From Mobula hypostoma (lineage: Eukaryota): DNA of 64,000 nucleotides. Both the position numbers and the translations under genes were made by a program. Positions 1 through 64,000 of this stretch are shown in pieces (position 1 is the first letter of the stretch; each line of letters starts with the position of its first letter). The notes beneath the pieces were generated by a model. The model made no database searches and had not been told where the DNA came from. It saw nothing but the letters and a program-made list of their open reading frames with translations. Where the stretch lies: the NCBI RefSeq assembly GCF_963921235.1, contig NC_086097.1, positions 122,948,001 through 123,012,000 on the forward strand. Direction: 5' to 3'.

Positions 1-179
1 ATCAAGATTAAAGGAACAAGATAACTTTAATCAGCATATACATTTACATGTAATAGGAATTTGCCACGGTGTGTTGGTCAGGATGCGACATTCAGCAAAA
101 AACAATGACATTCAACATTTATTAAGCATAAAGAATTGCATAAAAGTAAAGTTAAATGTTAAAGTACAGATTTGGGATA

Positions 180-491
180 GAATAGAATAGGCATCCATTA
201 GTCTCGTGAGACCATGGATTTGCACCTTGGAAGGTTTCCATGGTGCAGGCCTGGGCAAGTTTGTATGGAAGACCGGCGGTTGCCCATGCTGCAAGTCTCC
301 CCTCTCCATACCACCGATGTTGTCCAAGGGAAGGGCACTAGGGCCGATACAGCTTGGCACCGGTGTCGTCGCAGAGCAATGGGTGGTTAAGTGCCTTGCT
401 CAAGGACACAACACGCTGCCTCAGCTGAGGCTCGAACTAGCGACCTTCAGATCACTAGACTGACGCCTTAACCACTTGGCCACGCGCCTAC
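180..491 (-). mobile_element. tRNA-derived SINE with probable RTE-type 3' end
   Basis: Minus strand starts GGCGCGTGGCCAAGTGGTTAAGG (A box), has AGTTCGAGC (B box) and a core GTGTCCTTGAGCAAGGCACTTAAC, and ends in a (CTATT)n tail. Flanked by ACAGATTTGGRATA at 166-179 and 492-505 (13/14 TSD). Confidence 0.8.
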
Positions 492-679
492 ACAGATTTG
501 GAATAATACATGCATAAATGTACAACAAAAACCATATTTAACAATCATAAAGAATAAATAATTATATCTAAATAATAAAAAGCTAATGAACTCAGAGGTT
601 AAAGGATGGATATGGAATAAAATGCATAAATACACAAATAACAACATGCACACTCGTACATATAAGATGTCACTGATGC

Positions 680-830
680 CTAATTTGGTGTATTGGATGC
701 AGTTCTGGTTTCCCACCTACAGGAAAGATATGAATAAGATTGAATGAGTGTAGAGAAAATTTGCAAGAGTGCTTCTGGGACTTGAAGACCTGAGTTATAT
801 GGAAAGGTTGAATAGGTTAGGATTTTATTC
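680..830 (+). mobile_element. CR1 LINE ORF2 C-terminal fragment
   Basis: Encodes degenerate ...QFWFPTYRKD...LEDLSYMERLNRLG, the CR1 C-terminal motif. Confidence 0.7.
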
Positions 831-1439
831 AAAGTTCAAAGTACAAAGTACATTAATTATCAAAGTATATGTTCTGTATACAACCTTGAGATTCACCTCC
901 TTACAGGCAGCCAGAAATCAAAGAAACCCAATCAAAGAAATCAAAGGAACCCATTAATAAAGAAAACTATCAAACACTCAATGTGCAAAAAAAAACAAAT
1001 CGTACGAAGAATAAAAAGTAAGCAAATAATATTCAGAACTAAAGAACACAAAAGTGAGTCCACAGCCACGAGGCCAATCAACACTTCAGTCAGGTCAGGA
1101 GCCCATCAGACGCAGGCTGCAGCCTGATTTCAGCACAGAGATGAGTAATCCTTACTGTGCGGCAAGCTGAACGCTGGCCGATTCCTTGCCTCTAGCCCCG
1201 ACACCGTTACCTTTTCAGTCTCGCCCAGCACTTACATTGGCCGGACCTCAGCTTGTTCTTTGCTCTCAGGCATGGGCCCTGCTGCTTCGATACACTCTCG
1301 GGCCCAGCTCCTCCACCTTGATTCTGCCCGTACCTGACCTTTCTAATCTGGCCTGGCACTTAAATCAGTCAAACATTGGCCTGCTCCTCATGCTTAGGGC
1401 CAAGGCTTGGAATGAGGAGGTAGAAAAATGAGGGACAAC

Positions 1440-1960
1440 TAGAGGAAATAATGTCCTCTACACTCCAGAGATTCAACCTTTCCCTGTAACTCAAGTCCTC
1501 CAGTAACAACAACATCATTCTAAATTTTATCTGTACACACTCAATCTTATTGATCTTGAAGTTCTTCGGAAAATTTATTGATTACAGTCATTTGATTAAG
1601 TGTCACAAGAACAGAGAATGAACAACCAATAAGATGTTGTAGTAATCTCAATCTTAGAGCAGAAATAAACAGCATTCCAGTGATAGCAATTAACCTGTAA
1701 AATAGACAGATTTAAGTGGCATGACTCCTGCTGCAGAAAAACTGAGAAGCTTTGAGAAAATTGATATCATTGATATCTTTTCTGTAGGTAGGTGACCAGA
1801 ACTGCACATAGTACTCTAAATTAGGCTTCACCAATGTTCTAGCTTCAACATAACATCCCAGCTCCAATGTGCCTAAAGCTCTCTTTACAACCCTATTTAA
1901 CCATGATGCCACTTTCAAAGAATTATGGATCTGTATTCCCAGATCCCTTTGTTCTACCGC
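1440..1960 (-). mobile_element. CR1 LINE fragments
   Basis: ORF 1712..1918 (LVKPNLEYYVQFWSPTYRKDI) is CR1 ORF2 C-terminus. Confidence 0.7.
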
Positions 1961-2574
1961 TGGTTTTCCTGGCCGTCACTTCTTCCCATTTAGTTCGAAG
2001 GGTAAGTGCACTTGTGCCACATGTAGCCTGATGCAGACTCTGCATCTCTGCTTGCAGCTCTCTCAACTCTGGAGATCTCCGCTACTCTATTGGACTTTTG
2101 AAGTCCACCAAAGCAGTGCATTGGCCTTAGGGCAGAGATAACCACTGCTGGTAATTTCGCTTTCATTTAAGCCTACATGCCTTGAGTTTCCACATATTAA
2201 GGGCTTAAATGCTACAAATCCCAGTGGATTTGTTGGCTTTTAAGAGGAAAGTCTGGGCCATTATTTTAATTGAGGGCTAATCAACATTTACCACAAATAC
2301 AAACAAGAATACCTACAATATAACAGATTATTAATTCTGCATCTGGTGGATCCAACAGCTCTCTATAAGATTTACTAATTAGTCCTAAATACTGTTCTTG
2401 GCATATTTTCTTTACCAATTAAGTATTTGATTATTTTAGGGTTGCCATTTCCAATTGGATGCATTGCCAAAAGTTTCAGCCAAAAGAAATCCATCTCCAA
2501 TATCTCTTCATTACCCGATCAAGCAGCATCTTTGTCTCCAATTCTTTGAAATCTAATGAAGCAGAGACGGTTCA

Positions 2575-3335
2575 GGATCAGAATCAGAATCAGGTCTATT
2601 ATCACTGTTTTCAATGGCATGAAATTTGTTATCTTGCAGCAACAGCACAGGGTAAAGTCATAAATTACAAGTAAATAAACAGTGCCACAAGAAACGGAAT
2701 AATGATGTGGTGTGCATGGACTATGAAGAAATCTAACGGCAGAGGGAAAGACGCTCTATCTGAATTGCTAAATGTGTGCCTTCAGGGTGCTGTACCTCCA
2801 ACCCAATAGTAGTAATGAGAAGAGGGTATGTCCCGGATGGCGAGGGCGCTTAATGAGAGATACCGCCTGCTTGAGGCACCACCTCTTGAAGATGTCCTCA
2901 GTGGTGGGGACGGTTCTGGCAATGATGGAACTACAAGTTTCTGCAGCCTCTTGCAATTCTGTGCATTGGATCCTCCAGGCTAGACTGTGATGCCACCAGA
3001 TAGACGGCTCTCCATAGGACATCCGTAAAAATTTGCAAGAGTTATGGGTGAATGCCATAGCTCCTCAAATTCCTTATGGCATAGAGATAATGGGTGCCTT
3101 TTTTATGAGTACATCAGTATGATGGCTCTTGGACAGATCCTCCAAAATGCTAACACCCAGGAACTTGAAGCTGCTCACTCCTTCTGCCACTGACCTCTCA
3201 CTAAGGACTGATGCAAGTTCTCCCAATTTCCACTTCCTGAAGTTCATATCAATTCTTTGGTCTTGCTGATGTTGAGTGTGAGATTATTGGTGCGACACCA
3301 CACGGCTAGTTGATCTACCTCATTCCTGTACCCTC
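2575..3335 (-). mobile_element. Rex1/Babar LINE 3' fragment
   Basis: Minus-strand ORF has HPGHTLFSLL...GWRY; (GATTCT)n-type tail appears as AATCAG repeats near 2575-2592. Confidence 0.7.
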
Positions 3336-3356
3336 TTCCAGAGAATCCTACTTTTG

Positions 3357-3600
3357 GGCAGCACAGTAGTGTAGCGGTTAACGTAACTCAATTACAATGC
3401 CAGTGACCTGAGTTCAATTCCCGCTGCTGGCTGTAAGGAGTTTCTACGTTCTCCCCATGAGCACATAGGTTTCCTCTGGGTGCTCTGGTTTCCTCCCACA
3501 TTCCAAAGATGTACAGTTCTGTCACAGGGGTGTAACTGGGTGGTGCAGGCTCATTGGGCTGGGAGGACCTGTTACCATGCTGTAGGTCTCTAAATCTATC
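3357..3600 (+). mobile_element. tRNA-derived V-domain SINE (HE1-like); further copies at ~9318-9620, 11000-11255, 30495-30620, 46725-47010, 52075-52240, 52700-52890(-), 56230-56485(-)
   Basis: tRNA-like head (GTAGCGGTTA...GAGTTCAATTCC) followed by GGAGTTT..CGTTCTCCCC..GGTTTCCTC.GGGTGCTCTGGTTTCCTCCCACATTCCAAAGA, the V-SINE core. Confidence 0.75.
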
Positions 3601-3851
3601 TTGTCACAATGAAGAAAACTGAGGCTACACCATTTTTATTTTGATTCCTCATAGCGTCTTTCTCATGAATTACAGGAAAATCTGAATAAACACACAGAGC
3701 GATTTTTTTTATCCATCAGTCTGAGGAGTATTGGCAAGATCAGTGCTTATTGCCACTCATTGTTACTCTGAATGTAGTTGGATGCCTCTTGTTGATTTAA
3801 TCCAGCCACTGATAAGGACAGAGAGTGGCAACTTGGAATTGCAGTCACAGG

Positions 3852-4465
3852 CACTCAATGGCTACTTTAATACCTGCTGTACCTAATAAAGTGGCCACAG
3901 GGTGTACATTCATGGTCTTCCACTGCTGTAGACTATCCAACATATTGTGCAATCAAAATGCCCACCACTGTTGTAGCGCATGGTTATTTGAGTTACTGTT
4001 GCCTTCCTGTCAGCTTGAACTATTGCAGCCATTCTCCTCTGACCTCTCTCATTAACAAGGTATTTTTGCCCACAGAATGGCTGCTCACTTGATTTTTTTT
4101 GCACAATCCCCTGTAACTCGAGGCAGGAATTTCTAAACTGGGGTCCACAGATCCCTCAGTTAATAGTAAGGATCCATGGCATAAAATTGATTGGGAACCC
4201 CTGTTATAGGAATTGTTCTGCATGAAAATCCCAGAAGATCAACAGTTTCTGAGATACTCAAACCACTCCATCCAGCACCTACAATCATTCCACAGTCAAA
4301 ATCATTTAGATCACATTTCTTCCCCACCCTGATGTTTGGTCTGAACAATAACTGAACCTCTTGACCATGTCTGCATGCTTTTATGCAGTAGGTTGCTGCC
4401 ACATGATTGGCTGATTAGATGTTTGCATTAACACGCAGATAAGCAGGTGTACCTAATAAAGACAT
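3852..4465 (-). mobile_element. Non-autonomous Tc1 deletion derivative (N-terminal transposase only)
   Basis: GKKCDLNDFDCGMIVGA...LSISETVDLLGFS paired-like HTH start; TIR motif CACTCAGTGGCCACTTTATTAGGTAC at the ends. Confidence 0.8.
4124..4203. mobile_element. hAT/Charlie-type MITE nested in the Tc1 derivative
   Basis: 80-bp copy of the element at 8986-9066, ending GGGAACCCCTG. Confidence 0.7.
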
Positions 4466-4577
4466 TGGTATGACATTCCCATTGCTCATCAATAACCAAA
4501 CGCTGGATTGTTCCACGTGGCAACCGGGGAAACTAACAACAGAAATTAACAATATCACATAAAGAATGGTTTGAAGA

Positions 4578-5097
4578 GCAACACACACAAACTGCTGGAG
4601 GAACTCAGCAGTCTCTATAGAGAGGAATAAACAATCAATGTTTCCAATCAATTCATCAGGACTGGAAAGGAATGCGGAAGAAGGCAGAATAGGAAGGTGG
4701 GGAGAGGCGTAGGAGTACAAGATAGCAGGTGATAGGTAAATCCAGGTGAGGGGAAAGGTAGGTGGGTGGGGGAAGGGCGATGAAATGAGTAGCTGGAAGG
4801 TAATAGATGGAGAGGTCAAAAGAGGAATCTGATAAGTGAGAAGAGTGGGCCATGCGAGAAAGGGAAGGAGAAGGTGCACTAGTGGAAGGTGATAAGAGGG
4901 AGATAGAGTTTGGAGAAGAGAAGGGGGTAAGAGGAGAGCCAGAACGTGGAATTGAAAAGGAGAGAAGGGGGAGAGGGGAGAAATACTAGAAGATGAAGAA
5001 ATCGGCGTTCATGCCATCAGGTTGGAGGTTAGCAAGCTGGAATATCAGGTGTTACTCGTCCAGCCTGAGAGTGGCCCCTTCGTGGCAGTAGAGGAAG
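4578..5097 (-). mobile_element. Penelope-like element 3' end (GIY-YIG C-terminus, UTR, degenerate hammerhead)
   Basis: Colinear with the 3' part of the 34045-34540 arm; TCATCAGGACT hammerhead remnant near 4653-4663. Confidence 0.75.
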
Positions 5098-6328
5098 TAT
5101 GGTATTAATGATTTTGTCTGCGTGGCAAGGGTTTTGTTTGACACAGTGTAGGAAGTATCAGAAGGAGATCAACCTGGAAAAGTGTGACGGAGGGAAGGGT
5201 TAGATTGAACTTATAGTGGGTTGAAAGGTCGACACAACATCATGGGCCAAGGACCTTACTGTGCTGAAATGTTCTACATTCTGTGATACCAGCTAAGCCC
5301 AATCATTTGAGTACCCCGACCAAACTCAAAAGAAAATGGAAGATGCGGCAAGGGTCATTAAGGATACAGGAGGGGAGATCGTTTGCAGAGCTTACACATA
5401 GAACAAAAATAGGCTGAGATTGAGGCCAAAAGGGAAGAAGAATGGAAAAGATAGGGAGTGGAAATCACTTTCAGAAAAGAGATTAACATAAATGAAGGGC
5501 AACGTGAAAGAAGTCAGTTAACCGAATTATTATCAGCCGCAAAAGGTGGAAGCATGCTGACATTGCAAGCATGGATTAATCCTCATTTATTGTACAGAAG
5601 AAATAAGGAGAGCCTGAAATTACAAAGAATAAGTTATTATGGGAACAAGTATTGATTACTTAGGTGCTTAAAAGTTAAGAAACAACGGGATAAGTTGCTT
5701 CAAGTATATTACTTTCAAAACCATTTCACTTTGAGCTGTTTCCTCATCTAACCACTTTCATATTTCTTCAAACAAAATAAAACAGCACATTACCATTTTC
5801 CTTTGACAGATCAATAATTATAAAATCATTTAATATTAATCCATGATAAGTATTTAATGTACTGATTATAACATAAAAGATTGGGTCATTGCAAATTCAA
5901 CTACAATGCAAATTATAATTTTAATCACAGGTATATTTAAGTATTGAAAAGTATACGATCAGAAGCTTCTCTAAATATTAAAAGATAATATGAATTTACT
6001 GGCATGAAGCCATTGGGATTAATTATCTAATTGCTCATAGAAGCCTGAGATTGAAAAGCAACATTCTGCAGATGCTGAAAATCTGAAATAAGTTCAGAAA
6101 ATGCTGGACATACTCAACGGATCAAGAAGCATCCGTGGAAAGAGAGACATGGCGAGTATTCCAGGCTGGTGGAAGTGGATTATGGTGAGGAAACATGAAG
6201 GTTGTAAGATGATGGATGATGAAGCAAACATCAGTTCCATTCCCTATGTTATGATCTTAATGAATTCTGAGGCCAACAACTTCCATATGGACCATTATCT
6301 TGAACATCCTAGCTCTTAATCGGAAATA

Positions 6329-7040
6329 CACTGAGTAACCACTTTATTAGGTATACCTGTTCACCTGATCATTAATGAGAATATATCTAATCAGCCAAAC
6401 ATGTAGCAGCAACTCAAAGTAGAAAAGCATGCAGACATGGTCAAGAGGTGCAGTTATTCAAACCAATGGGGAAAGAAATGTGATCTAAGTGACTTTGATT
6501 GTGGAATGTTTGTTGTTGCCGGACAGAGTGATTTTTGTATCTCAGAAACTGTTGATCTCCTGGGTTGTTCACACACAACTGTCTTTAGAGTTTATAGAAA
6601 ATGGTATGAAAAACAAAAAGCATGCAGTGAAAACATCTTATTATTGAGAGAGGTCAGAGGAGAATTTCCAGACTGGTTCAAGTTGATACAAAGCAATAGT
6701 TTTTCAAGTAATCGTGCATTTAATTTGCTTCAATATTGTGCATAATTTGTGTTTTTTTTTACCTTTCTCTTGGGCTTTTATTTTTATGTTTATCCGTTTT
6801 TTCTTTAACTGGTTTCTTTTGGGTTTCTCATTTTATGGCTACCTGTGAGCAAACAAATTTCAAGGTCGTATAATTTGTATATTCTTTGATAATAAATGTG
6901 CTTGAACCTTGAATCATTACAACAGTGGTGTGCAAAAGTATCTCTGAATATACCTTGAAGTGGATGGGCTACAGCAGCAGAAGACCATGAAAGTACATTC
7001 AATAGGCAAAGGAAGTACCTAATAAAGTGGCGACTCACTG
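6329..7040 (+). mobile_element. Non-autonomous Tc1 deletion derivative, interrupted by a LINE-tail insert (~6712-6912)
   Basis: TA-CACTGAGTAACCACTTTATTAGG start; GKKCDLSDFDCGMFVVAG...RVYRKWYEK; ends CCTAATAAAGTGGCGACTCACTG-TA. Confidence 0.8.
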
Positions 7041-8595
7041 TATGTTTTACAATTCCGCTTTTGCATGTAGCAGGAGCTCTGCAAATAAATTCTTCACTGA
7101 CTCAATTGCCCTTCTTCGAAGACCTTGATGAAGATGCATATTTAAACTAAAGACCATCTTATCTCCTCCCACTAAAGTTTTCTTTATAGTTATTGTGACT
7201 CTATTCAAATCAGTCATTCCACTGGGTAAATAATGGCTCATCCAGATGCTTTTTCAGTCACTTATTGAATATCCAAGGTTCTGTTTCCTCTCCCCATCTG
7301 TTCTTTCTCACTTATCAGTGACCTTCCTACACAGCATCCAGGTCTATTGCTGATGAGTCACCCTTCCATGCATCAAATTTATTTTAAATGACATGCAAAT
7401 CTCCTTCAAATACAGTACACTTGGACATAGGTACTGACAGGACTATTCAGATAGCGCAGTTTAATTATAGTACGGTGGGACTGTACCTTAACTCCAGTTA
7501 TCAGAATCAGAATCAGGTTTATTATCACTGACATATGACAACAAATTTGTTGTTTTGTAGCAGCTGTAGAGCACAATTTATCGAAAATTACTTTAAGTTA
7601 CGAAAACTAAATACATAGTGTAAAAGCAGAATAGTGAGGTAGTGTTCATCGGGAGGAATTATTTTACAACATTTAGTGTGCATCTTCAGGCTTCTCTCAA
7701 AGCCTGTTAACTTTCAACACTCACCATTCACTTTCAAGGACTTTTCATCTCAAGTTCTCAATTTTTATTGCCTATTTGTTTATTTATTTTTCTTTTATAT
7801 TTATACCATTTGTTGTCTTTTGCACATTGATTGTTTGTCCTTTTTGTTGAGTGTGATCTTTCATAGATTCCATTATGTTTCTTGGATTTCTGAGTATGCC
7901 CACAATAAAAAAAATAAATCTCAGGGTTGTATCTGGTGACATATATGTACTTTGGTAATAAATTTACTTTGGACTTTGAAATCATGATTGGTTTGGGAAT
8001 ACAAGAAGAAGAGAGACTGCTCTCATTTGCCATTGATTCAAGAACCAGGGAGCACAGACATTTAGGCAGAAAGTACCTTGGAGACTTGGTAATTAATCTG
8101 ATCTGGAACTTGCTATCTGCTGAGATGCTGGACAAAAAAAATCAGTGAGTGCCTTCAAAGCACAATTGGGGAAGCACATGAGAGAGAGTAATATGGAAGG
8201 CCATGAGGAAAGTATTAGGGGCAGGAGGAGGGATTAGGATTGATAGGGTTATTCTACTGAGACCCAATATAAACCTGATGGTCTGAATGTTCCTACCATC
8301 TTGGGCCCAACATATAGATGCAATTACGAAGGAGGGATACCAGTGGCTATACTTCTAAAGAAGTTTGAGGATAGTTGGTTCGTCACCAAAGACTCTAGCA
8401 AAATTCTACAGAGGTACCGTGGAGGTACAGGCAGTGCTTGGAGTGATATGGGTCAAATGCAGGAAATTAGCACTAGGTTGGTGGGTGCATTGGTCTGCAT
8501 AGATTGGTTGGGCTGTGCTGTATTGCTCTATGACTCTATGACTCCGTAACAAAGTTCCAGAGAAATGCAAAGTGAACATTTGTCTAGTTTTGGAT

Positions 8596-8910
8596 AGTAG
8601 TTCTCGTCGTGGCTATCCCTCGAGGTCGAGAATGATGGTCTTCGTTCTGTCAATCTACTTATGGGCTCTCAAGTGGCTTATGAGTCTAATCTTAGCTTGG
8701 AAAGTTCTTCCGCATTCAGGACAGGTAGTTCCAGATGGCAGATCAGGCTTTGGTTGTTGCTGCCTCTCTTTCCATTTTCTTCTCTTTCCTTCTAATTCTG
8801 CACATCTGTTGGCTTCGAAAGTTGCTGTTCCTTCTCGGATGATAGCTTGCCAGAGTTTCCTGTCCTTGGCATTGGTTTCCTAATTGTTGATGTCACAGTA
8901 GTTCTACCAG
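8596..8910 (-). mobile_element. RTE-clade LINE 3' end
   Basis: Minus strand encodes CPECGRTFQAKIRLISHLRAHK* (terminal C2H2 motif of RTE ORFs), followed by a short 3'UTR. Confidence 0.7.
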
Positions 8911-8985
8911 TGCAGTGAATTCCCACTCCAGCTCTTCAGTGGTAGTCCCCAGCTGTGCTGATAAACATAACTAAATGATCTATAC

Positions 8986-9066
8986 CAAGGGTTCCAAACC
9001 TGGGGTCCACAGATCTCTTGCTTAATGGTATTGGTCCATGGCATAACTAAAGGTTGGGAACCCTTG
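8986..9066. mobile_element. hAT/Charlie-type MITE
   Basis: TIRs CAAGGGTTCC...GGAACCCTTG; perfect 8-bp TSD ATCTATAC (8978-8985 and 9067-9074). Confidence 0.85.
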
Positions 9067-9999
9067 ATCTATACCCTTTAGACAAAGGTCACTACTTTTG
9101 CGGTAGAATGGTTGAACTGGTCATGTTTGTAGTTGTAATGGTGTCTGGGGTGATACAGATCTGAAGTGCAGGCAAACTACAAATGGGTATTGTTTCTCTC
9201 AACTCTGTCAATATTTATCCAAGACACAAAACTCATTCATATTGAGGCCTTCAATCTGTTCAGCAGGATGTCATCTACAAACTTTTACCTTCAAACATTT
9301 GGAATGACTACCCAAATGTGGCATGGTGGCATAGCAGTTAGCTTAATGCTTTATAGTGCCAATGACTCAGGGTTAAGTTCTGCCGCTATTGGTAAGGAGT
9401 TTGTTTGTTCTTCCCATGACCAAGTGGGTTTCCTCCAGATGCTCTTGTTTCCTCCCTCATTCCAAAGACATACAGGTCAGTAAGGGTTAGTAAGTTGTGG
9501 GCGTGCTATGCTGCCACCAGAAGCATAGTGATACTGTGTTGGTCATTGACACAAATGACACATTTATTTCACTGTATGTTTCAATGTACATGTGGCAAAT
9601 GAAGCTAAACTTTAAATTTTTCAAACTCCAATGCCTCTATTTGAAATCACTAAGTTAACAATTAAAACCTGTTGTTTTAGAATATCTGTTAAACTTCCTT
9701 GAGGCAACTGTCTAGGTCTGTCCATCTTTTCAAGCTGATTTCCTTGCCTTGGTTTAATAATGCTTCTGGCTAAGTCACCTAAGCAATCTCACTTTTGTGA
9801 TATTGAAAAATTATCCTTTCTAAGTTGGCATGAAAAAATTGAATTGCCACTAACTGTGTGTGATGATTCATGCAATAATCCAGACAGACTATCATTTAGA
9901 GCAGAAAACACTTGCTTAACCAATTTCCACACTGGTGAAAGAAGGTTCGCCTATTGTCGCTAGCTTCCCTGTGCATTTGGCAATAGCCATGGAAGAACA

Positions 10000-10430
10000 T
10001 TATAAGGATGTTGCCAGGACTTGAGGGACCTGAGTTATAGGGAAAAGTTGAATTGGTTGGGATATTACTTACTGAAGCATAGGAGAATGAGCGGAGATTT
10101 AATAGAGGTTTGCAAAATTATGAGGAGCATATATAGGGTAAATGCAAAATGGCTTTATCCACTGAGGCTGGGCGAGACTGGAACGAGAGGTCATGGGTTA
10201 AGGGTGAAAGCTGAAATGAGGGGGGACTTCTATACTCAAAGGGTGGTGCAAGTGTGCAACGAGCTGCCAGTGGAAGTGGTAGATGTGAGTCCAATTTAAA
10301 TATTTCAGAGAAGTTTGGATAAGTACATGGATGGGAGGGTTATGGAAGGTGCAGGTCAATGGGAACAGGCAGAATATATTCAGCATGAACTAGAAGGGTC
10401 AAAGGGCCTGTTTCTGAGTGATAGTGCTCT
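10000..10430 (+). mobile_element. CR1 LINE 3' fragment (similar fragments at ~11810-12210, 18180-18570, 19230-19420, 46140-46500, 56000-56210, 57130-58050, 59020-59400 on +; ~31500-31930, 45400-45800, 53465-53865 on -)
   Basis: LSYREKL...GDLIEV.KI...TRGH...FYTQRVV C-terminal CR1 motif plus CR1-type 3' end. Confidence 0.75.
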
Positions 10431-12679
10431 ATGAATCAACGGCTCTGGGTACTCGTCATCGCACCAGACCACACAGTGTATCGATCCAAAAACCTTCTTT
10501 AGAATGACTACAGGTGAATGAAAAAGCTGCTTTTCAGAATAGCGTCTGTTATCATTTTTTTCTCTTTGAAGGTTCTTAAAACCTCTTTTCATTGATTTGG
10601 ACAGAAATACAATCACTTCTGCAGTTCAAATGGTGCATTTCACTGTATGCTTTGCTATACATATGGCAAATATATTAATGTGAATCAATAGATTTGAATC
10701 GGGAATTGATGGTCCTTCTGTTCCTTCACCATACCACTTAGTGTATTGTGCTTGATTATTTTCTGAGCAAAGTCAAAATCAAAGTCAAATTTATTATCAA
10801 ACTATGCATATTGTATCATATGCCACCCTGAAGGCATTTTAAAGGAAAATATAGAAATTCAATAGAAGTTATGAAAAACTACATAAATGAAGACCGAGAA
10901 ACAACCATTGTGCAAAAGAAGACAAATGATGCAAATAAAAAACATCATAAGATATGGAATAGTAGGTTACCCTGATTGTTTCAGATAATGCATGCTATAA
11001 GGGTGACATAGTAACATAGCAGTCAGCATAACATTATTACAGTGTCAATGACCCAGGTTCATTTCCCACTGCTACCTGTAAGGAGTCTGTACTTTCTCCC
11101 CCGTTAGCACACGAGTTTCCTCCAGTGTTCGGGTGTCCTCCCACATTCCAAAGATTTATAGATTAGTAGGTTAATTGGTCACATAGGTGTAATTGGGCAG
11201 CCTGTCACCATTGGGCCAAAAGGGCCACTTTACCATTCTGTAAGTCTCTAAATCTAACTCTTCAAAACTTCTTTGGACCAAAAAGAAACATTCAAGTTCA
11301 GGAGAGCTGCTTTCCCATTGAAGAATTTTGCCCTGTAAGTTTGGACATTCAAATGCATAAAGGTGTAAATAATCTACAAGAAAAAAACTTCAATTACACT
11401 GAGTGAATGAGTGAAGTAAATGTAACAGAGATATGACAGTAGATTTTTGTTTTATTTGAACTCAAAGATGCTACTTGCAAGGACAGCAGTTATTACTCAT
11501 CCAGCATTCACCTTTGAACCCTGTTCTTCTCTCAGTCATTCCAAGGTCAGCTAAAAGTCAACCATCTTGAACTCTGCTCTTGGCTAGACTGGTGAAAAAA
11601 GGCAGATATTGATCCTGGATAGAAGTTAGTTATGTTCATTACTGGCAGTAGCTTTCTTACTTCCCGGTTGATTTGGGTTTTCCAGCTGAAAAGTGGGATC
11701 TGAACTTGAATCTCTCTCCCCTTAATGGATGGCCTGTAGTTTGTTTCTTAATGCTCTCTAAATATAAGAGATTTACTTAAATAAATACATCACATGTTGT
11801 TGATTAGAATGGGTGGAGGGACCTCATTGAAATCTATCAAATATTGAAAGGCCTAGATGGAGTGGATGTGGAGAAGATATTTCTATAGTGGGGGAGTCTA
11901 GGACCAGAGGGCACAGCCTCAGAATAGAAAGACATCCCTTTAGAACAGGGATAAGGAGAATTTTCTTTCAACAGAGGGTGGTGAATCTGTGGAATTCATT
12001 GCCCTAGGTGGAGGCCAAGTTACTGGGTATATATAAGGTGAATTTTGATAGGTTCTCAATTAACAAGGGTGTCAAATTTTGTGGGGAGAAGGCAAATTTT
12101 GTGGGAAGAAGGAAGAAGAAGAAGAGGGATAATAAATTGGGAGGATGGAATGGTGGACAGACTCAATATCAAATGGCCTAATTCTGCTCCTATGTCTTAT
12201 GGTCTTATGTTTTCTGTGAGTTGATAAATTAACAGTAAAAAATGTCATTAATTTATGTTTTTTCATTTGCAAATGTTGTCTGAACTCTGCTTTCACTCAA
12301 GATATCTCTACCTCTATTGGGAGAATACATCAATTCTTTTGTTAAGATTCAGGTCAGTCCATTTGCACCATATCTGAATCAGAATTTGTTTTTATTTTTT
12401 TAATAATTCACTTTAAGTCAAAATCGTGCTCCAAGTTGACTTTTCAGAATGTTTGTACGTTCGTGAACAATAAATCATTTGAATTTCCTATCCACCTATA
12501 CAAGTTCATGTAGTGAATAATAAAGGAAAAGTTTGCAGTGTGCAGTAGATCAATCAGCACCTGTAAAGATAAAAAGGAGGTTCTGGCTTTTTTGATTGGC
12601 ATCATCCATCAAAGATATGATGAAGGACACACAGTGTATAAATAGCGTATCTCTTCACAGCTGTCACCTTTTGATGCAT

Positions 12680-13205
12680 GTTCCATTTTATTTTCAATTG
12701 CACTGAAAAGTCTGCTAAAAAGTCATGGATACAGTCCAGTCCATCACAGGCAAAGGTCTCCCCACCACTGTACATCCATGTACAAGGAACAGAGTCACAA
12801 GAAAGCAGCATCCGTCATCAAGGACAGCCACCCTCCAGGCCATGCTCTCCACTCACTCCCACCATCAGGAAAGGGATACAGGAGCCTTGGGTCCCACGCC
12901 ACTGGTTCAGGAACAGTCATTACCCTGCAACAATCAGGCTCCTGAAACAGCCACAACTCTGAACTGATTCCATAACCTACCGGCCCACTTGCAAGAACAC
13001 AACAAGCCATGTTCTCAGTATTATCATTTATTTCATATTAATTTGCATTTGCAGTTTGTCTTCTTCGTCTCTCTTCATGGGTCATTTTTTCATTGGCTCG
13101 ATAGCACTGTGAATGACTGTGAGAAATTGAAACTCTAGGTAGTATATGGTTACATGGACAGTATGTACTTTGATGGTGTATTTACTGTGAACTTTTGCAC
13201 TTTGA
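12680..13205 (+). mobile_element. Rex1/Babar LINE 3' end
   Basis: QSITGKGLP...HP.H...FRNS.YPATIRLL motif, then T-rich UTR. Confidence 0.7.
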
Positions 13206-13214
13206 GCTTTAAAA

Positions 13215-15900
13215 CGCTGGACGTGATTTAGAATTATAGAATCTATTATCAGTTCTTTACATCCTTTCATACCCTTACGGCATCCTTTCTGCTCTACTGT
13301 AAGTATATTGTGCTTACCTAAGTGACTGGTGATTAGTTGTGAGATGCATGAGGTTATAATTTTATACATAGATTGTTACAAGTAATAGGATGATATTTTG
13401 ATGAGTCATTTGTGATTTCTCCTTAAAGTAAGAGATATGTTTTACCTTCTGTCAAAAGCGTGGGCATTTTTTCAGAATTTTTAAGAAAATTGATATATGC
13501 ATTAATAGGTACAGATGAAGGTAAGTAATTTTTTTCCAATAATTATGAACATTATCACTAGCAGTTCTTTTCCACGTGAGTATTTTCCATAACTGCTTTT
13601 AGCATATCCATTATAACTTCAGGTGTTTTCATGTTTTCAATTGTGTCTGTGCATTCTTTTTCTTTCCTAATCCAGCTTGCTTCTTGATTGTGTATCGCCC
13701 TGTTTGACCAGGTATTAGACCAAAAGTTCATTATCTCTGTGTTTGTTGGTAATTTCATGCTAGGGTTGGAGGTGTTTTGATGCATTGAATTTAGTTTCAA
13801 TGTCCTATATATAAATCTTTTTCATTGATCCTGAACAGGTAATTATGGTTTTTTTCATCTGGTACATTTCTGGTACTTTTATCCACCAAGCTTTTGTTAT
13901 AGTGTATCTTTAAATTCTACAGTGCTTTTGTTAGGTTGATTATATCTTGTATGGACCTTATATTTCTTCAGCTTTTCTGTTCACTTTCTTGCTTGGGTTA
14001 TCCACTTTATACTCCATTAGACAAACAATTTTTGTTCTTAAAGTTTCAATTTTGTTTCTTAATCTCTTCTGCCATTTCAATGTTCTCATTTTATTACTCA
14101 GTTTTCAGTTTCCATTAATGAGTGCCTCTATTCCAGAGCCAGCCATTGCACTGCACTGCTGGTGATGCTGAGCGGTCTGTTACTGTGTGTAGTTCTTCAA
14201 ATGTGTCAGGTTTTCCTAAATATTGTTGTAGTATAATGTTGTTGACACATAAACTCTTCTCAGGCTTTCAGCCAAGCCCAGGCGTCATTTGAACTGATGT
14301 TTCAATGGCAAACTCTGCCAGCTTCATCAGTGATGATCTCTAATCTGGTGTCTAATCTGGTGGTATATAAACTCAACTGAATTGCGACCGCCAGTCTTCC
14401 CTATGGCTTTTGGGACTGCCTGGTGAAGGAAGCCATTGAAATAAGACTAGAGGATAAGAATTTCAACAAAGATAAAGGTCTCACTTTAAGTAAACTCTGG
14501 AATATGATTTTAAACAAGGTGGGACAGCGGAAACCTGATTGGTTGAGGACTAACCTATCAGGAAGAACAGACAACAGGTGTTGAGTATATTTACTACTGG
14601 ACTAGACATGCCTAAGCATCATTCCTGATGAAGATAGCAGAGATTGTGATTGAAAAGTCAGTTAAAATTGACATCTGGACCTTGATAGAATCCCAAGAAG
14701 CGTTTAGGTGTCATATACATCGGGAAAGCTCTAGATCACCTTTTCACAATTTTGTTGAGATTGTTAACAATATTTGCAAATTTTGATGACATGTCTTCTT
14801 TTGATATAGGGTCTTTTTGTTGAGTGTGTACTCAGTGTCAGAGGGCTGATCGGAGGCTCAGAGTTTTTGGACGACACAGAGTCGGACCGTAGTCGGGATG
14901 GCAGGGAGAGTTTTCTTCCTTCTCCTGTCTGTGTGATATGTGGGACTTTCAAGAGACATTGAACTCTTTTATTGTGCCATGGACTGTTCTTCATCAAGTT
15001 ATAGTATTGTTGCACTGTTGTAACTATATGTTATAATTATGTGATTTTGTAGTTTTTTCAGTCTTGGTCTGTCCTGTGCTTTGTGATATCACACCGGAGG
15101 AATATTGTATCATTTCTTAATGCATGCATTACTAAATGACAATAAAAGAGGACTGTGTGTCCTAATAATCTAATCTAATGTACTGTGTTAGTATCATGTT
15201 AAATATTAGGTTAATTTTGTCTGTAAGCTCAGCTTTGTCCTCAGCATTCTGCGGAGGCTCCGCACCTGTGTTGTTGCTATTAGCGTCAGGTTGTGGAGCA
15301 GTTGTTGAACTAATTCCGTTTTCATCCATGCTTCGGGCGGGTGGGGGAGGGTGGAATTTTCATTATTTCCTTACATAGCATTGATTTGGCTGGTTTCTTT
15401 GTAGCTCTTGTGCTACTTCTAGTTTTGTTTAGTTTAACCTGTCTATAGGGATTAAGTTTCTTTTATTATCACAATACGTTGATCTGCTATTTGTTGTGCA
15501 ATTACTTGCATGAAGGGATTTTATGCTATAAACTGTTGATAAAGTTTGTCCCTGTGTGCTGTCATGTCAGTCTCAGGTTCTGTTACTCAGTAACATACAC
15601 GCATTATGAATGTGTTTACTTCTAATGACTATTTCATGCGCGTCTTTCTTCTCTTAATTGCTTGAGTGGTCTCCATTGTAAGTGGATGCTCCCCTGAGAA
15701 ACAGCCTGTGGTGTTGGTGGGTTACTTTGAAAGCTGGCTGTATCTTTTTTTCGAGTTTCTTCAGCAGTGTACCACGAGCAGTTCGTTTACCGTCATGCCC
15801 AGCGCCAGCTTCAGGTGTGACCTGGCGATCCCCAGGCAGCAGCCGTGTCACTTTATTCCATAGACATCTCTCCAGTTATAAAGTGAAAGGTTGTAGCTTT
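13215..15900 (-). mobile_element. Decayed R4/Dong-like non-LTR retrotransposon (N-terminus to start of RT), with nested insertions
   Basis: YKIITSCISQLITSHLGKHNILTVEQKGCRKGMKGCKE.LIID (R4-type RT entry); FWSNTWS...HN.EA.WI; N-terminal RMK*SLEVNTFIMR...ETDMTAHR...QQIADQR near 15650-15475. Confidence 0.7.
14251..14740 (+). mobile_element. Second-clade (Poseidon-like) Penelope fragment with inverted pseudo-LTR
   Basis: 14400-14505 encodes FWDCLVKEAIEIRLEDKNFNKDKGLTLSKLWN (GIY-YIG C-terminus); 14251-14377 is a diverged reverse complement of 14581-14705; CTGATGA...GAAA in both arms. Confidence 0.75.
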
Positions 15901-18900
15901 TTGTATCTACAGCCAAGTTGTGGTTTCAACTACTTCCAGTATGAGGAACAGATGCTGCCTCAGTCTGGGTACAGACATGTTCTTATTTTGGTCCACGAAT
16001 GCTGTTTCAATTCCCATCCGCCCTACACATCCATAGAGCTTTCCCCAATCTGCCACCTGGGAGCAGAGTAAACCCCTCATGGGCTATTTTTATTATTATT
16101 ATTATTATTTTTGTATTTGCACAGTTTGTCTTCTTTTGCAGATTTTTTTTGCTTGTCAGCCTTTGTGTGTCGATATTCATTGATTTTATTTTATTTCTTT
16201 GTTCTATTGTGGACGTTTGCAAGAAAATTAATCTCAGGGTAGTATATGTTGATCTTGAATTTTGAACTTGAAATGTGGTCTTAAACACTGATGTTAATGT
16301 TACACAGTGTGTAAGTGATGCACAGAAGGAATGTGTAACTTATGGGCTTGGCATGACATTGATGTTGAGACTTTAGAATGGATTTAAGGAAGTTGAAGGA
16401 GCAGGGGGTGGACTTCACACAATGTAAGTGAAAATTATTGATTAAAATTTCGGCTGGCAGACATAGCTACTACATTGAGGAGAAAAAAAAAGCAGTTTGC
16501 TATATAACAAAAGAAAATTATATTCAAAAAAGGTTTTGCAGTTCTCCGATGAAATGGCAGCAGTATCTTTGGAGATTGAGTAAGTAGAGTCCATTGAACC
16601 ATTTTAGCTTCTCACCTACAAGGGTCATAAACTTAGCATGAAATCAACCAAGTGCAAGATTGGTCACAAGCTGTGTGAGAGAGAGGAAGCCAAAGTTGAT
16701 TAGCTTGCTGTTGAGATTTGCTGTTGGAATTGCTGAAGGGCACGGAGGGCAATAATGTGATTAAATACAGAGGGAGAGAAACACAGTTGCTAAAATGCCC
16801 TAGAGATGACAGGCATTTTCTTGTAATATTGAAAGCCTATTGGACAACAGGGATGAAATCAGCAGCACTGGGTGCCAGCCTGAAGAAATATTAGGGCAGG
16901 CTCCATGTGAAGGGAAATGTCTACCAACAACAGTAGGAAAGATATTACCTACAACAGTAAGATAATAACATGCTACAGTAACCTCTCCACACAACCTAAT
17001 AGGCAGAGCAGGGATGTTTATATAGAGAGATAGTCAGTCACCTACAGCTCAGTTTAAACTATGTGATGCCAGCTCATCCTTGCTGGAAGATAGGACATAG
17101 AACATAAAACATTGTAGGTAGAACATAGTATAACAACAGAGTACAATACTTCAGCCCAAAATGCTGTGCTGACCCTTTAACATACTCTAAGATCACTGTA
17201 ATACTTCCCTCCTATGTAGTCCTCCATTTGTCATTCATCCATGTACCTTCCTCACCTTCTGTGCTGCTTAAACTAACTTGTTTTCCCTCTTTCTCTGTTC
17301 TGAGTAAAAGCCCTCAACTTTTCTCTTTCCACAGACGCTGCACGGCCTGCTAAGATTTTCCAGCACTTTCTGTTTCTGTCACCGTACCCAAAGCTGGGGC
17401 TGGAAGACAGAAGTTGAGTGACATGGCAGTGTAGCGGGTAGTGTAATGCTTTTCAATGCCTGCTGTAAGATCAGGGACATGGAGGCCAGTGCAGAAGGCA
17501 GCGAGAGTTCGGCACCAACTGTCTGCCTTTTGATCGCTGCTGAGAAGTATTCTGTGAGTGGCCTATCACTGTGTAGCTCGGTGTGGCAGGTATGACCTGT
17601 ACAAAAAGGACTGGTTACACCTGAACCCAAGGGGGAAGAATATCCTTGTGGGCAGGTTTGCTAGAGCACCTGGGGAGTGATAGGGCCGAGGATGGGGCAG
17701 TTAGTACACAACTAGATACAGTGGATAGTGAGGCTGTGAAGAAGGAGAGGCAGATGATAAGCTGTGGCCTAACTGTTGTTTGTATATGGTTCTGGCAAAT
17801 TCCCACCATCAGCGACACTTACAAACGCAGATGCTGGAATCTGGAGCAACAAAAAAAATGAAGGTTCTCAACCCAAAATGTCAAATGTACATTTCCCTCC
17901 ACAGATGCTGTCTGACTCAACTGAGTTCCTCTCGTATCTTGTCTGTAAACCTTCCTGTTGTTCGGTTCTGTGCCTTGACTGATAAAGTATCCTGTTTACC
18001 TTTGTCCTGCTTCTTTTAAGTATCTGGAGATAAATAATCCAATTTTTGTTCATTATCCTCACATTTATAGACCATAGCCTTTTGACGATCTCCAAAGTCT
18101 TCCTCTGTGGTCTTGCTTTTGGCTGCCAAGCCCCTCACTTCAACCTTTCCCTAAACAGAAGGAAAGAAAGAAAAAATAATCTAGGACTTTATTGTAAGAG
18201 AATGAAAGGAGATTTGATAGAGGTATACAAGACTTTGAAGGGTATAGCAGTCTTCTTTCACTGAAGTTGGGTGGGACTAGAATTAAGAGGTCATGGGTTA
18301 AGGGTGAAAGGTGAAGTGTTTAAGTCAAACATAAGTGGAACTTCTTCATTCAGATGGTAGTTGAGAGTGTGGAATGAGCTGCCAGTGGAAGTGATGGGGG
18401 CAAGTTCGATTTCAACATTTGAGAGAAATTGGGATATATACATGGATGGGAAGGGTATGGAAGTCAATGGTCTGGGTGCAGTTCAATGTGATAGGCATCA
18501 TATTAGATTGGCATAGACTAGATGGGCTGAATAGCCTGCTTCTGTGCTGTTGTGCTCTATGACTCTCTATCCTATGTCTCTTCTTCTATAAAACCAACCT
18601 CTTTCAAGCATCTTTCTCACATCTCCTTATGGGGCTTGGCATCATTTTTGTTTTACACTGGTCCTTGGAGCATTTTGTTGTGTAACAGAAATTATATAAA
18701 TAGAACTTTCATTGCTGCTATCCCATGAGTTAACTAGTGCCCAACTTGAAGGTTGGTACCTTCAAGAACATTGGAGAGGTTGTACTGTGCACTTTGTATA
18801 GCAAAGTCATGATTGTGTCCTTCATGTATTTTTTACTGAGTCCACATTTTCAGTACCTTAATTGGATCTGTATTGTGGGAATAGAAAAACAAATGCAAAA

Positions 18901-19909
18901 ATGTCAACTATATTAAATAACTCAAAGGCAGTGGAGAAAATACAAATTAATTTATTCTTCAACACCTACATTGCAACGTATTAAATCTGCAGTGGCTCCT
19001 GGCTAGGGAACAATTGCCATAAAATATGACTATTTCAAGCAGGACAAGTAGTTTTTTTTTGGAACAGACTGAATTAGCTGGTTTGAATTTATGAACAAGT
19101 TCTTGAGGTGGGGGAGGAATGGTATAAAATTACCTGGAACTCTATTTTTATTGTAATGATATCAGTACTTCACCTGAAAGACTGTGGTAGTTAAGAAGAC
19201 AGCCTGCCTCCACCTTCATGAGAATACTTGTTATGTAGAGGCCATGTCTCTGGGTATATTTAAGGAGGAGGTTGATAGATTCTTAATTAGTAAGGGCATC
19301 AAAGGTTACAGAAGACAGAAAAATGTGGTTGAAAAGGAAAATAAATCAGCCATGATTGAATGGTGGACCAGACTTAATGGACCAATTGGCCTAATTCTGC
19401 TCCTATGTCTTATGATCTTATCACATGCCTATCAACAAATTGGGGTAGAGTTTGGTTTGTATAGAACCCGAACAGTAGGGACATCAAACCAAACCTCTAT
19501 CAAGGACAAAGGTAGGAACAGACAATGTGGAAAAGTATTTTAAGAGGGGGAGGGCCAATTATGATGATATTAGGCAGGTTCTTGTTTGCATAAATTGAAA
19601 ACCAATATTCTTAAGGAAATGTACAAACAGAAATGTGGAGGTTGTTTAGGGAGCACTTACATTGGGTTCTGGATAGGTTTGTCTCACTGAGACAGGGAAA
19701 AGATGGTAGGGTGAAAGAATCATGTTTGACAAAGGAGGTGGAACAATTAGTTGAGAGGAAGAAGAAGGTATACTTAAGGCTGAAGTATCACAATTGAGAG
19801 AGTCTTTGACAAATGCGAGAACACTGTAGAACAGGCTAATATGCTAGAGCAAGTTGAGGCTGAGAAAGGAGTATTGTTGGAGCTGCTGAAAAACATTAGG
19901 GTAGTTAAG

Positions 19910-20044
19910 CAACACACACAAAAATTGCTGGTGAACGCAGCAGGCCAGGCAGCATCTCTAGGAAGAGGTACAGTCGACGTTTCGGGCTGAGACCCTTCGT
20001 CAGTACTAATTGAAAGAAGAGATAGTAAGAGATTTGAAAGTGGG
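19910..20044 (-). mobile_element. Solo Penelope 3' terminal fragment with hammerhead motif
   Basis: Close copy of 34045-34180; flanked by AGGGTAGTTAAG (19898-19909) and AGGATAGTTAAG (20045-20056). Confidence 0.85.
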
Positions 20045-20065
20045 AGGATAGTTAAGTCCCCAGGG

Positions 20066-20121
20066 CCAGATGGGATGTACTCCAGGTCACTACCCAGATG
20101 GGATGTACTCCAGGTCACTAC
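20066..20121. repeat. 28-bp tandem duplication
   Basis: CCAGATGGGATGTACTCCAGGTCACTAC x2. Confidence 0.9.
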
Positions 20122-20750
20122 TTGAAAAGAGGAAAGATATTGTTGGAGTGTTGACAATGATCTTTGTGTCCTCCCTGGTCACAGGAATGGTACCAGAGGA
20201 TGCTTTTCCATTGTTCAAGAAAGATAATAGGGAAATCCTGGGAATTATATACCACTGAGTTTTATTTCAGTGGCAGGCAAACTATCAGACAGGATAGTTA
20301 GGGAGAGGAATTACGAGTATTTGAGAAACTTATCTTATTGGGGTGGTTAGCAAGGCTTTGTGAGGGGCAGATCATGCCTCACGAGCCTGACTGAATTTGT
20401 CAAGTAGATGACAAAACAAACTGATGAAGCTAGACCAGAGGCTGTGGTGTACATGCATTTTAGTAAGGTATTGGATAAAGTTTCCCTTGGTAAACTCAGG
20501 AGGCATGGAATCCGGGGAAATTTGGTTGTGTGGATTCGTAATTGGCTTACCCACGGAAAGCAGAGGGTAGTTGTAGAAGGAGTATATTCCGTCTGGAGGT
20601 GAGTGACCAGAGGTGTCCTGTAGAGATCTGCTCTGGAACCCTAACTCTTTGTGATACTTATAAATGACTTGGATGAGGAAGTGGAAGGGTGGGTTAGTAA
20701 GTTTGTAGATGACACAAAGCTACATGGTTTTGTGGATAGTATAGAAGGTT

Positions 20751-23700
20751 TGTTGCCTTCCGGGTGCCAGGGTCTGGGGTGTTTCTGACCAGGTGCATAA
20801 CATCCTGGGACAAGAGGGAAAGCAACCAGAAGTTGTGATACATGTTGGTACCAACAACATAGGCAGGAAGAGGGATCAGGTCCTGAAGTGTGAGTTTCGG
20901 GAACTAGGCAGAAGGCTGAAGAACAGGACCTCAAGAGTGGCGTTCTCAGGATTGCTGCCAGTGTTATGTGACAGTGATGGTAAGAATTGGAGGAGATGGC
21001 AATTGAATGCGTGGCTGAGGAGTTGGTGCAGGGAGCAGGGTTTTAGATTTTTGGATCATTGGGATCTCTTCTGGGGAAGGTGGGACCTGTACAGATTGGA
21101 TGGGTTGCACCTGAACTCGAGGGGGAGCAATATCTTTGCAGGTAGGTTTGCTAGCATGGTTCGGGAGGGTTTAAACTAATTTGCAAGGGGGATGGGACCC
21201 GGAGCGATAGAGCAGTGAAAGAAGTGCATGGAGTAAAGCCAGATCTAACATATAGAGAGACTTTGAGGAAAGAGAAGCAGAATAAACAGCATAAAGGTAG
21301 TAAGGTACAAGGGCTGAAGTGTGTGTACCTCAATGCAAGAAGCATCAGGAACAAAGGTGATGAACTCAGAGCTTGGATACATACATGGAATTATGATATA
21401 GTGGCCATTACATAGGCTTGGCTTGCACCAGGGCAGGAATGGATTCTCAATATTCCTGGATTTCAGTGCTTTAAAAGGGATAGAGAGGGGGGAAAAGGGG
21501 AGGAGGGGTGGCATTACTGGTCAGGGTTACTATTACAGCTACAGAAAGGGTGGGTAATGCATCAGGATCCTCTTTTGAATCAGTATGGGTGGAAGTCAGA
21601 AACAGGAAGGGAGCAGATACTCTATTGGGGATATTCTATAGACCCCCTGGTAGCAGCAGAGATACAGAGGAGCAGATTGGGAGGGAGATTTTGGAAAGGT
21701 GCAAAAATAACAGGGTTGTTATCATGGGTGACTTTAATTTCCCTAATATTGATTGGCACCTGATTAGTTCCAAGGGTTTAGATGGGGTTTGTTAAGCGTA
21801 TCCAGGATGGATTCCTGTCACAGTATGCGGACAGGCCGACTAGGGGGAATGCCATACTAGATCTAGTACTAGGTAATGAACCGGGTCAGGTCACAGATCT
21901 CTCAGTGGGTGAGCATCTGGGGGACAGTGACCACCGCTCCCTGGCCTTTAGCATTATCATGGAAAAGGATAGAATCAGAGAGGACAGGAAAATTGTTAAT
22001 TGGGGAAGGGCAAATTATGAGGCTATAAGGCTAGAACTTGCGGGTGTGAATTGGGATGATGTTTTTGCAAGGAAATATACTATGGAAATATGGTCGATGT
22101 TTAGAGATCTCTTGCAGGATGTTAGGGATAAATTTGTCCCGGTGAGGAAGATAAAGAATGGTAGGAGGTGGAAAATCTAGTCAGGTGGAAGAAGGCAGCA
22201 TACATGAGGTTTAGGAAGCAAGGATCAGATGGGTCTATTGAGGTATATAGGGAAGCAAGAAAGGAGCGTAAGAAGGTGCTGAGAAGAGCAAGAAGTGGGC
22301 ATGAGAAGGCCTTGGCAAATAGGGTAAAGGAAAACCCCAAGGCATTCTTCAATTATATGAAGAACAAAAGGATGACAGGAATAAAGGTAGGACCGATTAG
22401 AGATAAAGGTGGGAAGATGTGCCTGGGGGCTGTGGAAGTGAGTGAGGTCCTCAATAATTACTTCTCTTCGGTACTCACCAATGAGAGGGAACTTGATGAT
22501 GGTGAGGACAATATGAGTGAGGTTGATGTTCTGGAGCATGTTAATATTAAGGGAGAGGAGGTGTTGGAGTTGTTAAAATACATTAGGACGGATAAGTCCC
22601 TGGGGCCTGACGCAATATTCCCCAGGCTACTCCACAAGGCGAGGGAAGGAATTGCTGAGCCCCTGGCTCGGACCTTTATGTCCTCGTTGTCCACGGGAAT
22701 GGTACCGGAGGATTGGAGGGAGGCGAATGTGGTCCTTTAGTTCAAAAAAGGTAGTAGGGATAGTCCGGGTAATTACAGACCAGTGAGCCTTACGTGTGTG
22801 GTGGGAAAGCTGTTGGAAAAGATTCTTAGAGATAGGATCTATGGGCATTTAGAGAATCATGGTCTGATCAGGGACAGTCAGAATGGCTTTGTGAAGGGCA
22901 GATCGTGTCTAGTAAGCCTGATAGAGCTCTTTGAGGAGGTGACCAGGCATATAGATGAGGGTAGTGCAGTGGATGTGATCTACATGGATTTTAGTAAGGC
23001 ATTTGATAAGGTTCCACACGGTAGGCTTATTCAGAAAGTCAAAAAGCATGGGATCCAGGGAAGTTTGGGCAGGTGGATTCAGAATTGGCTTGCCTACAGA
23101 AGGCAGAGGGTCGTGGGGGTGAGAATACATTCAGATTGGAGGATCGTGACTAGTGGTGTCCCACAAGAATCTGTTCTGGGACCTCTACTTGTCGTGATTT
23201 TTAATTAACAACCTGGATGTGGGGGTAGAAGGGTGGGTTGGCAAGTTTGCAGACGACACAAAGGTTGGTGGTGTTGTAGACAGTGTAGAGGATTGTCGAA
23301 GATTGCAGAGAGACATTGATAGGATGCAGAAGTGGGCTGAGAAGTGGCAGATGGAGTTCAACCCAGAGAAGTGTGAGGTGGTACACTTTGGGAGGACAAA
23401 CTCCAAGGCAGAGTACAAAGTAAATGGCAGGATACTTGGTAGTGTGGAGGAGCAGAGGGATCTCGGGGTACATGTCCACAGATCCATGAAAGTTGCCTCA
23501 CAGGTAGACAGGGTAGTTAAGAAAGCTTATAGGGTGTTAGCTTTCATAAATCGAGGGATAGAGTTTAAGAGTCGCGATGTAATGATGCAGCTCTATAAAA
23601 CTCTGGTTAGGCCACACTTGGAGTATTGTGTCCAGTTCTGGTCACCTCACTATAGGAAGGATGTGGAAGCATTGAAAGGGTACAGAGGAGATTTACCAGA

Positions 23701-24147
23701 ATGCTGCCTGGTTTAGAGAGTATGCATTATGATCAGAGATTAAGGGGGCTGAGGCTTTACTCTTTGGAGAGAAGGAGGATGAGAGGAGACATGATAGAGG
23801 TGTACAAGATAATAAGAGGAATAGATAGAGTGGATAGCCAGCGCCTCTTCCCCAGGGCACCACTACTCAATACAAGTGGACATGGCTTTAAGGTAAGGGG
23901 TGGGAAGTTCAAGGGGAATATTAGAGGAAGTTTTTTTACTCAGAGAGTGGTTGGTGCGTGGAATGCACTGCCTGAGTCAGTGGTGGAGGCAAATACACTC
24001 GTGAAGTTTAAGAGACAACTAGACAGGTATATGGAGGAATTTAAGGTGGGGGGTTATATGGAAGGCAGGGTTTGAGGGTTGGCACAACATTGTGGGCTGA
24101 AGGGCCTGTACTGTGCTGTACTATTCTATGTTCTGTGTTCTATTTTT
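20751..24147 (+). mobile_element. Younger CR1 LINE, 5'-truncated within ORF1 (SGNH esterase), ORF2 APE-RT with frameshifts/stops
   Basis: ORF1 CLPGARV...VIHVGTNNIG...DGLHLN; ORF2 YLNARSI, YRPP, MGDFN, SDH, DFSKAFD, KFADDT; (TTCTATG)n-like tail; AAGGTT at 20745-20750 and 24148-24153. Confidence 0.92.
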
Positions 24148-25437
24148 AAGGTTGTCACAGTCCACAGAGGGATATTAACAGGATGCAGGGCTCAGTGGAG
24201 AAAGGCAAATGAAGTTCAATCCAGGGGTAAAGTGATACACTTTGGAAGGTTGTTTTTGAAGGCAGAGTTCTTAGCAGTGTGGAGACACAGAGGGATCTTG
24301 GTGTCTAGGCCCATAGATCAGTTAAAGTTTCCATGCAAGTTGATAGTCTATTTAAAATGTGTGTTGACATTAAAAAGGCAGAGGCTGTGTTGACATTTAT
24401 TAGTTGGGGCATCGAGTTCAAGTTATGTTGCAGCTCTTTAAACTGCTGGTCAGACCAGACTTGGAGTATTATGTTCAGTTCTGGTTGCTTCATTATTGGA
24501 AGGATGTGGAAGCTTTACAGAAGGTTTATCAGGATGTTGTTTGGATTAGAGAACAATGCCACATGAGGGAACGTTTAGCGAGCTACAGCTTTTCTCTTTG
24601 GAGCAAAGGAGGGTGAGAGGCATCTTAATGGAGTTGTATACAGTAAGATTATGAAAAGCATAGATAGAGTGGATAGCCAGCAGCTTTTTCCCATGCCGGC
24701 ACTGGCCAATATCAGCAGACATACAGCCATAGAGTCAGAGAAAAGTACAGCACAGAAACAGGACCTTCAGCCCATCTAGCCCATGCCAAATATCTGTTTT
24801 AGATGAGTGGCGGAAAGTTTTGAGGAAACATAGGTTTTTCTTCAGAGAGTATTATGTGCTATAAATGCACTGTTAGGAGTGATGGTAGAGGCTGATACAA
24901 TCGGGATGTTTGAGGACTCTTACTTAGGCACATGGATGTAAGAAAATGCAGGATTGTGGATGGTGTTGGAATGAAAGGTTAGATTGATACTGGAGTAGGT
25001 TTCTATAGATCTGCACAACATCGTGGGCCAAACGGCTCATACTGTGATATACTGCTCTATCTTCTTCTGTGTTTTGAAGCTTGATTAGACCTCACTTCCT
25101 GCATATGATTCTGGCCATCATGTCATAAAGGATAAATTTTAAGGCAGTGGAAAGTGCAAGGAAGATACAAAATGGTGATACCAGTAATGTACGGGTAGAC
25201 ATGCCAGGAAAAGATAATCAGATTGTGTCTTTTCTCTTGGGGAAAAAGACGGCTGAGGGGTGAGCTAACAGAATTTTAAATTTGGAAATGCTTTGATAGA
25301 GCGGATAAAGTTGGAATATTTCCATTTGTGGAAATATGTAACTAGAGGCTATCATTACAGGATAGTCACCAAAAAATCCAATAGTGAGTTGAGAAGAGAG
25401 CAGTGAAAACATGGAACTTACCAGAACAGGAACAGCA

Positions 25438-25989
25438 CACTAGTGACCATTTTATTAGGTACATCAGTACACCTGCTTGTTAATGCAAATATCTAATCAG
25501 CCAGTCATATGGTAGCAACTCATTGCATAAAAGCATACAGACATGGTCAAGACATTTAGTTGTTGTTCAGACCAAATATCAGAACAGGGAAGAAATGTGA
25601 TCTAAGTGACCTTGACCGACCGTGGAATGATTGTTGGTGCCAGAGTATCTCAGGAAACTGCTGATCTCCTGGGATTTTCAGGCACAACAGTCTCTAGAGT
25701 TTACAGAGAATAGTGTGAAAAACAAAAAAAAACACCCAGTGAGAGGCAGTTCTGTGAGCAAAAAATGCCTTGTTAATGAGAGATGACAGAGGAGAATATT
25801 CAGACTGGTTCAAGCTGACAGTAATTCAAATAACCATGCATTACAACGGTGGTGCGCAGAAGAGCATCTCAGAACACACAACAGGTTGAACCTGCATATG
25901 GATGGGCTACATCAGCGGAGACCACAAACATACACTCAGTAGACATTTTATTAGATATAGAGGGTACCTAATAAAGTGGCCATTGAGTG
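25438..25989 (+). mobile_element. Non-autonomous Tc1 deletion derivative
   Basis: Same TIR and N-terminal transposase as 3852 and 6329 copies; ends in a TIR-TIR hairpin at 25933-25989. Confidence 0.8.
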
Positions 25990-27100
25990 CGTTCAACACC
26001 ATCTGCCCTGCCCCACTGGGGGAGAAGCTGACAGCGATGCAGGTGGATGCTTTCCTGGTATCATGGATTCTTGATTACCCGACTGGCAGACCACAGTACA
26101 TGTGCTTGCAACACTGTGTGTCCGACAGAGTGATCAGCAGCACTGGGGCTCCACAGGGAACTGTCTTGTCTCCCTTTCTCTTCACCATTTACACCTCGGA
26201 CTTCAACTACTGCACAGAGTCTTGTCATCTTCAGAAGTTTTCTGATGACTCTGCCATAGTTGGATGCATCAGCAAAGGAGGTGAGGCTGAGTACAGGGCT
26301 ACGGTAGGAAACTTTGTCACATGGTGTGAGCAGAATTATCTGCAGCTTAATGTGAAAAACACTAAGGAGCTGGTGGTAGACCCGAGGAGAGCTAAGGTAC
26401 CGGTGACCCCTGTTTCCATCCAGAGTGTCAGTGTGGACATGGTGGAGGATTACAAATACCTAGGGATACGAATTGACAAACTGGACTGGTCAACGAACAC
26501 TGAGGCTGTCTACAAGAAGGGTCAGAGCCGTCTCTATTTCCTGAGGAGACTGAGGTCCTTTAACATCTACCGGACGATGCTGAGGATGTTCTACGAGTCT
26601 GTGGTGGCCAGTGCTATCATGTTTGTTGTTATGTGCTGGGGCAGCAGACTGAGGGTTGCAGACACCAGCAGAATCAACAGACTCATTTGTAAGGCCAGTG
26701 ATGTTGTGGGGATGGAACTGGACTCTCTGACGGTGGTGTCTGAAAAGAGGATGCTGTCCAAGTTGCATGCCATCTTGGACAATGTCTCCCATCCACTACA
26801 TAATGTACTGGTTGGGCACAGGAGTACATTCAGCCAGAGACTCATTCCACCGAGATGCAACACTGAGCGTCATAGGAAGTCATTCCTGCCTGTGGCCATC
26901 AAACTTTACAACTCCTCCCTTGGAGGGTCAGACACCCTGAGCCAATAGGCTGGTCCTGGACTTATTTCCTGGCATAATTTACATATTATTATTTAACAAT
27001 TTATGATTTTATTACTATTTAATTATTTATAGTGCAACTGTAACAAAAACCAATTTCTCCCGGGATCAATAAAGTATGACTATGACTATGACTATGACTA
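25988..27100 (+). mobile_element. Young 5'-truncated Rex1/Babar LINE
   Basis: Open frame SAFNT...GAPQGTVLSP...KFSDDS...RLYFLRRL...SFLPVAIKLYN to stop at 26948; AATAAA plus (ACTATG)n tail. Confidence 0.9.
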
Positions 27101-27149
27101 CGTAAACACATTTAAGGGAAGCTGATAGCATTAGATGAGAAAAGACAGA

Positions 27150-27389
27150 TAAGAGAAAGCAGGGAGGAGTTTGAGCGGGAGGGGAGGAAGGAAAAAGTGG
27201 GCTGTGGTTACCTGAAGTTAAGAGAAATCAATGTTCATGCTGTCAGGTTATAGTCTACAGGGGAAATATGTGGTATTGATCGTCTAATCTGTATCTGCTT
27301 TCGTTGTGGCAGTGGAGGGGCTGTGGGCAGACATGTCAGTGTGGGGATGGGAAATGGAATTGAAATGGTTGGCCAACAGGAGATTGCTT
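27150..27389 (-). mobile_element. Old Penelope GIY-YIG C-terminal fragment
   Basis: Diverged match to 34430-34615. Confidence 0.65.
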
Positions 27390-27900
27390 TGTTACATCAA
27401 TAGGTTTTCAAAAGCAGCTCAGAAGGACAGAAAGACACAAATTCACAAATTATCTACTTAGAACAACAAAAGTATGTTTATTAGGGCAGAACAGACCAAG
27501 CATTAAAATACTTATCTAGCTATGCACGGGCCCCTCTCACTGCAGCACACCTCCCACCTGATCCACAGCACTGTTCACGACCAGCCCATTAGTGAGGCCT
27601 CGACGAACTGTCCCAGGCCCCCTGAACACTTTATTTTATACCTTCTTCACTGATATGAAATGCCGCAGTAAGTGGGCCAATGCATAGCACCATCTGAAAC
27701 CACTGAATCAGAACCAGTTATCACTCTTCACAAGTGCCATCCCATCCCTGAGCTCACCTGACTCTCATGTTCCCGTGGCCGTTCCCACAGTAGTATTACA
27801 TTCCAGTGGTTGCATTCCCACTGTAGTAATCAAAGTCTGTCACATTCAAGGCCATAGTGGTGGTAAGACATTCAACAAGCACAAAGATCAACCCTTTACA
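27390..27900 (-). mobile_element. Probable 3' LTR of an endogenous retrovirus
   Basis: Minus strand TGTAAAG...GTAACA termini, preceded by purine-rich GAGGAGTGGATGG; TATAAAA near 27640 and AATAAA near 27482; lies directly downstream of env. Boundaries inferred from a single copy. Confidence 0.5.
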
Positions 27901-27959
27901 ATACCATCCACTCCTCGAATGTTGCAACCCCATTACATCTGGCCCACAGGCTTTAGTTC

Positions 27960-28870
27960 AACCCCCATGGACCACCCACCATATTACAAAATGGCTAAAG
28001 TAACACCCCAGTGGACTACAGTAGCCCACCAGTCTCCTGGTGCTCCAAAGACTCTCCAACTCCCTCCTGGGGTATAATAGTTATGGAACTGATACCCCAT
28101 TATTATATATCTTATCTACCGACCGTTGGATATGGTCAGCCAAATCTGTTATATTCTCTGACTCATCAAGGATATATGTACCTGGTCTTTTATGGTAAAG
28201 GCATCTCCTTTCTTTGCCAGGATATAATGCAAAGCCATTCTCTTCTGGCTGACACCATCAGGATGACCTCCCTTGATAACTGGTCAGTACCATTTGGGAA
28301 AAGCAATCATCCGGAACCAGTAGGCCTCTGTGACACCCCTATTCTGATGTTTTGACTTGTGGGGTGGGTATCGGCCAGATTATCAATGTTACGCACATAC
28401 AGCACAACATACCCCAGGTAGCAGCAGGCAGACCAGCCTGAAGGGAGCCAAGGGTAGGCCGGAGAGCCGCACGCTCGGTACGTGCCTTTCAACATGGAAA
28501 ACAAACCTATATAGTGCCATTAAGGTGCATAGAGGTGTATGAGTTATTTCCCATGGGAACCCGCCCATCATAACGGCAATGGTAAGTATTCCTGGATCAC
28601 GGTATTACATTCAACGTTGATACTTTGGTCTTTCTCTGATCACAGGCCAGCACATACCATCCCTTAAATGGAACCCGTTTTACAGTTCCATCAACAGTCA
28701 TGGGTGACAAGTTCATAGCAGGTTCATTCCATGACCAGTACTCGGTGTTATTCAGAGGGGTGGGGGGCAGTGCTCCCTTGCCTGAGTACACTGGAATCCA
28801 GGAACACACCCAACACTTCGAGATGTACAGGTGATCATGAAGCAGTCTCCCAATCTGTGTCAGAGCTGGA
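27960..28870 (-). pseudogene. env: Degraded gamma-type retroviral envelope
   Basis: CWVC (CXXC) at 28815-28804; GTY.ACGSPAYPWLPSGWSACCYLGYVV; ISD-like RMALHYILAKKG near 28241-28206; TYILDESENITDLADHI; frameshifts and deletions. Confidence 0.8.
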
Positions 28871-28879
28871 GCTTTACTG

Positions 28880-30495
28880 TCAGGACCCTGGGAGGCAACA
28901 CCTCCCTCTTCAAATGGACCCTTACTTTCTTGACATAATCAGTAGGGATAGGCAGCAACACCTCCACCATGATTGTTTTCAGCACTGGTGCTTGACAAGG
29001 CTGCACCCTCAGCCTCCTATTGCCTACGTACTGATCACTGCATAGTCAAATTCTGCTCGGACTCCATTGAAAAGTTTGCAGGTACCCCATCGTGGGGGGT
29101 ATCTCAAATAACAACGGGTCAGAGTACAGGAAATAGATAGAGAGCTTAGTGACATGGTGCCATGACAACAATCTCTTCCTCAATGTTAATAGAACAAAAG
29201 AGCTGGTCATTGGCTTCAGGAGGTTGAAGGATGGGTGAGGGCATAATACTCACACCGCTCTCTACGTTAGTGGTGTTGTGAGCTTCAAGTTCTAAAGCCC
29301 ATCCTGGTCCAACAGCATTAATGCCACGGGCAAGAAAGCTCACCAGCATGTCTACTTCCTCTGGAGGCTAGCAAAATTTGGCATGTCCCCTTGGAACCTC
29401 ACCACTTTTTATTGATGCACCATACAAAGCATCTTATCCAGATGCACCACAGCTTGGTACATCAACTGCTCTGTCCACGAACGCATGAAACTGCAGAGAG
29501 TTGTGGACAGAGCTCAGCACACCACAGGAACCAGCCTCCCCTTTATGGACTCTGTCACAGTGAAGCAACCAGCACAGTCAAAGACCCCACCCACCCTGGA
29601 CATTCCTTCTTCACCCCTCTTCCATTGGGCAGAAGCTGATAAGGTTCATCCATTGTCATCGATGAGGACCTCCACACCATTAGTACTTTTTACGAAGTCG
29701 AGTTGCTAGCTCGACACTCAACCTTGGCACGGATGGAAAGCGTGCCCGGAGGCGGCTTGACTAGATTCGACTCGGGAAACTTCACTGCCGGAGCCGGCTG
29801 ATGGTGTTGAGAATAGCGCGTGATTTGGATTTAAGTGAGGGAGAGTTGCACAGCGTCAGCCTCACTCTCTCTTCCCAATTCCTGTCTGGATCCAGTGGCA
29901 CGACAGAGTCGAGACGGCTGGAGATGGAACTAGGCGAAGTGGATGACCAGGACATCTTCGGTGTCTTGTCCTGCTCTACACGTTCCACGACGCTTGCAGA
30001 GACCGCCTTCTTGACCGTTGGACCTTCCATTGGTCTCATCCGCTCAATCCGCTGGAGTCTGTCTTCACATGCTGGGATAGACAACTCCCTATCTCACCGA
30101 GGGTTTGAGACCCGTCGGCTACCCTCATCTGGTTCAGCTGGCTTGTCGAAGCCGTTGCCCAGGGTGTGGCCGCTGTCGCATGCAAACAGCTACGGGGAGC
30201 CACAGGTGAGAGCTGAGTGCCAGGTGGGGAACAAAGGTGGACTAACCGCCCTGAAAAGGACACGACATGTTCCCCCACCAGAGGTGCTACCCCTCCCTGA
30301 CACCCCATACACCCCAAACAAGATTTTGCTGCCCAGCCTGAAAGCATATACTACTAGCTCACGGATAGTTTCTACCCTACTGTTATAAGACTATTGAATG
30401 GCTTCCTAGTACAATAAGACAAGCTCTTCACTTCACATTTAACTCATTAGCATCTTACACCTTATTGTTTACCAGCTCTGCACTTTCTGTTACAC
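28880..30495 (+). mobile_element. Rex1/Babar LINE fragment interrupted at ~29640-30325
   Basis: WCHDNNL.LNV..TKELV and VKDPTHPGHSFF.PLPLGR motifs. Confidence 0.7.
29640..30325 (-). mobile_element. Non-autonomous RTE derivative (5'UTR plus short 3' end)
   Basis: CpG-rich, non-coding. Minus strand has CCCAGCATGTGAAGAC...GGTCATCCACT...GCCACTGGA...GAGAGTGAGGCTGACG...CACTTAAATCCAAATCACGCGC, which I recall from RTE-clade 5'UTRs (unverified). Confidence 0.6.
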
Positions 30496-32517
30496 ATGAT
30501 TTTGGGCAGTAGCCTGGTGGTTAACACAATCGCTTTACAGTATCAGCAGCCACTAATCAGAGTTCGATTCCCACCACTGCCTGCAAGGAGTATGCACATT
30601 CTCTTCGTCAATTGTGTTAAATTATTGCCGCAAACATTGAAGGGACAAGCGATGGAGAGGCGATTTCGGGGGATGAGCCGAGATGCTGTGTTGCAGAATC
30701 GTAGCAGATGGAGTTCCGATGCCTATACAACAGCCACGGGTGTGAGGTTGGATCGCTCTGGGTGCTGAGCCCATTTGAAGAGCTTGAGAGAGGCTTCAGG
30801 CTGGGCAGCAAAATCTGAGCCTGGAGTTAGTCACTGGGTGGCATAATCTAGGCCTAGAGCCTTTTGCTGCAGTGGTGCCCTGGCCCTAGTGCAAGGTACA
30901 ATATGCTGTTCAGACAATTTAAACGCCAGTCCAGGTCGGAGCCAATTTTCGCTTGTTTTCCGTGATACTCTCTTCTCTCTATGGTGCTGGAGCCTTTCAC
31001 TGTTCCGTTGTTTGGTCAATTTAAATGCTGGCCCAGAAAGACTGAAAAGACAGGGTGTCAGGATCTGGGGCGAGAGCTGATTTCGCTCATTCTCCACCAT
31101 GGTCACTCCTCTCTCTCTATGGCACTGAGGCTATGAAGACTGCCCAGGCTGTTGTGCTCTATGCCCGCTAGTAACTGATAAACCAGGCTTTGGGCCTACT
31201 CCGGGCTGCCCCGGGGTTTGGCTCTGAGGACTCAATTTTGGTTTGGATTGTTGTTCGCTTCAATTGTTTGCACGATTTTGTTCTTTTTGTTCTATCTGAA
31301 TACATTGCGTAATTAATTGATCTGTATGGACAGTATGCAAGACAAGCTGTTCACTGTATCTCAGTACATGTGACAATAATAAACCATAGAGGCCACACCA
31401 AGAGCACGGAATACAATAAATGAAACTTATGGATTTGCATCTGAATTGATACCTCATATGGAAGGACTGTTTAGGTTCCTGAATGTTGGTAAGGAAGGAG
31501 ATACAGCATATAGAACATAGAACATAAAACATTACAGCACCGTACAGGCCCTTCAGCCCACAATGTTGTGCTGAACTTATAAGCTACTCAAAGATCAATC
31601 TAATTTTTCCCTACGACATAACCCTCCATTTTTCTATCATCCATGTGCCTATCTAAGGGTTTCTTAAATTCCCCTGATGTATCTGTCTCTACCACCACAA
31701 TGGACAGGTATTCCACCAATCTTGTGCACCTCTACCAAGTCACCTCTCATCCTCCTTTGTTCCAAAACAGAAAACCTCTAGCTCGCTCAACAAGTCCTCA
31801 TAAGACATTCTGTAATCCAGATAGCATTCTGGTAAATCTCCTCTGTACTCAATCCAAAGAGTCCACATACTTCTGACAATGAGGCAATCAGGCGGAACAC
31901 AATATTGCAAGTCTAACCAGCGTTTCATAGCGCTGTAAGACGCAGGCATAACACTTAGCCCGGTGGCAAGGCTAAGTGCCTGGAGAGCGATCGATGTGGA
32001 GAGGCAAGCAGACAAAGTAATCATGGAGAGAGTGCTCTCATCCCAAAATAACAAATACTAATTTTCCTCCATTGATGCTGTCTGTCCCATTGAGTTCCTG
32101 CAGCGTTTTGTGCACATTGATCCAGATATCGAGCATCTGCAGTGTCTCTTGTGTGCCGCATTGAATAAAGTTATTTTGTGCTGTTGATCTGTTCTTGTAT
32201 TCCTTGGTTGGTCCTCCACTTCCCCTCCATATGTTTTCCCCACAGGCAAGCAGATCACGCGACAGTGAAACTGCTGAGCCTACAATACAGTACACAACTC
32301 CCACAACCATTCCCAAACAGTGATCGCAAAAATCTGACATTGCCACACATCATAACAATAACACACCCGCCTTAAAGCATTTAAATCAGTTTCAGAAATT
32401 ACCTATTTCTGGAAAATGGGCAGAGGTAAAGGTACAGGGCACACTTTTCTTTTCAGTCAGGGATATTCAATTTGTGTGCATTTATCAAGCAAACCTGATC
32501 ATAAAGATCAGATAAGA

Positions 32518-33243
32518 TCAGACAGACCAAGGAACTGATTGTTGACTTCAGGAAGGGGAAATCAGGGGAGTACACACCAGTCCTCACTGAGGGATCAGAG
32601 GTGGATAGGGTGAGCAGTTTCAAGTTCCTGGGTGTCAACCTCTCTGAAGATCTATCCTGAGCCCAACATTTTGATCCAATTATGAAACAGACACACCAGT
32701 GCCTATACTTCATTAGGAGTTTGAGGAGATTTGGCTTGTCACCAAAGACTCCAGCAAGTTTCTACATATGTACCATGAAGAGCATTCTGACTGGTTGCAT
32801 TGGCATCTGGTATAAAGGGGGCACTGTACAGATTCGAAAAAAGCTGCAAAAGCTAGTAAACCCAGTCATCTCCATCGTGGGCACAGCCTCCCCACCATCC
32901 AGGACATTTTCAAAAGGTGATGCCTCAAAAAGGTAGCATCCACCATTAAGGATCACTGCCACCCAGAACATGGCCGCTTCTCATTACTACCATCACAGGG
33001 GAGGTGCAGCAGCACGAAGACACACTCCCAATGATTTTGAAACAGCTTCTTCCCCTCTGCCATCAGATTTCTGAAGAGTCCATGAACCCTGAACACGACC
33101 TCACTATTGTGCTCCCTGTTTGTATTATTTATTTTTTATATTTCTTATCATAACTTATAGATTTTATGTGTTATACTGTACTGCTGCAGCAAAACAACAA
33201 ATTTCACAATATACGTCACTGATCATAAACCGGATTCTGATTC
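32518..33243 (+). mobile_element. Rex1/Babar LINE 3' fragment
   Basis: TKELIVDFR...FKFLGV...LYFIRSLRRFGLS; GATTCT tail. Confidence 0.75.
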
Positions 33244-33712
33244 ATAAGTTATGCCAGTGATAAGGAATAAAGTATTAGAGAATCTCAAGGTGGAAAAATC
33301 CCGGAGTCTGCAACCACGGCTTTTAAAGGAAGAGGCTGTGGTGACAGTGGGCTCATTTGTCAAAAAAATTCAAAACTCACTAAATTCTGGGAGGGTACCA
33401 ATAGATTGGAAAACAGCCAAGGAAGACAGAAGGCAGTGAACTCCCTGCCAATTAGTTTAAAATCTATCTTGGCAAGATGCTGTCAATAATCAAAGAGGAA
33501 ATACCTAATCTATTAGGAAACGCACAGATAATCAAACTTGCTCAGCATGACCTTATGAAAGGTAAATCACACTTAACAAATTGGCTTGAACTCTTCAAAG
33601 ATGTGTCAGGGAGGGTTGATAGAGGGGAACCTGGAGATGTGGGGTATTTAGAATTCTAAAAGGCATTTGATGAGCAGCCATATACGAGGTTGGTCCATAA
33701 AATTTGGAGGAA

Positions 33713-33939
33713 CACACACCAAATGCTGTAGGATCTCAGCAGGCCAGGCAGCATCTATGAAGAAGTATAGTCGATATTTCAGGACAAGACCCTTCATCAG
33801 GATATCCTGATGAAGAATCTCGGTCCGAAACATCGACTGTTCTCTTTTCCATAGGTGTTCCCTGGTCTGCTGAGTTCTTCCACCATTGTGTAGGCTTTGC
33901 TTGGATTTCCAGCATCTGCAGATTTTCTCTTGTTTAAGT
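33713..33939. mobile_element. Palindromic mini-Penelope with two back-to-back hammerhead motifs
   Basis: Centre CTTCATCAGGATATCCTGATGAAG (33792-33815); arms are opposite-orientation PLE 3' ends; TTTGGAGGAA at 33703-33712 and 33940-33949. Confidence 0.85.
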
Positions 33940-34106
33940 TTTGGAGGAAGTGTGTTAGCAGAACTTGAAAATTGGCAGCTGCATAGAAAACAGAGTTGTG
34001 ATAAATGGAAACAACAGGAATTCTGCAGATGCTGGAAATTCAAGCAACATACATCAAAGTTGCTGGTGAACGCAGCAGGCCAGGCAGCATCTATAGGAAG
34101 AGGCGC

Positions 34107-34142
34107 AGTCGACGTTTCAGGCCGAGACCCTTCGTCAGGACT
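34107..34142 (-). ncRNA. Minimal type I hammerhead ribozyme (left arm)
   Basis: Reverse complement of 37573-37608. Confidence 0.8.
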
Positions 34143-34430
34143 AACTGAAGGAAGAGTGAGTAAGGGATTTGAAAGCTGGAGGGGGAGGGGGAGATGCAAA
34201 ATGATAGGAGAAGACAGGAGGGGGAGGGATGGAGCCGAGAGCTGGACAGGTGATAGGCAGAAGGGGATACGAGAGGATCATGGGACAGGAGGTCCAGGAA
34301 GAAAGACGGGGGGGGGGGTGACCCAGAGGATGGGCAAGAGGTATATTCAGAGGGACAGAGGGAGAAAAAGGAGAGTGAGAGAAAGAATGTGTGCATGAGT
34401 AACAGATGGGGTACGAGGGGGAGGTGGGGC

Positions 34431-35603
34431 CTAGCGGAAGTTAGAGAAGTCAATGTTCATGCCATCAGGTTGGAGGCTACCCAGACGGAATATAAGGTGT
34501 TGTTCCTCCAACCTGAGTGTGGCTTCATCTTTACAGTAGAGGAGGCCGTGGATAGACATGTCAGAATGGGAATGGGATGTGGAATTAAAATGTGTGGCCA
34601 CTGGGAGATCCTGCTTTCTCTGGCGGACAGAGCGTAGATGTTCAGCAAAGCGGTCTCCCAGTCTGCGTCGGGTCTCACCAATATATAAAAGGCCACATCG
34701 GGAGCACCGGACGCAGTATATCACCCCAGTCGACTCACAGGTGAAGTGATGCCTCACCTGGAAGGACTGTTTGGGGCCCTGAATGGTGGTAAGGGAGGAA
34801 GTGTAAGGGCATGTGTAGCACTTGTTCCGCTTACACGGATAAGTGCCAGGAGGGAGATCAGTGGGGAGGGATGGGGGGGACGAATGGACAAGGGAGTTGT
34901 GTAGGGAGCGATCCCTGCGGAATGCAGAGAGAGGCGGGGAGGGAAAGATATGCTTAGTGGTGGGATCCCGTTGGAGGTGGCGGAAGTTACGGAGAATAAT
35001 ATGTTGGACCCGGAGGCTGGTGGGGTGGTAGGTGAGGACCAGGGGAACCCTATTCCTAGTGGGGTGGTGGGAGGATGGAGTGAGAGCAGATGTACGTGAA
35101 ATGGGGGAGATGCGTTTAAGAGCAGAGTTGATAGTGGAGGAAGGGAAGCCCCTTTCTTTAAAAAATGAAGACATCTCCCTCGTCCTAGAATGAAAAGCCT
35201 CATCCTGAGAGCAGATGCGGCGGAGACGGAGGAATTGCGAGAAGGGGATGGCGTTTTTGCAAGAGACAGGGTGAGAAGAGGAATAGTCCAGATAGTTGTG
35301 AGAGTCAGTAGGCTTATAGTAGACATCAGTGGATAAGCTGTCTCCAGAGACAGAGACAGAAAGATCTAGAAAGGGGAGGGAGGTGTCAGAAATGGACCAG
35401 GTAAACTTGAGGGCAGGGTGAAAGTTGGAGGCAAAGTTAATAAAGTTAACGAGTTCTGCATGCGTGCAGGAAGCAGCGCCAATGCAGTCGTCGATGTAGC
35501 GAAGGAAAAGTGGGGGACAGATACCAGAATAGGCACGGAACATAGATTGTTCCACAAACCCAACAAAAAGGCAGGCATAGCTAGGACCCATACGGGTGCC
35601 CAT
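34431..35603 (-). CDS. PLE RT C-terminal half plus GIY-YIG endonuclease (inverted, 5'-truncated copy)
   Basis: 390-aa translation identical to the C-terminus of the + copy. Confidence 0.85.
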   Translation of the reverse strand: MGTRMGPSYACLFVGFVEQSMFRAYSGICPPLFLRYIDDCIGAASCTHAELVNFINFASNFHPALKFTWSISDTSLPFLDLSVSVSGDSLSTDVYYKPTDSHNYLDYSSSHPVSCKNAIPFSQFLRLRRICSQDEAFHSRTREMSSFFKERGFPSSTINSALKRISPISRTSALTPSSHHPTRNRVPLVLTYHPTSLRVQHIILRNFRHLQRDPTTKHIFPSPPLSAFRRDRSLHNSLVHSSPPSLPTDLPPGTYPCKRNKCYTCPYTSSLTTIQGPKQSFQVRHHFTCESTGVIYCVRCSRCGLLYIGETRRRLGDRFAEHLRSVRQRKQDLPVATHFNSTSHSHSDMSIHGLLYCKDEATLRLEEQHLIFRLGSLQPDGMNIDFSNFR

Positions 35604-35632
35604 AGCTACACCTTTAGTTTGGAGGAAATGGG

Positions 35633-37277
35633 CTTTATCCGCTCAGGGGATCTCCCATCCACTGCTACCAACCTTATAGTTCCCACATCCCGCACTTCCC
35701 GTTTCTACCTCCTACCCAAGATCCACAAACCTGCCTGTCCTGGCCGACCTATTGTCTCAGCTTGCTCCTGCCCCACCGAACTCGTTTCTGCATACCTCGA
35801 CACTGTTTTATCACCCCTTGTTCAATCCCTTCCGACCTATGTTCGTGACACTTCTCACGCTCTTAAACTTTTCGATGATTTTAAGTTCCCTGGCCCCCAC
35901 CGCTTTATTTTCACCTTGGATGTCCAGTCCCTATATACTTCCATCCCCCATCAGGAAGGTCTCAAAGCTCTACGCTTCTTTTTGGATTCCAGACCTAATC
36001 AGTTCCCCTCTACCACCACTCTGCTCCGTCTAGCAGAATTAGTCCTTACTCTTAATAATTTCTCCTTTTGCTCCTCCCATTTCCTCCAAACTAAAGGTGT
36101 AGCTATGGGCACCCGTATGGGTCCTAGCTATGCCTGCCTTTTTGTTGGGTTTGTGGAACAATCTATGTTCCGTGCCTATTCTGGTATCTGTCCCCCACTT
36201 TTCCTTCGCTACATCGACGACTGCATTGGCGCTGCTTCCTGCACGCATGCAGAACTCGTTAACTTTATTAACTTTGCCTCCAACTTTCACCCTGCCCTCA
36301 AGTTTACCTGGTCCATTTCTGACACCTCCCTCCCCTTTCTAGATCTTTCTGTCTCTGTCTCTGGAGACAGCTTATCCACTGATGTCTACTATAAGCCTAC
36401 TGACTCTCACAACTATCTGGACTATTCCTCTTCTCACCCTGTCTCTTGCAAAAACGCCATCCCCTTCTCGCAATTCCTCCGTCTCCGCCGCATCTGCTCT
36501 CAGGATGAGGCTTTTCATTCTAGGACGAGGGAGATGTCTTCATTTTTTAAAGAAAGGGGCTTCCCTTCCTCCACTATCAACTCTGCTCTTAAACGCATCT
36601 CCCCCATTTCACGTACATCTGCTCTCACTCCATCCTCCCACCACCCCACTAGGAATAGGGTTCCCCTGGTCCTCACCTACCACCCCACCAGCCTCCGGGT
36701 CCAACATATTATTCTCCGTAACTTCCGCCACCTCCAACGGGATCCCACCACTAAGCATATCTTTCCCTCCCCGCCTCTCTCTGCATTCCGCAGGGATCGC
36801 TCCCTACACAACTCCCTTGTCCATTCGTCCCCCCCATCCCTCCCCACTGATCTCCCTCCTGGCACTTATCCGTGTAAGCGGAACAAGTGCTACACATGCC
36901 CTTACACTTCCTCCCTTACCACCATTCAGGGCCCCAAACAGTCCTTCCAGGTGAGGCATCACTTCACCTGTGAGTCGACTGGGGTGATATACTGCGTCCG
37001 GTGCTCCCGATGTGGCCTTTTATATATTGGTGAGACCCGACGCAGACTGGGAGACCGCTTTGCTGAACATCTACGCTCTGTCCGCCAGAGAAAGCAGGAT
37101 CTCCCAGTGGCCACACATTTTAATTCCACATCCCATTCCCATTCTGACATGTCTATCCACGGCCTCCTCTACTGTAAAGATGAAGCCACACTCAGGTTGG
37201 AGGAACAACACCTTATATTCCGTCTGGGTAGCCTCCAACCTGATGGCATGAACATTGACTTCTCTAACTTCCGCTAG
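35633..37277 (+). CDS. PLE reverse transcriptase plus GIY-YIG endonuclease (5'-truncated, uninterrupted frame)
   Basis: LPKIHK, GRPIVS, LDVQSLYTSIP, GVAMGT, RYIDD, FLD, Cys linker PCKRNKCYTC, VIYCVRC..C...YIGET.R.L..RF.EH. Confidence 0.93.
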
Positions 37278-37572
37278 GCCCCACCTCCCCCTCGTACCCC
37301 ATCTGTTACTCTTTTTAATGCACACATTCTTTCTCTCACTCTCCTTTTTCTCCCTCTGTCCCTCTGAATATACCTCTTGCCCATCCTCTGGGTCACCCGC
37401 CCCCCCCGTCTTTCTTCCCGGACCTCCTGTCCCATGATCCTCTCGTATCCCCTTCTGCCTATCACCTGTCCAGCTCTCGGCTCCATCCCTTCCCCTCCTG
37501 TCTTCTCCTATCATTTTGCATCTCCCCCTCCCCCTCCAGCTTTCAAATCCCTTACTCACTCTTCCTTCAGTT

Positions 37573-37608
37573 AGTCCTGACGAAGGGTCTCGGCCTGAAA
37601 CGTCGACT
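37573..37608 (+). ncRNA. Minimal type I hammerhead ribozyme (right arm)
   Basis: AGTC-CTGACGA-AGG(GTCTCGG)CCT-GAAA-CGTC-GACT: helix I AGTC/GACT, conserved core, helix II, palindromic ACGT in place of helix III; predicted cleavage after C37604. Confidence 0.82.
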
Positions 37609-37859
37609 GCGCCTCTTCCTATAGATGCTGCCTGGCCTGCTGCGTTCACCAGCAACTTTGATGTATGTTGTGATAAATGGGCCCTTTTTAGGCTGGAGAG
37701 ATGTAACTAACCATGTGTCCCTGGGATCAGTTCTAGGTCTTCAATTGTTTACTGACTTCCTTAATGACATGGAAGAGGGAAGGAATTGGAAGACTTCCAA
37801 GGTTGTTGAGAGAAAAAAAATGGTGAAAGGGTATGTTACAATGAGAACATTGTGATTCA

Positions 37860-38976
37860 CCAGGATATACTTTGACAAGCCTCCGTAGATGCACAGTGGA
37901 GAGTATCCTAATTGGTTGCATCACAACCTGGTATAGAAGCACCAAGGTCCTGGAATGGAAAAGTTTACAGAAAATGATGGATTCAGCCTAGTCCATCACA
38001 AACAAAAACTTTCCTACCTTACTTATTTTCTGCCCATTATGCCACTGGCGTTTAGGGCAGCAATAAAGGTCCACCTCCACCTCTGACGGCATTCAGGGCT
38101 TCCTTCATCATGTCAGTAGCTTCCTCTCAGTCATGCAAGTCCCAGCTGGAGACACAAGAATACTGTCACACTCAGATACAGAAGGATTCTTCATTGTTGT
38201 TTCAGTAACAATTTTGTTTTCCTAATCAGAGGTAGTAGCCCTGAGTGGAACACCTGAACCTGGAGGACCAGTGGACCACTCTTAGTCTGGCCTCTACCCT
38301 GTGACCTGTTTGATATGGGTCACTCTACCAAAAGCCAAAGCATAAAGCCCTGACTCCAGCCAACATAGGTCTCCGGGTCATTGCAGCACACAGGTCTCCC
38401 AACCCTACGACAAGGTTGTGGTCCCGTTGAAGGGCCCTTCCAATCATGGAGTGCATTTACATGGAATGCTGTCACAAGAAAGCAGCATCCACCATCAAAG
38501 ATCCCCACCGTCCAGGTCATGCTCTCTTTTCACTACTAACATAAAGCAGGAGGTTCAGGAGCCTCGAGTCCCACACTCTTCAGGAACAGTTATTACCTCC
38601 TCAATCACCATGGATAACTTCATTCACCAAGACTCTGAACTGAATCTATGACATACAAATTCACTTTCAAAAACTCTTTTGCAGTTCATGTACTCAGTAC
38701 TATTCAGTTTATCGTCCTTTGCACAATAGTTGTTCGTTGGCCTTCGTCTGTTTATGTACTGTATTTCATAAAATTCTATTTGAACACAGAAAAGTAAAGC
38801 GAGTACCAGTTATGCTGACCTTTCAATCTACTCTTAAGATCAATCTAACCTTTCCCTGCTACATAACCTTCTATTTTTCTATTGTTTTTTTCCTGAAATG
38901 CCTGAAAGATAGTGAATCTCAAGGTAGTATATGGTAATAAAAATGTATTCTGATATTAAATTTTCATTGAACTTTG
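37860..38976 (+). mobile_element. Rex1/Babar 3' fragment with nested inserts
   Basis: RCTVESILIGCIT.WY motif; GAACTTT tail. Confidence 0.7.
38017..38437 (-). mobile_element. Non-autonomous RTE/RTEX-type element
   Basis: Interrupts the Rex1 copy; minus-strand end GCCCTAAACGCCAGTGGCATAATGGGCAG...AAGTAAG and 5' part resemble RTE termini (from recall). Confidence 0.5.
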
Positions 38977-39001
38977 AATAGATTGAGTAATTGGCAAAAA
39001 A

Positions 39002-41587
39002 AAATCAAACCATTAGAAGGAGATGACATAGGGTCTGAAGGTGTTGAAGACCCTGGTGAGAGTTGTATACAAACACCCCCCCACCCCCGCCACCCAAACA
39101 GTAGTAAGGATGTGGCCTACGAATTGCAGTGGGAGATAGGAAATGTATGCCAAAAGGGCAATGTTACAATAGTCAAGGGGAACTTCAATATGCAGACCGA
39201 TAGAGAAAATCAGGTTGGATCTGGATTGCAGGAGGGGGATTTTCTAGAGTGACTATGAGATGGCTTTTTAGAGCAGCTCACGGTTGAGCCCACTAGAGGA
39301 TCAGCTATTCTGGATTGGGTGTTGTGCAATGAACCAGAATTGATTAGAGACCTTAAGGTAAAAGAACTCTTAGGGGCAGGTGGTCATAATATGATCAAAT
39401 TCACCCTGAAATTTGAGAAACAGAAGCTAAAGTCTGATGCATCAGTATTACAGTGGATTAAAGGGAATTACAGAGGCATGAGAGAGGAGTTGTCCAGAGC
39501 TGATTGGAAAAGAAGACTGGCAGAGATGATGGCAGAGCAGCAATAGCTGGAATTTCTGGAAGCAATTCAGAAGGCACAGAATATAAACATCTCAAAGAGG
39601 AAGAAGTATTCTAAAGGAAAGATGACACAGCTGTGGCTATCTAGAGAAGTCAAAGCCAACAAAAAAGCCAAAGAGAGGGCATATAATAGACCAAAAAATA
39701 GTGGGAAGTTAGAGGACTGGGAAGCTTTTAAAATCCAATAGAAGGCAATTAAAAAGGCCATTAAGAAGGAAAAGATGGAATACAAAAGTAAGCTAATCAA
39801 TATTATTAAAGAGGATACCAAACATTTCTTCAGATACATAAAGTGTAAAAGAGAGGTGAGAGTGGATATCGGACAGCTGGAAAACAATGCTGGAGAGGTA
39901 GTAATGGAGACAACAAAATGACGGACAGACTGAATAAGTATTTTGCATCAGTCATCACTGTGGAAGACACTAGCAGTATTGTGGAAATTCCAGGAGTCGG
40001 GTTTATGAAGTGTGTGAAGTTACCATTACTAAAGAGAAGGTTCTTGGGAATCTGAAAGGTCCGAAGATAGGTAAGTCACCTGGACCACGTGGTGTACACC
40101 CCATAGTTCTGAAAGAGGTGGCTGAGAGATAGTGGAGGCATTAGTAATGATCTTTCAAAAATCACTAGATTCTGGAATGGTCTAGAAGACTGGAAAATTG
40201 CAAATGTCACTCCACTCTTCAAGAAGGGAGAGAGGCAGAAGAAATGAAACTATAGGCCAGTTAGTCTGACCTCAGTGTTGGAGTTGATTATTAAGGATGA
40301 GGTCTCAGGGCACTTGGAGGCACACGATAAAATAGACAATTGTCAGTATAGTTTCCTCAAGGAAAAATCTTGCCTGACAAATCTGTTGGAATTTTTTGAA
40401 GTAACAAGCAGAATAGACAAAGGAGAATTGGTTGATGTTGTGTATTTGGATTTTCAGAAGGCCTTTGACAAACGCCACACATGAGGCTGTTTAACAAACT
40501 TCAAGCCCATGGTTTTACAGGAAAGATTCTGGCATGGATAAAGCAGTGGCTGATTGGCAGGGAGCCTTTTCTGGCTGGCTGCCGGTGACCACTGGTGTTT
40601 CACAGGGGTCTGTGTTGGGACCAATTCTTTTTACGTTATATGACAATGATTTGAATGATGGAATTAATAGCTTTGTTGCAAAGTTTGCACATGATATGAA
40701 GATAGGTGGAGGGGCAGGTGGTTTTGAGGAAGAAGAACTTAGACAGACTAGGAGAAAGGGCAAAATAATGGCAGATGGAATATAGTGTTGTGAAGTGTAT
40801 GGTCATGTACTTTGGTAGAAGAAATGAAAGGGTTGGCTATTTTCTAAATGAAAAGAAAATACAAAATTCTGAGGCGCAAAGGGATTTGGGAGTCCTTGTG
40901 CAGGATTCTGTAAAGGTTAATTTGCAGGTTGAGTCTGTAGTGAGGAAGGCAAATGTGATGTTAGCATTTATTTCAAGAGGACTAGAATATAAAGACAATA
41001 TAAAGACAAGAATGTTGAGACTTCATAAAGCACTGGTGAGGCCTCACCTGGAGTATTGTGTGTAATTTTGGGCCCCTTATCTTAGAAAGGATATCCTGAA
41101 ACGGGAGAGGGTTCAAAGGAGGTTCACAAAAATGATTCCAGAATTGAATGGTTTGTCATATGAAGAACGTTTGATGCCTTTGGGCCTGAATTTGCAGGAA
41201 TTCAGAAGAATGAGGGGTGACCTCATTGAAATCTATCGAATGGTGAAAGGCCTTGATAGAGTAGATGTGGAGAGGATGCTTCCTATGGTGGGAAAATCTA
41301 AGACCAGAGGACACAGCATCAGAGTAGAGGGGTATCCTTTCAGAACGGAGATAAGGAGTAATTTCTTTAGCCAGAGAGTGGTGAATCTGTGGAATTCTTT
41401 GCCATTAGCAGCTGTGGAGGCCAAATCTTTATGTATATGTAAGGCAGAGGTTGATAGATTCTTGACTGGCCAGGGCACGAAGGGTTTTTGGGGAAAAGGC
41501 AAGAGATTGGGGGTGAGAGGAAAATTGGATCAGCCATGGTGGGCCAAATGGCCTAATTCTGCTCCTATATCTATGGACTTATGGTCT
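39002..41587 (+). mobile_element. CR1 LINE ORF2 (APE-RT), decayed
   Basis: GNFN, LDFQKAFD, QGSVLGP, KFAHD, RPHLEYC, FSQRVV; CTTATGG-type tail. Confidence 0.88.
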
Positions 41588-42399
41588 AAAAATTGGCGAA
41601 TTGCATTTAATGTGAGGAAGTGTAAAATCATGCATTTTGGTAAGAGGAATCTAAAAGGAGATTATTATCTAACTGGAAATGACTGAAATTCAGAGTGGTG
41701 TTCTAGTATGGAGATCACAAAAAGTTAGCGGGCAGGTCCAACAAATAGTTAAAAAGGCAGACTGCATTTTGGCCTCAATTATGAAGAGATTGGAGTTTAA
41801 GAGCATTACAACCATATGGGTTGTATTTTTGAGGTCATACAGGGAATACTGTGCATGGTTGTGGATCCATGCCTAAAAAGGATATACTAGAAATGGAGGC
41901 AGTCAAAACAAAAATTGTCTGGCTAATTCTTGGGATGATAGGGTTGTCCTATCAAGGCAGTCTTGATTGTTTGACTAGAAGGCCATAACACATAGGAGCA
42001 GAATTAGGTCATTGGGCCTATTGCTCGGGATTGTACTTTAGAAGTTTAGAAAAAAGAAGGATGAACAGGTTCTAAATATAAACTGCTGAGAAGTACAGAT
42101 ATTGAAAGGTTTTAACAAGTGGGTGATTCATCAACAAACAAATACAGATGCAAAATAAGGGTTTGGTCATTTAAATATTCTTCTCTCAAGGTGGTGAATC
42201 TTTGGTATTTTCTGTTCTAAGGTTGGTGAGTCCAGGTCATCAGATATATGTAAGGTGGAGATAATTGAAACATTGAAATATTGAATAATTGATGGTTATT
42301 AGGAAGAGCACACTAGAAGAATCGGCCAGCATAGAGATCTGTCACATTCACACTGAATGGCAGGGCAGGTATGAGGGGCCTGGTGACATGGCTCGCTCC

Positions 42400-45127
42400 A
42401 GACTGGCCGGATACTTCGGTAAGAACCAAGGGCTTCATGAGATACAGGATAAAGCAGACTGCTGATTCAGAGAAGGTAAAAGGTGGGATCTGTATTACAT
42501 AATAAGCTCTTTGTGGTGCTTGGATGCAGTGGTCTTGTCACACTCGTGTTCCCCTGACCGGGATCATCTAACGATTAAGTGCTGATCATTCGACCTACCA
42601 AGAGAGTTCTCCTCTGTGATCCTGACTGCCGTTTACATACCGCCAAAGGCAGGTATTAACCAGCCACTCGAGGTACTGAGTGTCACCATCAGCAAACAAG
42701 AAACAGCCTACCCCAACACTTTCCAAATCAGTGTCAGGGACTTCAGTTAGGCTTGTTTGAAGAAATCTTTGCTCAATTATCATCAACCTATAAACTGCAG
42801 CACCGGGGGATCCAATACACTTGACCAATGCTTTATTACAATTCAGGATGCCTACCGTTCTCTGCCGAGACTGCATTTCAGAAAATCTGTTTGCTTGGCT
42901 GTCCTCCTCCGACTTGCATAGAGGTAGAGGTTGAAGAGCGTGGCTCCAGAGATAAGGGCAACAACGAGTGGTCGCGGGAGGCGGAGAGGCAGCTATTGGA
43001 TTGCTTCTAGTTGGTGGTCTGGGCTGTGTTCACGAGCTATTCAGAGGATCTGATGAATACACCACAGTTGTCACGGACTTTATAAAAACGGTCATAGACG
43101 AGTGTTTCCCCACAAAATCATCCAATGTCTTCCCCGAACAGAAACCCTGGATGAACCATGAGATCCACATTCTGCTGAGGGCCAGATCAATTGGATTCAG
43201 GCCTGGTGACCAAGTAAAATACAAGAAGTCCAGGTGCAATCTCCGGAAAAGCCACCTCATGTGCCAAGAGGCATTTCTTGACCAAACTTGAATCACTGAA
43301 GGATGCTGGACAACTGTGGCAGGGTTTTGCATTACATCATACAAATAAAAACCAAGCAACATAGGTGACAAAAAGGCTTTGCTTCCAGATGAGCTCAGTG
43401 CCTTTTACACTCACTTTGACGGTCAAAATATGGAGGCACCTTCGTGAACTCGCGCAGTCCCCAATTACCCTGGATTTCAGTCTCTGAAGCCGATGTGAGA
43501 GCATCCCTCAGGAGAGTGAGCCTGTGGAAAGCGTCCAGATGGGGTACCCAGCCAAGTTCTAAAGTCCTGTGCTGAACAACTGACTGGAGCGTTCACTGGC
43601 ATCTTCAACACCTTGCTTCAGCAGTCTGACATTCCCACCTGCTTCAAGCAGGCTTCAATTATACCGGTGCCTAAGAAAAACGTGGTAACCTTCCTCAATG
43701 ACAATCATCCAATAGCACCAACATCCACTGTGATGAAATGCTTTGAAAGGTTGGTGATGAAACATACCAACTCCTGCCTGAGAAGTGATTTGGATCTGCA
43801 ACTTGGATTTGCCTACTGTCACAACAGGTCAAGAGTAGATGCCATTTCATTGCCACTTCACTCAACATCTAGGCAGCAAAAATACACCTCAGGATGCTCT
43901 TCTTCAACTACAACCTAGCATTCAATACTACCATCGCCTCAAAGCTTCAAGACCTTAGCCTCAATACCTCCTTGTGCAAATGGATCCTTGATTTCCTCAC
44001 TTGCAGACCCTGGTCAGTTTGGATTGGCAAAAACATCTCCTCCACAATCTCCATCAGCACAGGTGCACCACAAGACTGTGCACTTAGCCCTCTGCTCTAC
44101 TTGTTTTATACTTCTGTGAGGATAAACATAAGCTCCAATGTCATATTTAAGTGTGCTGACACCACACTCATTGGCCAAAGCAAAGGAGGTGGTGAATTAG
44201 CATACAGAAGGGAGACTGAAGACCTGGCTGAGTGGTGCCACAAGAACAACAACCTCTCACTCAATGTCAGCAAGACCAAGGAGTTGTGTGCTGAATTCAG
44301 GAGGAGGAAACCAGAGATCTATGAGTCCATCTTCATTGGGGGATCAGAGGTGGAGAAGGTCAGCAACTTTAAATTCCTCAATGTTCTCATTTCAGAGGAT
44401 CTGTCCTGGATCCAGCAAGTAAGTGACATTGTGAAGAAAGCACTAATAGTGCCTCTTCTTTCTTAGAGTTTGTGAAGATTCAGCATGGCATCTGAAACTT
44501 CGTCAAACGTCTATAGATGTGGTGGAGAGTGTTTTGACTGATTGTATCACACCCTGCTATGGAAACACCAATGCCCTTCAGTGGAAAAGCCTACAAGAAG
44601 TAGTGGATTCAGCCCAGTCCATCACGGGTAAAACCCTCCCCACCACTGAGCACATCTACATGGAGCACTGTTGCAAGAAAGCAACAACCATCATCGACGA
44701 CCCACCATCCCGGCCATGCTCTCTTCTCGCTGCTGCCATCAGGAAGAAGGTACAGGAGACTCAGGACCCACACCACCAGGTTCAGGGACAGTTGTTACCC
44801 TTCAAACATCATGCTCTTGAACCATAGGAGATATCCTCACTCAACTTCACTTGCCACATCAGTGAACTGTGCCCACTGCCTATGGACTCACTCTCAATTA
44901 CTCTTCATCTCATGTTCTCAATATTTATTGCTTATTTATTATTATATTTTTATTTGCAGAGTTTGTTGTCTTTTCCACACTGATTGTTTGCCCATCCTGT
45001 TCGGCATGGACTCTCTTACTTCTATTGTGTTTCTTGTATTTACTGTGATTGCCCACAAGAAAATGAATCACAGGATTGCATGTGGTGACATATATGGACT
45101 TAGATAATAAACTTACTTTGAACTTTG
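42400..45127 (+). mobile_element. Near full-ORF decayed Rex1/Babar LINE
   Basis: LPREFSSVILTAVYIPP (APE), QKPWM, IIPVPKK, MKCFERLV, GAPQ..LSP; GAACTTT tail. Confidence 0.85.
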
Positions 45128-47029
45128 GTAGTTTATTCCTGCACCTATTTACTTGTGTTCATTTTAAGTTAATCAGAAATTAGGTGAAGCAGAAGTTATT
45201 GGTGCACATTTATGGAATTAAAATGTAACAATTTTCAATGGCACACTGGGAAATAACATAACAAATTGCAAAATAATATTCTGATAGGTTCCAGCATTTG
45301 CAGTCTCCCTTGCATCTCCCTTGCATTTTAGTCCAGGCTTAGCGATCGGATTTAAATGAGACACACATAAATTTAAAGCCCATGGTAATAGAAGATAGAT
45401 GGGGAGTACAACACAGTACAGGCGCTCCAACCGATAATATTGTGCTGACCTTTTAACCTACTCTAAGATCAATCTAACCCACGTAGCCCTCCATTCTTCT
45501 ATTGTCCATGTGCCTATCTACACACCTCTCTAATGTCCCCAGTGAATCTGCCCCCAGCTGCGTGTTCCACACACCTACCACTCTCTATGTAAAAAAAAAC
45601 TATCTCTGACAACCCCCCGTACTTTCCTTCCAATACCTTAAGTTAGGCCCCTTTTTATTAGCCATTTCCACCTTAGGAGAAAGGTCTCAGGCTGTCCATT
45701 CACCCTATGCCTCTTACCATCTTGTACACCTCTATCAAGTCACTTCTTACCCTCCTTTTCTCCACAGAGAAAAGCCCCAGCTCTCTCAACCTATCCTCAA
45801 CTTCTTGTATCCTGCCACATAGAGCACAGCTATTAGGTACAATCGTCAACTATTAGGTAGAACACCAGATGAGTAACCTGGAGCGTTAATCCAGATACTG
45901 ATTGGATACTGATCCAAAGATATATATTCAAGTCCTAAATTTAAATACAATTAATTAGATGGTCCAAAATCTTTAAAAAAAAAGATTGCAGCAGTAATGG
46001 AAGCTATGTATCTACTAGACAGTTGTAACAGACCCATCTGCTTCGCAATTGTACTGCTCACTAATCTGCCAACCTGGTTTAGTCTAGATAACTACAGAGC
46101 CAGAACAGTGTAGTTGTATTGTAAAAGCTCTGGCAAACCTCTTGTATACAAGATGACAGAGGCATAGATTGAGTTGACAGCCTGAGACTTTTTCCCAGGA
46201 CAGAAGTGAATAATATGAGGGGGCTGAATTTTCAGGTGATTGGACGAAAGTATAAGGGGAATGCCAGATGTATGATTTTGACAGAGAGAGTGGTGAGTAC
46301 GTGGAACACCCTGCCAGGGGTGATGGTAGAAACAGATATATTAGGGACATTTAAGAAACTCATATAGAAATGCACATGGATATCGAAAAATGGAGGACTA
46401 TGGAGGAGAAAAGGTTTATATTAATTTTAAGAGTGGGTTAAAAGGTGAGCACAGCTTCATAGTTTGCAGGGTTTGAACTATGTTTTATATTCTATAAACC
46501 AGCCAGTTCATTGGCAAAGTAAGGACTTTCGATGTTGCTGTAAATTGAAAAAGTAATTCTACTATCAGAAGCAAACGCAAGTTTGGATTTGGTGAAATTT
46601 ATTGAATTGGACATTAAAACTGCAGTAACCACAACTCTACCACCTTCATATTCTTATCTAAACTTCAGAAGTTGGGGTGAGGTGGTGGGTCTGGTATGTT
46701 GACAGAGATCCTCCTCTTCCCTGTGCGGTGTGGTAGCATAATGCTTTACAGCTATCTCTACGCTCAGGCTTCAATTCCCACCACTCTCTGTAAGGAACAA
46801 AGGTTTCCTCTGGGTGCTCTGATTTCCTCCCACATTCCAAAAGACATCTGGGTTAGGGTTGGTGAAACGTGGGGTGGCTATGTTGGCGTTGGAAGCGTGG
46901 CGACACTTGTGAAGGCTTGCCCCAACACATCCACGGGCGGTGTTGGTCGCTGACACAAACAATGCGTATTTCAATACTTCCATGACCATGTGACAAATAA
47001 AGTTAATCCAGTCATTCCTTGTCACCTTC

Positions 47030-47655
47030 GCTGAACACCTTTGCTCTGTCTGTCACAAAAGATAGTCATACATTTTAATTCTAATCCCCATTCCTGGATC
47101 GACATGTGGCCCATGATCTCCTCTATTGCCATGATGAGGCCACTCTCAGGTTGCAGGAGCAACACCTCCAATTCTACCTAGATAGCCTCCAATCTAATGG
47201 CATGAATATCGATTTGTATAACTTCCAGTAGATTCCCACCACCACCCCCCAGCCTTCTTCCTTTCTCCATTCCCCATTCTGGCTCCCCTCTTACCCCTTC
47301 TCTTCTGTCCTGCCCACCACCTCCCTCTGGTACCCCTCCTCCTCACCTTTCTCCCATGGTCCACTCTCCTCTCCTATCAGACTTCTTTATCTTCAGCGCT
47401 ACACCTCTTCCACCTATCACCTCCCAGCTTCTTAGTTCATTTCTCCTCCCCCATCTCCCCATCTACCCACCTCACTCCTCACCTAGTCCCACCCATCACC
47501 TTCCAGTTTGTAATCCTTCCCCTCCTCCCACCTTATTCTGGCTTCTTTCATCCTTCTTTCCCGTCCTGATGAAGGGCTGCAGCCCAAAACGTTGACTCCC
47601 CATAGATGCTGCCTGTGCTGCTGAGTTCCTCCAATATTTGCTGTGTGTTACTCCA
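47030..47655 (+). mobile_element. Old Penelope 3' end with mutated hammerhead
   Basis: YCHDEATLRLQEQHL...; GTCCTGATGAAGGGCTGCAGCCCAAAACGTTGAC at 47563-47596. Confidence 0.8.
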
Positions 47656-48713
47656 ATCTTCTCTAACTCTGGTTCACTGTGCAGTGTAAATTTCCAGACG
47701 AACTATTGGCATGAACCTTAACTTGTCTTACAGGATAGATGCGGAGTTGCTTTATCTCCCGGCTGGCCTGTTCAGGAACAGGGTAACAGACAAAATGAGT
47801 GGCAGGCCATTTAGGACGAAAAGGGAGCGAGGAGAAAGAAACAAAATACCATTTTTCACCAGTCTTACTCATGGAATATTGTAATTGACTGATCACTTGG
47901 GTTTGTGCATACACAATCTTCACTTACTCAAAGTTTTAATTAATTTCAGCACATCAGCAGCAATATTTGTTCCTGTTCTCAGCTGCCTTGAGCTCAATAC
48001 TCCATGCATACCAAAGGTACTAACTGTTTTTTTCTTCCTCTCTTTCTCTCACCTCCCTCTCTCTCACACACACACACATATTATTAAAACAAAGTTTGCA
48101 GCTGACCCATCAGAATGGGGGCGGGGTTATATGCACGGAAAAGCAAATCACGGAACAGTAATTTATTCATGTAGTCCCACAGGACATGAATTATTTATGA
48201 GACTCCTGCCCTGTTCACTGCGACAGTAAGCATAATGCAGGTGACCTTCTTGCTAACCAGACAATGTGAAATCAAAAGTCCCATTGACACGTTTCAAGGA
48301 AACATTATGATCTCCGAACTGCAAGTAATCTGGGTCATGCTGACTGATCTGCTGGTACAAATCGAAGTATCACAGCAGCAGGTTAGAAGAGATGGTAGCA
48401 ACTCCTTAGAGTTCTGGGATTCAGTTTTGCTAAACCAAATTATTTTTCAGATTACTGCAATAATCTTTTTTCCAACATATGGCCATATAAAAATCAGACA
48501 GATTTATTTTGCACTTCTATTGTCAGCCAGCCAACTTGCTTTAATTTGAAATTTCAGCACCTCATCTATGCAGAAAGCTTGTGGAATTTAGTTCAATACC
48601 AATCCAATTAACCTTTATCAAGTGAACCAATCATGGTTTTGGACAAAATGAATGCTTCACTTTCTGTTTCTTTAATCAGAATGAACTATTAGAGTGATAG
48701 TGTCATAGAACTA

Positions 48714-49500
48714 CACTCAGTGGCTACTTTATTAGATACAGAGGGAACCTAATAAAGTGGCCACTGACTGTACAATATGTTTGTGTCTTCTGCAGCTGCA
48801 GCCCATCCACTTCAAGGATCAACGTGTTGTGCATTCAGAGATGCTCTTCTACACACCACCGTTGTGACGCCTCGTTACTTGAGATACTGTCGTCTTCCTG
48901 TCGGCTTGAAACAGCCCATCCTTCTGTCCTGACATCCCTCAATACCAAGGCATTTTCACCCACAGAATGTTTTTTTTTGTCCTTTGCACCATTCTCCATA
49001 AATACATAAGAACATAAGAAATAGGAGCAGGAGTTGGCCATCTGGCCTGTGGAGCCTGCTCCACCATTCAATAAGATCATCACTGATCTGGCCATGGACT
49101 CATCTCCACCTACCTGGCTTTTCACCATAACACTTAATTCCCCCACTATGCAAAAATCTATCCAACCTTGTCTTAAATATATTTATATTTACTGAGGTAG
49201 CATCCATTGCTTCAGTGGGCAGAGAATTCCAGAGATTCACTAGACACAGATACTAGAGACTGTGTGTGAAAATCCCAAGAAATCAGCAGTTTCTGAGTTA
49301 CCGAACCACACTGTCTGGCTCCAACAATCACTCCGTGGTCAAAATCACTTCTTGCCCATTCTGATGTTCTAAACAACACTGAACCTCTTGACCATGTCTG
49401 CATGCTTTATCCACAGAGATGCTGCCACATGATTGGCTGCTTCAATATTTACATTAAGCAACAGGTGTACAGGTGTACCTAATGAAGTGGCCACTGAGTG
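48714..49500 (-). mobile_element. Non-autonomous Tc1 deletion derivative with a nested CR1 3' end (~49005-49245)
   Basis: TIR hairpin at 48714-48770; SDFDHGVIVGAR; ends GTACCTAATGAAGTGGCCACTGAGTG. Confidence 0.8.
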
Positions 49501-49539
49501 GATTATATCATATTGTACTATGTTGAAACAGAACTATCT

Positions 49540-50720
49540 TACCACATTATCATCCAGACTGTTGATTTAAATGACAAACAACAACGGGCCCAGCACTGAT
49601 CCCTGCAGCACACCACTAGTCACAGGCTTCAAGTCAGAGAAGCAGCCACCTGCCATTACCCTCTGGTTTCTCCAGTGAATCCAATGTCTAACCAGTTTAC
49701 TACATCATCCTGAATGTCAAGCGATTTGAGCCCCTTTATTGACCTCCCATTCCGGATCTTGTCAAAGGTCCATGGCTTTCCTTCATCCAACTAGAGTTGA
49801 TGATGTTTCCTTCATCAACTATGGTTATAGTTTTAACTATAAAATTTGTTAAACACATCCTGCCACACACAAAGCCGCATTGACTATCCCTAATCATTCG
49901 TTGTCCTTTAGAATACCTTCCAACAACTAATATCAGGCTCACTGTCCTCGAATTTCCCTACTTAGTCTTATAGCCTTTCTTAAACAACGGAGCAATATCA
50001 GTTATCCTCCAATCCTCCAGCAGCTCACACTCAGCCAAGAACATTTTAAATACCTCTGCTAGGGTACCTGTAATTTCTGTGCTAGCCTCCCACAAAGTCT
50101 GAGGGAACATCCTGCCAGGCCCTGGGGATTTATTCACCCCAAGTTTCCTCAAGGCAGCGAACGTGCTGATCCAGTTTACCACATTATTATCCACATCGCT
50201 TATATAGATGACAAACAACGGACTTAGCACTGATCCCTGCAGCACACCACTTGTCACATACCTCCAGTCAGAGAGGCAACCATCTTCTACCACTCTGGTT
50301 TTTCTTGTGAAGCCAATATCTAATCCAGTTTATTACCTTATCCTGAATGCCAAGCAACTGGACCTTCTTGATCAACCTCCCATATGGGACCGTAGCAAAA
50401 TCTATGTAGGCAACATCCACTGGAATTCCTTCATCAACTTTCTTAGTAACTTACTCAAAAAGTTGGTTAAACATGTCCTACTATGCACAGAGTCATGATG
50501 ACTCTCCCTAATCAGTCCCTGTCTGTCCATATACTTATATATCTGGTCTTCTAGAAAACCTTCCATTAATTTACCCACTGCTGATGCCAGGGTCACCAGC
50601 CTATAATTTTCTTGCTTATTTTTAAAAACATTAGTTATCTTCCAGCACCACCCCTGTGGCTAAGGACATCTTAAATATCTCTGCTAGGACCCCTGCAATT
50701 TCAGCACTAGGCTCCCATAT
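49540..50720 (-). mobile_element. Rearranged CR1 RT fragments (two or three overlapping segments)
   Basis: VTSGVLQGSVL and LAE.FKM.LA motifs each occur twice. Confidence 0.7.
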
Positions 50721-51900
50721 GTAAGGCTCCTTGTCATTGACTACAGCTCTGCCTTTAATACCACCATTCCAAATAAACTGATTCCTAAGCTCCGGAACCT
50801 GGGTCTTAGCACTCAGACCTGCAGCTGGATCTTCAACTTTCTCACAGACAGGACCCAGGTTGTAAAAATAGGGGACAAGCTCTCCTCTACAATCACTCTG
50901 AGCACTGGTGCCCCACAAGGCTGTGTACTCAGCCCCCTGCTGTACTCACCCATGATTGTGTAGCCAAGTTTCCATCAAACTCAATATATAAGTTTGCTGA
51001 TGACACAACAATTGTAGGCTGTATCTCCGGTAATGATGAGTTTGAGTACAGAGAGGAAATTAAGAACCCTGGCATGGTGTGAAGACAATAACCTAACCCT
51101 CAACGTCAGCAAGATGAAGGAATTGGTTGTTGACTTCAGAAGGAGTAGCGGACCACACGAACCAATTTACATCGGTGGTGCACAAGTGGAACAGGTCAAA
51201 AGCTTTAAGTTCCTCGGGGTCAATATCACAAATGACCTGACTTGGTCCAACCAAGCAGAGTTCACTGCCAAGAAGGCCCACCAGCGCCTTTACTTCCTGA
51301 GAAAACTAAAGAAATTTGGCCTGTCCCCTAAAACCCTCACTAATTTTTATAGATGCACCGTAGAAAGCATTCTTCTAGGGTGCATCACAATCTGATATGG
51401 AAGTTGTCCTGTCCAAGACCGAAAGAAGCTGCAGAAGATCGTGAACATGGCACAGCACATCACACAAACCAATCTTCCGTCCTTGGACTCACTTTACACT
51501 GCACGCTGTCGGAGCAGTGCTGCCAGGATAATCAAGGACACGACCCACCCAGCCAACACACTTTTCATCCCTCTTCCCTGTTGGAGAAGGCTCAGGAGCT
51601 TGAAGACTTATACAGCCAGATTTGGGAACAGCTTCTTTCCAATTGTGATAAGACTGCTGAACAGATCCTGACCCAGATCTGGGCCATACCCTCCAAATAT
51701 CCAGACCTGCCTCTCGGTTTTTTTTTTGCACTACCTTACTTTCCCTTTTCTATTTTCTATTTATGATTTATAATTTAAATTTTTAATATTTACTATTGAT
51801 TTGTACTCCAGGGAGCGTGAAGTGCAGAATCAAATATCGCTGTGATGATTGTACGCTCTAGTATCAATTGTTTGGCAACAATAAAGTAAAGTATAAGTAT
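50720..51900 (+). mobile_element. Rex1/Babar LINE 3' half
   Basis: [59 protein letters not shown] tail. Confidence 0.88.
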
Positions 51901-52287
51901 AAGGTTGTCCAAAGGATATTTTCAGACGGTTTCACCTGTGGCAGCAACTCTATTTATGAGAACAATGATATTGTAATGGAAATTCAGCCTGTTTATCACT
52001 GAAATGAAGAGACTGTTGAGATGGCCTCCAACCATCAGAGGTACTGACAGTTAAGCCCAGATTTTATCTTGGGGTTCGCCATGTATGGTGGGGGGAAGGT
52101 GGTTCCTCTGATAGTCCTGATTTCCTCCGTCATTCCAAAGGCATACGGGTTAGTAGGCTAATTGGGCACATTGGTGTAATTGGGCAGTGAGGACTTGTTG
52201 GGCAAGAAGGGTCTGTTACCATGCTGTGTCTCTAAACAATTTAACAACAAAAGTATCATTTCATTGAGAAAATCTCTACGTTTCCAG

Positions 52288-52339
52288 CTGTCAGGAGGAT
52301 GAAAACTATAGCTGCATGTTTTTTTCATTTCCAATGGAG
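52288..52339 (+). CDS. Candidate host exon A (xCQEDENYSCMFFSFPME)
   Basis: TTTCCAG acceptor, GAG|GTAAGA donor, open frame, non-repetitive context. Confidence 0.4.
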
Positions 52340-53221
52340 GTAAGAGGCACCCGCCATAATAAGTCAGATCTCCCGTTGTCCCAGAATCGCTGCTCTCCTT
52401 CTCATGGGCCTCGGTGCTTGTTCCAGCATATTTTTCCATTAGGAGCCCAGTTTTCAGTACCTCAGCTTGGCTGTGTCTTACCGCGGTGTATCTCAAAGTA
52501 AAATAAACATCAAATGGCCATCATAAGGCTTTTCTAACCTCTGGATCTCACTTCCATTTGATCACCATTCTAATTTTAAACTGTTTCTATTCCATATACC
52601 ACCAAATACATTTTTATTTGTTTTATATAGATTCAAGTAGAAGATGAATGGTGAGGAATCTAAAATGGTTGCTGTTGGTCAATTGGAGCATGAAAACTTT
52701 GACACAAGTAGTTCCAATATCACCGCTCCGCCCAGCAATCCCTGACTCATCCTTGCCTAATCATGGGACAACTTACAAAGACCAAGTAGCTACTAATGAG
52801 TACGTCTTTGGACTGTGGGAGAAAACCCACACATTCCAGTGGGAGTGCATACAGACTCCTTACAGATGACGTTGGAATTGAACTAACCACTAAAGGCCCA
52901 GAGTGAATGTGGAGAGGAGCTCAAATGGCTGCCATGCAGGCTTTAAACTTTATCCTTGAAGACAGGTGCCTGCCTTGGCTGGATTCAAGTTCAAGTTGAA
53001 ATTTAATTGTAATTCAGACATGCACATCAATACAGCCAAATGAAGCAGCACTGCTCCTGGGCCAAGTTACAAAACACAATGCCAACACATACAGCACAAT
53101 GCCCATAGCACTGTTACTGCAAACCTAGAACCCTCTCTTTCTAATTGCTGGAGTAACTGAGAAAGGTTGATCCTGGTGGATTGCAAATCAGTGAGTTACG
53201 GAATGCAGCTGCCTTCTGCAG

Positions 53222-53316
53222 ACTGGCAGCTGTGAGAACTATCTGAAGCAGAGCAGAAGGACCTCATGGCACGACACAGGTGCACAACACCTGAGGAACA
53301 GATCCAGCCTGGTTAG
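53222..53316 (+). CDS. Candidate host exon B (TGSCENYLKQSRRTSWHDTGAQHLRNRSSLV)
   Basis: CCTTCTGCAG acceptor, AG|GTGAGT donor; phase 0 start and phase 2 end fit exons A and C. Confidence 0.35.
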
Positions 53317-54226
53317 GTGAGTAACAGATCACCGATCTTCATCTCTCTGCTAAAGGCACATATTTGCAGCGAGTTTCTAACAGCTAGCTTCTGACTGGCC
53401 AAACCCGGCCAGGTCCTTCCCCTTGTAAATGATCAACCCCACACCTCAGAAATAATTTGGTTAGACCATAAGACATAGGAGCAGGATTTAATCATTCGGC
53501 CGATCAAATCTGCAAAACCATTCCATCATGACTGATTTAATATCCCTCTCAACCCCATTCTCCTGCCTTCTCCCTGTAACCTTTGATGCCATTACTAGTC
53601 AAGAGCCTATCAATCTCTGCTTTAAATATCCCCAATGACTTGGGTTCCACGGCTGCCTGTGGCAATGAATTCCACAGGTTTACCACCCTCTGGCTAAGGA
53701 AATTCCTCCTTATCTCTGTTCTGAGGCTGCACCCTCTTGTCCTAGACTCTCCTAATATAGGAAACATCTTCTCCATGTCCACTCTGTCTAGCTCTTTTAA
53801 TACTCGGTAGATTTCAATTTGATCCCCGTCATTCTTCTAAATTCCAGCAGGTACAGGCCCAGAGACAAAATGTTAAACTGCGTCACCAGGTTTACCATTT
53901 GTCAAATCTCCCACAAATCGAGCATTCATAATAGAAACATTTCAAATTATTTTTACTTCTATTAGCTTCGAGATTTAAAATAATTGAAACATAAGTGCAT
54001 TTAAATCCATTTAATTTCTAACAGTTAAATCCAGTTAATCTGAAACATACAATTTCGGTGTAACTTACCGAGATCCCGTGTAGCTCCTCCTCTCTTCTGT
54101 AACAAATGGAGTCACTCAATTAGACTGACAAAGGAAGGGCACCTATGTTTCTTGGCTGCAAAATCGCAGGAAACTGGTGTACATGTGTGACAGTAGTGAG
54201 GACTTCACAGGCCATTCTTTCTGGAA

Positions 54227-54305
54227 CTGTGGTTCCCCACTTTTTTATGTCATGGACCCCTACCATTAACCTAGGGGTCCATGGAAGCCGGATTGGGAAC
54301 CCCTG
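54227..54305. mobile_element. hAT/Charlie-type MITE
   Basis: Inverted copy of the 8986-9066 element. Confidence 0.7.
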
Positions 54306-57300
54306 GTGTAAGTGGACCTCAGAAGGCAAACTGACCCTCCTGGCAAGAGTGTCCCTCTTTTAACAGCAGCTGCCAAAACGTGGCTATGTGTCCAGGATAT
54401 TCCGGGCTGTGGAGGCCTATAATCATTTTTCTAGAATGGTCTGCCCTTGTTTTGGATGGCTGTTCAAATACATTCATAAAATTGGCCATTGCCCATTCAA
54501 AATGAACCAACCTCTTATGAGGTGCCCTGTTAACCTTACGTATTCTACTGTTCATAATCACTGCTGATTGCTAAGGTTACTGCTGCTGCAAATGTTGGGC
54601 ATCTTTCTTCAATCAAATGAAAGTGACTGTAACTCGACTTGTGGGTAAGTAAAAATTATCGTCGTCTGGAAGCTGTGAACTTCTACTGCTGATAACGCGT
54701 TACTTTCCTTCTTCAGCAGCCTGGAATTATTTGCTGGTGGATTGTATGTGCGCAGCAAGAACAACAACACCATAGTGTGTTTAAACGTTTTTACTGAGTC
54801 TCGTTAGTAATGGTGCACGCTGGGCAACCCGCAGCATGGAACTGGGACCACCGAGACAAAAACATGAGCACGCAAAAGCCTGCACAAAAAAGAGAAATCC
54901 TCCTGCACGTGGTAGATCCAATCAATTTACAGTGCGATCGGTCGGCCACACACCTTCTCCCCACATTCTCGCAATTGATCCCATATCCTTCCGAGGGCTG
55001 GTTTGAGACCAACTGCACAGAGGTTCTCGATTGAATCTTCAGACTGATTCGAGAGAGAGCTCACTAGCTGTGCTGGTAATTGCATTCTAAGAAATGCACC
55101 ACAAAAATTCTGCAGTATGCAGCTACCTAGCTGTCCTATTGCCCGGGGACAGAAGTTCTGAAATCACTTCTCAAACATCATTCCCGTTTCAGATACTTCC
55201 AGCAATAGCCAGATGAATGCTTTATTAAATATTTTGAGAAATAACCAATCCCACTGTAAAAATGATTAATCTTCAGTGTGGCTGAATTAAAGTGAAAGTG
55301 AATAAATTTACACTTGATATATCGGTGGAGGATATTGTACCTGCGTGTACTTTTCACCTGACTGCCCTTCTAGTCTCCTTGGATAACCTATTAAATGATC
55401 CAATCATTCTTATGATTCACTTTGCAAAGTTTAAGAGATTAATGAAACTAATTATAGCACTTTCCAATAAGATGGAATGACCAATCAACACAACTGAGTT
55501 CCATATTTTATTATCTGTAACACAGCCAAAAATGGTCAATTTATTTAACCAAAACAAGCACTTGTACTTGCTTGAGCTACAATGATAAAATGGCATGAAT
55601 ACAGTGTAGCCTTTACCAGTTGAGCAAACCTTCTATAATACACCATACATGTACATTAATAAGTGTGCTAACCCGCACATACTTAAACTGGGGTACAGAT
55701 AATGTTGTTACACTTGCAAATTCACATGATTTTTGATAACAAATTGTGATTGGATATTAAGGTTTCTGAATAACAGATGTTTACATACAAGGACTGAATT
55801 CACTTCTGTGCGAAAGTGGGTACATGTGTTTTTATGCTGGTATTCGGGGTGATTCCAGTAAGCACAGGTAACCTTCCAGTTCCTTCAATGTAGATGGAAT
55901 GAATGACAATTTTCTTGTCACAATATCAGAACATTTCATACAAATCCCACTGTGACACAGCACAGACCACCCTCCAAACCCCACCATTACCCTTGTCCAA
56001 GACAACATGTTTTTTTTACACAGAGAGTGGTGAGTGCATGTAATGTCCTGCTAGGGGTGGTGGGAGAGGCAGGTATATTAGGGACATTTAAGACACTTTT
56101 AGACAGGTATATGCTTGGCAGAGAAATTGAGGGCTATGTAGAAGGGTTAGATTAGTTTAAGACAATATGGCTGAAGGGCCTGTACTGTGCTGTGATGTTC
56201 TATGTTCCATGCAAGAAAAGTTTTTTTAAAATTTATTGACATACAGTGTGGTGTAGGCCCTTCTGGTCCTTTGAGCCTGGCCCAGCAATCTCCCAATTTA
56301 ATCTTAGCCTAATCACAGGACAATTTACAATGACCAATTAGCCTACCAAACAGTATGTCTTTGGAATGTGGAGAAAACCCAGGCGGTTATGGCGAGAAAG
56401 TACAAACTCCTTACAGGGAGTGGCGGGAATTGAACCCGGGTCACTGTTACTGTAAAGCGTTGTGCTAACCACTACCTCAACATGCCGTGATTTGGTTAGC
56501 AGCACTTTGTCTAACAGGATTGATCTTGAAATGGTGGTACATCATGGGCCTGCATAATGAGTATAGTTTTTTTTGTCACATCGGCTTGTTTTGCTGTTGT
56601 TGTTTTATTGTTTGCTGTATTCTGTTCTGTGATGTTCTGGCAAGCACTGTGGGCATGCTTTATTGGCGTTGGAATTGTGTGACAACACTTGCGGGCTGCC
56701 CCCAGCACATCATTAGGTTGTGACGGTAGTTTTGATGGACGTGTAATAAATAATTCTGAATCTGAATCGGCGGCTGGAGTGCAGGAAGTGGAAGACATGA
56801 CACATTATCCACCAGGGTGGTGGAACATCCAGCTAATTACTTCTGCAAGATCACAAAGGAGGCATGGCCACAGCCAGCAAATACTCCACCATGGAAATAA
56901 GGAAGACTGCCACTGCTTCGTCACAGGATTTGAGCACAAGCCTTACTGTTGCACAGCAACGACATTTCGCAGGCACACTAAACCGGGAAGGAGTAGTGGT
57001 ACATGTATTTCATGCTACTGCCACATTTAAAGCTTAGACCTAAACAGCTTGAGTGTTAGCAAGGGAGCTGATTACACAGGACGACAGGTTAGTTGGTGGC
57101 CCTAATGGACACTGAATCCTGAGTGGTGTTTAGACTGATGTTTAGCTGCGGTAGGACAGAAGCATTTTACAGACTCAGTCAAGGGGACCAAGTTGCATAT
57201 GTCCAATATTTCTGACTGTACACAGCCAGGTCACAAAGTAAGCTGCAGGGGGAATACAAAGAGGCTGTATTAAACCCCATTAAATAAACAGAAATGAGAT

Positions 57301-58334
57301 GGCAAATTGGGGAAACTCTGGAATTTTCCACTTTGGCAGAATGAATGGAAATGCAGAATGAATAAAAGTGTAGAATATTTTCTGAACGGGGGTGAATTCA
57401 GAAATCAGAGGCACAAGGGGACTTGGGAGACCAACTGCAAGATTTTGTAAAGACTAACCTGCAGTTGAGTCGACGGTAAGGAAGGCAAATGCAACATCAG
57501 CATTTGTCTCCAAAGGACCAGAACATAAAAGCAAGGATATAATGCTGAGTGCTTTATGAGACATTAGTCAGAACATATTTGGAATATTGTGAGCAGTTTT
57601 GGGTTAACATACAACAATAGTTTGAAGCCTCTGGGCCTGTACTCCCTAGAGTTTTGAAGAATTGGCTTGGGGGTGGATCTTACTCAATATCGACTACTGA
57701 AAGGCCTAAATACAGTGAACGTGGCGAGGATGTTTCCTATAGTGGGGGAGTCTAGGACCAGAGGGCACGGCCTCAGCCCCATGACGTCCCTTTAGAACAG
57801 AGATGAGGAGGAATTTCTTTAGCCTGAGGGTGGGGAATCTGTGGAATCCATTGCCACAGGTGGCTGTGGAGGGCAAATCATTGGGGATATTTAAAGCCGA
57901 AGTTCATAAGTTCTTAATTAGTAAGGGTGTCATAAGTTACAGTGAAGGGGCAGGAGAATGGGCTTGAGAGATGATAAACCAGCCAGGATTGAATGGCAGG
58001 CCAGACTCAATGGGCCACAAATGGTGTAGTTCTGCTCCTGTGTCTTATGGGTAATGGAGAAACTTGGGTAACCCACTTTGCTTTGTATCAGGCAGGTAGC
58101 TGCCCAGAAACCAGCCTGATCGAAATGCTTTTCATTCACTCAAGCAGAGGTCACTAGGTTAGGCCCGACTTGGGGGAGTATGGACATTCCAGGCTTCGCA
58201 GAGGGAGGGAAAGATTACTGTAAGGGAAAGATTTTTGATTACTGTAAATATTACTACTAACGAGGAGCTTTGTTTAGGGAGAAAGATCTGCTGGCTGAAG
58301 CATCTGCATCTGATGTAGAAAGAGAGCTAATAAG

Positions 58335-59010
58335 TTAAACACAAGAGATTCTGCTGATGCTAGAGATCCTGAGGAACACAAAAAGTGCTGGAGGAAGCCA
58401 GCAGGTAAGTCAGTGTCTACGGAGAGGAATGAACAGTCGAGGTTTTGGGATGAGACCCTTCATCAGGACTGGAAAGGAAAGAAGAAGAAGCCAAAATAAA
58501 AAGGTGGGCAGGGGAAGGAGTACAAGCCGGCAGTTGATAGGTCACAGCAAGTGGGGGGGGAGGTGGATGGGTGGGGGAGGGGTTGAAATGAGAAGCTGGG
58601 AGGTAATAGGTGGAAGAAGTAAAGGGCTTAAGGAGAAAGCATCTGATTGGAGAGGACAGTGAACCATGGGAGAAAAGAAGCAGGAAGGGCACCAGGCGGG
58701 TAGAAGGGAAGGAGTAAGAGGAGAGCCAGAATGGGGAATTGAAAATCAGAGAGAAGGGAAAGGAGAAGAAATGACCTTAAATTAGAGAAATCAATTTTTA
58801 TACCATCAGATTAGAGGCTACCCAGATGGAATATGAGGTGTTGCTCCTCTAACCTGAAAGTGGCCTCATCATGGCAGTAGAGGAGGCCATGGACTGACAT
58901 GTCGGAATGGGAATAGAAATGGGAAGTAGAATCAAAATGGATAGCCACCGGGAAATCTCGCTGTAGTATTGGACAGAGTGAAGGTGCTTGATGAAGAGGT
59001 CCCCTCAACC
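58335..59010 (-). mobile_element. Old Penelope 3' end with tail and mutated hammerhead
   Basis: ORF 58811..59008 (HSDMSVHGLLYCHDEATFRLEEQHLIF) matches the PLE C-terminus; hammerhead remnant at 58435-58470. Confidence 0.82.
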
Positions 59011-59414
59011 TAAAGAGCCGACAGAGGTTCAGAAGATAGAATAAGCAGCCAGTATCTTTATCTCAGGGTCAAAATGTCAAATACTAGAAGGTATGCATGT
59101 ACTTAAGGTGAGAGAGTGTAAGTTCAAAGGTGATATTCAGGACAGGTACAGTGTTTTACCCAGTGAGTGGAGGGTGCCTGCAATGCACTGCCTGGGAGGG
59201 TAGTGGAGGTAATTATGATAGAGGTGTTTAATAGGCTCTTGGGCAGGCACATAAGTGTGAAGAGAAGAGAGGGATATGGATATTGTGCAGGCAGAGTGAT
59301 TATTTTAGTTAGGCATTTAATTATAAGTTTAATTAGTTCAACACAACATCGTGGGCTGAAGCACCTGCTCCTGTAATGTGCTGTTCTATATTCTATGTTG
59401 GCTTCAGGACAGGC

Positions 59415-59536
59415 TAAGTCCTGATGAAAGGTATCAGCCTGATATGTCCATAGATGCTGCCTGACCCGCTGAGTTCCTCCAGCATTTTGCGTGCGCTGCT
59501 CTGGATTTCCAGTATTTGCAGATTCTCTTGTGTTTA
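59415..59536 (+). mobile_element. Solo Penelope terminal fragment
   Basis: AGTCCTGATGA...ATAGATGCTGCCTGACC...CCAGTATTTGCAGATTCTCTTGTGTTT. Confidence 0.7.
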
Positions 59537-59867
59537 GGATTTGCCACAGTCTCCTTATCTGCTGGGAGTTAAAGTCAGGCCTTTGTCCACACATATTATT
59601 ACATAGCTATCAGTAGTTTTTTTTTCCCTGACGCAAATAATTACCAGAATTTGTTGAAGGCAACAAATAGTACAGGAATGGCACTATCTGGGTGGACTGA
59701 TTCAAGATTTGGCTATTTGTATTCAGAAAGGATATATGAATACTTTAGGAGTATTCATAAATATATAGCAATTCATAAATATATTGCATAAATACAATCC
59801 CACCAGCTCGCCACTACGCTTTGGATCACGTGGACAATAATAACACCTACGGCGTGGCCGCTGTTTA

Positions 59868-60828
59868 TTGATTACAGCTCAGTGTTCAACACAAACACAC
59901 CCTCAGTACTAATCAACAAACTCCAAAACCTGGGCCTCTGTACCTCCCTCTGCAACTGGAACCTCGACTTCCTGATTGGGAGACCACAGTCTATAAGGTT
60001 CAGAAATAAAATCTCACCCTGATTGATAATCAACACTGGCACACCACAGTTTGTGTGCTTTGCTCGCTGCTCTACTCTCTCTACACCCATGACTGTGTGG
60101 CTACGAACAATTCAAACACTATCTATAAATTTGCTGATGACACAATTATTGTTGGCAGGATTTCAGATAGTGATGAGGAGACAAACAGGACAAATATGCA
60201 CTCAATGTCAGTAAGAGTAAAGAAATGATTGTTGGCTTGAGGAAGGAGAAGTCAAAGGAACACATACCAGTCATCATTGAGGGATCAGAAGAGGAAATGG
60301 TGAGCAGTTTCAAAGTCCTGGGTGTCAACATCCTTGTAGATCTATCCTGGGCCCAATATATCGATGTAATTACAAAGAAGGCATGACAGAGGCTATATTT
60401 CATTAGGAATTTGAGGAGGTTTGGTATATCACCAAAGACACTCACAAATTTCTATAGATGTACCGTGGAGAGCAATCTAACTGGTCACATCACCATCTGG
60501 TATGGAGGGTCCACTGCACAGGATCGGGAAAACTCTGCAGGAAGTTGTAAGCTCAGTCAACAATGTCATGGGAACTAGCCTCACCAGCATCAAGGATACC
60601 TCCAAAAGGTGACGCCTCAAAAAGGTGCATCCATCATTAAGGACCCCATCACCTAGGATATGCCCTCTTCTCATTTCTACCATCAGGGAGGAGGTCACAG
60701 GAGCCTGAAGACACACATTCAACATTTCAGGAACAGCTTCTTCCCCTCCACAATCAGATTTCTGAATGGAAAATGAACCTATGAACTATTTTCCCTCTCT
60801 TTTGCACTATCTATTTAATTGTTAGATA
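59868..60828 (+). mobile_element. Rex1/Babar LINE 3' half (UTR continues after the Tc1 at ~62438-62520)
   Basis: [26 protein letters not shown] motifs. Confidence 0.8.
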
Positions 60829-62437
60829 CACCATGCCTTGAATAATTATTCAGCCTCCACAACTATTTTCACATTTTACTATCTCATTTTCTAAATTTAA
60901 ACTAAATTGAAGTAGAATTTTTCGCGTTAATTTACAACACATAGTGCATCGTGTCAAATCAAAAGAAAATTTCCAAAACCTGTCAATAACTTACTAAAAA
61001 TTAACAACCAAAATCGTGAAGCTGAATTCGTACTCATCCCCTTTGTAATTACTACACTAACTTTCCTCAGATGTAATGCTTTATTTTAACTTACTAACTC
61101 ACTCAATTTGTTAATGTAAGAAATTGGGTGATCACCTGTTTTCAATTAATTCATAAGAATAAATACCCCCCTCTCTCTGTAAGGTCAACTATATGGTAGA
61201 TTTTCAACAGACCAAACAGAAAATGAAGATAAAAGAGCATTCAACACAAGTCAGGGAAATGATAACACAGAAGCAGAAATCCGGGGAACAGTACAAGACC
61301 ATCTGAGAGGCACTGAACACACCTGGGAGATCAGTGCAGTCCATCGTGAAAAAGTGGAGAAAAATATGAAACCACAGCCATACTGCCCCTCTAAACTTAG
61401 TTGCCAGAGAAGAATGGAACTTATAAGGGAGGCCACTGTGATACCAAGTTATTCTGGGTCTGTAGAAGTCAGTAGCTGTAACTGGAGATGAAGTTCATGG
61501 CTCCACAATCTCTAAGACCTTGCACAAAATAGTTATATATGGAAGAGTGGCAAGGAAGAAGCCCTGGCTGAAACAAAAAGACATATCCTTGGCAGTAAAG
61601 GCATTGCAAAGCATCACCTAGAAGATACTGTAAAGATGTGGAAGATGGTCTTGTGGTCGGATGAGGCTAAGGTGGAACTTTCTGGCCTCAACACTAAGCA
61701 GTATGTGTGGTGTAAGTCTAATTCTATGCATCAGCCCGGTAACAGCATCCCTACTGTATAGTATGGTGGAGTAGCATCATGCTTTGGGGATGCTTTTCAG
61801 CAGTATGGACTGGAAGTCTGGTCAGGGTTGATGGGAAGATGAATGCTGCTAAACAGAGAGAGATCCTGGATTTGAAAAAACAGCTAGCCTCTGCCAGAAC
61901 ACTGAAATTGGGGAGGAAGTCACTCTTTCAGCAGGACAGCGACCCAAAGCACACTGTCAGAGCAAACATGGCGTGGCTTCAAATGACGGAAATTGATGTC
62001 CTTGAGTGGCCCAGTCAGAGTGCTGACCTTAACCTGATTGAACGTCTCTGGCAAGACCTCAAGATTGCTCTCTACTGATGCTCCTCAACTAACCAGGCAT
62101 GGCTTGAGCAATTTTGCAAGGAGGAATGGGCAAATCTTGTTTCATCTCGTCCGTCACAGTTAATAGAGACTTATCCAAAAAGTCGACTGGCTGTAATAGC
62201 TGTGAGAGGTGGTTCAACTAAGTACTGAACAAAGGGGGAATGAATAGTTTTCGACTTCTGACATTTCAGTTCTTGAATTTTTAATTTTTAAATTTTCCTT
62301 GTTTTCCAGTTGCTGTGAAAGAAAAGGAGCACGTGATTCACAATAAAAAGTTTCAATTAAATTGATCAGAATCCTGGATTGTAGTACTTATTTATGTGAA
62401 CACAGGGTTGGGGGCTGAATACTTTTACAAGGCACTA
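60829..62437 (+). mobile_element. Full-length decayed Tc1 transposon (DD34E)
   Basis: TIRs TGCCTTGAATAATTATTCAGCC / GGCTGAATACTTTTACAAGGCA with flanking TA; transposase remnant 61223-62228: MKIKEHS..., WSDE, FQQDSDPKH, WPSQSADLNLIERLW, GGSTKY*. Confidence 0.9.
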
Positions 62438-63581
62438 TATACTTCTTATTGTTATTTATAGATTCTATTAGTATGCATTAGTATGCAGAAGTACAGCTGC
62501 TGCATAACGACAAATTTTCTCTGACAAAGCCCTCCATATTTCTATCATCCATCTGCATATCGAAGAGTTTCTTAATTGTCACTATCTATAAAAAATAGTA
62601 ACATCTGTCATTGTTGGTTATGAAAGAATTAAAATATGGAAGTAAACGTCCAACTGGAATGGGTCAAGGGCAGTGGAAGTAGACAAAACAAATGTCTTTG
62701 TTCTTGCCATGTATTTGAAGGAATGGAGGTTGCTATTTTGTGAAACCGCTCTGCAAACTCCATTTTGTGAACTGGTGAACTGGTTTTGATTAGCTGAGTA
62801 AGCTATGGTTTTGATCAGGAATTGGTAAGACAGAACATGCAGGTTCATGAATAGGACATCCTGTGTCGGACCTTAGTAACTCGAGCCTAGCAACTGGCTG
62901 ATCTGCTCTGATTCAGAACAGAGATACGTTAATTACAAGTTTTACTTGCAAGAAGGGCAGTAAAATGATGCTGGTTTGGACCAAAGCCACTGGAAATCTG
63001 TTATATGTCAGCAGATAAATCAGAGCCAATGAGATTGAAACACAGCATTTGAACTGATAAGGGAAGAAGAATGGGGAGCTTCAGATGCAAAATGGTGAGA
63101 ACTCTGGAGATTAACAATCGCAAGACTCCCATGTCAGGGCCTGTGTGGAGAAGGATCAATCGTTTGGGCAATGGGAAATCCCCTATTTCAGTGTTATAAA
63201 TTAGAGAAGTGATCTTAGGTTGTATTGGGACAGAGGGAGAAGTAGAATTCATGTGTTAAGTTGTTGGCCTGGGGTCAACATAGTTATGTTGATGTTTGTA
63301 CAGAGACAATAAAGTGCGTGCTTTGATTAATTAAGAGTTGTGTAGTGAATTGCCTAACCTAGACCTGCTGATGATAGGTCAACAATGTAAAACAGATTTT
63401 TAATGGGGTTACAGTATTTTGTGAAACACCGCAGGACTGTATCAGTCCTTCATGAGCAGAAGGTGTGATTGTTACAAGTTGTTTAAGACAGTTTCTAAGA
63501 GAAATCGAAGTATTCACACACTGATTTTTTTTTGGCTGTACATCAGCTTTTTCCACCTTCTGTTTTTCTTTCTTGCTGCAG

Positions 63582-63690
63582 GGTGCCACAGAATATAATT
63601 AACCTGAGTGATTTTCCAAACAGAGTAGACCTGAACCTGATTCGATGGAACGGCAGATTCTTTTCCGATATACCACCTGTGTTTGACTGA
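63582..63690 (+). CDS. Candidate terminal host exon C (VPQNIINLSDFPNRVDLNLIRWNGRFFSDIPPVFD*)
   Basis: Long polypyrimidine tract ending TTGCTGCAG, 35 open codons to TGA, unique-looking sequence. Confidence 0.45.
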
Positions 63691-64000
63691 ATCCATGCGG
63701 GACGTGAATTTTGTATTTCCTGCCTGCCCCACTTTTGGAATTCTACACAGCTATCACTTCAGGAAGTAACTTTGGTTGTCTGGCAGCAAGCTGGCCCCTT
63801 CTACCTATCCTTTAAGAAGGTTCTGTCACAGCGGGAGCCTTTGATGGGAGGCACCATGCAGATTCACCATCCAGCTGCATTGTTTTGCTTCTGAGGTTCA
63901 GCACTACATGCACAGTGATGGAATATGACATGGGGATTTTGTTAGCTTTTGATAATTACATTGATTTAGCGTAAACACCACCGTTAACAGTTGCTGCCAC

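Follow-up and report, generated by a model that had tools for sequence, protein, structure and literature searches.

A small palindromic insert made of two hammerhead-bearing Penelope-like element ends is probably an old, minimal two-armed insertion

Head-to-head insertions and hammerhead-bearing elements in the literature

Rotifer Penelopes have been reported to carry an inverted pLTR, a one-sided tail of 31 bp, a target site duplication (TSD) of 8-10 bp and palindromes at their head-to-head junctions; that palindromes are so abundant where pLTRs are inverted led to the proposal of self-priming (PMC3846280). Head-to-head inverted pLTRs with junction palindromes, a one-sided tail and a TSD have also been described as general features of Penelope-like elements (PLEs) (PMC8557442). 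Such junctions may arise by self-priming on an antisense template or by extension from both nicked strands. For the Poseidon element PAc of Anolis carolinensis, two reverse-transcription start sites are described, one for the tailed and one for the tail-less end; cleavage and extension take place on both target strands, and insertion in vitro does not need ribozyme cleavage. The description does not extend to how a head-to-head junction forms (PMC11167929).

The window (the whole 64,000-nucleotide stretch of Mobula hypostoma DNA analysed) contains a 227-bp insert that resembles Pen2a_Av and Pen2/Pen3a of Adineta vaga in its head-to-head inverted pLTRs, its junction palindrome, its one-sided tail of 30-40 nt and its TSD around the unit, and that differs from the Adineta vaga Penelopes in having neither ORF nor direct pLTR, in a junction without spacer or overlap, and in a TSD of probably 15 bp as opposed to 8-10 (PMC3846280). 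Of the features expected of inverted-pLTR insertions of EN+ PLEs, pLTR homology, head-to-head arms with a palindrome, a one-sided tail and a TSD were found. With PAc the insert shares tailed and tail-less ends, and extension of both strands would offer a route to two arms.

The motifs on the two arms resemble the minimal type I hammerheads of metazoan PLEs in their CUGAUGA and GAAA boxes, in an extra nucleotide before stem II, in the absence of a real helix III and in their occurrence as opposite-strand pairs, but the published pairs are about 100-700 bp apart, whereas the cores of the insert are 6 nt apart and its motifs are decayed (PMC4209133). Minimal hammerheads are described there as inactive as monomers and of low activity as dimers. 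Non-LTR retrozymes consist of head-to-tail tandem units whose same-strand ribozymes release circles (PMC7229834; bioRxiv 10.64898/2026.07.22.740005); like them, the insert is short, non-coding, derived from a PLE pLTR and hammerhead-bearing, and unlike them it comprises just one inverted pair, in which each strand carries a single ribozyme. Since it has no tandem, same-strand ribozymes, the insert falls outside the definition of a retrozyme. The original prediction had offered a self-propagating, retrozyme-like family as one of two possible origins; this finds no support, with ribozymes that are on opposite strands, damaged and sequestered, and with no abundant shared junction in the contigs.

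MITEs derive from DNA transposons and have, like a cut-and-paste transposon, terminal inverted repeats that match between the two ends. The insert was rejected as a MITE: its ends are unequal (the tail is one-sided) and both are retroelement pLTR sequence, and the likeness is in shape only. The same prediction had recognized retroelement ends behind a MITE-like appearance, and correctly, for both arms align with the pLTR of a neighbouring PLE. MITE-like hairpins in such genomes should thus be regarded with caution, as they can be retroelement scraps. Among the literature matches listed, no ribozyme-only palindromic PLE family was found, which is weak evidence of absence, most subscription papers and Repbase being outside its scope. 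The head-to-head mode of PLE insertion has already been published, and the insert is probably no new self-spreading ribozyme element; it is a tidy minimal case of a known insertion pattern that is mechanistically unexplained.

Anatomy of the insert and its insertion site

The features of the locus are as follows (coordinates within the window, strand, description).

33411..33702, plus: host sequence on the left flank, a decayed LINE reverse-transcriptase fragment (tblastn E 1.6e-14 with the frame at 22741-23205)
33698..33712, plus: left TSD, 15 bp, with an exact 10-bp core at 33703-33712; its last 2 nt also match the family end
33713..33803, minus: left arm, a tail-less PLE pLTR end whose 5' truncation lies 3 nt short of the hammerhead core on the upstream side; 79-84% identical to the neighbouring PLE's pLTR
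33768..33803, minus: minimal-hammerhead motif, core 33800-33777; stem I with 2 of 4 pairs, stem II with 4 of 5; triplet AUC; 15.2-16.2 still self-complementary
33792..33815, no strand: perfect 24-bp palindrome; arm junction between 33803 and 33804, without spacer
33804..33896, plus: right arm, a PLE pLTR end; its 5' truncation and that of the left arm fall on one template position; 78% identical over 135 columns to the neighbour's tailed end
33804..33839, plus: minimal-hammerhead motif, core 33807-33830; stem I with 2 of 4 pairs, stem II with 4 of 5; triplet AUC; 15.2-16.2 self-complementarity lost
33897..33935, plus: one-sided tail, about 39 nt, with no left mirror; family loose ends at 33897 and 33935-33936
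33935..33949, plus: right TSD, 13/15 identical to the left; exact core at 33940-33949
33950..34008, plus: host sequence on the right flank, the same LINE remnant continued up to the neighbouring PLE's TSD; aligns in order with paralogues in the window
34009..37670, no strand: neighbouring young two-armed PLE (RT + GIY-YIG), a separate insertion 60 bp to the right of the insert, used as a comparator

An identical 10-mer, TTTGGAGGAA, stands at 33703-33712 and 33940-33949 and bounds an interior of 227 bp (33713-33939), in agreement with the extent predicted (33703..33949). The predicted palindrome of 24 bp at 33792-33815 is perfect, and is the longer of only two perfect palindromes of at least 16 bp in the 64-kb window. 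A single occurrence of the pattern CATCAGGA-N(0-10)-TCCTGATG was found in the window, and none in 100 shuffles. Both strands of the insert fold much better than shuffled sequence (z = -10.3 and -10.2 for the two strands). The insert has no ORF, nothing remaining beyond the two pLTR ends, and the tail, as had been predicted, is confined to the right side, the left side having no mirror of it.

About ten further pLTR ends within the window can be aligned with the two arms, and the arms are 78-84% identical to the pLTR of the neighbouring PLE; on this sequence likeness, they are identified as the hammerhead-bearing pLTR end of a Penelope-like element. Perfection is confined to the centre, the arms differing at 21 of 89 aligned columns. 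At 20 of these 21 mismatches one arm carries the family-majority (read-majority) letter, with the private letters divided between right and left (11 and 9), in a comparison that used the 25 arm positions present in the 40 difference rows listed of 194; this indicates that the arms decayed independently from one sequence. The two arms started out alike when they were inserted, each having decayed by about 10-12% since then.

The exact 10-bp duplication that had been proposed as the TSD is present on both sides, and is probably the core of a longer one, since the match extends to 15 bp with 2 mismatches (33698-33712 and 33935-33949). When random positions were paired about 200,000 times and a slack of 3 nt was allowed, 18 pairs gave an exact match of 10 and 22 a match of 13/15, so that a TSD-like match arises by chance at a rate of about 1e-4. 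Given a duplication of 15 bp and a tailed family end at 33935-33936, the true length of the insert is probably about 222-224 bp. The TSD 10-mer (33940-33949) is also found at 35618-35627, inside the ORF of the neighbouring PLE and 5 nt from that element's inversion junction; the recurrence is probably due to chance, but could reflect annealing to nearby host DNA.

The insert and the neighbouring PLE both interrupt one decayed LINE reverse-transcriptase remnant (33411..34008), which we take to be CR1-like. When the insert and one TSD copy are removed, the LINE flanks align in order with paralogues in the window; at the TSD the flank is about 9-14 nt shorter than in two of the four paralogues of the same type, the other two aligning too poorly for comparison. 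No empty site, with a single copy of the duplicated word, was found among the matches listed, and the insert is present at the orthologous left junction in all four sequencing runs examined; the TSD is therefore supported by the match of its two copies and not by an uninterrupted allele, which, like the shorter flank, counts against this reading of the site.

These four runs (organisms A, B, D and H) were taken from 24 listed, of which 20 contain part of the stretch, and their contigs were aligned to 33560-34008 at 80% likeness, yielding 32,543-49,013 aligned contigs per run, mostly from other family members. In each run, one contig continues from the left flank through the TSD and on for 38 nt into the insert, with 0, 3, 17 and 16 differences in 191 nt; we read these contigs as orthologues. 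The presence of the insert at the orthologous site in four runs, bearing four organism labels, indicates that it is old and fixed, predating a split of about 8-9%.

The same contigs delimit the ends of the family. The commonest loose ends coincide with the two ends of the insert, at 33711 (tail-less; 985, 981, 869 and 666 contigs in the four runs) and at 33935-33936 (tailed; 2182+943, 2232+940, 1661+659 and 1448+604 contigs). That the insert ends on the two commonest termini of its family is as predicted by two reverse-transcription start sites that define the tail, such as those described for PAc (PMC11167929).

Mode of insertion and the symmetric centre

We consider the insert to be an old, dead, minimal two-armed PLE insertion, an extreme truncation product, with a probability of about 0.78. 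Such an origin had been proposed as the other of the two possibilities, and it fits everything tested and matches the anatomy published for head-to-head PLE insertions (PMC3846280, PMC8557442). By analogy with the elements described there, a single old insertion event by an endonuclease-bearing PLE would have begun with a GIY-YIG endonuclease nicking the dead LINE with a stagger of about 15 bp. Two arms would then have been copied in opposite orientations from the pLTR part of the element RNA, one from the tailed start site and the other from the tail-less start site, and both would have stopped after about 90-130 nt, just past the hammerhead motif. The arms may have been joined head to head by two primings meeting or by a self-priming fold-back. 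The nicking, the two start sites and the manner of joining are modelled on the literature.

Two features of the centre bear on the joining of the arms. Counted from the CUGAUGA core, the junction is 3 nt upstream and falls within the 4-nt 5' strand of stem I, by one base, so that the predicted fusion exactly at the 5' edge of the ribozyme is accurate to within one base. Furthermore, both arms stop at the same base, and the centre is exactly symmetric and without spacer. A same-base, spacer-less junction is unlike what independent truncations would predict, and counts against the truncation reading; at the arms' overall mismatch of 24%, the chance of a perfect 12-bp arm is about 4% by our own arithmetic. 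Both arms have a symmetric A at 33803/33804, where other copies in the window have G. One simple account is that a blunt join made a central CpG and both bases then decayed, as suggested by the same double change in the left arm at 33775-33776, where the reads mostly have CG; alternatively, the two symmetric central bases may be non-templated. A template-encoded fold-back at the inverted match CAG-TC-CTG of the pLTR was rejected, as the centre that it predicts is 4 nt shorter than that observed. The junction is also ruled out as a ribozyme cut site, the triplet being about 30 nt downstream on each arm.

The symmetric centre might instead record an RNA whose end is fixed at the edge of the ribozyme and from which such palindromes arise repeatedly, a reading that we regard as doubtful. 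The fixed end would be the 5' end of a short pLTR-derived RNA, possibly generated at a 3' splice site: the junction is 1 nt from a possible 3' splice site, and four of the five independent full pLTR copies in the window have a pyrimidine-rich stretch that finishes with AG just before TCCTGA or a variant of it. The intron of Drosophila virilis Penelope extends to the 5' end of helix I (PMC4209133). The splice site is a lead only, since stem I accounts for the AG just as well and pyrimidines abound throughout the region. If a fixed end did exist, PLE protein would repeatedly make ribozyme-only palindromes of fixed size from a short RNA. As to how PLE arms come to be joined head to head, a genome with very many dated copies would permit a statistical test from junction positions, for which one locus is insufficient.

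Other two-armed arrangements in the window have different junctions. The neighbouring PLE shares the layout of the insert but not its junction: its arms are 99.4% alike over 1595 bp, its tail is on the left only, its TSD is 14 bp (33995-34008 and 37667-37680), and its junction, at 35632/35633, is asymmetric, with an unmatched middle of 443 nt. It has intact minimal hammerheads and long open RT-EN frames, the ORF matching RVT_1 (E 1.5e-5) and GIY-YIG (E 5e-4), in both cases below the Pfam curated cut-offs. Contigs of organisms B and H continue for 233-234 letters past 34008, which suggests that the neighbouring insertion is absent there. A second-family pair at 14243-14713 has arms that are 72% alike, each with a hammerhead-like core, and a middle of 202 nt; a TSD was not found for this pair. 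The middle encodes a peptide that is presumably endonuclease-tail-like. Thus, three two-armed PLE arrangements in 64 kb have three different middles, of 0, 202 and 443 nt. At 59401-59536, a tailed pLTR end starts right at the 5' edge of the ribozyme and is preceded by an inverted stub of itself, 7-9 nt long, with a 7-nt loop between them and no TSD seen; this is possibly a second truncation at the ribozyme's 5' edge.

Alternative explanations, ribozyme motifs and related sequences

The insert could belong to a small, old, non-autonomous palindromic family, in which a pre-formed hairpin was transcribed and re-inserted by PLE protein in trans; we consider this improbable. A single master copy would account for the symmetric centre once, and PLE pLTRs can be mobilised in trans with cargo (PMC3846280). 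Contig depth at 33804 is 2318, 1729, 945 and 764 in the four runs, which is 1.2-1.6% of the depth at 33784 (in the left ribozyme) and 3.1-6.5% of that at 33816, and is an upper bound on the contigs that cross the centre because single arms ending there are also counted. This depth far exceeds that of a single contig (about 6-16), and would be compatible with near-collinear copies numbering some hundreds at most. Contig depth is not copy number; siblings of the same age would fall near the 80% cut-off, and the alignment would miss an old family near 78-80% identity.

Among the pieces and joints listed, crossings of the centre are few and varied. Three of the 32 pieces listed (165,233 further) bridge it with at least 31 letters on both sides: the orthologue in organism B (33736-33923, 3 differences in 188 nt) and two non-orthologous pieces, which favour a small family in that they exist but carry 5 and 8 gap letters. 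Similarly, a centre shorter by 1 nt recurs in all four runs (3, 4, 3 and 1 contigs), but the cross-centre joints, 4 among the 15 listed of 371, have different end-points and at most seven contigs per run. The other 11 of the 15 joints (from 33711-33722 to 33897-33904, on opposite strands) were rejected as fold-backs, being ordinary tailed ends on a palindromic reference. The letters that distinguish the arms are rare among the contigs, 93% of which differ at 33784 and 97% at 33883 in X1, for example, and a hairpin of 100 kcal/mol would be expected to hide the pLTR structures bound by the protein. The low depth at the centre and the differing junctions across it argue against an abundant or young family with the junction of the insert. 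If a small family did exist, such palindromes would be re-mobilised as non-autonomous elements.

It is very unlikely that the insert goes back to a longer two-armed insertion that subsequently lost its middle, long inverted repeats being unstable. The neighbouring PLE shows that kilobase-long two-armed insertions with the same ends exist here, and microhomology-mediated deletions of Penelope copies have been reported (PMC3846280). Nevertheless, organism B's orthologous contig already has the two arms joined at the centre, and a later deletion gives no reason for an exactly symmetric, spacer-less centre, and no direct repeat remains at the arm junction.

The motifs on the arms are those of damaged ribozymes. 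A ribozyme motif had been predicted on each strand, and the CUGAUGA and GAAA boxes, the extra base before stem II and the NUH triplet are indeed intact on both, but the stems are damaged and there is no Rfam match. On each arm stem I retains 2 of 4 pairs and stem II has one mismatch, so that the intact stems of a minimal hammerhead were not found, and the plus-strand motif has also lost the self-complementarity of helix III (15.2-16.2), which the minus-strand motif keeps; the two motifs of the neighbouring PLE, in contrast, retain every pair. Any transcript through the insert carries one motif plus the antisense of the other, and read-through RNA is predicted to fold into one long hairpin that would hide the catalytic core, with a probability of an unpaired core in the full transcript of about 1e-13 for either strand. 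With no ORF, with both ribozymes damaged and, according to the folding model, sequestered in the long hairpin, the element is evidently dead. At E values up to 1, Rfam yielded no hammerhead match in the window, not even to the neighbour's intact motifs, and only seven unrelated weak matches; the label 'hammerhead' therefore rests on the published description of the minimal motif.

A functional self-cleaving or circle-forming RNA, retrozyme-like, on one or both strands would explain the intact boxes and a central 24 bp that is better preserved than the remaining arms, but is scarcely credible given the broken stems, the predicted burial of the core and the published account of minimal hammerheads as requiring a same-strand partner and cleaving poorly (PMC4209133).

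Neither the head-to-head nor the single-arm patterns had any match in collections of viral and prokaryote sequences, which is no surprise for animal DNA. A metagenome scan for closely spaced head-to-head cores found 15 loci, none of the insert's family; 11 were dropped as lacking hammerhead cores, and four were kept by eye, with one substitution permitted in a GAAA box. These four have minimal hammerheads on both arms (L001 555-684, L007 568-681, L014 536-698 and L002 553-678) and are probably DNA of host animals. L001, L007 and L014, which are 74-85% alike, belong to one family, their centres measuring 14, 24 and 8 nt, and L002 is a separate family with a centre of 6 nt; symmetry, exact or approximate, is seen in three of the four centres. 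As the pattern admitted short middles only, it says nothing about the frequency of such hairpins, but the loci show that head-to-head hammerhead hairpins occur repeatedly in unrelated families and that members of one family can have different centres. If either a fixed RNA end or re-mobilisation were real, the process would be shared by animals as distant as the source animal and the hosts of L001, L002, L007 and L014. Among the loci without hammerhead cores, three groups of palindromic repeats share a centre within each group (L003/L008/L013, L004/L011/L015 and L010/L012); these are probably bacterial intergenic repeats.

Two short hairpins in the window, at 48709-48775 and 25928-25994, match the Rfam family mir-9256 weakly, below the gathering score, and are presumably the ends of a small DNA transposon. 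A tRNA-like match at the gathering threshold (29 bits), at 427-489 on the minus strand, is likely to be the head of a SINE.

What the first reader, a model, noticed from the sequence alone, without database searches (positions are those of the whole stretch)
33995..37680. Very young fold-back Penelope element: 1.6-kb inverted arms, intact RT-GIY-YIG frame, TSD and one-sided tail
Seen: arms 34045-35632 and 36076-37670 mirror each other around a 443-bp spacer. Both carry stop-free coding sequence, a 14-bp TSD flanks the unit, and only the left arm has the 36-nt tail (34009-34044). Established: PLEs form inverted pseudo-LTRs with a short tail extension. Inference: this is a single recent insertion from an active Neptune-like family, and read-through transcription would give a ~1.6-kb dsRNA hairpin (possible siRNA source or ADAR substrate).
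Basis: partly seen in the sequence, partly recalled or inferred. Interest (0 to 1): 0.8.

Follow-up and report, generated by a model that had tools for sequence, protein, structure and literature searches.

The report
Young two-armed Penelope retrotransposon insertion
This 3.7-kb mirror-image block is a recent, shortened insertion of a very common jumping gene (Penelope-like) in what is likely a ray genome, in a back-to-back layout already described for this class; its lopsided arms and central joint suggest that both cut DNA strands likely copied the element's RNA separately rather than one copy folding back on itself.

Summary
The structure is real: arms 34045-35632 and 36076-37670 (4 differences), a 443-nt single-copy centre, a 14-bp target duplication and a 36-nt tail on the left arm only. 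A related species very likely has the empty site. The frame is stop-free but not intact: real coding starts at 35633, about 350-400 residues short of full-length relatives, so this copy is probably dead on arrival. The protein is Neptune-type by linker motif and by-eye similarity. The layout (inverted truncated copy, one-sided tail, TSD) is in print, and this scan noted it many times on other DNA (57 notes, at least 13 genomes). 'Fold-back' is the wrong mechanism: neither arm is contained in the other. One detail I did not see in the papers or notes I read: the left arm stops where its last 7 letters repeat the target at the top-strand cut (2 of 1999 possible stops do so; noticed after the fact). 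Likely mechanism: both target strands primed reverse transcription, and the top strand returned to a target copy by microhomology. Nothing shows that the locus is transcribed, so the dsRNA hairpin is untested. Mostly ordinary.

The parts
33995..34008 (+). left copy of the target-site duplication (14 bp)
   Evidence: single target copy in organism B inferred
34009..34044 (-). 36-nt tail, left arm only; ends at the same letter as the tail of the older neighbour
   Evidence: family contigs stop fitting at 34009 and go on only a few shared letters
34045..35632 (-). left (shorter) arm: 3' end of the element, 400 codons of RT C-half, thumb, linker and GIY-YIG plus the 3' non-coding part
34106..34143 (-). 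hammerhead-like motif, left arm
   Evidence: motif scan; no Rfam hammerhead match; activity untested
35626..35633 (+). central joint; the last 7 letters of the left arm (AAATGGG) equal the target at the top-strand cut plus one letter; they also supply a chance in-frame ATG at 35628
35633..36075 (+). single-copy centre: N-terminal half of the RT core, reached only by the longer arm
35633..37670 (+). right (longer) arm: 5'-truncated element; stop-free frame 35634-37277 (547 aa: RT with YIDD, Cx4Cx2C linker, GIY-YIG), tail-less end
37572..37609 (+). hammerhead-like motif, right arm: CUGACGA core, helix I 5 pairs and helix II 5 pairs (both counts include G-U), GAAA, palindromic ACGU helix III, GUC site
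   Evidence: not the minimum-energy fold as a monomer
37667..37680 (+). right copy of the target-site duplication; its first 4 letters also fit the element end
33699..33949 (.). separate, older mini two-armed insertion of a related family: same layout, one-sided tail, decayed TSD (12 of 14 alike); shared with organism B
   Evidence: contigs of run X5 cover 33184-33923

Best explanation
This is a young, 5'-truncated insertion of a Neptune-type Penelope-like retrotransposon, likely made in one event in which both strands of a staggered cut primed reverse transcription on the element's RNA, at the family's two start sites about 36 nt apart. Shown: two non-nested head-to-head copies, a tail on one arm only, one TSD around both, no homology between the arms' own ends at the joint, and a 7-letter match between the left arm's inner end and the target end. 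Inferred order: (1) the GIY-YIG endonuclease nicks both strands 14-15 nt apart; (2) the bottom-strand end, helped by 4 matching letters, primes at the tail-less site and copies 2.04 kb, and this cDNA joins or copies the top-strand end without homology; (3) the top-strand end primes at the tail site, copies 1.62 kb, and stops where its new end repeats the target end, re-anneals there and is carried on as second strand of the right arm. Whether the two passes read two RNAs, a tandem RNA or one RNA twice is open; both came from the same small young subfamily. The copy lacks the N-terminal third of the protein and is likely unable to move itself.
For: Non-nested arms: the left has 36 nt that the right lacks, the right has 443 nt that the left lacks. 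The 3' end of the right-arm cDNA has no match upstream of 36076 that could prime a fold-back. Outer ends are family-wide: the older neighbour's tail ends on the same letter; contigs of other copies stop fitting at 34009 and 34043. Family sequence upstream of 35633 (loose end in run X7; fits protein P0025) does not match the left arm's end, so the arms share no microhomology. The left arm's end matches the target over 7 letters at cut +1; 2 of 1999 possible stops reach 7 at cut +/-1, and 15 of 1999 anywhere within +/-30. In vitro, the anole PLE protein cuts and extends both strands, starts at two sites that bound the tail, and is predicted to be a dimer (PMC11167929). Empty site: in organism B a 331-nt contig lies on 37667-37914 with 248 letters (runs X5, X7), and the left flank 33936-33969 is covered in X7 at the identical depth 49.2; 83 + 248 = 331 fits one target copy. 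Arms differ by 0.13% substitutions (95% range 0.015-0.45%) against 1.8% (15 of 815) between the two species' flanks. Both arms share minority letters, e.g. 36261 and its mirror 35447, where about 99% of summed contig depth in X1 reads otherwise.
Against: One locus. The 7-letter match was noticed after the fact; allowing four arm/strand choices it is a 0.4-3% event, and a later second insertion at the 5' joint would leave the same letters. All 4 arm differences sit in the outer 358 nt (0.0025 if spread evenly). This is not explained by the model itself; the sites are mutable ones (a CpG, a C run, a T run, a C-rich tract), and conversion between the arms is possible. The in vitro work is on a Poseidon-clade protein, not Neptune, and did not reconstitute inverted products in the parts I read. 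The flank-to-flank join in organism B was not printed, and X5 and X7 are one sample. The central and left joints were not among the listed contig pieces; the right-junction contig in X1/X2 has only 21-25 letters on the element side, under the tool's 31-letter rule for bridging, and that sample may be the assembly's own.
Confidence: 0.68

Rival explanations
1. Two successive insertions: an ordinary 5'-truncated copy with a 15-bp TSD, then a later copy of the same subfamily inserted in reverse into its 5' joint with a 6-bp duplication (AAATGG on both sides of the left arm).
For: AAATGG does flank the left arm at 34003-34008 and 35626-35631; the arms differ at 4 places.
Against: It needs a second hit within one letter of the first cut, from the same minority subfamily. 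It also needs the duplicated letters to be element-templated by chance. The pairing of one tailed with one tail-less end recurs in the neighbour and is the typical published layout.
Confidence: 0.12
2. Self-priming fold-back: a transcript or cDNA turns back on itself and copies its own sequence, as proposed for inverted Penelope structures in rotifers.
For: Head-to-head orientation; the inner 1236 nt are identical; both arms share rare letters. The model is in print (PMC3846280).
Against: That model rests on palindromes at the junction; here there is a 443-nt single-copy centre, no priming complementarity, and a tail on the supposed copy that the supposed template lacks.
Confidence: 0.1
3. Twin priming of L1 type on one tandem transcript: the second primer lands at the tail site of an upstream, truncated unit of the same RNA.
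For: PLEs form partial tandems; identical coding parts with different non-coding ends could be two units of one source locus. Twin priming itself is recalled, not read here.
Against: No tandem source locus was seen (no genome is held), and it does not by itself explain the target match at the joint.
Confidence: 0.07
4. Assembly artefact (fold-back chimeric read).
For: No listed contig piece spans the central or the left joint.
Against: A TSD on both sides, a one-sided tail ending on the family's letter, 4 arm differences, a probable empty site with one target copy in a related species, and the right junction present without differences in short-read contigs.
Confidence: 0.03

Closest known systems
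Complex insertions of endonuclease-bearing Penelope-like elements (Craig et al. 2021, PMC8557442, passages and supplement parts seen; Arkhipova et al. 2013, PMC3846280, passages seen: Pen2a_Av with inverted pLTR, 31-bp tail, 9-bp TSD)
   Same: 5'-truncated copy with an adjacent inverted truncated copy head to head, a 30-40-bp tail at one end only, one TSD around the unit, hammerhead-like motif in the terminal repeat.
   Different: The inverted arm is 1.6 kb and holds 400 codons, against about 180-210 bp in the rotifer examples I read; there is no palindrome at the joint; the joint repeats the target end.
Neptune clade, nearest printed row Neptune1_Ap (PMC8557442 supplement)
   Same: C-terminal GIY-YIG with Cx2-5CxxC linker; 56 of 95 residues identical around the RT catalytic motifs by my by-eye count, against about 22 for the PoseidonFr row.
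   Different: Ray family; this copy lacks the N-terminal part. No tree was built, and the paper finds Neptune paraphyletic.
PAc (Poseidon of Anolis carolinensis), Frangieh et al. 2024, PMC11167929 (parts 1-2 of 4 read)
   Same: Two RT start sites bounding the tail; both target strands cut and extended; hammerhead upstream of the start sites.
   Different: Different clade; the paper reports priming without homology, whereas here the tail-less end shares 4 letters with the target (the tailed end shares none); the parts read do not derive inverted arms from the two-strand activity.
Minimal hammerheads of metazoan PLEs (Cervera and De la Pena 2014, PMC4209133, parts 1-2 of 4 read)
   Same: Type-I core, extra nucleotide before helix II, short palindromic helix III suited to a dimer.
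   Different: The first pair of helix II is G-U here rather than the conserved G-C; the two motifs lie on opposite strands, so one transcript would hold only one sense copy.

Membership tests
EN+ Penelope-like element | single frame with RT followed by a GIY-YIG endonuclease | tested here: met
   Pfam RVT_1 (E 1e-5) at 39-202 and GIY-YIG (E 4e-4) at 451-525, both just under the curated cut-offs; 1150 relatives at E<=1e-10 among 7995 scored; YIDD at 193
EN+ Penelope-like element | CCHH motif in the endonuclease | tested here: met
   CxxC between VIY and YIG, His 479 and His 495 (by eye against Fig. S2 rows)
EN+ Penelope-like element | N-terminal motifs including DKG (full-length ORF) | tested here: not met
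   absent from this copy because of 5' truncation; present in family protein P0025 and in 66 of 92 relatives. Lowers 'intact', not family membership
EN+ Penelope-like element | inverted truncated copy, one-sided 30-40-bp tail, TSD | tested here: met
   definition
EN+ Penelope-like element | hammerhead motif in the terminal repeat | tested here: inconclusive
   core and helices present by motif scan; no Rfam hammerhead match among 5 matches at E<=1; not the minimum-energy fold; cleavage untested
Neptune clade | Cx2-5CxxC linker between RT and a C-terminal EN (shared with Nematis) | tested here: met
   Cx4Cx2C at residue 414; a motif of this form in 110 of 110 relatives reaching residue 500
Neptune clade | placement in an RT phylogeny with named references | not testable with these tools
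   no named reference proteins were held as session sequences; by-eye comparison with printed rows favours Neptune1_Ap over Poseidon and Nematis rows
Penelope/Poseidon clade | no cysteine linker before the EN | tested here: not met
   linker present
Naiad/Chlamys | EN N-terminal to RT | tested here: not met
   EN is C-terminal
Fold-back (self-primed) product | one arm wholly contained in the other, with a palindrome or priming homology at the turn | tested here: not met

The most novel reading that the evidence does not exclude
Two-armed Penelope insertions are built by an excursion of the top-strand primer: instead of copying the first cDNA at once, the second cut end primes on element RNA at the tail site, copies it, and returns to the same target register by microhomology. 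The class's unexplained inverted repeats would then be a by-product of second-strand synthesis by a two-strand-priming dimer, readable in genomes as a match between the inner arm end and the target end. The same step would routinely plant long perfect hairpins able to feed silencing of the family.
Probability: 0.3. Interest if true: 0.5.

Novelty: new member of a known kind. Interest (0 to 1): 0.25.

Why it matters
As a structure it is ordinary for its class. Its value is as a clean, young, long-armed example with a probable empty site in a related species. The non-nested arms argue against the printed self-priming explanation of inverted PLE repeats and fit the in vitro two-strand, two-start-site activity. 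The target match at the central joint gives a cheap genome-wide test of how the two cDNAs are joined, a step that the in vitro paper leaves open.

Tried and rejected
No whole genome is held, so copy number, tandem source loci and a genome-wide test of joints could not be run. Rfam gave no hammerhead match; its 5 matches were weak miRNA-precursor hits to hairpins. Free folding did not give the hammerhead fold in any of 5 stretches, z between +0.9 and -1.5. No solved structure matched at E<=0.01. No listed run is on record as RNA; run X9, guessed to be RNA, holds family contigs but none on the left flank, which is no evidence either way on expression. Whether the left arm's 6-nt-shorter allele occurs in other copies could not be read: contigs were clipped there and not gapped. 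Only 40 of 281 difference rows and 15 of 6148 joint rows were shown, so the empty-site join and the central joint may be among rows I did not see. Three other inverted pairs in the window (4215-6579, 14243-14713, 58336-59536) were too decayed to read joints or secure TSDs. The older neighbour shows only a 4-letter match between arm end and target end (by eye): too weak to count. Pfam on 14 long ORFs outside the element: 4 matched an RT family and 1 an esterase family next to RT frames, which I read as LINE relics; 9 matched nothing; short host exons would be missed. Paper searches: Penelope + twin priming + inverted + retrotransposon gave 2 papers, neither on PLE mechanism by their listing; Penelope-like + head-to-head + both strands + target-primed + dimer + inverted (5 of 6) gave only PMC11167929; searches for PLEs in sharks and rays and for Penelope hairpin siRNAs were seen as listings only and gave nothing on this family. 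Subscription papers, among them Arkhipova 2006 and Evgen'ev and Arkhipova 2005, were not read and may already hold a two-primer model. The supplements of PMC11167929 and of the bioRxiv preprint were not seen. Rejected: 'intact ORF'; reading the 635-aa ORF as a gene; a MITE or DNA-transposon reading of the inverted arms (they are coding retroelement 3' ends).
Full report
The observation. They align with 1586 matches, 2 mismatches and 2 indels. All four differences lie in the outer 358 non-coding letters; the inner 1236 are identical. A 14-letter direct repeat brackets the unit at 33995-34008 and 37667-37680 and occurs nowhere else in the window. Its first four letters also fit the element's end, so the duplication is 10-14 bp. 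The 36-nt extension 34009-34044 is on the left arm only.

The frame is open but not whole. The 635-aa stop-to-stop ORF begins with 88 codons of antisense left arm. Real coding starts at 35633 and gives 547 residues with weak Pfam matches to RT and GIY-YIG. The closest named relatives are ray proteins, 92-95% identical in Mobula hypostoma, which is why I read the window as a ray genome (inference). The longest relatives have 889-958 residues. Of 92 that align from this protein's first ten residues, 30 go on for 300 or more residues upstream and 66 hold the DKG motif that this copy lacks. The 443-nt 'spacer' is the RT segment that only the longer arm reached. The copy also differs from the commonest letter of the family at several codons that change a residue (only 40 of 281 difference rows were shown). 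The joint happens to supply an in-frame ATG at 35628 from the antisense arm, giving a 549-codon frame. I take this as chance.

Clade. The endonuclease is C-terminal, has the CCHH residues, and follows a Cx4Cx2C linker. By the definitions in PMC8557442 (passages; supplement figures) this means Neptune or Nematis. By eye, 56 of 95 residues around the catalytic motifs equal the printed Neptune1_Ap row, against about 22 for PoseidonFr. No tree was built. Each arm carries a hammerhead-like motif with a short palindromic helix III, the minimal type described for PLEs in PMC4209133 (parts 1-2 of 4). Rfam did not match it and it is not the minimum-energy fold, so it stands as a motif only.

Reality and age. 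No genome is held, so I used public run contigs; 20 of 24 listed runs hold part of the stretch. In organism A (X1, X2, one sample, perhaps the assembly's own) a contig covers 37646-37914 without differences at flank depth, though with only 21-25 letters on the element side. In organism B (X5, X7, one sample) a 331-nt contig fits 37667-37914 with 248 of its letters, starting exactly at the first letter of the duplication. In X7 the left flank is covered at the identical depth, 49.2. 83 letters of left flank plus 248 give 331, which fits an empty site with one target copy; the join itself was not printed. Flanks differ between the species by 15 of 815 letters (1.8%), the arms by 2 substitutions in 1588 (0.13%, 95% range 0.015-0.45%). 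The insertion is therefore likely much younger than the species split. The family is very abundant in both species. Several letters of this copy are far commoner in A than in B (at 37317, 15% against 0.05% of summed contig depth keep a letter other than the majority one), pointing to a subfamily that expanded in A. Summed depth is not a copy number, so these ratios are rough.

How it was made. Neither arm is contained in the other, so neither can be a DNA copy of the other. The end of the longer arm's cDNA has nothing to pair with upstream of 36076. That argues against fold-back and against the self-priming model of PMC3846280 (passages), which rests on junction palindromes. Both outer ends are family start points: the older neighbour's tail stops on the same letter, and contigs of other copies stop fitting at 34009 and 34043. 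Each outer end is joined to a different strand of the staggered target. PMC11167929 (parts 1-2 of 4) shows that a purified PLE protein cuts and extends both strands, starts at two sites that bound the tail, and is predicted to dimerise. Two priming events in one insertion follow from that, as inference. Both arms share minority letters (36261/35447, about 1% of depth in X1; 36412/35296, 3-5%), so both passes read the same small subfamily. Whether they read two RNAs is open: I could not tell if the left arm's 6-nt-shorter allele exists elsewhere. The clustering of all four differences in the outer part (0.0025 if uniform) is unexplained; mutable sites or conversion between the arms could account for it.

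The central joint. The family sequence upstream of 35633 (loose end in X7, fitting protein P0025) shares nothing with the left arm's end. But the left arm's last seven letters, which are element-templated, equal the target at the top-strand cut plus one letter. Only 2 of 1999 possible stop points reach seven letters at the cut +/-1, and 15 of 1999 within 30 letters either side. I noticed this after the fact, so allow several-fold for choices. It suggests that the longer arm first joined or copied the top-strand end, and that the top strand then primed at the tail site, copied 1.62 kb and re-annealed at this match. A later second insertion at the same joint would leave the same letters and is the main rival. 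The match also suggests the joint was formed at this locus and not carried in from a parent. The three other inverted pairs in the window were too decayed to test it.

The hairpin. A transcript through the locus would form a 1.6-kb near-perfect duplex; that follows from the sequence. Nothing here shows such a transcript: the window's long ORFs gave only retroelement-type matches or none, and the one run laid that may be RNA says nothing about this locus.

Against what is known. An inverted 5'-truncated copy next to the main copy, with a 30-40-bp tail at one end, is described as typical for PLEs (PMC8557442; PMC3846280). This scan has noted the layout 57 times in at least 13 genomes, and earlier agents also proposed two-strand priming. 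I recorded my reading before seeing those notes, and they are not independent support. Two searches found no paper that ties two-strand priming to the inverted arms, but older subscription papers were not read. The bioRxiv preprint 10.64898/2026.07.22.740005 (passages) lists Neptune among the widespread vertebrate PLE groups. Verdict: a real, young, truncated member of a known kind with unusually long arms; interest 0.25, resting mainly on the testable joint signature.

Noticed in passing
window 33699-33949: Older mini two-armed PLE insertion with one-sided tail and decayed 14-bp TSD; the young element landed 46 bp from it, tail facing tail, adding a second imperfect hairpin (33805-34140, 71%). 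Insertion near an older tail may or may not be chance.
   Followed up: partly
window 35625-35631: The inversion joint creates an in-frame ATG with a purine at -3 and G at +4, giving a 549-codon RT-EN frame without the N-terminal part.
   Followed up: partly
window 34224-34397 versus 37313-37491: All four arm differences fall in the outer non-coding 358 nt; the inner 1236 nt are identical.
   Followed up: partly
window 14243-14713: Decayed head-to-head pair with hammerhead-like cores (14330 minus, 14625 plus) from a different family, with a possible 13-bp TSD near 14233/14746.
   Followed up: partly
window 34137-34146 joined to 37561-37582 in contigs: Many family contigs join the two arms just upstream of the hammerhead core, as very short head-to-head copies elsewhere in both genomes would.
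   Followed up: no
window 4989-5143, 19907-20047, 27214-27390, 31389-31499, 47026-47246, 58337-58963, 59450-59535: Further fragments of the same or related PLE families, 70-88% alike to the element.
   Followed up: no
window 20745-24072 and 25890-26945: LINE relics: an esterase-like frame followed by RT frames, and a 352-aa RT frame that also matches Pfam ALKBH8_N.
   Followed up: no
P0001, P0004: Public ray proteins named as a kinase-domain protein and a chitinase-domain protein match this retroelement protein over 68-83% of its length; probably gene models that absorbed PLE sequence.
   Followed up: no

What the first reader, a model, noticed from the sequence alone, without database searches (positions are those of the whole stretch)
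37573..37608. Minimal hammerhead ribozymes in both arms, probably acting as dimers
Seen: a complete CUGAnGA/GAAA core with helices I and II, and only palindromic ACGU where helix III should be; the mirror copy is at 34107-34142. Established: PLE pLTRs carry minimal hammerheads lacking helix III, proposed to cleave as dimers. Inference: the two copies are on opposite strands, so one transcript holds only one sense motif and cleavage would need a trans partner, possibly one of the many solo copies.
Basis: partly seen in the sequence, partly recalled or inferred. Interest (0 to 1): 0.7.

Follow-up and report, generated by a model that had tools for sequence, protein, structure and literature searches.

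The report
Mirror hammerheads in truncated Penelope insertion
These two mirror-image motifs are the already described minimal self-cutting RNA signature of a Penelope-type jumping gene, most likely copied twice when one shortened element landed; the family likely cuts its RNA in pairs, but this particular copy is probably inactive, so the finding is ordinary.

Summary
Identical minimal type I hammerheads lie at 37572-37609 (+) and 34106-34143 (-), with the predicted cut after C37604 and C34111. Both belong to one 3.66-kb Penelope-like insertion (34009-37670). It has a 5'-truncated RT + GIY-YIG gene, a 1.6-kb inverted arm with a 36-nt tail, and a 10-14 bp target duplication. The closest proteins come from rays.

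Related elements (33-63% protein identity) carry the same motif. Helices I and II covary, and a palindrome replaces helix III in 31 of 35 motifs, in 7 different words. This supports dimer action for the family, as published in 2014.

The idea that solo copies act as trans partners is not needed. Relatives carry sense copies upstream of the ORF, and one has sense copies on both sides. None of 7 solo copies in the window is intact. This copy has G·U at the conserved G10.1-C11.1 pair, its arms are complementary, and both arms read through the cut site. No cleavage or RNA-end data were obtained.

The scan has noted the same layout before, in this genome and in others. Verdict: a new member of a known kind, low interest.

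The parts
37572..37609 (+). Minimal type I hammerhead, right arm; predicted cut after C37604; G·U at pair 10.1-11.1 (37585/37596)
34106..34143 (-). Identical minimal hammerhead in the inverted left arm; C17 = 34111
37600..37603 (+). Palindromic ACGU in place of helix III (predicted dimer interface)
   Evidence: palindrome in 31 of 35 related motifs
35633..37670 (+). Sense part of the PLE: 5'-truncated ORF plus 3' UTR/pLTR, ending 66 nt after C17
35628..37277 (+). 549-aa open frame with RT (YIDD), CX4CxxC linker and GIY-YIG endonuclease. Its ATG lies in the inverted arm. It lacks about 300-400 N-terminal residues, including the DKG motif
   Evidence: (Pfam RVT_1 E 1.5e-5 and GIY-YIG E 5e-4, both below the curated cut-offs)
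34045..35632 (-). Inverted arm, copy of 36076-37670 (99.4% identical; 2 substitutions, 2 indels)
34009..34044 (-). 36-nt tail present on the left arm only, ending 102 nt after C17
   Evidence: same continuation seen as loose ends behind 37670
33995..34008 (+). Left target-site duplication (14 bp)
37667..37680 (+). Right target-site duplication; its first 4 bases also match the element end (microhomology), so the duplication is 10-14 bp
33701..33935 (.). Older, decayed head-to-head pLTR pair next to the element (cores at 33800 - and 33807 +); neither passes the descriptor
19907..20047 (-). Best-kept solo pLTR (88% identical): core, helix II with G-C and the ACGUC site are intact; the closing pair of helix I is broken

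Best explanation
The two motifs are mirror copies of one minimal hammerhead sequence at the ends of a single truncated Penelope-like insertion, most likely copied twice from the element's RNA during landing; the family's motif likely cuts as a dimer through its ACGU palindrome, probably with the second same-strand copy of a parent-type transcript, while this copy is probably inactive. Shown by sequence or calls: both motifs; one insertion with inverted arms, a one-sided tail and a target duplication; a 5'-truncated RT + GIY-YIG frame; covariation and palindrome retention in relatives; same-strand motifs flanking a full ORF in L013; both arms contain sequence on both sides of the cut site. Inferred: (1) the endonuclease nicked both target strands 10-14 bp apart, each 3' end primed a cDNA (66 and 102 nt downstream of C17), and the two cDNAs were joined at 35632/35633; (2) the template was therefore uncut, or re-ligated, at this ribozyme; (3) in parent transcripts two motifs pair ACGU with ACGU to supply helix III, probably with help from the element's protein; (4) here a read-through RNA would fold back into a 1.6-kb duplex that buries the motif, and the G·U pair likely weakens it further.
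For: Single insertion: 14-bp direct repeat at both ends; the two flanks translate as overlapping halves of one RT-like reading frame, sharing VIN. Same layout in relatives: of 6 related loci with two motifs, 5 are inverted and 1 direct; 4 of the 5 inverted pairs show a 10-16 bp direct repeat near unequal arm ends. Selection on the motif, tested without requiring pairing: 22 of 49 C-terminal ends have the core within 450 nt (21 of 40 with at least 300 nt of room), against 74 of 1618 tiles overall; in 19 non-redundant motifs the first three helix I pairs form in 19, 19 and 18, and the first four score 66 against a permuted mean of 37.4, maximum 55 of 5000. On 16 hand-picked motifs, 93.8% of cells pair and 7 of 8 pairs change on both sides; slid controls give 20-41%. 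Palindrome, which the descriptor did not require: 31 of 35 motifs, 7 words. Cis partner: L013 has motifs at 269 and 3421 in 358-nt direct repeats around a 936-codon frame; L011 and L016 have a sense motif upstream of the ORF. This copy: U at 11.1, against C in 34 of 35 related motifs; sense-antisense duplex -80.2 kcal/mol against -11.5 for the active dimer fold. Papers: PMC4209133, PMC11167929, PMC3846280, PMC8557442.
Against: No cleavage, transcript or RNA end was observed; the only RNA-like run laid was contigs and its RNA status is a guess. No parent-type tandem copy was seen in this genome, because no genome is held; the cis-partner evidence comes from distant relatives. 27 of 49 related C-terminal ends show no core within 450 nt, which may be decay or true loss. 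The related motifs fall into roughly nine families, so the counts are not independent events. How common U11.1 is in this family is unknown, and I found no measurement of its effect; the expected loss of activity rests on conservation and recalled mutagenesis. Folding models ignore the tertiary core and disfavour the active dimer even in isolation (-11.5 against -30.3). In PMC11167929 a single-motif PLE RNA was cut with protein help, and dimer dependence is not tested in the part I read.
Confidence: 0.72

Rival explanations
1. One reading: the motifs at this locus are active and are cut in trans by pairing with transcripts of solo copies.
For: The family is very abundant (234,372 contigs of one DNA run laid on 861 bases; not a copy number), so partners exist in principle. 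The solo copy at 19907-20047 keeps an intact ACGUC site and 3' helix I strand.
Against: 0 of 7 window solo copies pass the descriptor. A 4-bp palindrome is a weak trans contact, and a mirror arm in the same RNA would win by a wide margin. Activity is low even for tandem constructs (PMC4209133). The locus has no upstream pLTR.
Confidence: 0.06
2. The motif cuts as a protein-assisted monomer, like the Anolis Poseidon hammerhead; the element's protein holds the fold and dimers are incidental.
For: In PMC11167929 the PAc motif cut only with protein, and endonuclease mutants still allowed cleavage. The isolated active-like fold has a predicted probability of 0.0006 here.
Against: It does not explain why the helix III word stays palindromic across 7 different words and lengths of 4, 6 and 8 nt. 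Two RNAs on a protein dimer could also explain the PAc result.
Confidence: 0.1
3. The palindrome links two template RNAs on a dimeric element protein, one for each nicked DNA strand, and that is why inverted arms are so common; cutting is secondary.
For: Both arms start at fixed points just 3' of an uncut motif. Inverted pairs outnumber direct pairs 5 to 1 among related loci. PAc extends both strands and is predicted to be a dimer. All 4 arm differences lie within 180 bp of the 3' UTR, none in the inner 1236 bp.
Against: Naiad elements lack canonical hammerheads yet form inverted arms and tails (PMC8557442). Three of the 4 differences sit in homopolymer runs and one at a CpG. One RNA with two start sites also explains the arms. 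Short contigs bias against seeing direct pairs 3 kb apart.
Confidence: 0.08
4. The motif is a passenger with no role for the element, kept only because it rides in the part that is always copied.
For: Hammerhead mutants did not affect insertion in vitro, and no reads ended at the cut site in Anolis. PMC8557442 raises the idea that hammerheads parasitise PLEs. This copy was inserted with U11.1 in both arms.
Against: Invariant core and compensatory changes across elements with 33-63% protein identity need selection on the RNA fold.
Confidence: 0.04

Closest known systems
Minimal type I hammerheads (min-HHR) of metazoan Penelope-like elements (Cervera and De la Pena 2014, PMC4209133; parts 1-2 of 4 read)
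   Same: CUGANGA/GAAA core, short helix I, unpaired base 5' of helix II, palindromic 15.2-16.2, location in the pLTR, mostly solo copies. The paper also reports dual motifs on opposite strands 100-700 bp apart.
   Different: G·U instead of the conserved G10.1-C11.1; helix II of 4 bp; motifs about 3.4 kb apart. The text I read names fishes, coelacanth, Xenopus and reptiles but no ray; its supplements were not opened and may list one.
EN+ PLE insertions with inverted pLTR, tail and TSD (Adineta Pen2/Pen2a, PMC3846280; scheme in PMC8557442; passages read)
   Same: Inverted 5'-truncated copy at the 5' end, 30-40 bp tail on one arm (36 here), TSD of 9-10 bp there and 10-14 bp here.
   Different: The arm is long (1.6 kb, reaching into the RT) and there is no direct upstream pLTR.
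Poseidon element of Anolis carolinensis, PAc (Frangieh et al. 2024, PMC11167929; parts 1-2 of 4 read)
   Same: Two fixed copy ends downstream of the hammerhead that bracket the tail; template not cut at the ribozyme.
   Different: PAc is of the Penelope/Poseidon clade and its ORF starts inside the hammerhead. This element has a CX4CxxC linker, and in the relative L013 the first ATG lies about 130 nt after C17.
Non-LTR retrozymes of animals (PMC7229834, passages; bioRxiv 10.64898/2026.07.22.740005, part 1 of 5 and passages)
   Same: Type I hammerheads with a palindromic helix III, thought to act as dimers and to derive from PLE pLTRs.
   Different: Retrozymes are non-coding tandem repeats; this is a coding PLE with inverted arms.

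Membership tests
PLE minimal hammerhead (min-HHR) | Core C3-U4-G5-A6-N7-G8-A9 and G12-A13-A14 | tested here: met
PLE minimal hammerhead (min-HHR) | Helix I of 4-5 bp, open-ended (type I) | tested here: met
   4 Watson-Crick pairs plus U·G; covaries in relatives
PLE minimal hammerhead (min-HHR) | Helix II with an unpaired base after A9 | tested here: met
   A37584, then 4 pairs; A in 18 of 19 relatives
PLE minimal hammerhead (min-HHR) | G10.1-C11.1 closing pair (highly conserved, not part of the published descriptor) | tested here: not met
   G·U in both arms; C in 34 of 35 related motifs and C at that place in 4 of 7 window solo copies. Read as a decayed or variant copy of a family that meets it
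PLE minimal hammerhead (min-HHR) | No helix III; palindrome at 15.1-16.1, then H17 | tested here: met
   ACGU then C; palindromic in 31 of 35 relatives
PLE minimal hammerhead (min-HHR) | Lies in the pLTR of a PLE | tested here: met
   core starts 300 nt after the ORF stop; 93-330 nt after the C-terminal match in 22 of 49 related ends
PLE minimal hammerhead (min-HHR) | Self-cleavage as a dimer | not testable with these tools
   no raw RNA reads of this organism were offered; contigs show no ends
EN+ Penelope-like element | One ORF with RT and C-terminal GIY-YIG endonuclease | tested here: met
   (both Pfam scores below cut-off)
EN+ Penelope-like element | pLTRs direct or inverted, optional 30-40 bp tail, TSD | tested here: met
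Neptune clade | CX2-5CxxC linker between RT and EN | tested here: met
   CX4CxxC at residue 416; a matching pattern in the C-terminal 220 aa of 31 of 31 long relatives, where the pattern is loose; definition from PMC8557442
Neptune clade | Placement in the RT tree against reference Neptune and Nematis sequences | not tested
Non-LTR retrozyme | Non-coding tandem repeats with a hammerhead in each unit | tested here: not met
   coding element with inverted arms

The most novel reading that the evidence does not exclude
The hammerhead palindrome is an RNA dimer link: it pairs two template RNAs on a dimeric Penelope protein so that both nicked DNA strands are primed at once, one at each start site, and inverted arms like these are the direct footprint of two-RNA integration. 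That would give the ribozyme a role in insertion and explain the head-to-head layout. I did not see it stated in the papers read.
Probability: 0.08. Interest if true: 0.7.

Novelty: new member of a known kind. Interest (0 to 1): 0.17.

Why it matters
As it stands it adds a ray example to a motif and a layout that are both published. Its modest value is as a clean, young record of insertion: the target duplication, the two copy ends 36 nt apart and the read-through of the cut site agree with the in vitro results on the Anolis element, in another PLE clade. What PLE hammerheads do in vivo is still open. The range of palindromes found here suggests a simple heterodimer test of the dimer model.

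Tried and rejected
Whole-genome census: no genome is held. Rfam: 0 matches at gathering thresholds, so no curated family covers the motif at that level. Viral contigs: the DNA pattern gave 2 loci that fail the descriptor and look like chance; the protein search gave none. Reads: two raw-read runs of other organisms gave 2 and 0 reads and are no test; X1 may be the source sample; table 6 listed no start or end sites, which contigs cannot show anyway; only 40 of 143 variant rows were shown and none fell in 37573-37608, which I do not count as evidence. Family-wide variation inside the motif remains unmeasured. Empty-site test by BLAST of each flank against the window found no copy spanning the site; the overlap of the translated flanks was used instead. 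Folding stability is no support: z from -0.30 to -0.78 for sense sequences. A function for the antisense motif was rejected (no core; z +0.91). A working protein from 35628-37277 is unlikely: it lacks 296-407 N-terminal residues and DKG, which 31 of 31 long relatives have. The pLTR and tail showed no convincing match to N-termini of relatives. Lünse et al. on dimer cleavage is not held; I know it only by its title and a review's summary. A search for shark or ray PLE hammerheads returned only papers on hammerhead sharks and other elasmobranchs, so absence from print is not established. No measurement for G10.1·U11.1 was found.

Full report
Observation. The motif is there as described. On the + strand, helix I is 37573-37576 with 37605-37608 (plus U·G 37572-37609), CUGACGA is 37577-37583, an unpaired A is at 37584, helix II is 37585-37588 with 37593-37596, GAA is 37597-37599, the palindrome ACGU is 37600-37603 and C17 is 37604. 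The copy at 34107-34142 (-) is identical. A structural descriptor finds only these 2 sites in the window; 100 shuffles gave a mean of 0.04. Rfam has no match at gathering thresholds. The isolated motif is no more stable than shuffles and is predicted to fold into an inactive rod; the active-like monomer fold has a probability of 0.0006.

The element. Both motifs belong to one insertion, 34009-37670. The sense part, 35633-37670, encodes RT with YIDD, a CX4CxxC linker and a GIY-YIG endonuclease (both Pfam scores are below the curated cut-offs). It lacks 296-407 N-terminal residues and the DKG motif that 31 of 31 long relatives have. The closest proteins are from Mobula and Hypanus (up to 95% identity over part of the length), so the host is probably a ray. 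The left arm, 34045-35632, is an inverted copy of 36076-37670 with 2 substitutions and 2 indels, and it carries a 36-nt tail at 34009-34044. A 14-bp direct repeat flanks the whole; its first 4 bases also match the element end. The two flanks translate as overlapping halves of one RT-like frame (the CR1-type LINE label is recalled and comes from no call), so the repeat is a true target duplication. The arms end 66 and 102 nt after C17. Both contain sequence on both sides of the cut site, so the template was uncut or re-ligated there (inference). This fits the Anolis element, which extends both DNA strands, starts at two sites that bracket the tail, and does not need its hammerhead for insertion in vitro (PMC11167929, parts 1-2 of 4). 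The layout itself is described in PMC3846280 and PMC8557442 (passages).

Is the motif under selection? The descriptor found 35 motifs in 29 of the 91 loci held; 10 shuffles gave 0-1 hits each. Because that descriptor demands pairing, I repeated the test on the core alone. It lies within 450 nt of 22 of 49 C-terminal ends, against 74 of 1618 tiles overall; 27 ends had none. In 19 non-redundant motifs the first three helix I pairs form in 19, 19 and 18 cases with A-U, U-A, C-G and G-C swaps, and the four-pair score is 66 against a permuted maximum of 55. On 16 hand-picked motifs, 7 of 8 pairs change on both sides and slid controls fall to 20-41% paired (this set was chosen with pairing in view, and the count of pairs with double changes alone was reached by 119 of 500 shuffles). 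These motifs form roughly nine families, so the counts are not independent.

Dimer evidence. The descriptor did not require a palindrome, yet 31 of 35 motifs have one, in 7 words of 4, 6 or 8 nt; 2 of the 4 exceptions look like CpG decay of ACGT. In the core-only set it is 16 of 19. Keeping self-complementarity while the word changes is what pairing between two copies predicts. This is the published model: in PMC4209133 (parts 1-2 of 4) a Schistosoma monomer did not cut and dimers cut weakly; a review says the same and cites Lünse et al., which I could not read. A 2026 preprint saw cleavage in 1 of 9 Xenopus retrozyme dimers (passage).

Who is the partner? Among related loci with two motifs, 5 are inverted like this one and 1 is direct. 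Four of the 5 inverted pairs show a 10-16 bp direct repeat near unequal arm ends; L004 shows none. The direct case, L013, has motifs at 269 and 3421 in 358-nt direct repeats around a 936-codon frame. L011 and L016 have a sense motif upstream of the ORF start, L011 as a partial tandem; L031 is unclear. Parent-type elements therefore hold two sense motifs in one RNA, and no solo partner is needed. I could not show such a parent in this genome. In the window, none of 7 solo copies examined is intact: the best, at 19907-20047, has a broken closing pair in helix I, two have lost G12, and the rest are further decayed.

This copy. It has no upstream pLTR. Pair 10.1-11.1 is G·U in both arms, where 34 of 35 related motifs have C. 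In window copies that dinucleotide reads CG in 2, CA in 2 and TG in 2, with 1 unreadable, the pattern of CpG decay; so U was probably already in the source element. I found no measurement of its effect. A read-through RNA in either direction would fold back over 1.6 kb; for the motif alone the sense-antisense duplex is -80.2 kcal/mol against -11.5 for the active dimer. Cleavage here is unlikely but untested. The read data show a very abundant family (234,372 contigs laid, not a copy number), the tail as the usual continuation behind 37670, and many contigs whose likeness begins at 37573; they cannot show RNA ends.

Verdict. The trans-partner inference for this locus is unnecessary and weakly supported. 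Earlier notes of this scan report the same layout in this window, elsewhere in this genome and in other genomes; they are unchecked AI notes and are not counted as support. New member of a known kind, interest 0.17. The boldest open reading, that the palindrome links two template RNAs, gets 0.08, mainly because hammerhead-less Naiads also form inverted arms. Supplements of PMC4209133 and PMC11167929 were not opened, and those of the bioRxiv preprint are closed; they may list cartilaginous-fish motifs.

Noticed in passing
window 37312-37491 against 34224-34396: All 4 differences between the arms lie within 180 bp of the 3' UTR, none in the inner 1236 bp (chance about 0.003 for the distal 359 bp if uniform). 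Three sit in homopolymer runs and one at a CpG. Slippage, assembly error, conversion of the inner hairpin or two templates could explain it.
   Followed up: partly
window 33701-33935: An older head-to-head pLTR pair, joined at a palindrome just 5' of the two cores, lies about 60 bp from the target site in the same decayed RT-like sequence.
   Followed up: partly
window 37550-37576; also the copies at 58466 (-) and 4659 (-): A pyrimidine tract and AG lie just before or in the 5' strand of helix I, like a 3' splice site. In Drosophila virilis Penelope the intron ends at the 5' end of helix I. In the young copy this stretch is also predicted to pair with the 5' half of the core.
   Followed up: no
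window 37573: 626 contigs of run X1 have loose ends before this base, and summed depth more than doubles here: likeness among divergent or truncated copies often begins at the front edge of the ribozyme.
   Followed up: no
window 35628-37277: The inverted arm supplies an in-frame ATG and an 86-codon open extension, giving a 635-codon stop-to-stop frame that could be mistaken for a full-length ORF.
   Followed up: yes
L083-L089, L090, L091: Animal-type PLEs, several with hammerheads, sit in three genomes filed as bacterial MAGs; seven loci come from one assembly, which suggests host contamination.
   Followed up: no
L090 after 2575: A related element's hammerhead is followed by a short run of telomere-like repeats at the contig end.
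   Followed up: no
proteins P0001, P0004: Ray gene models named as a kinase-domain and a chitinase-domain isoform match this PLE over 68-83% of the query; probably annotation run-ins or exonised copies.
   Followed up: no
window 25890-26948: A 352-codon frame matches both RVT_1 and ALKBH8_N above Pfam cut-offs; probably another retroelement.
   Followed up: no
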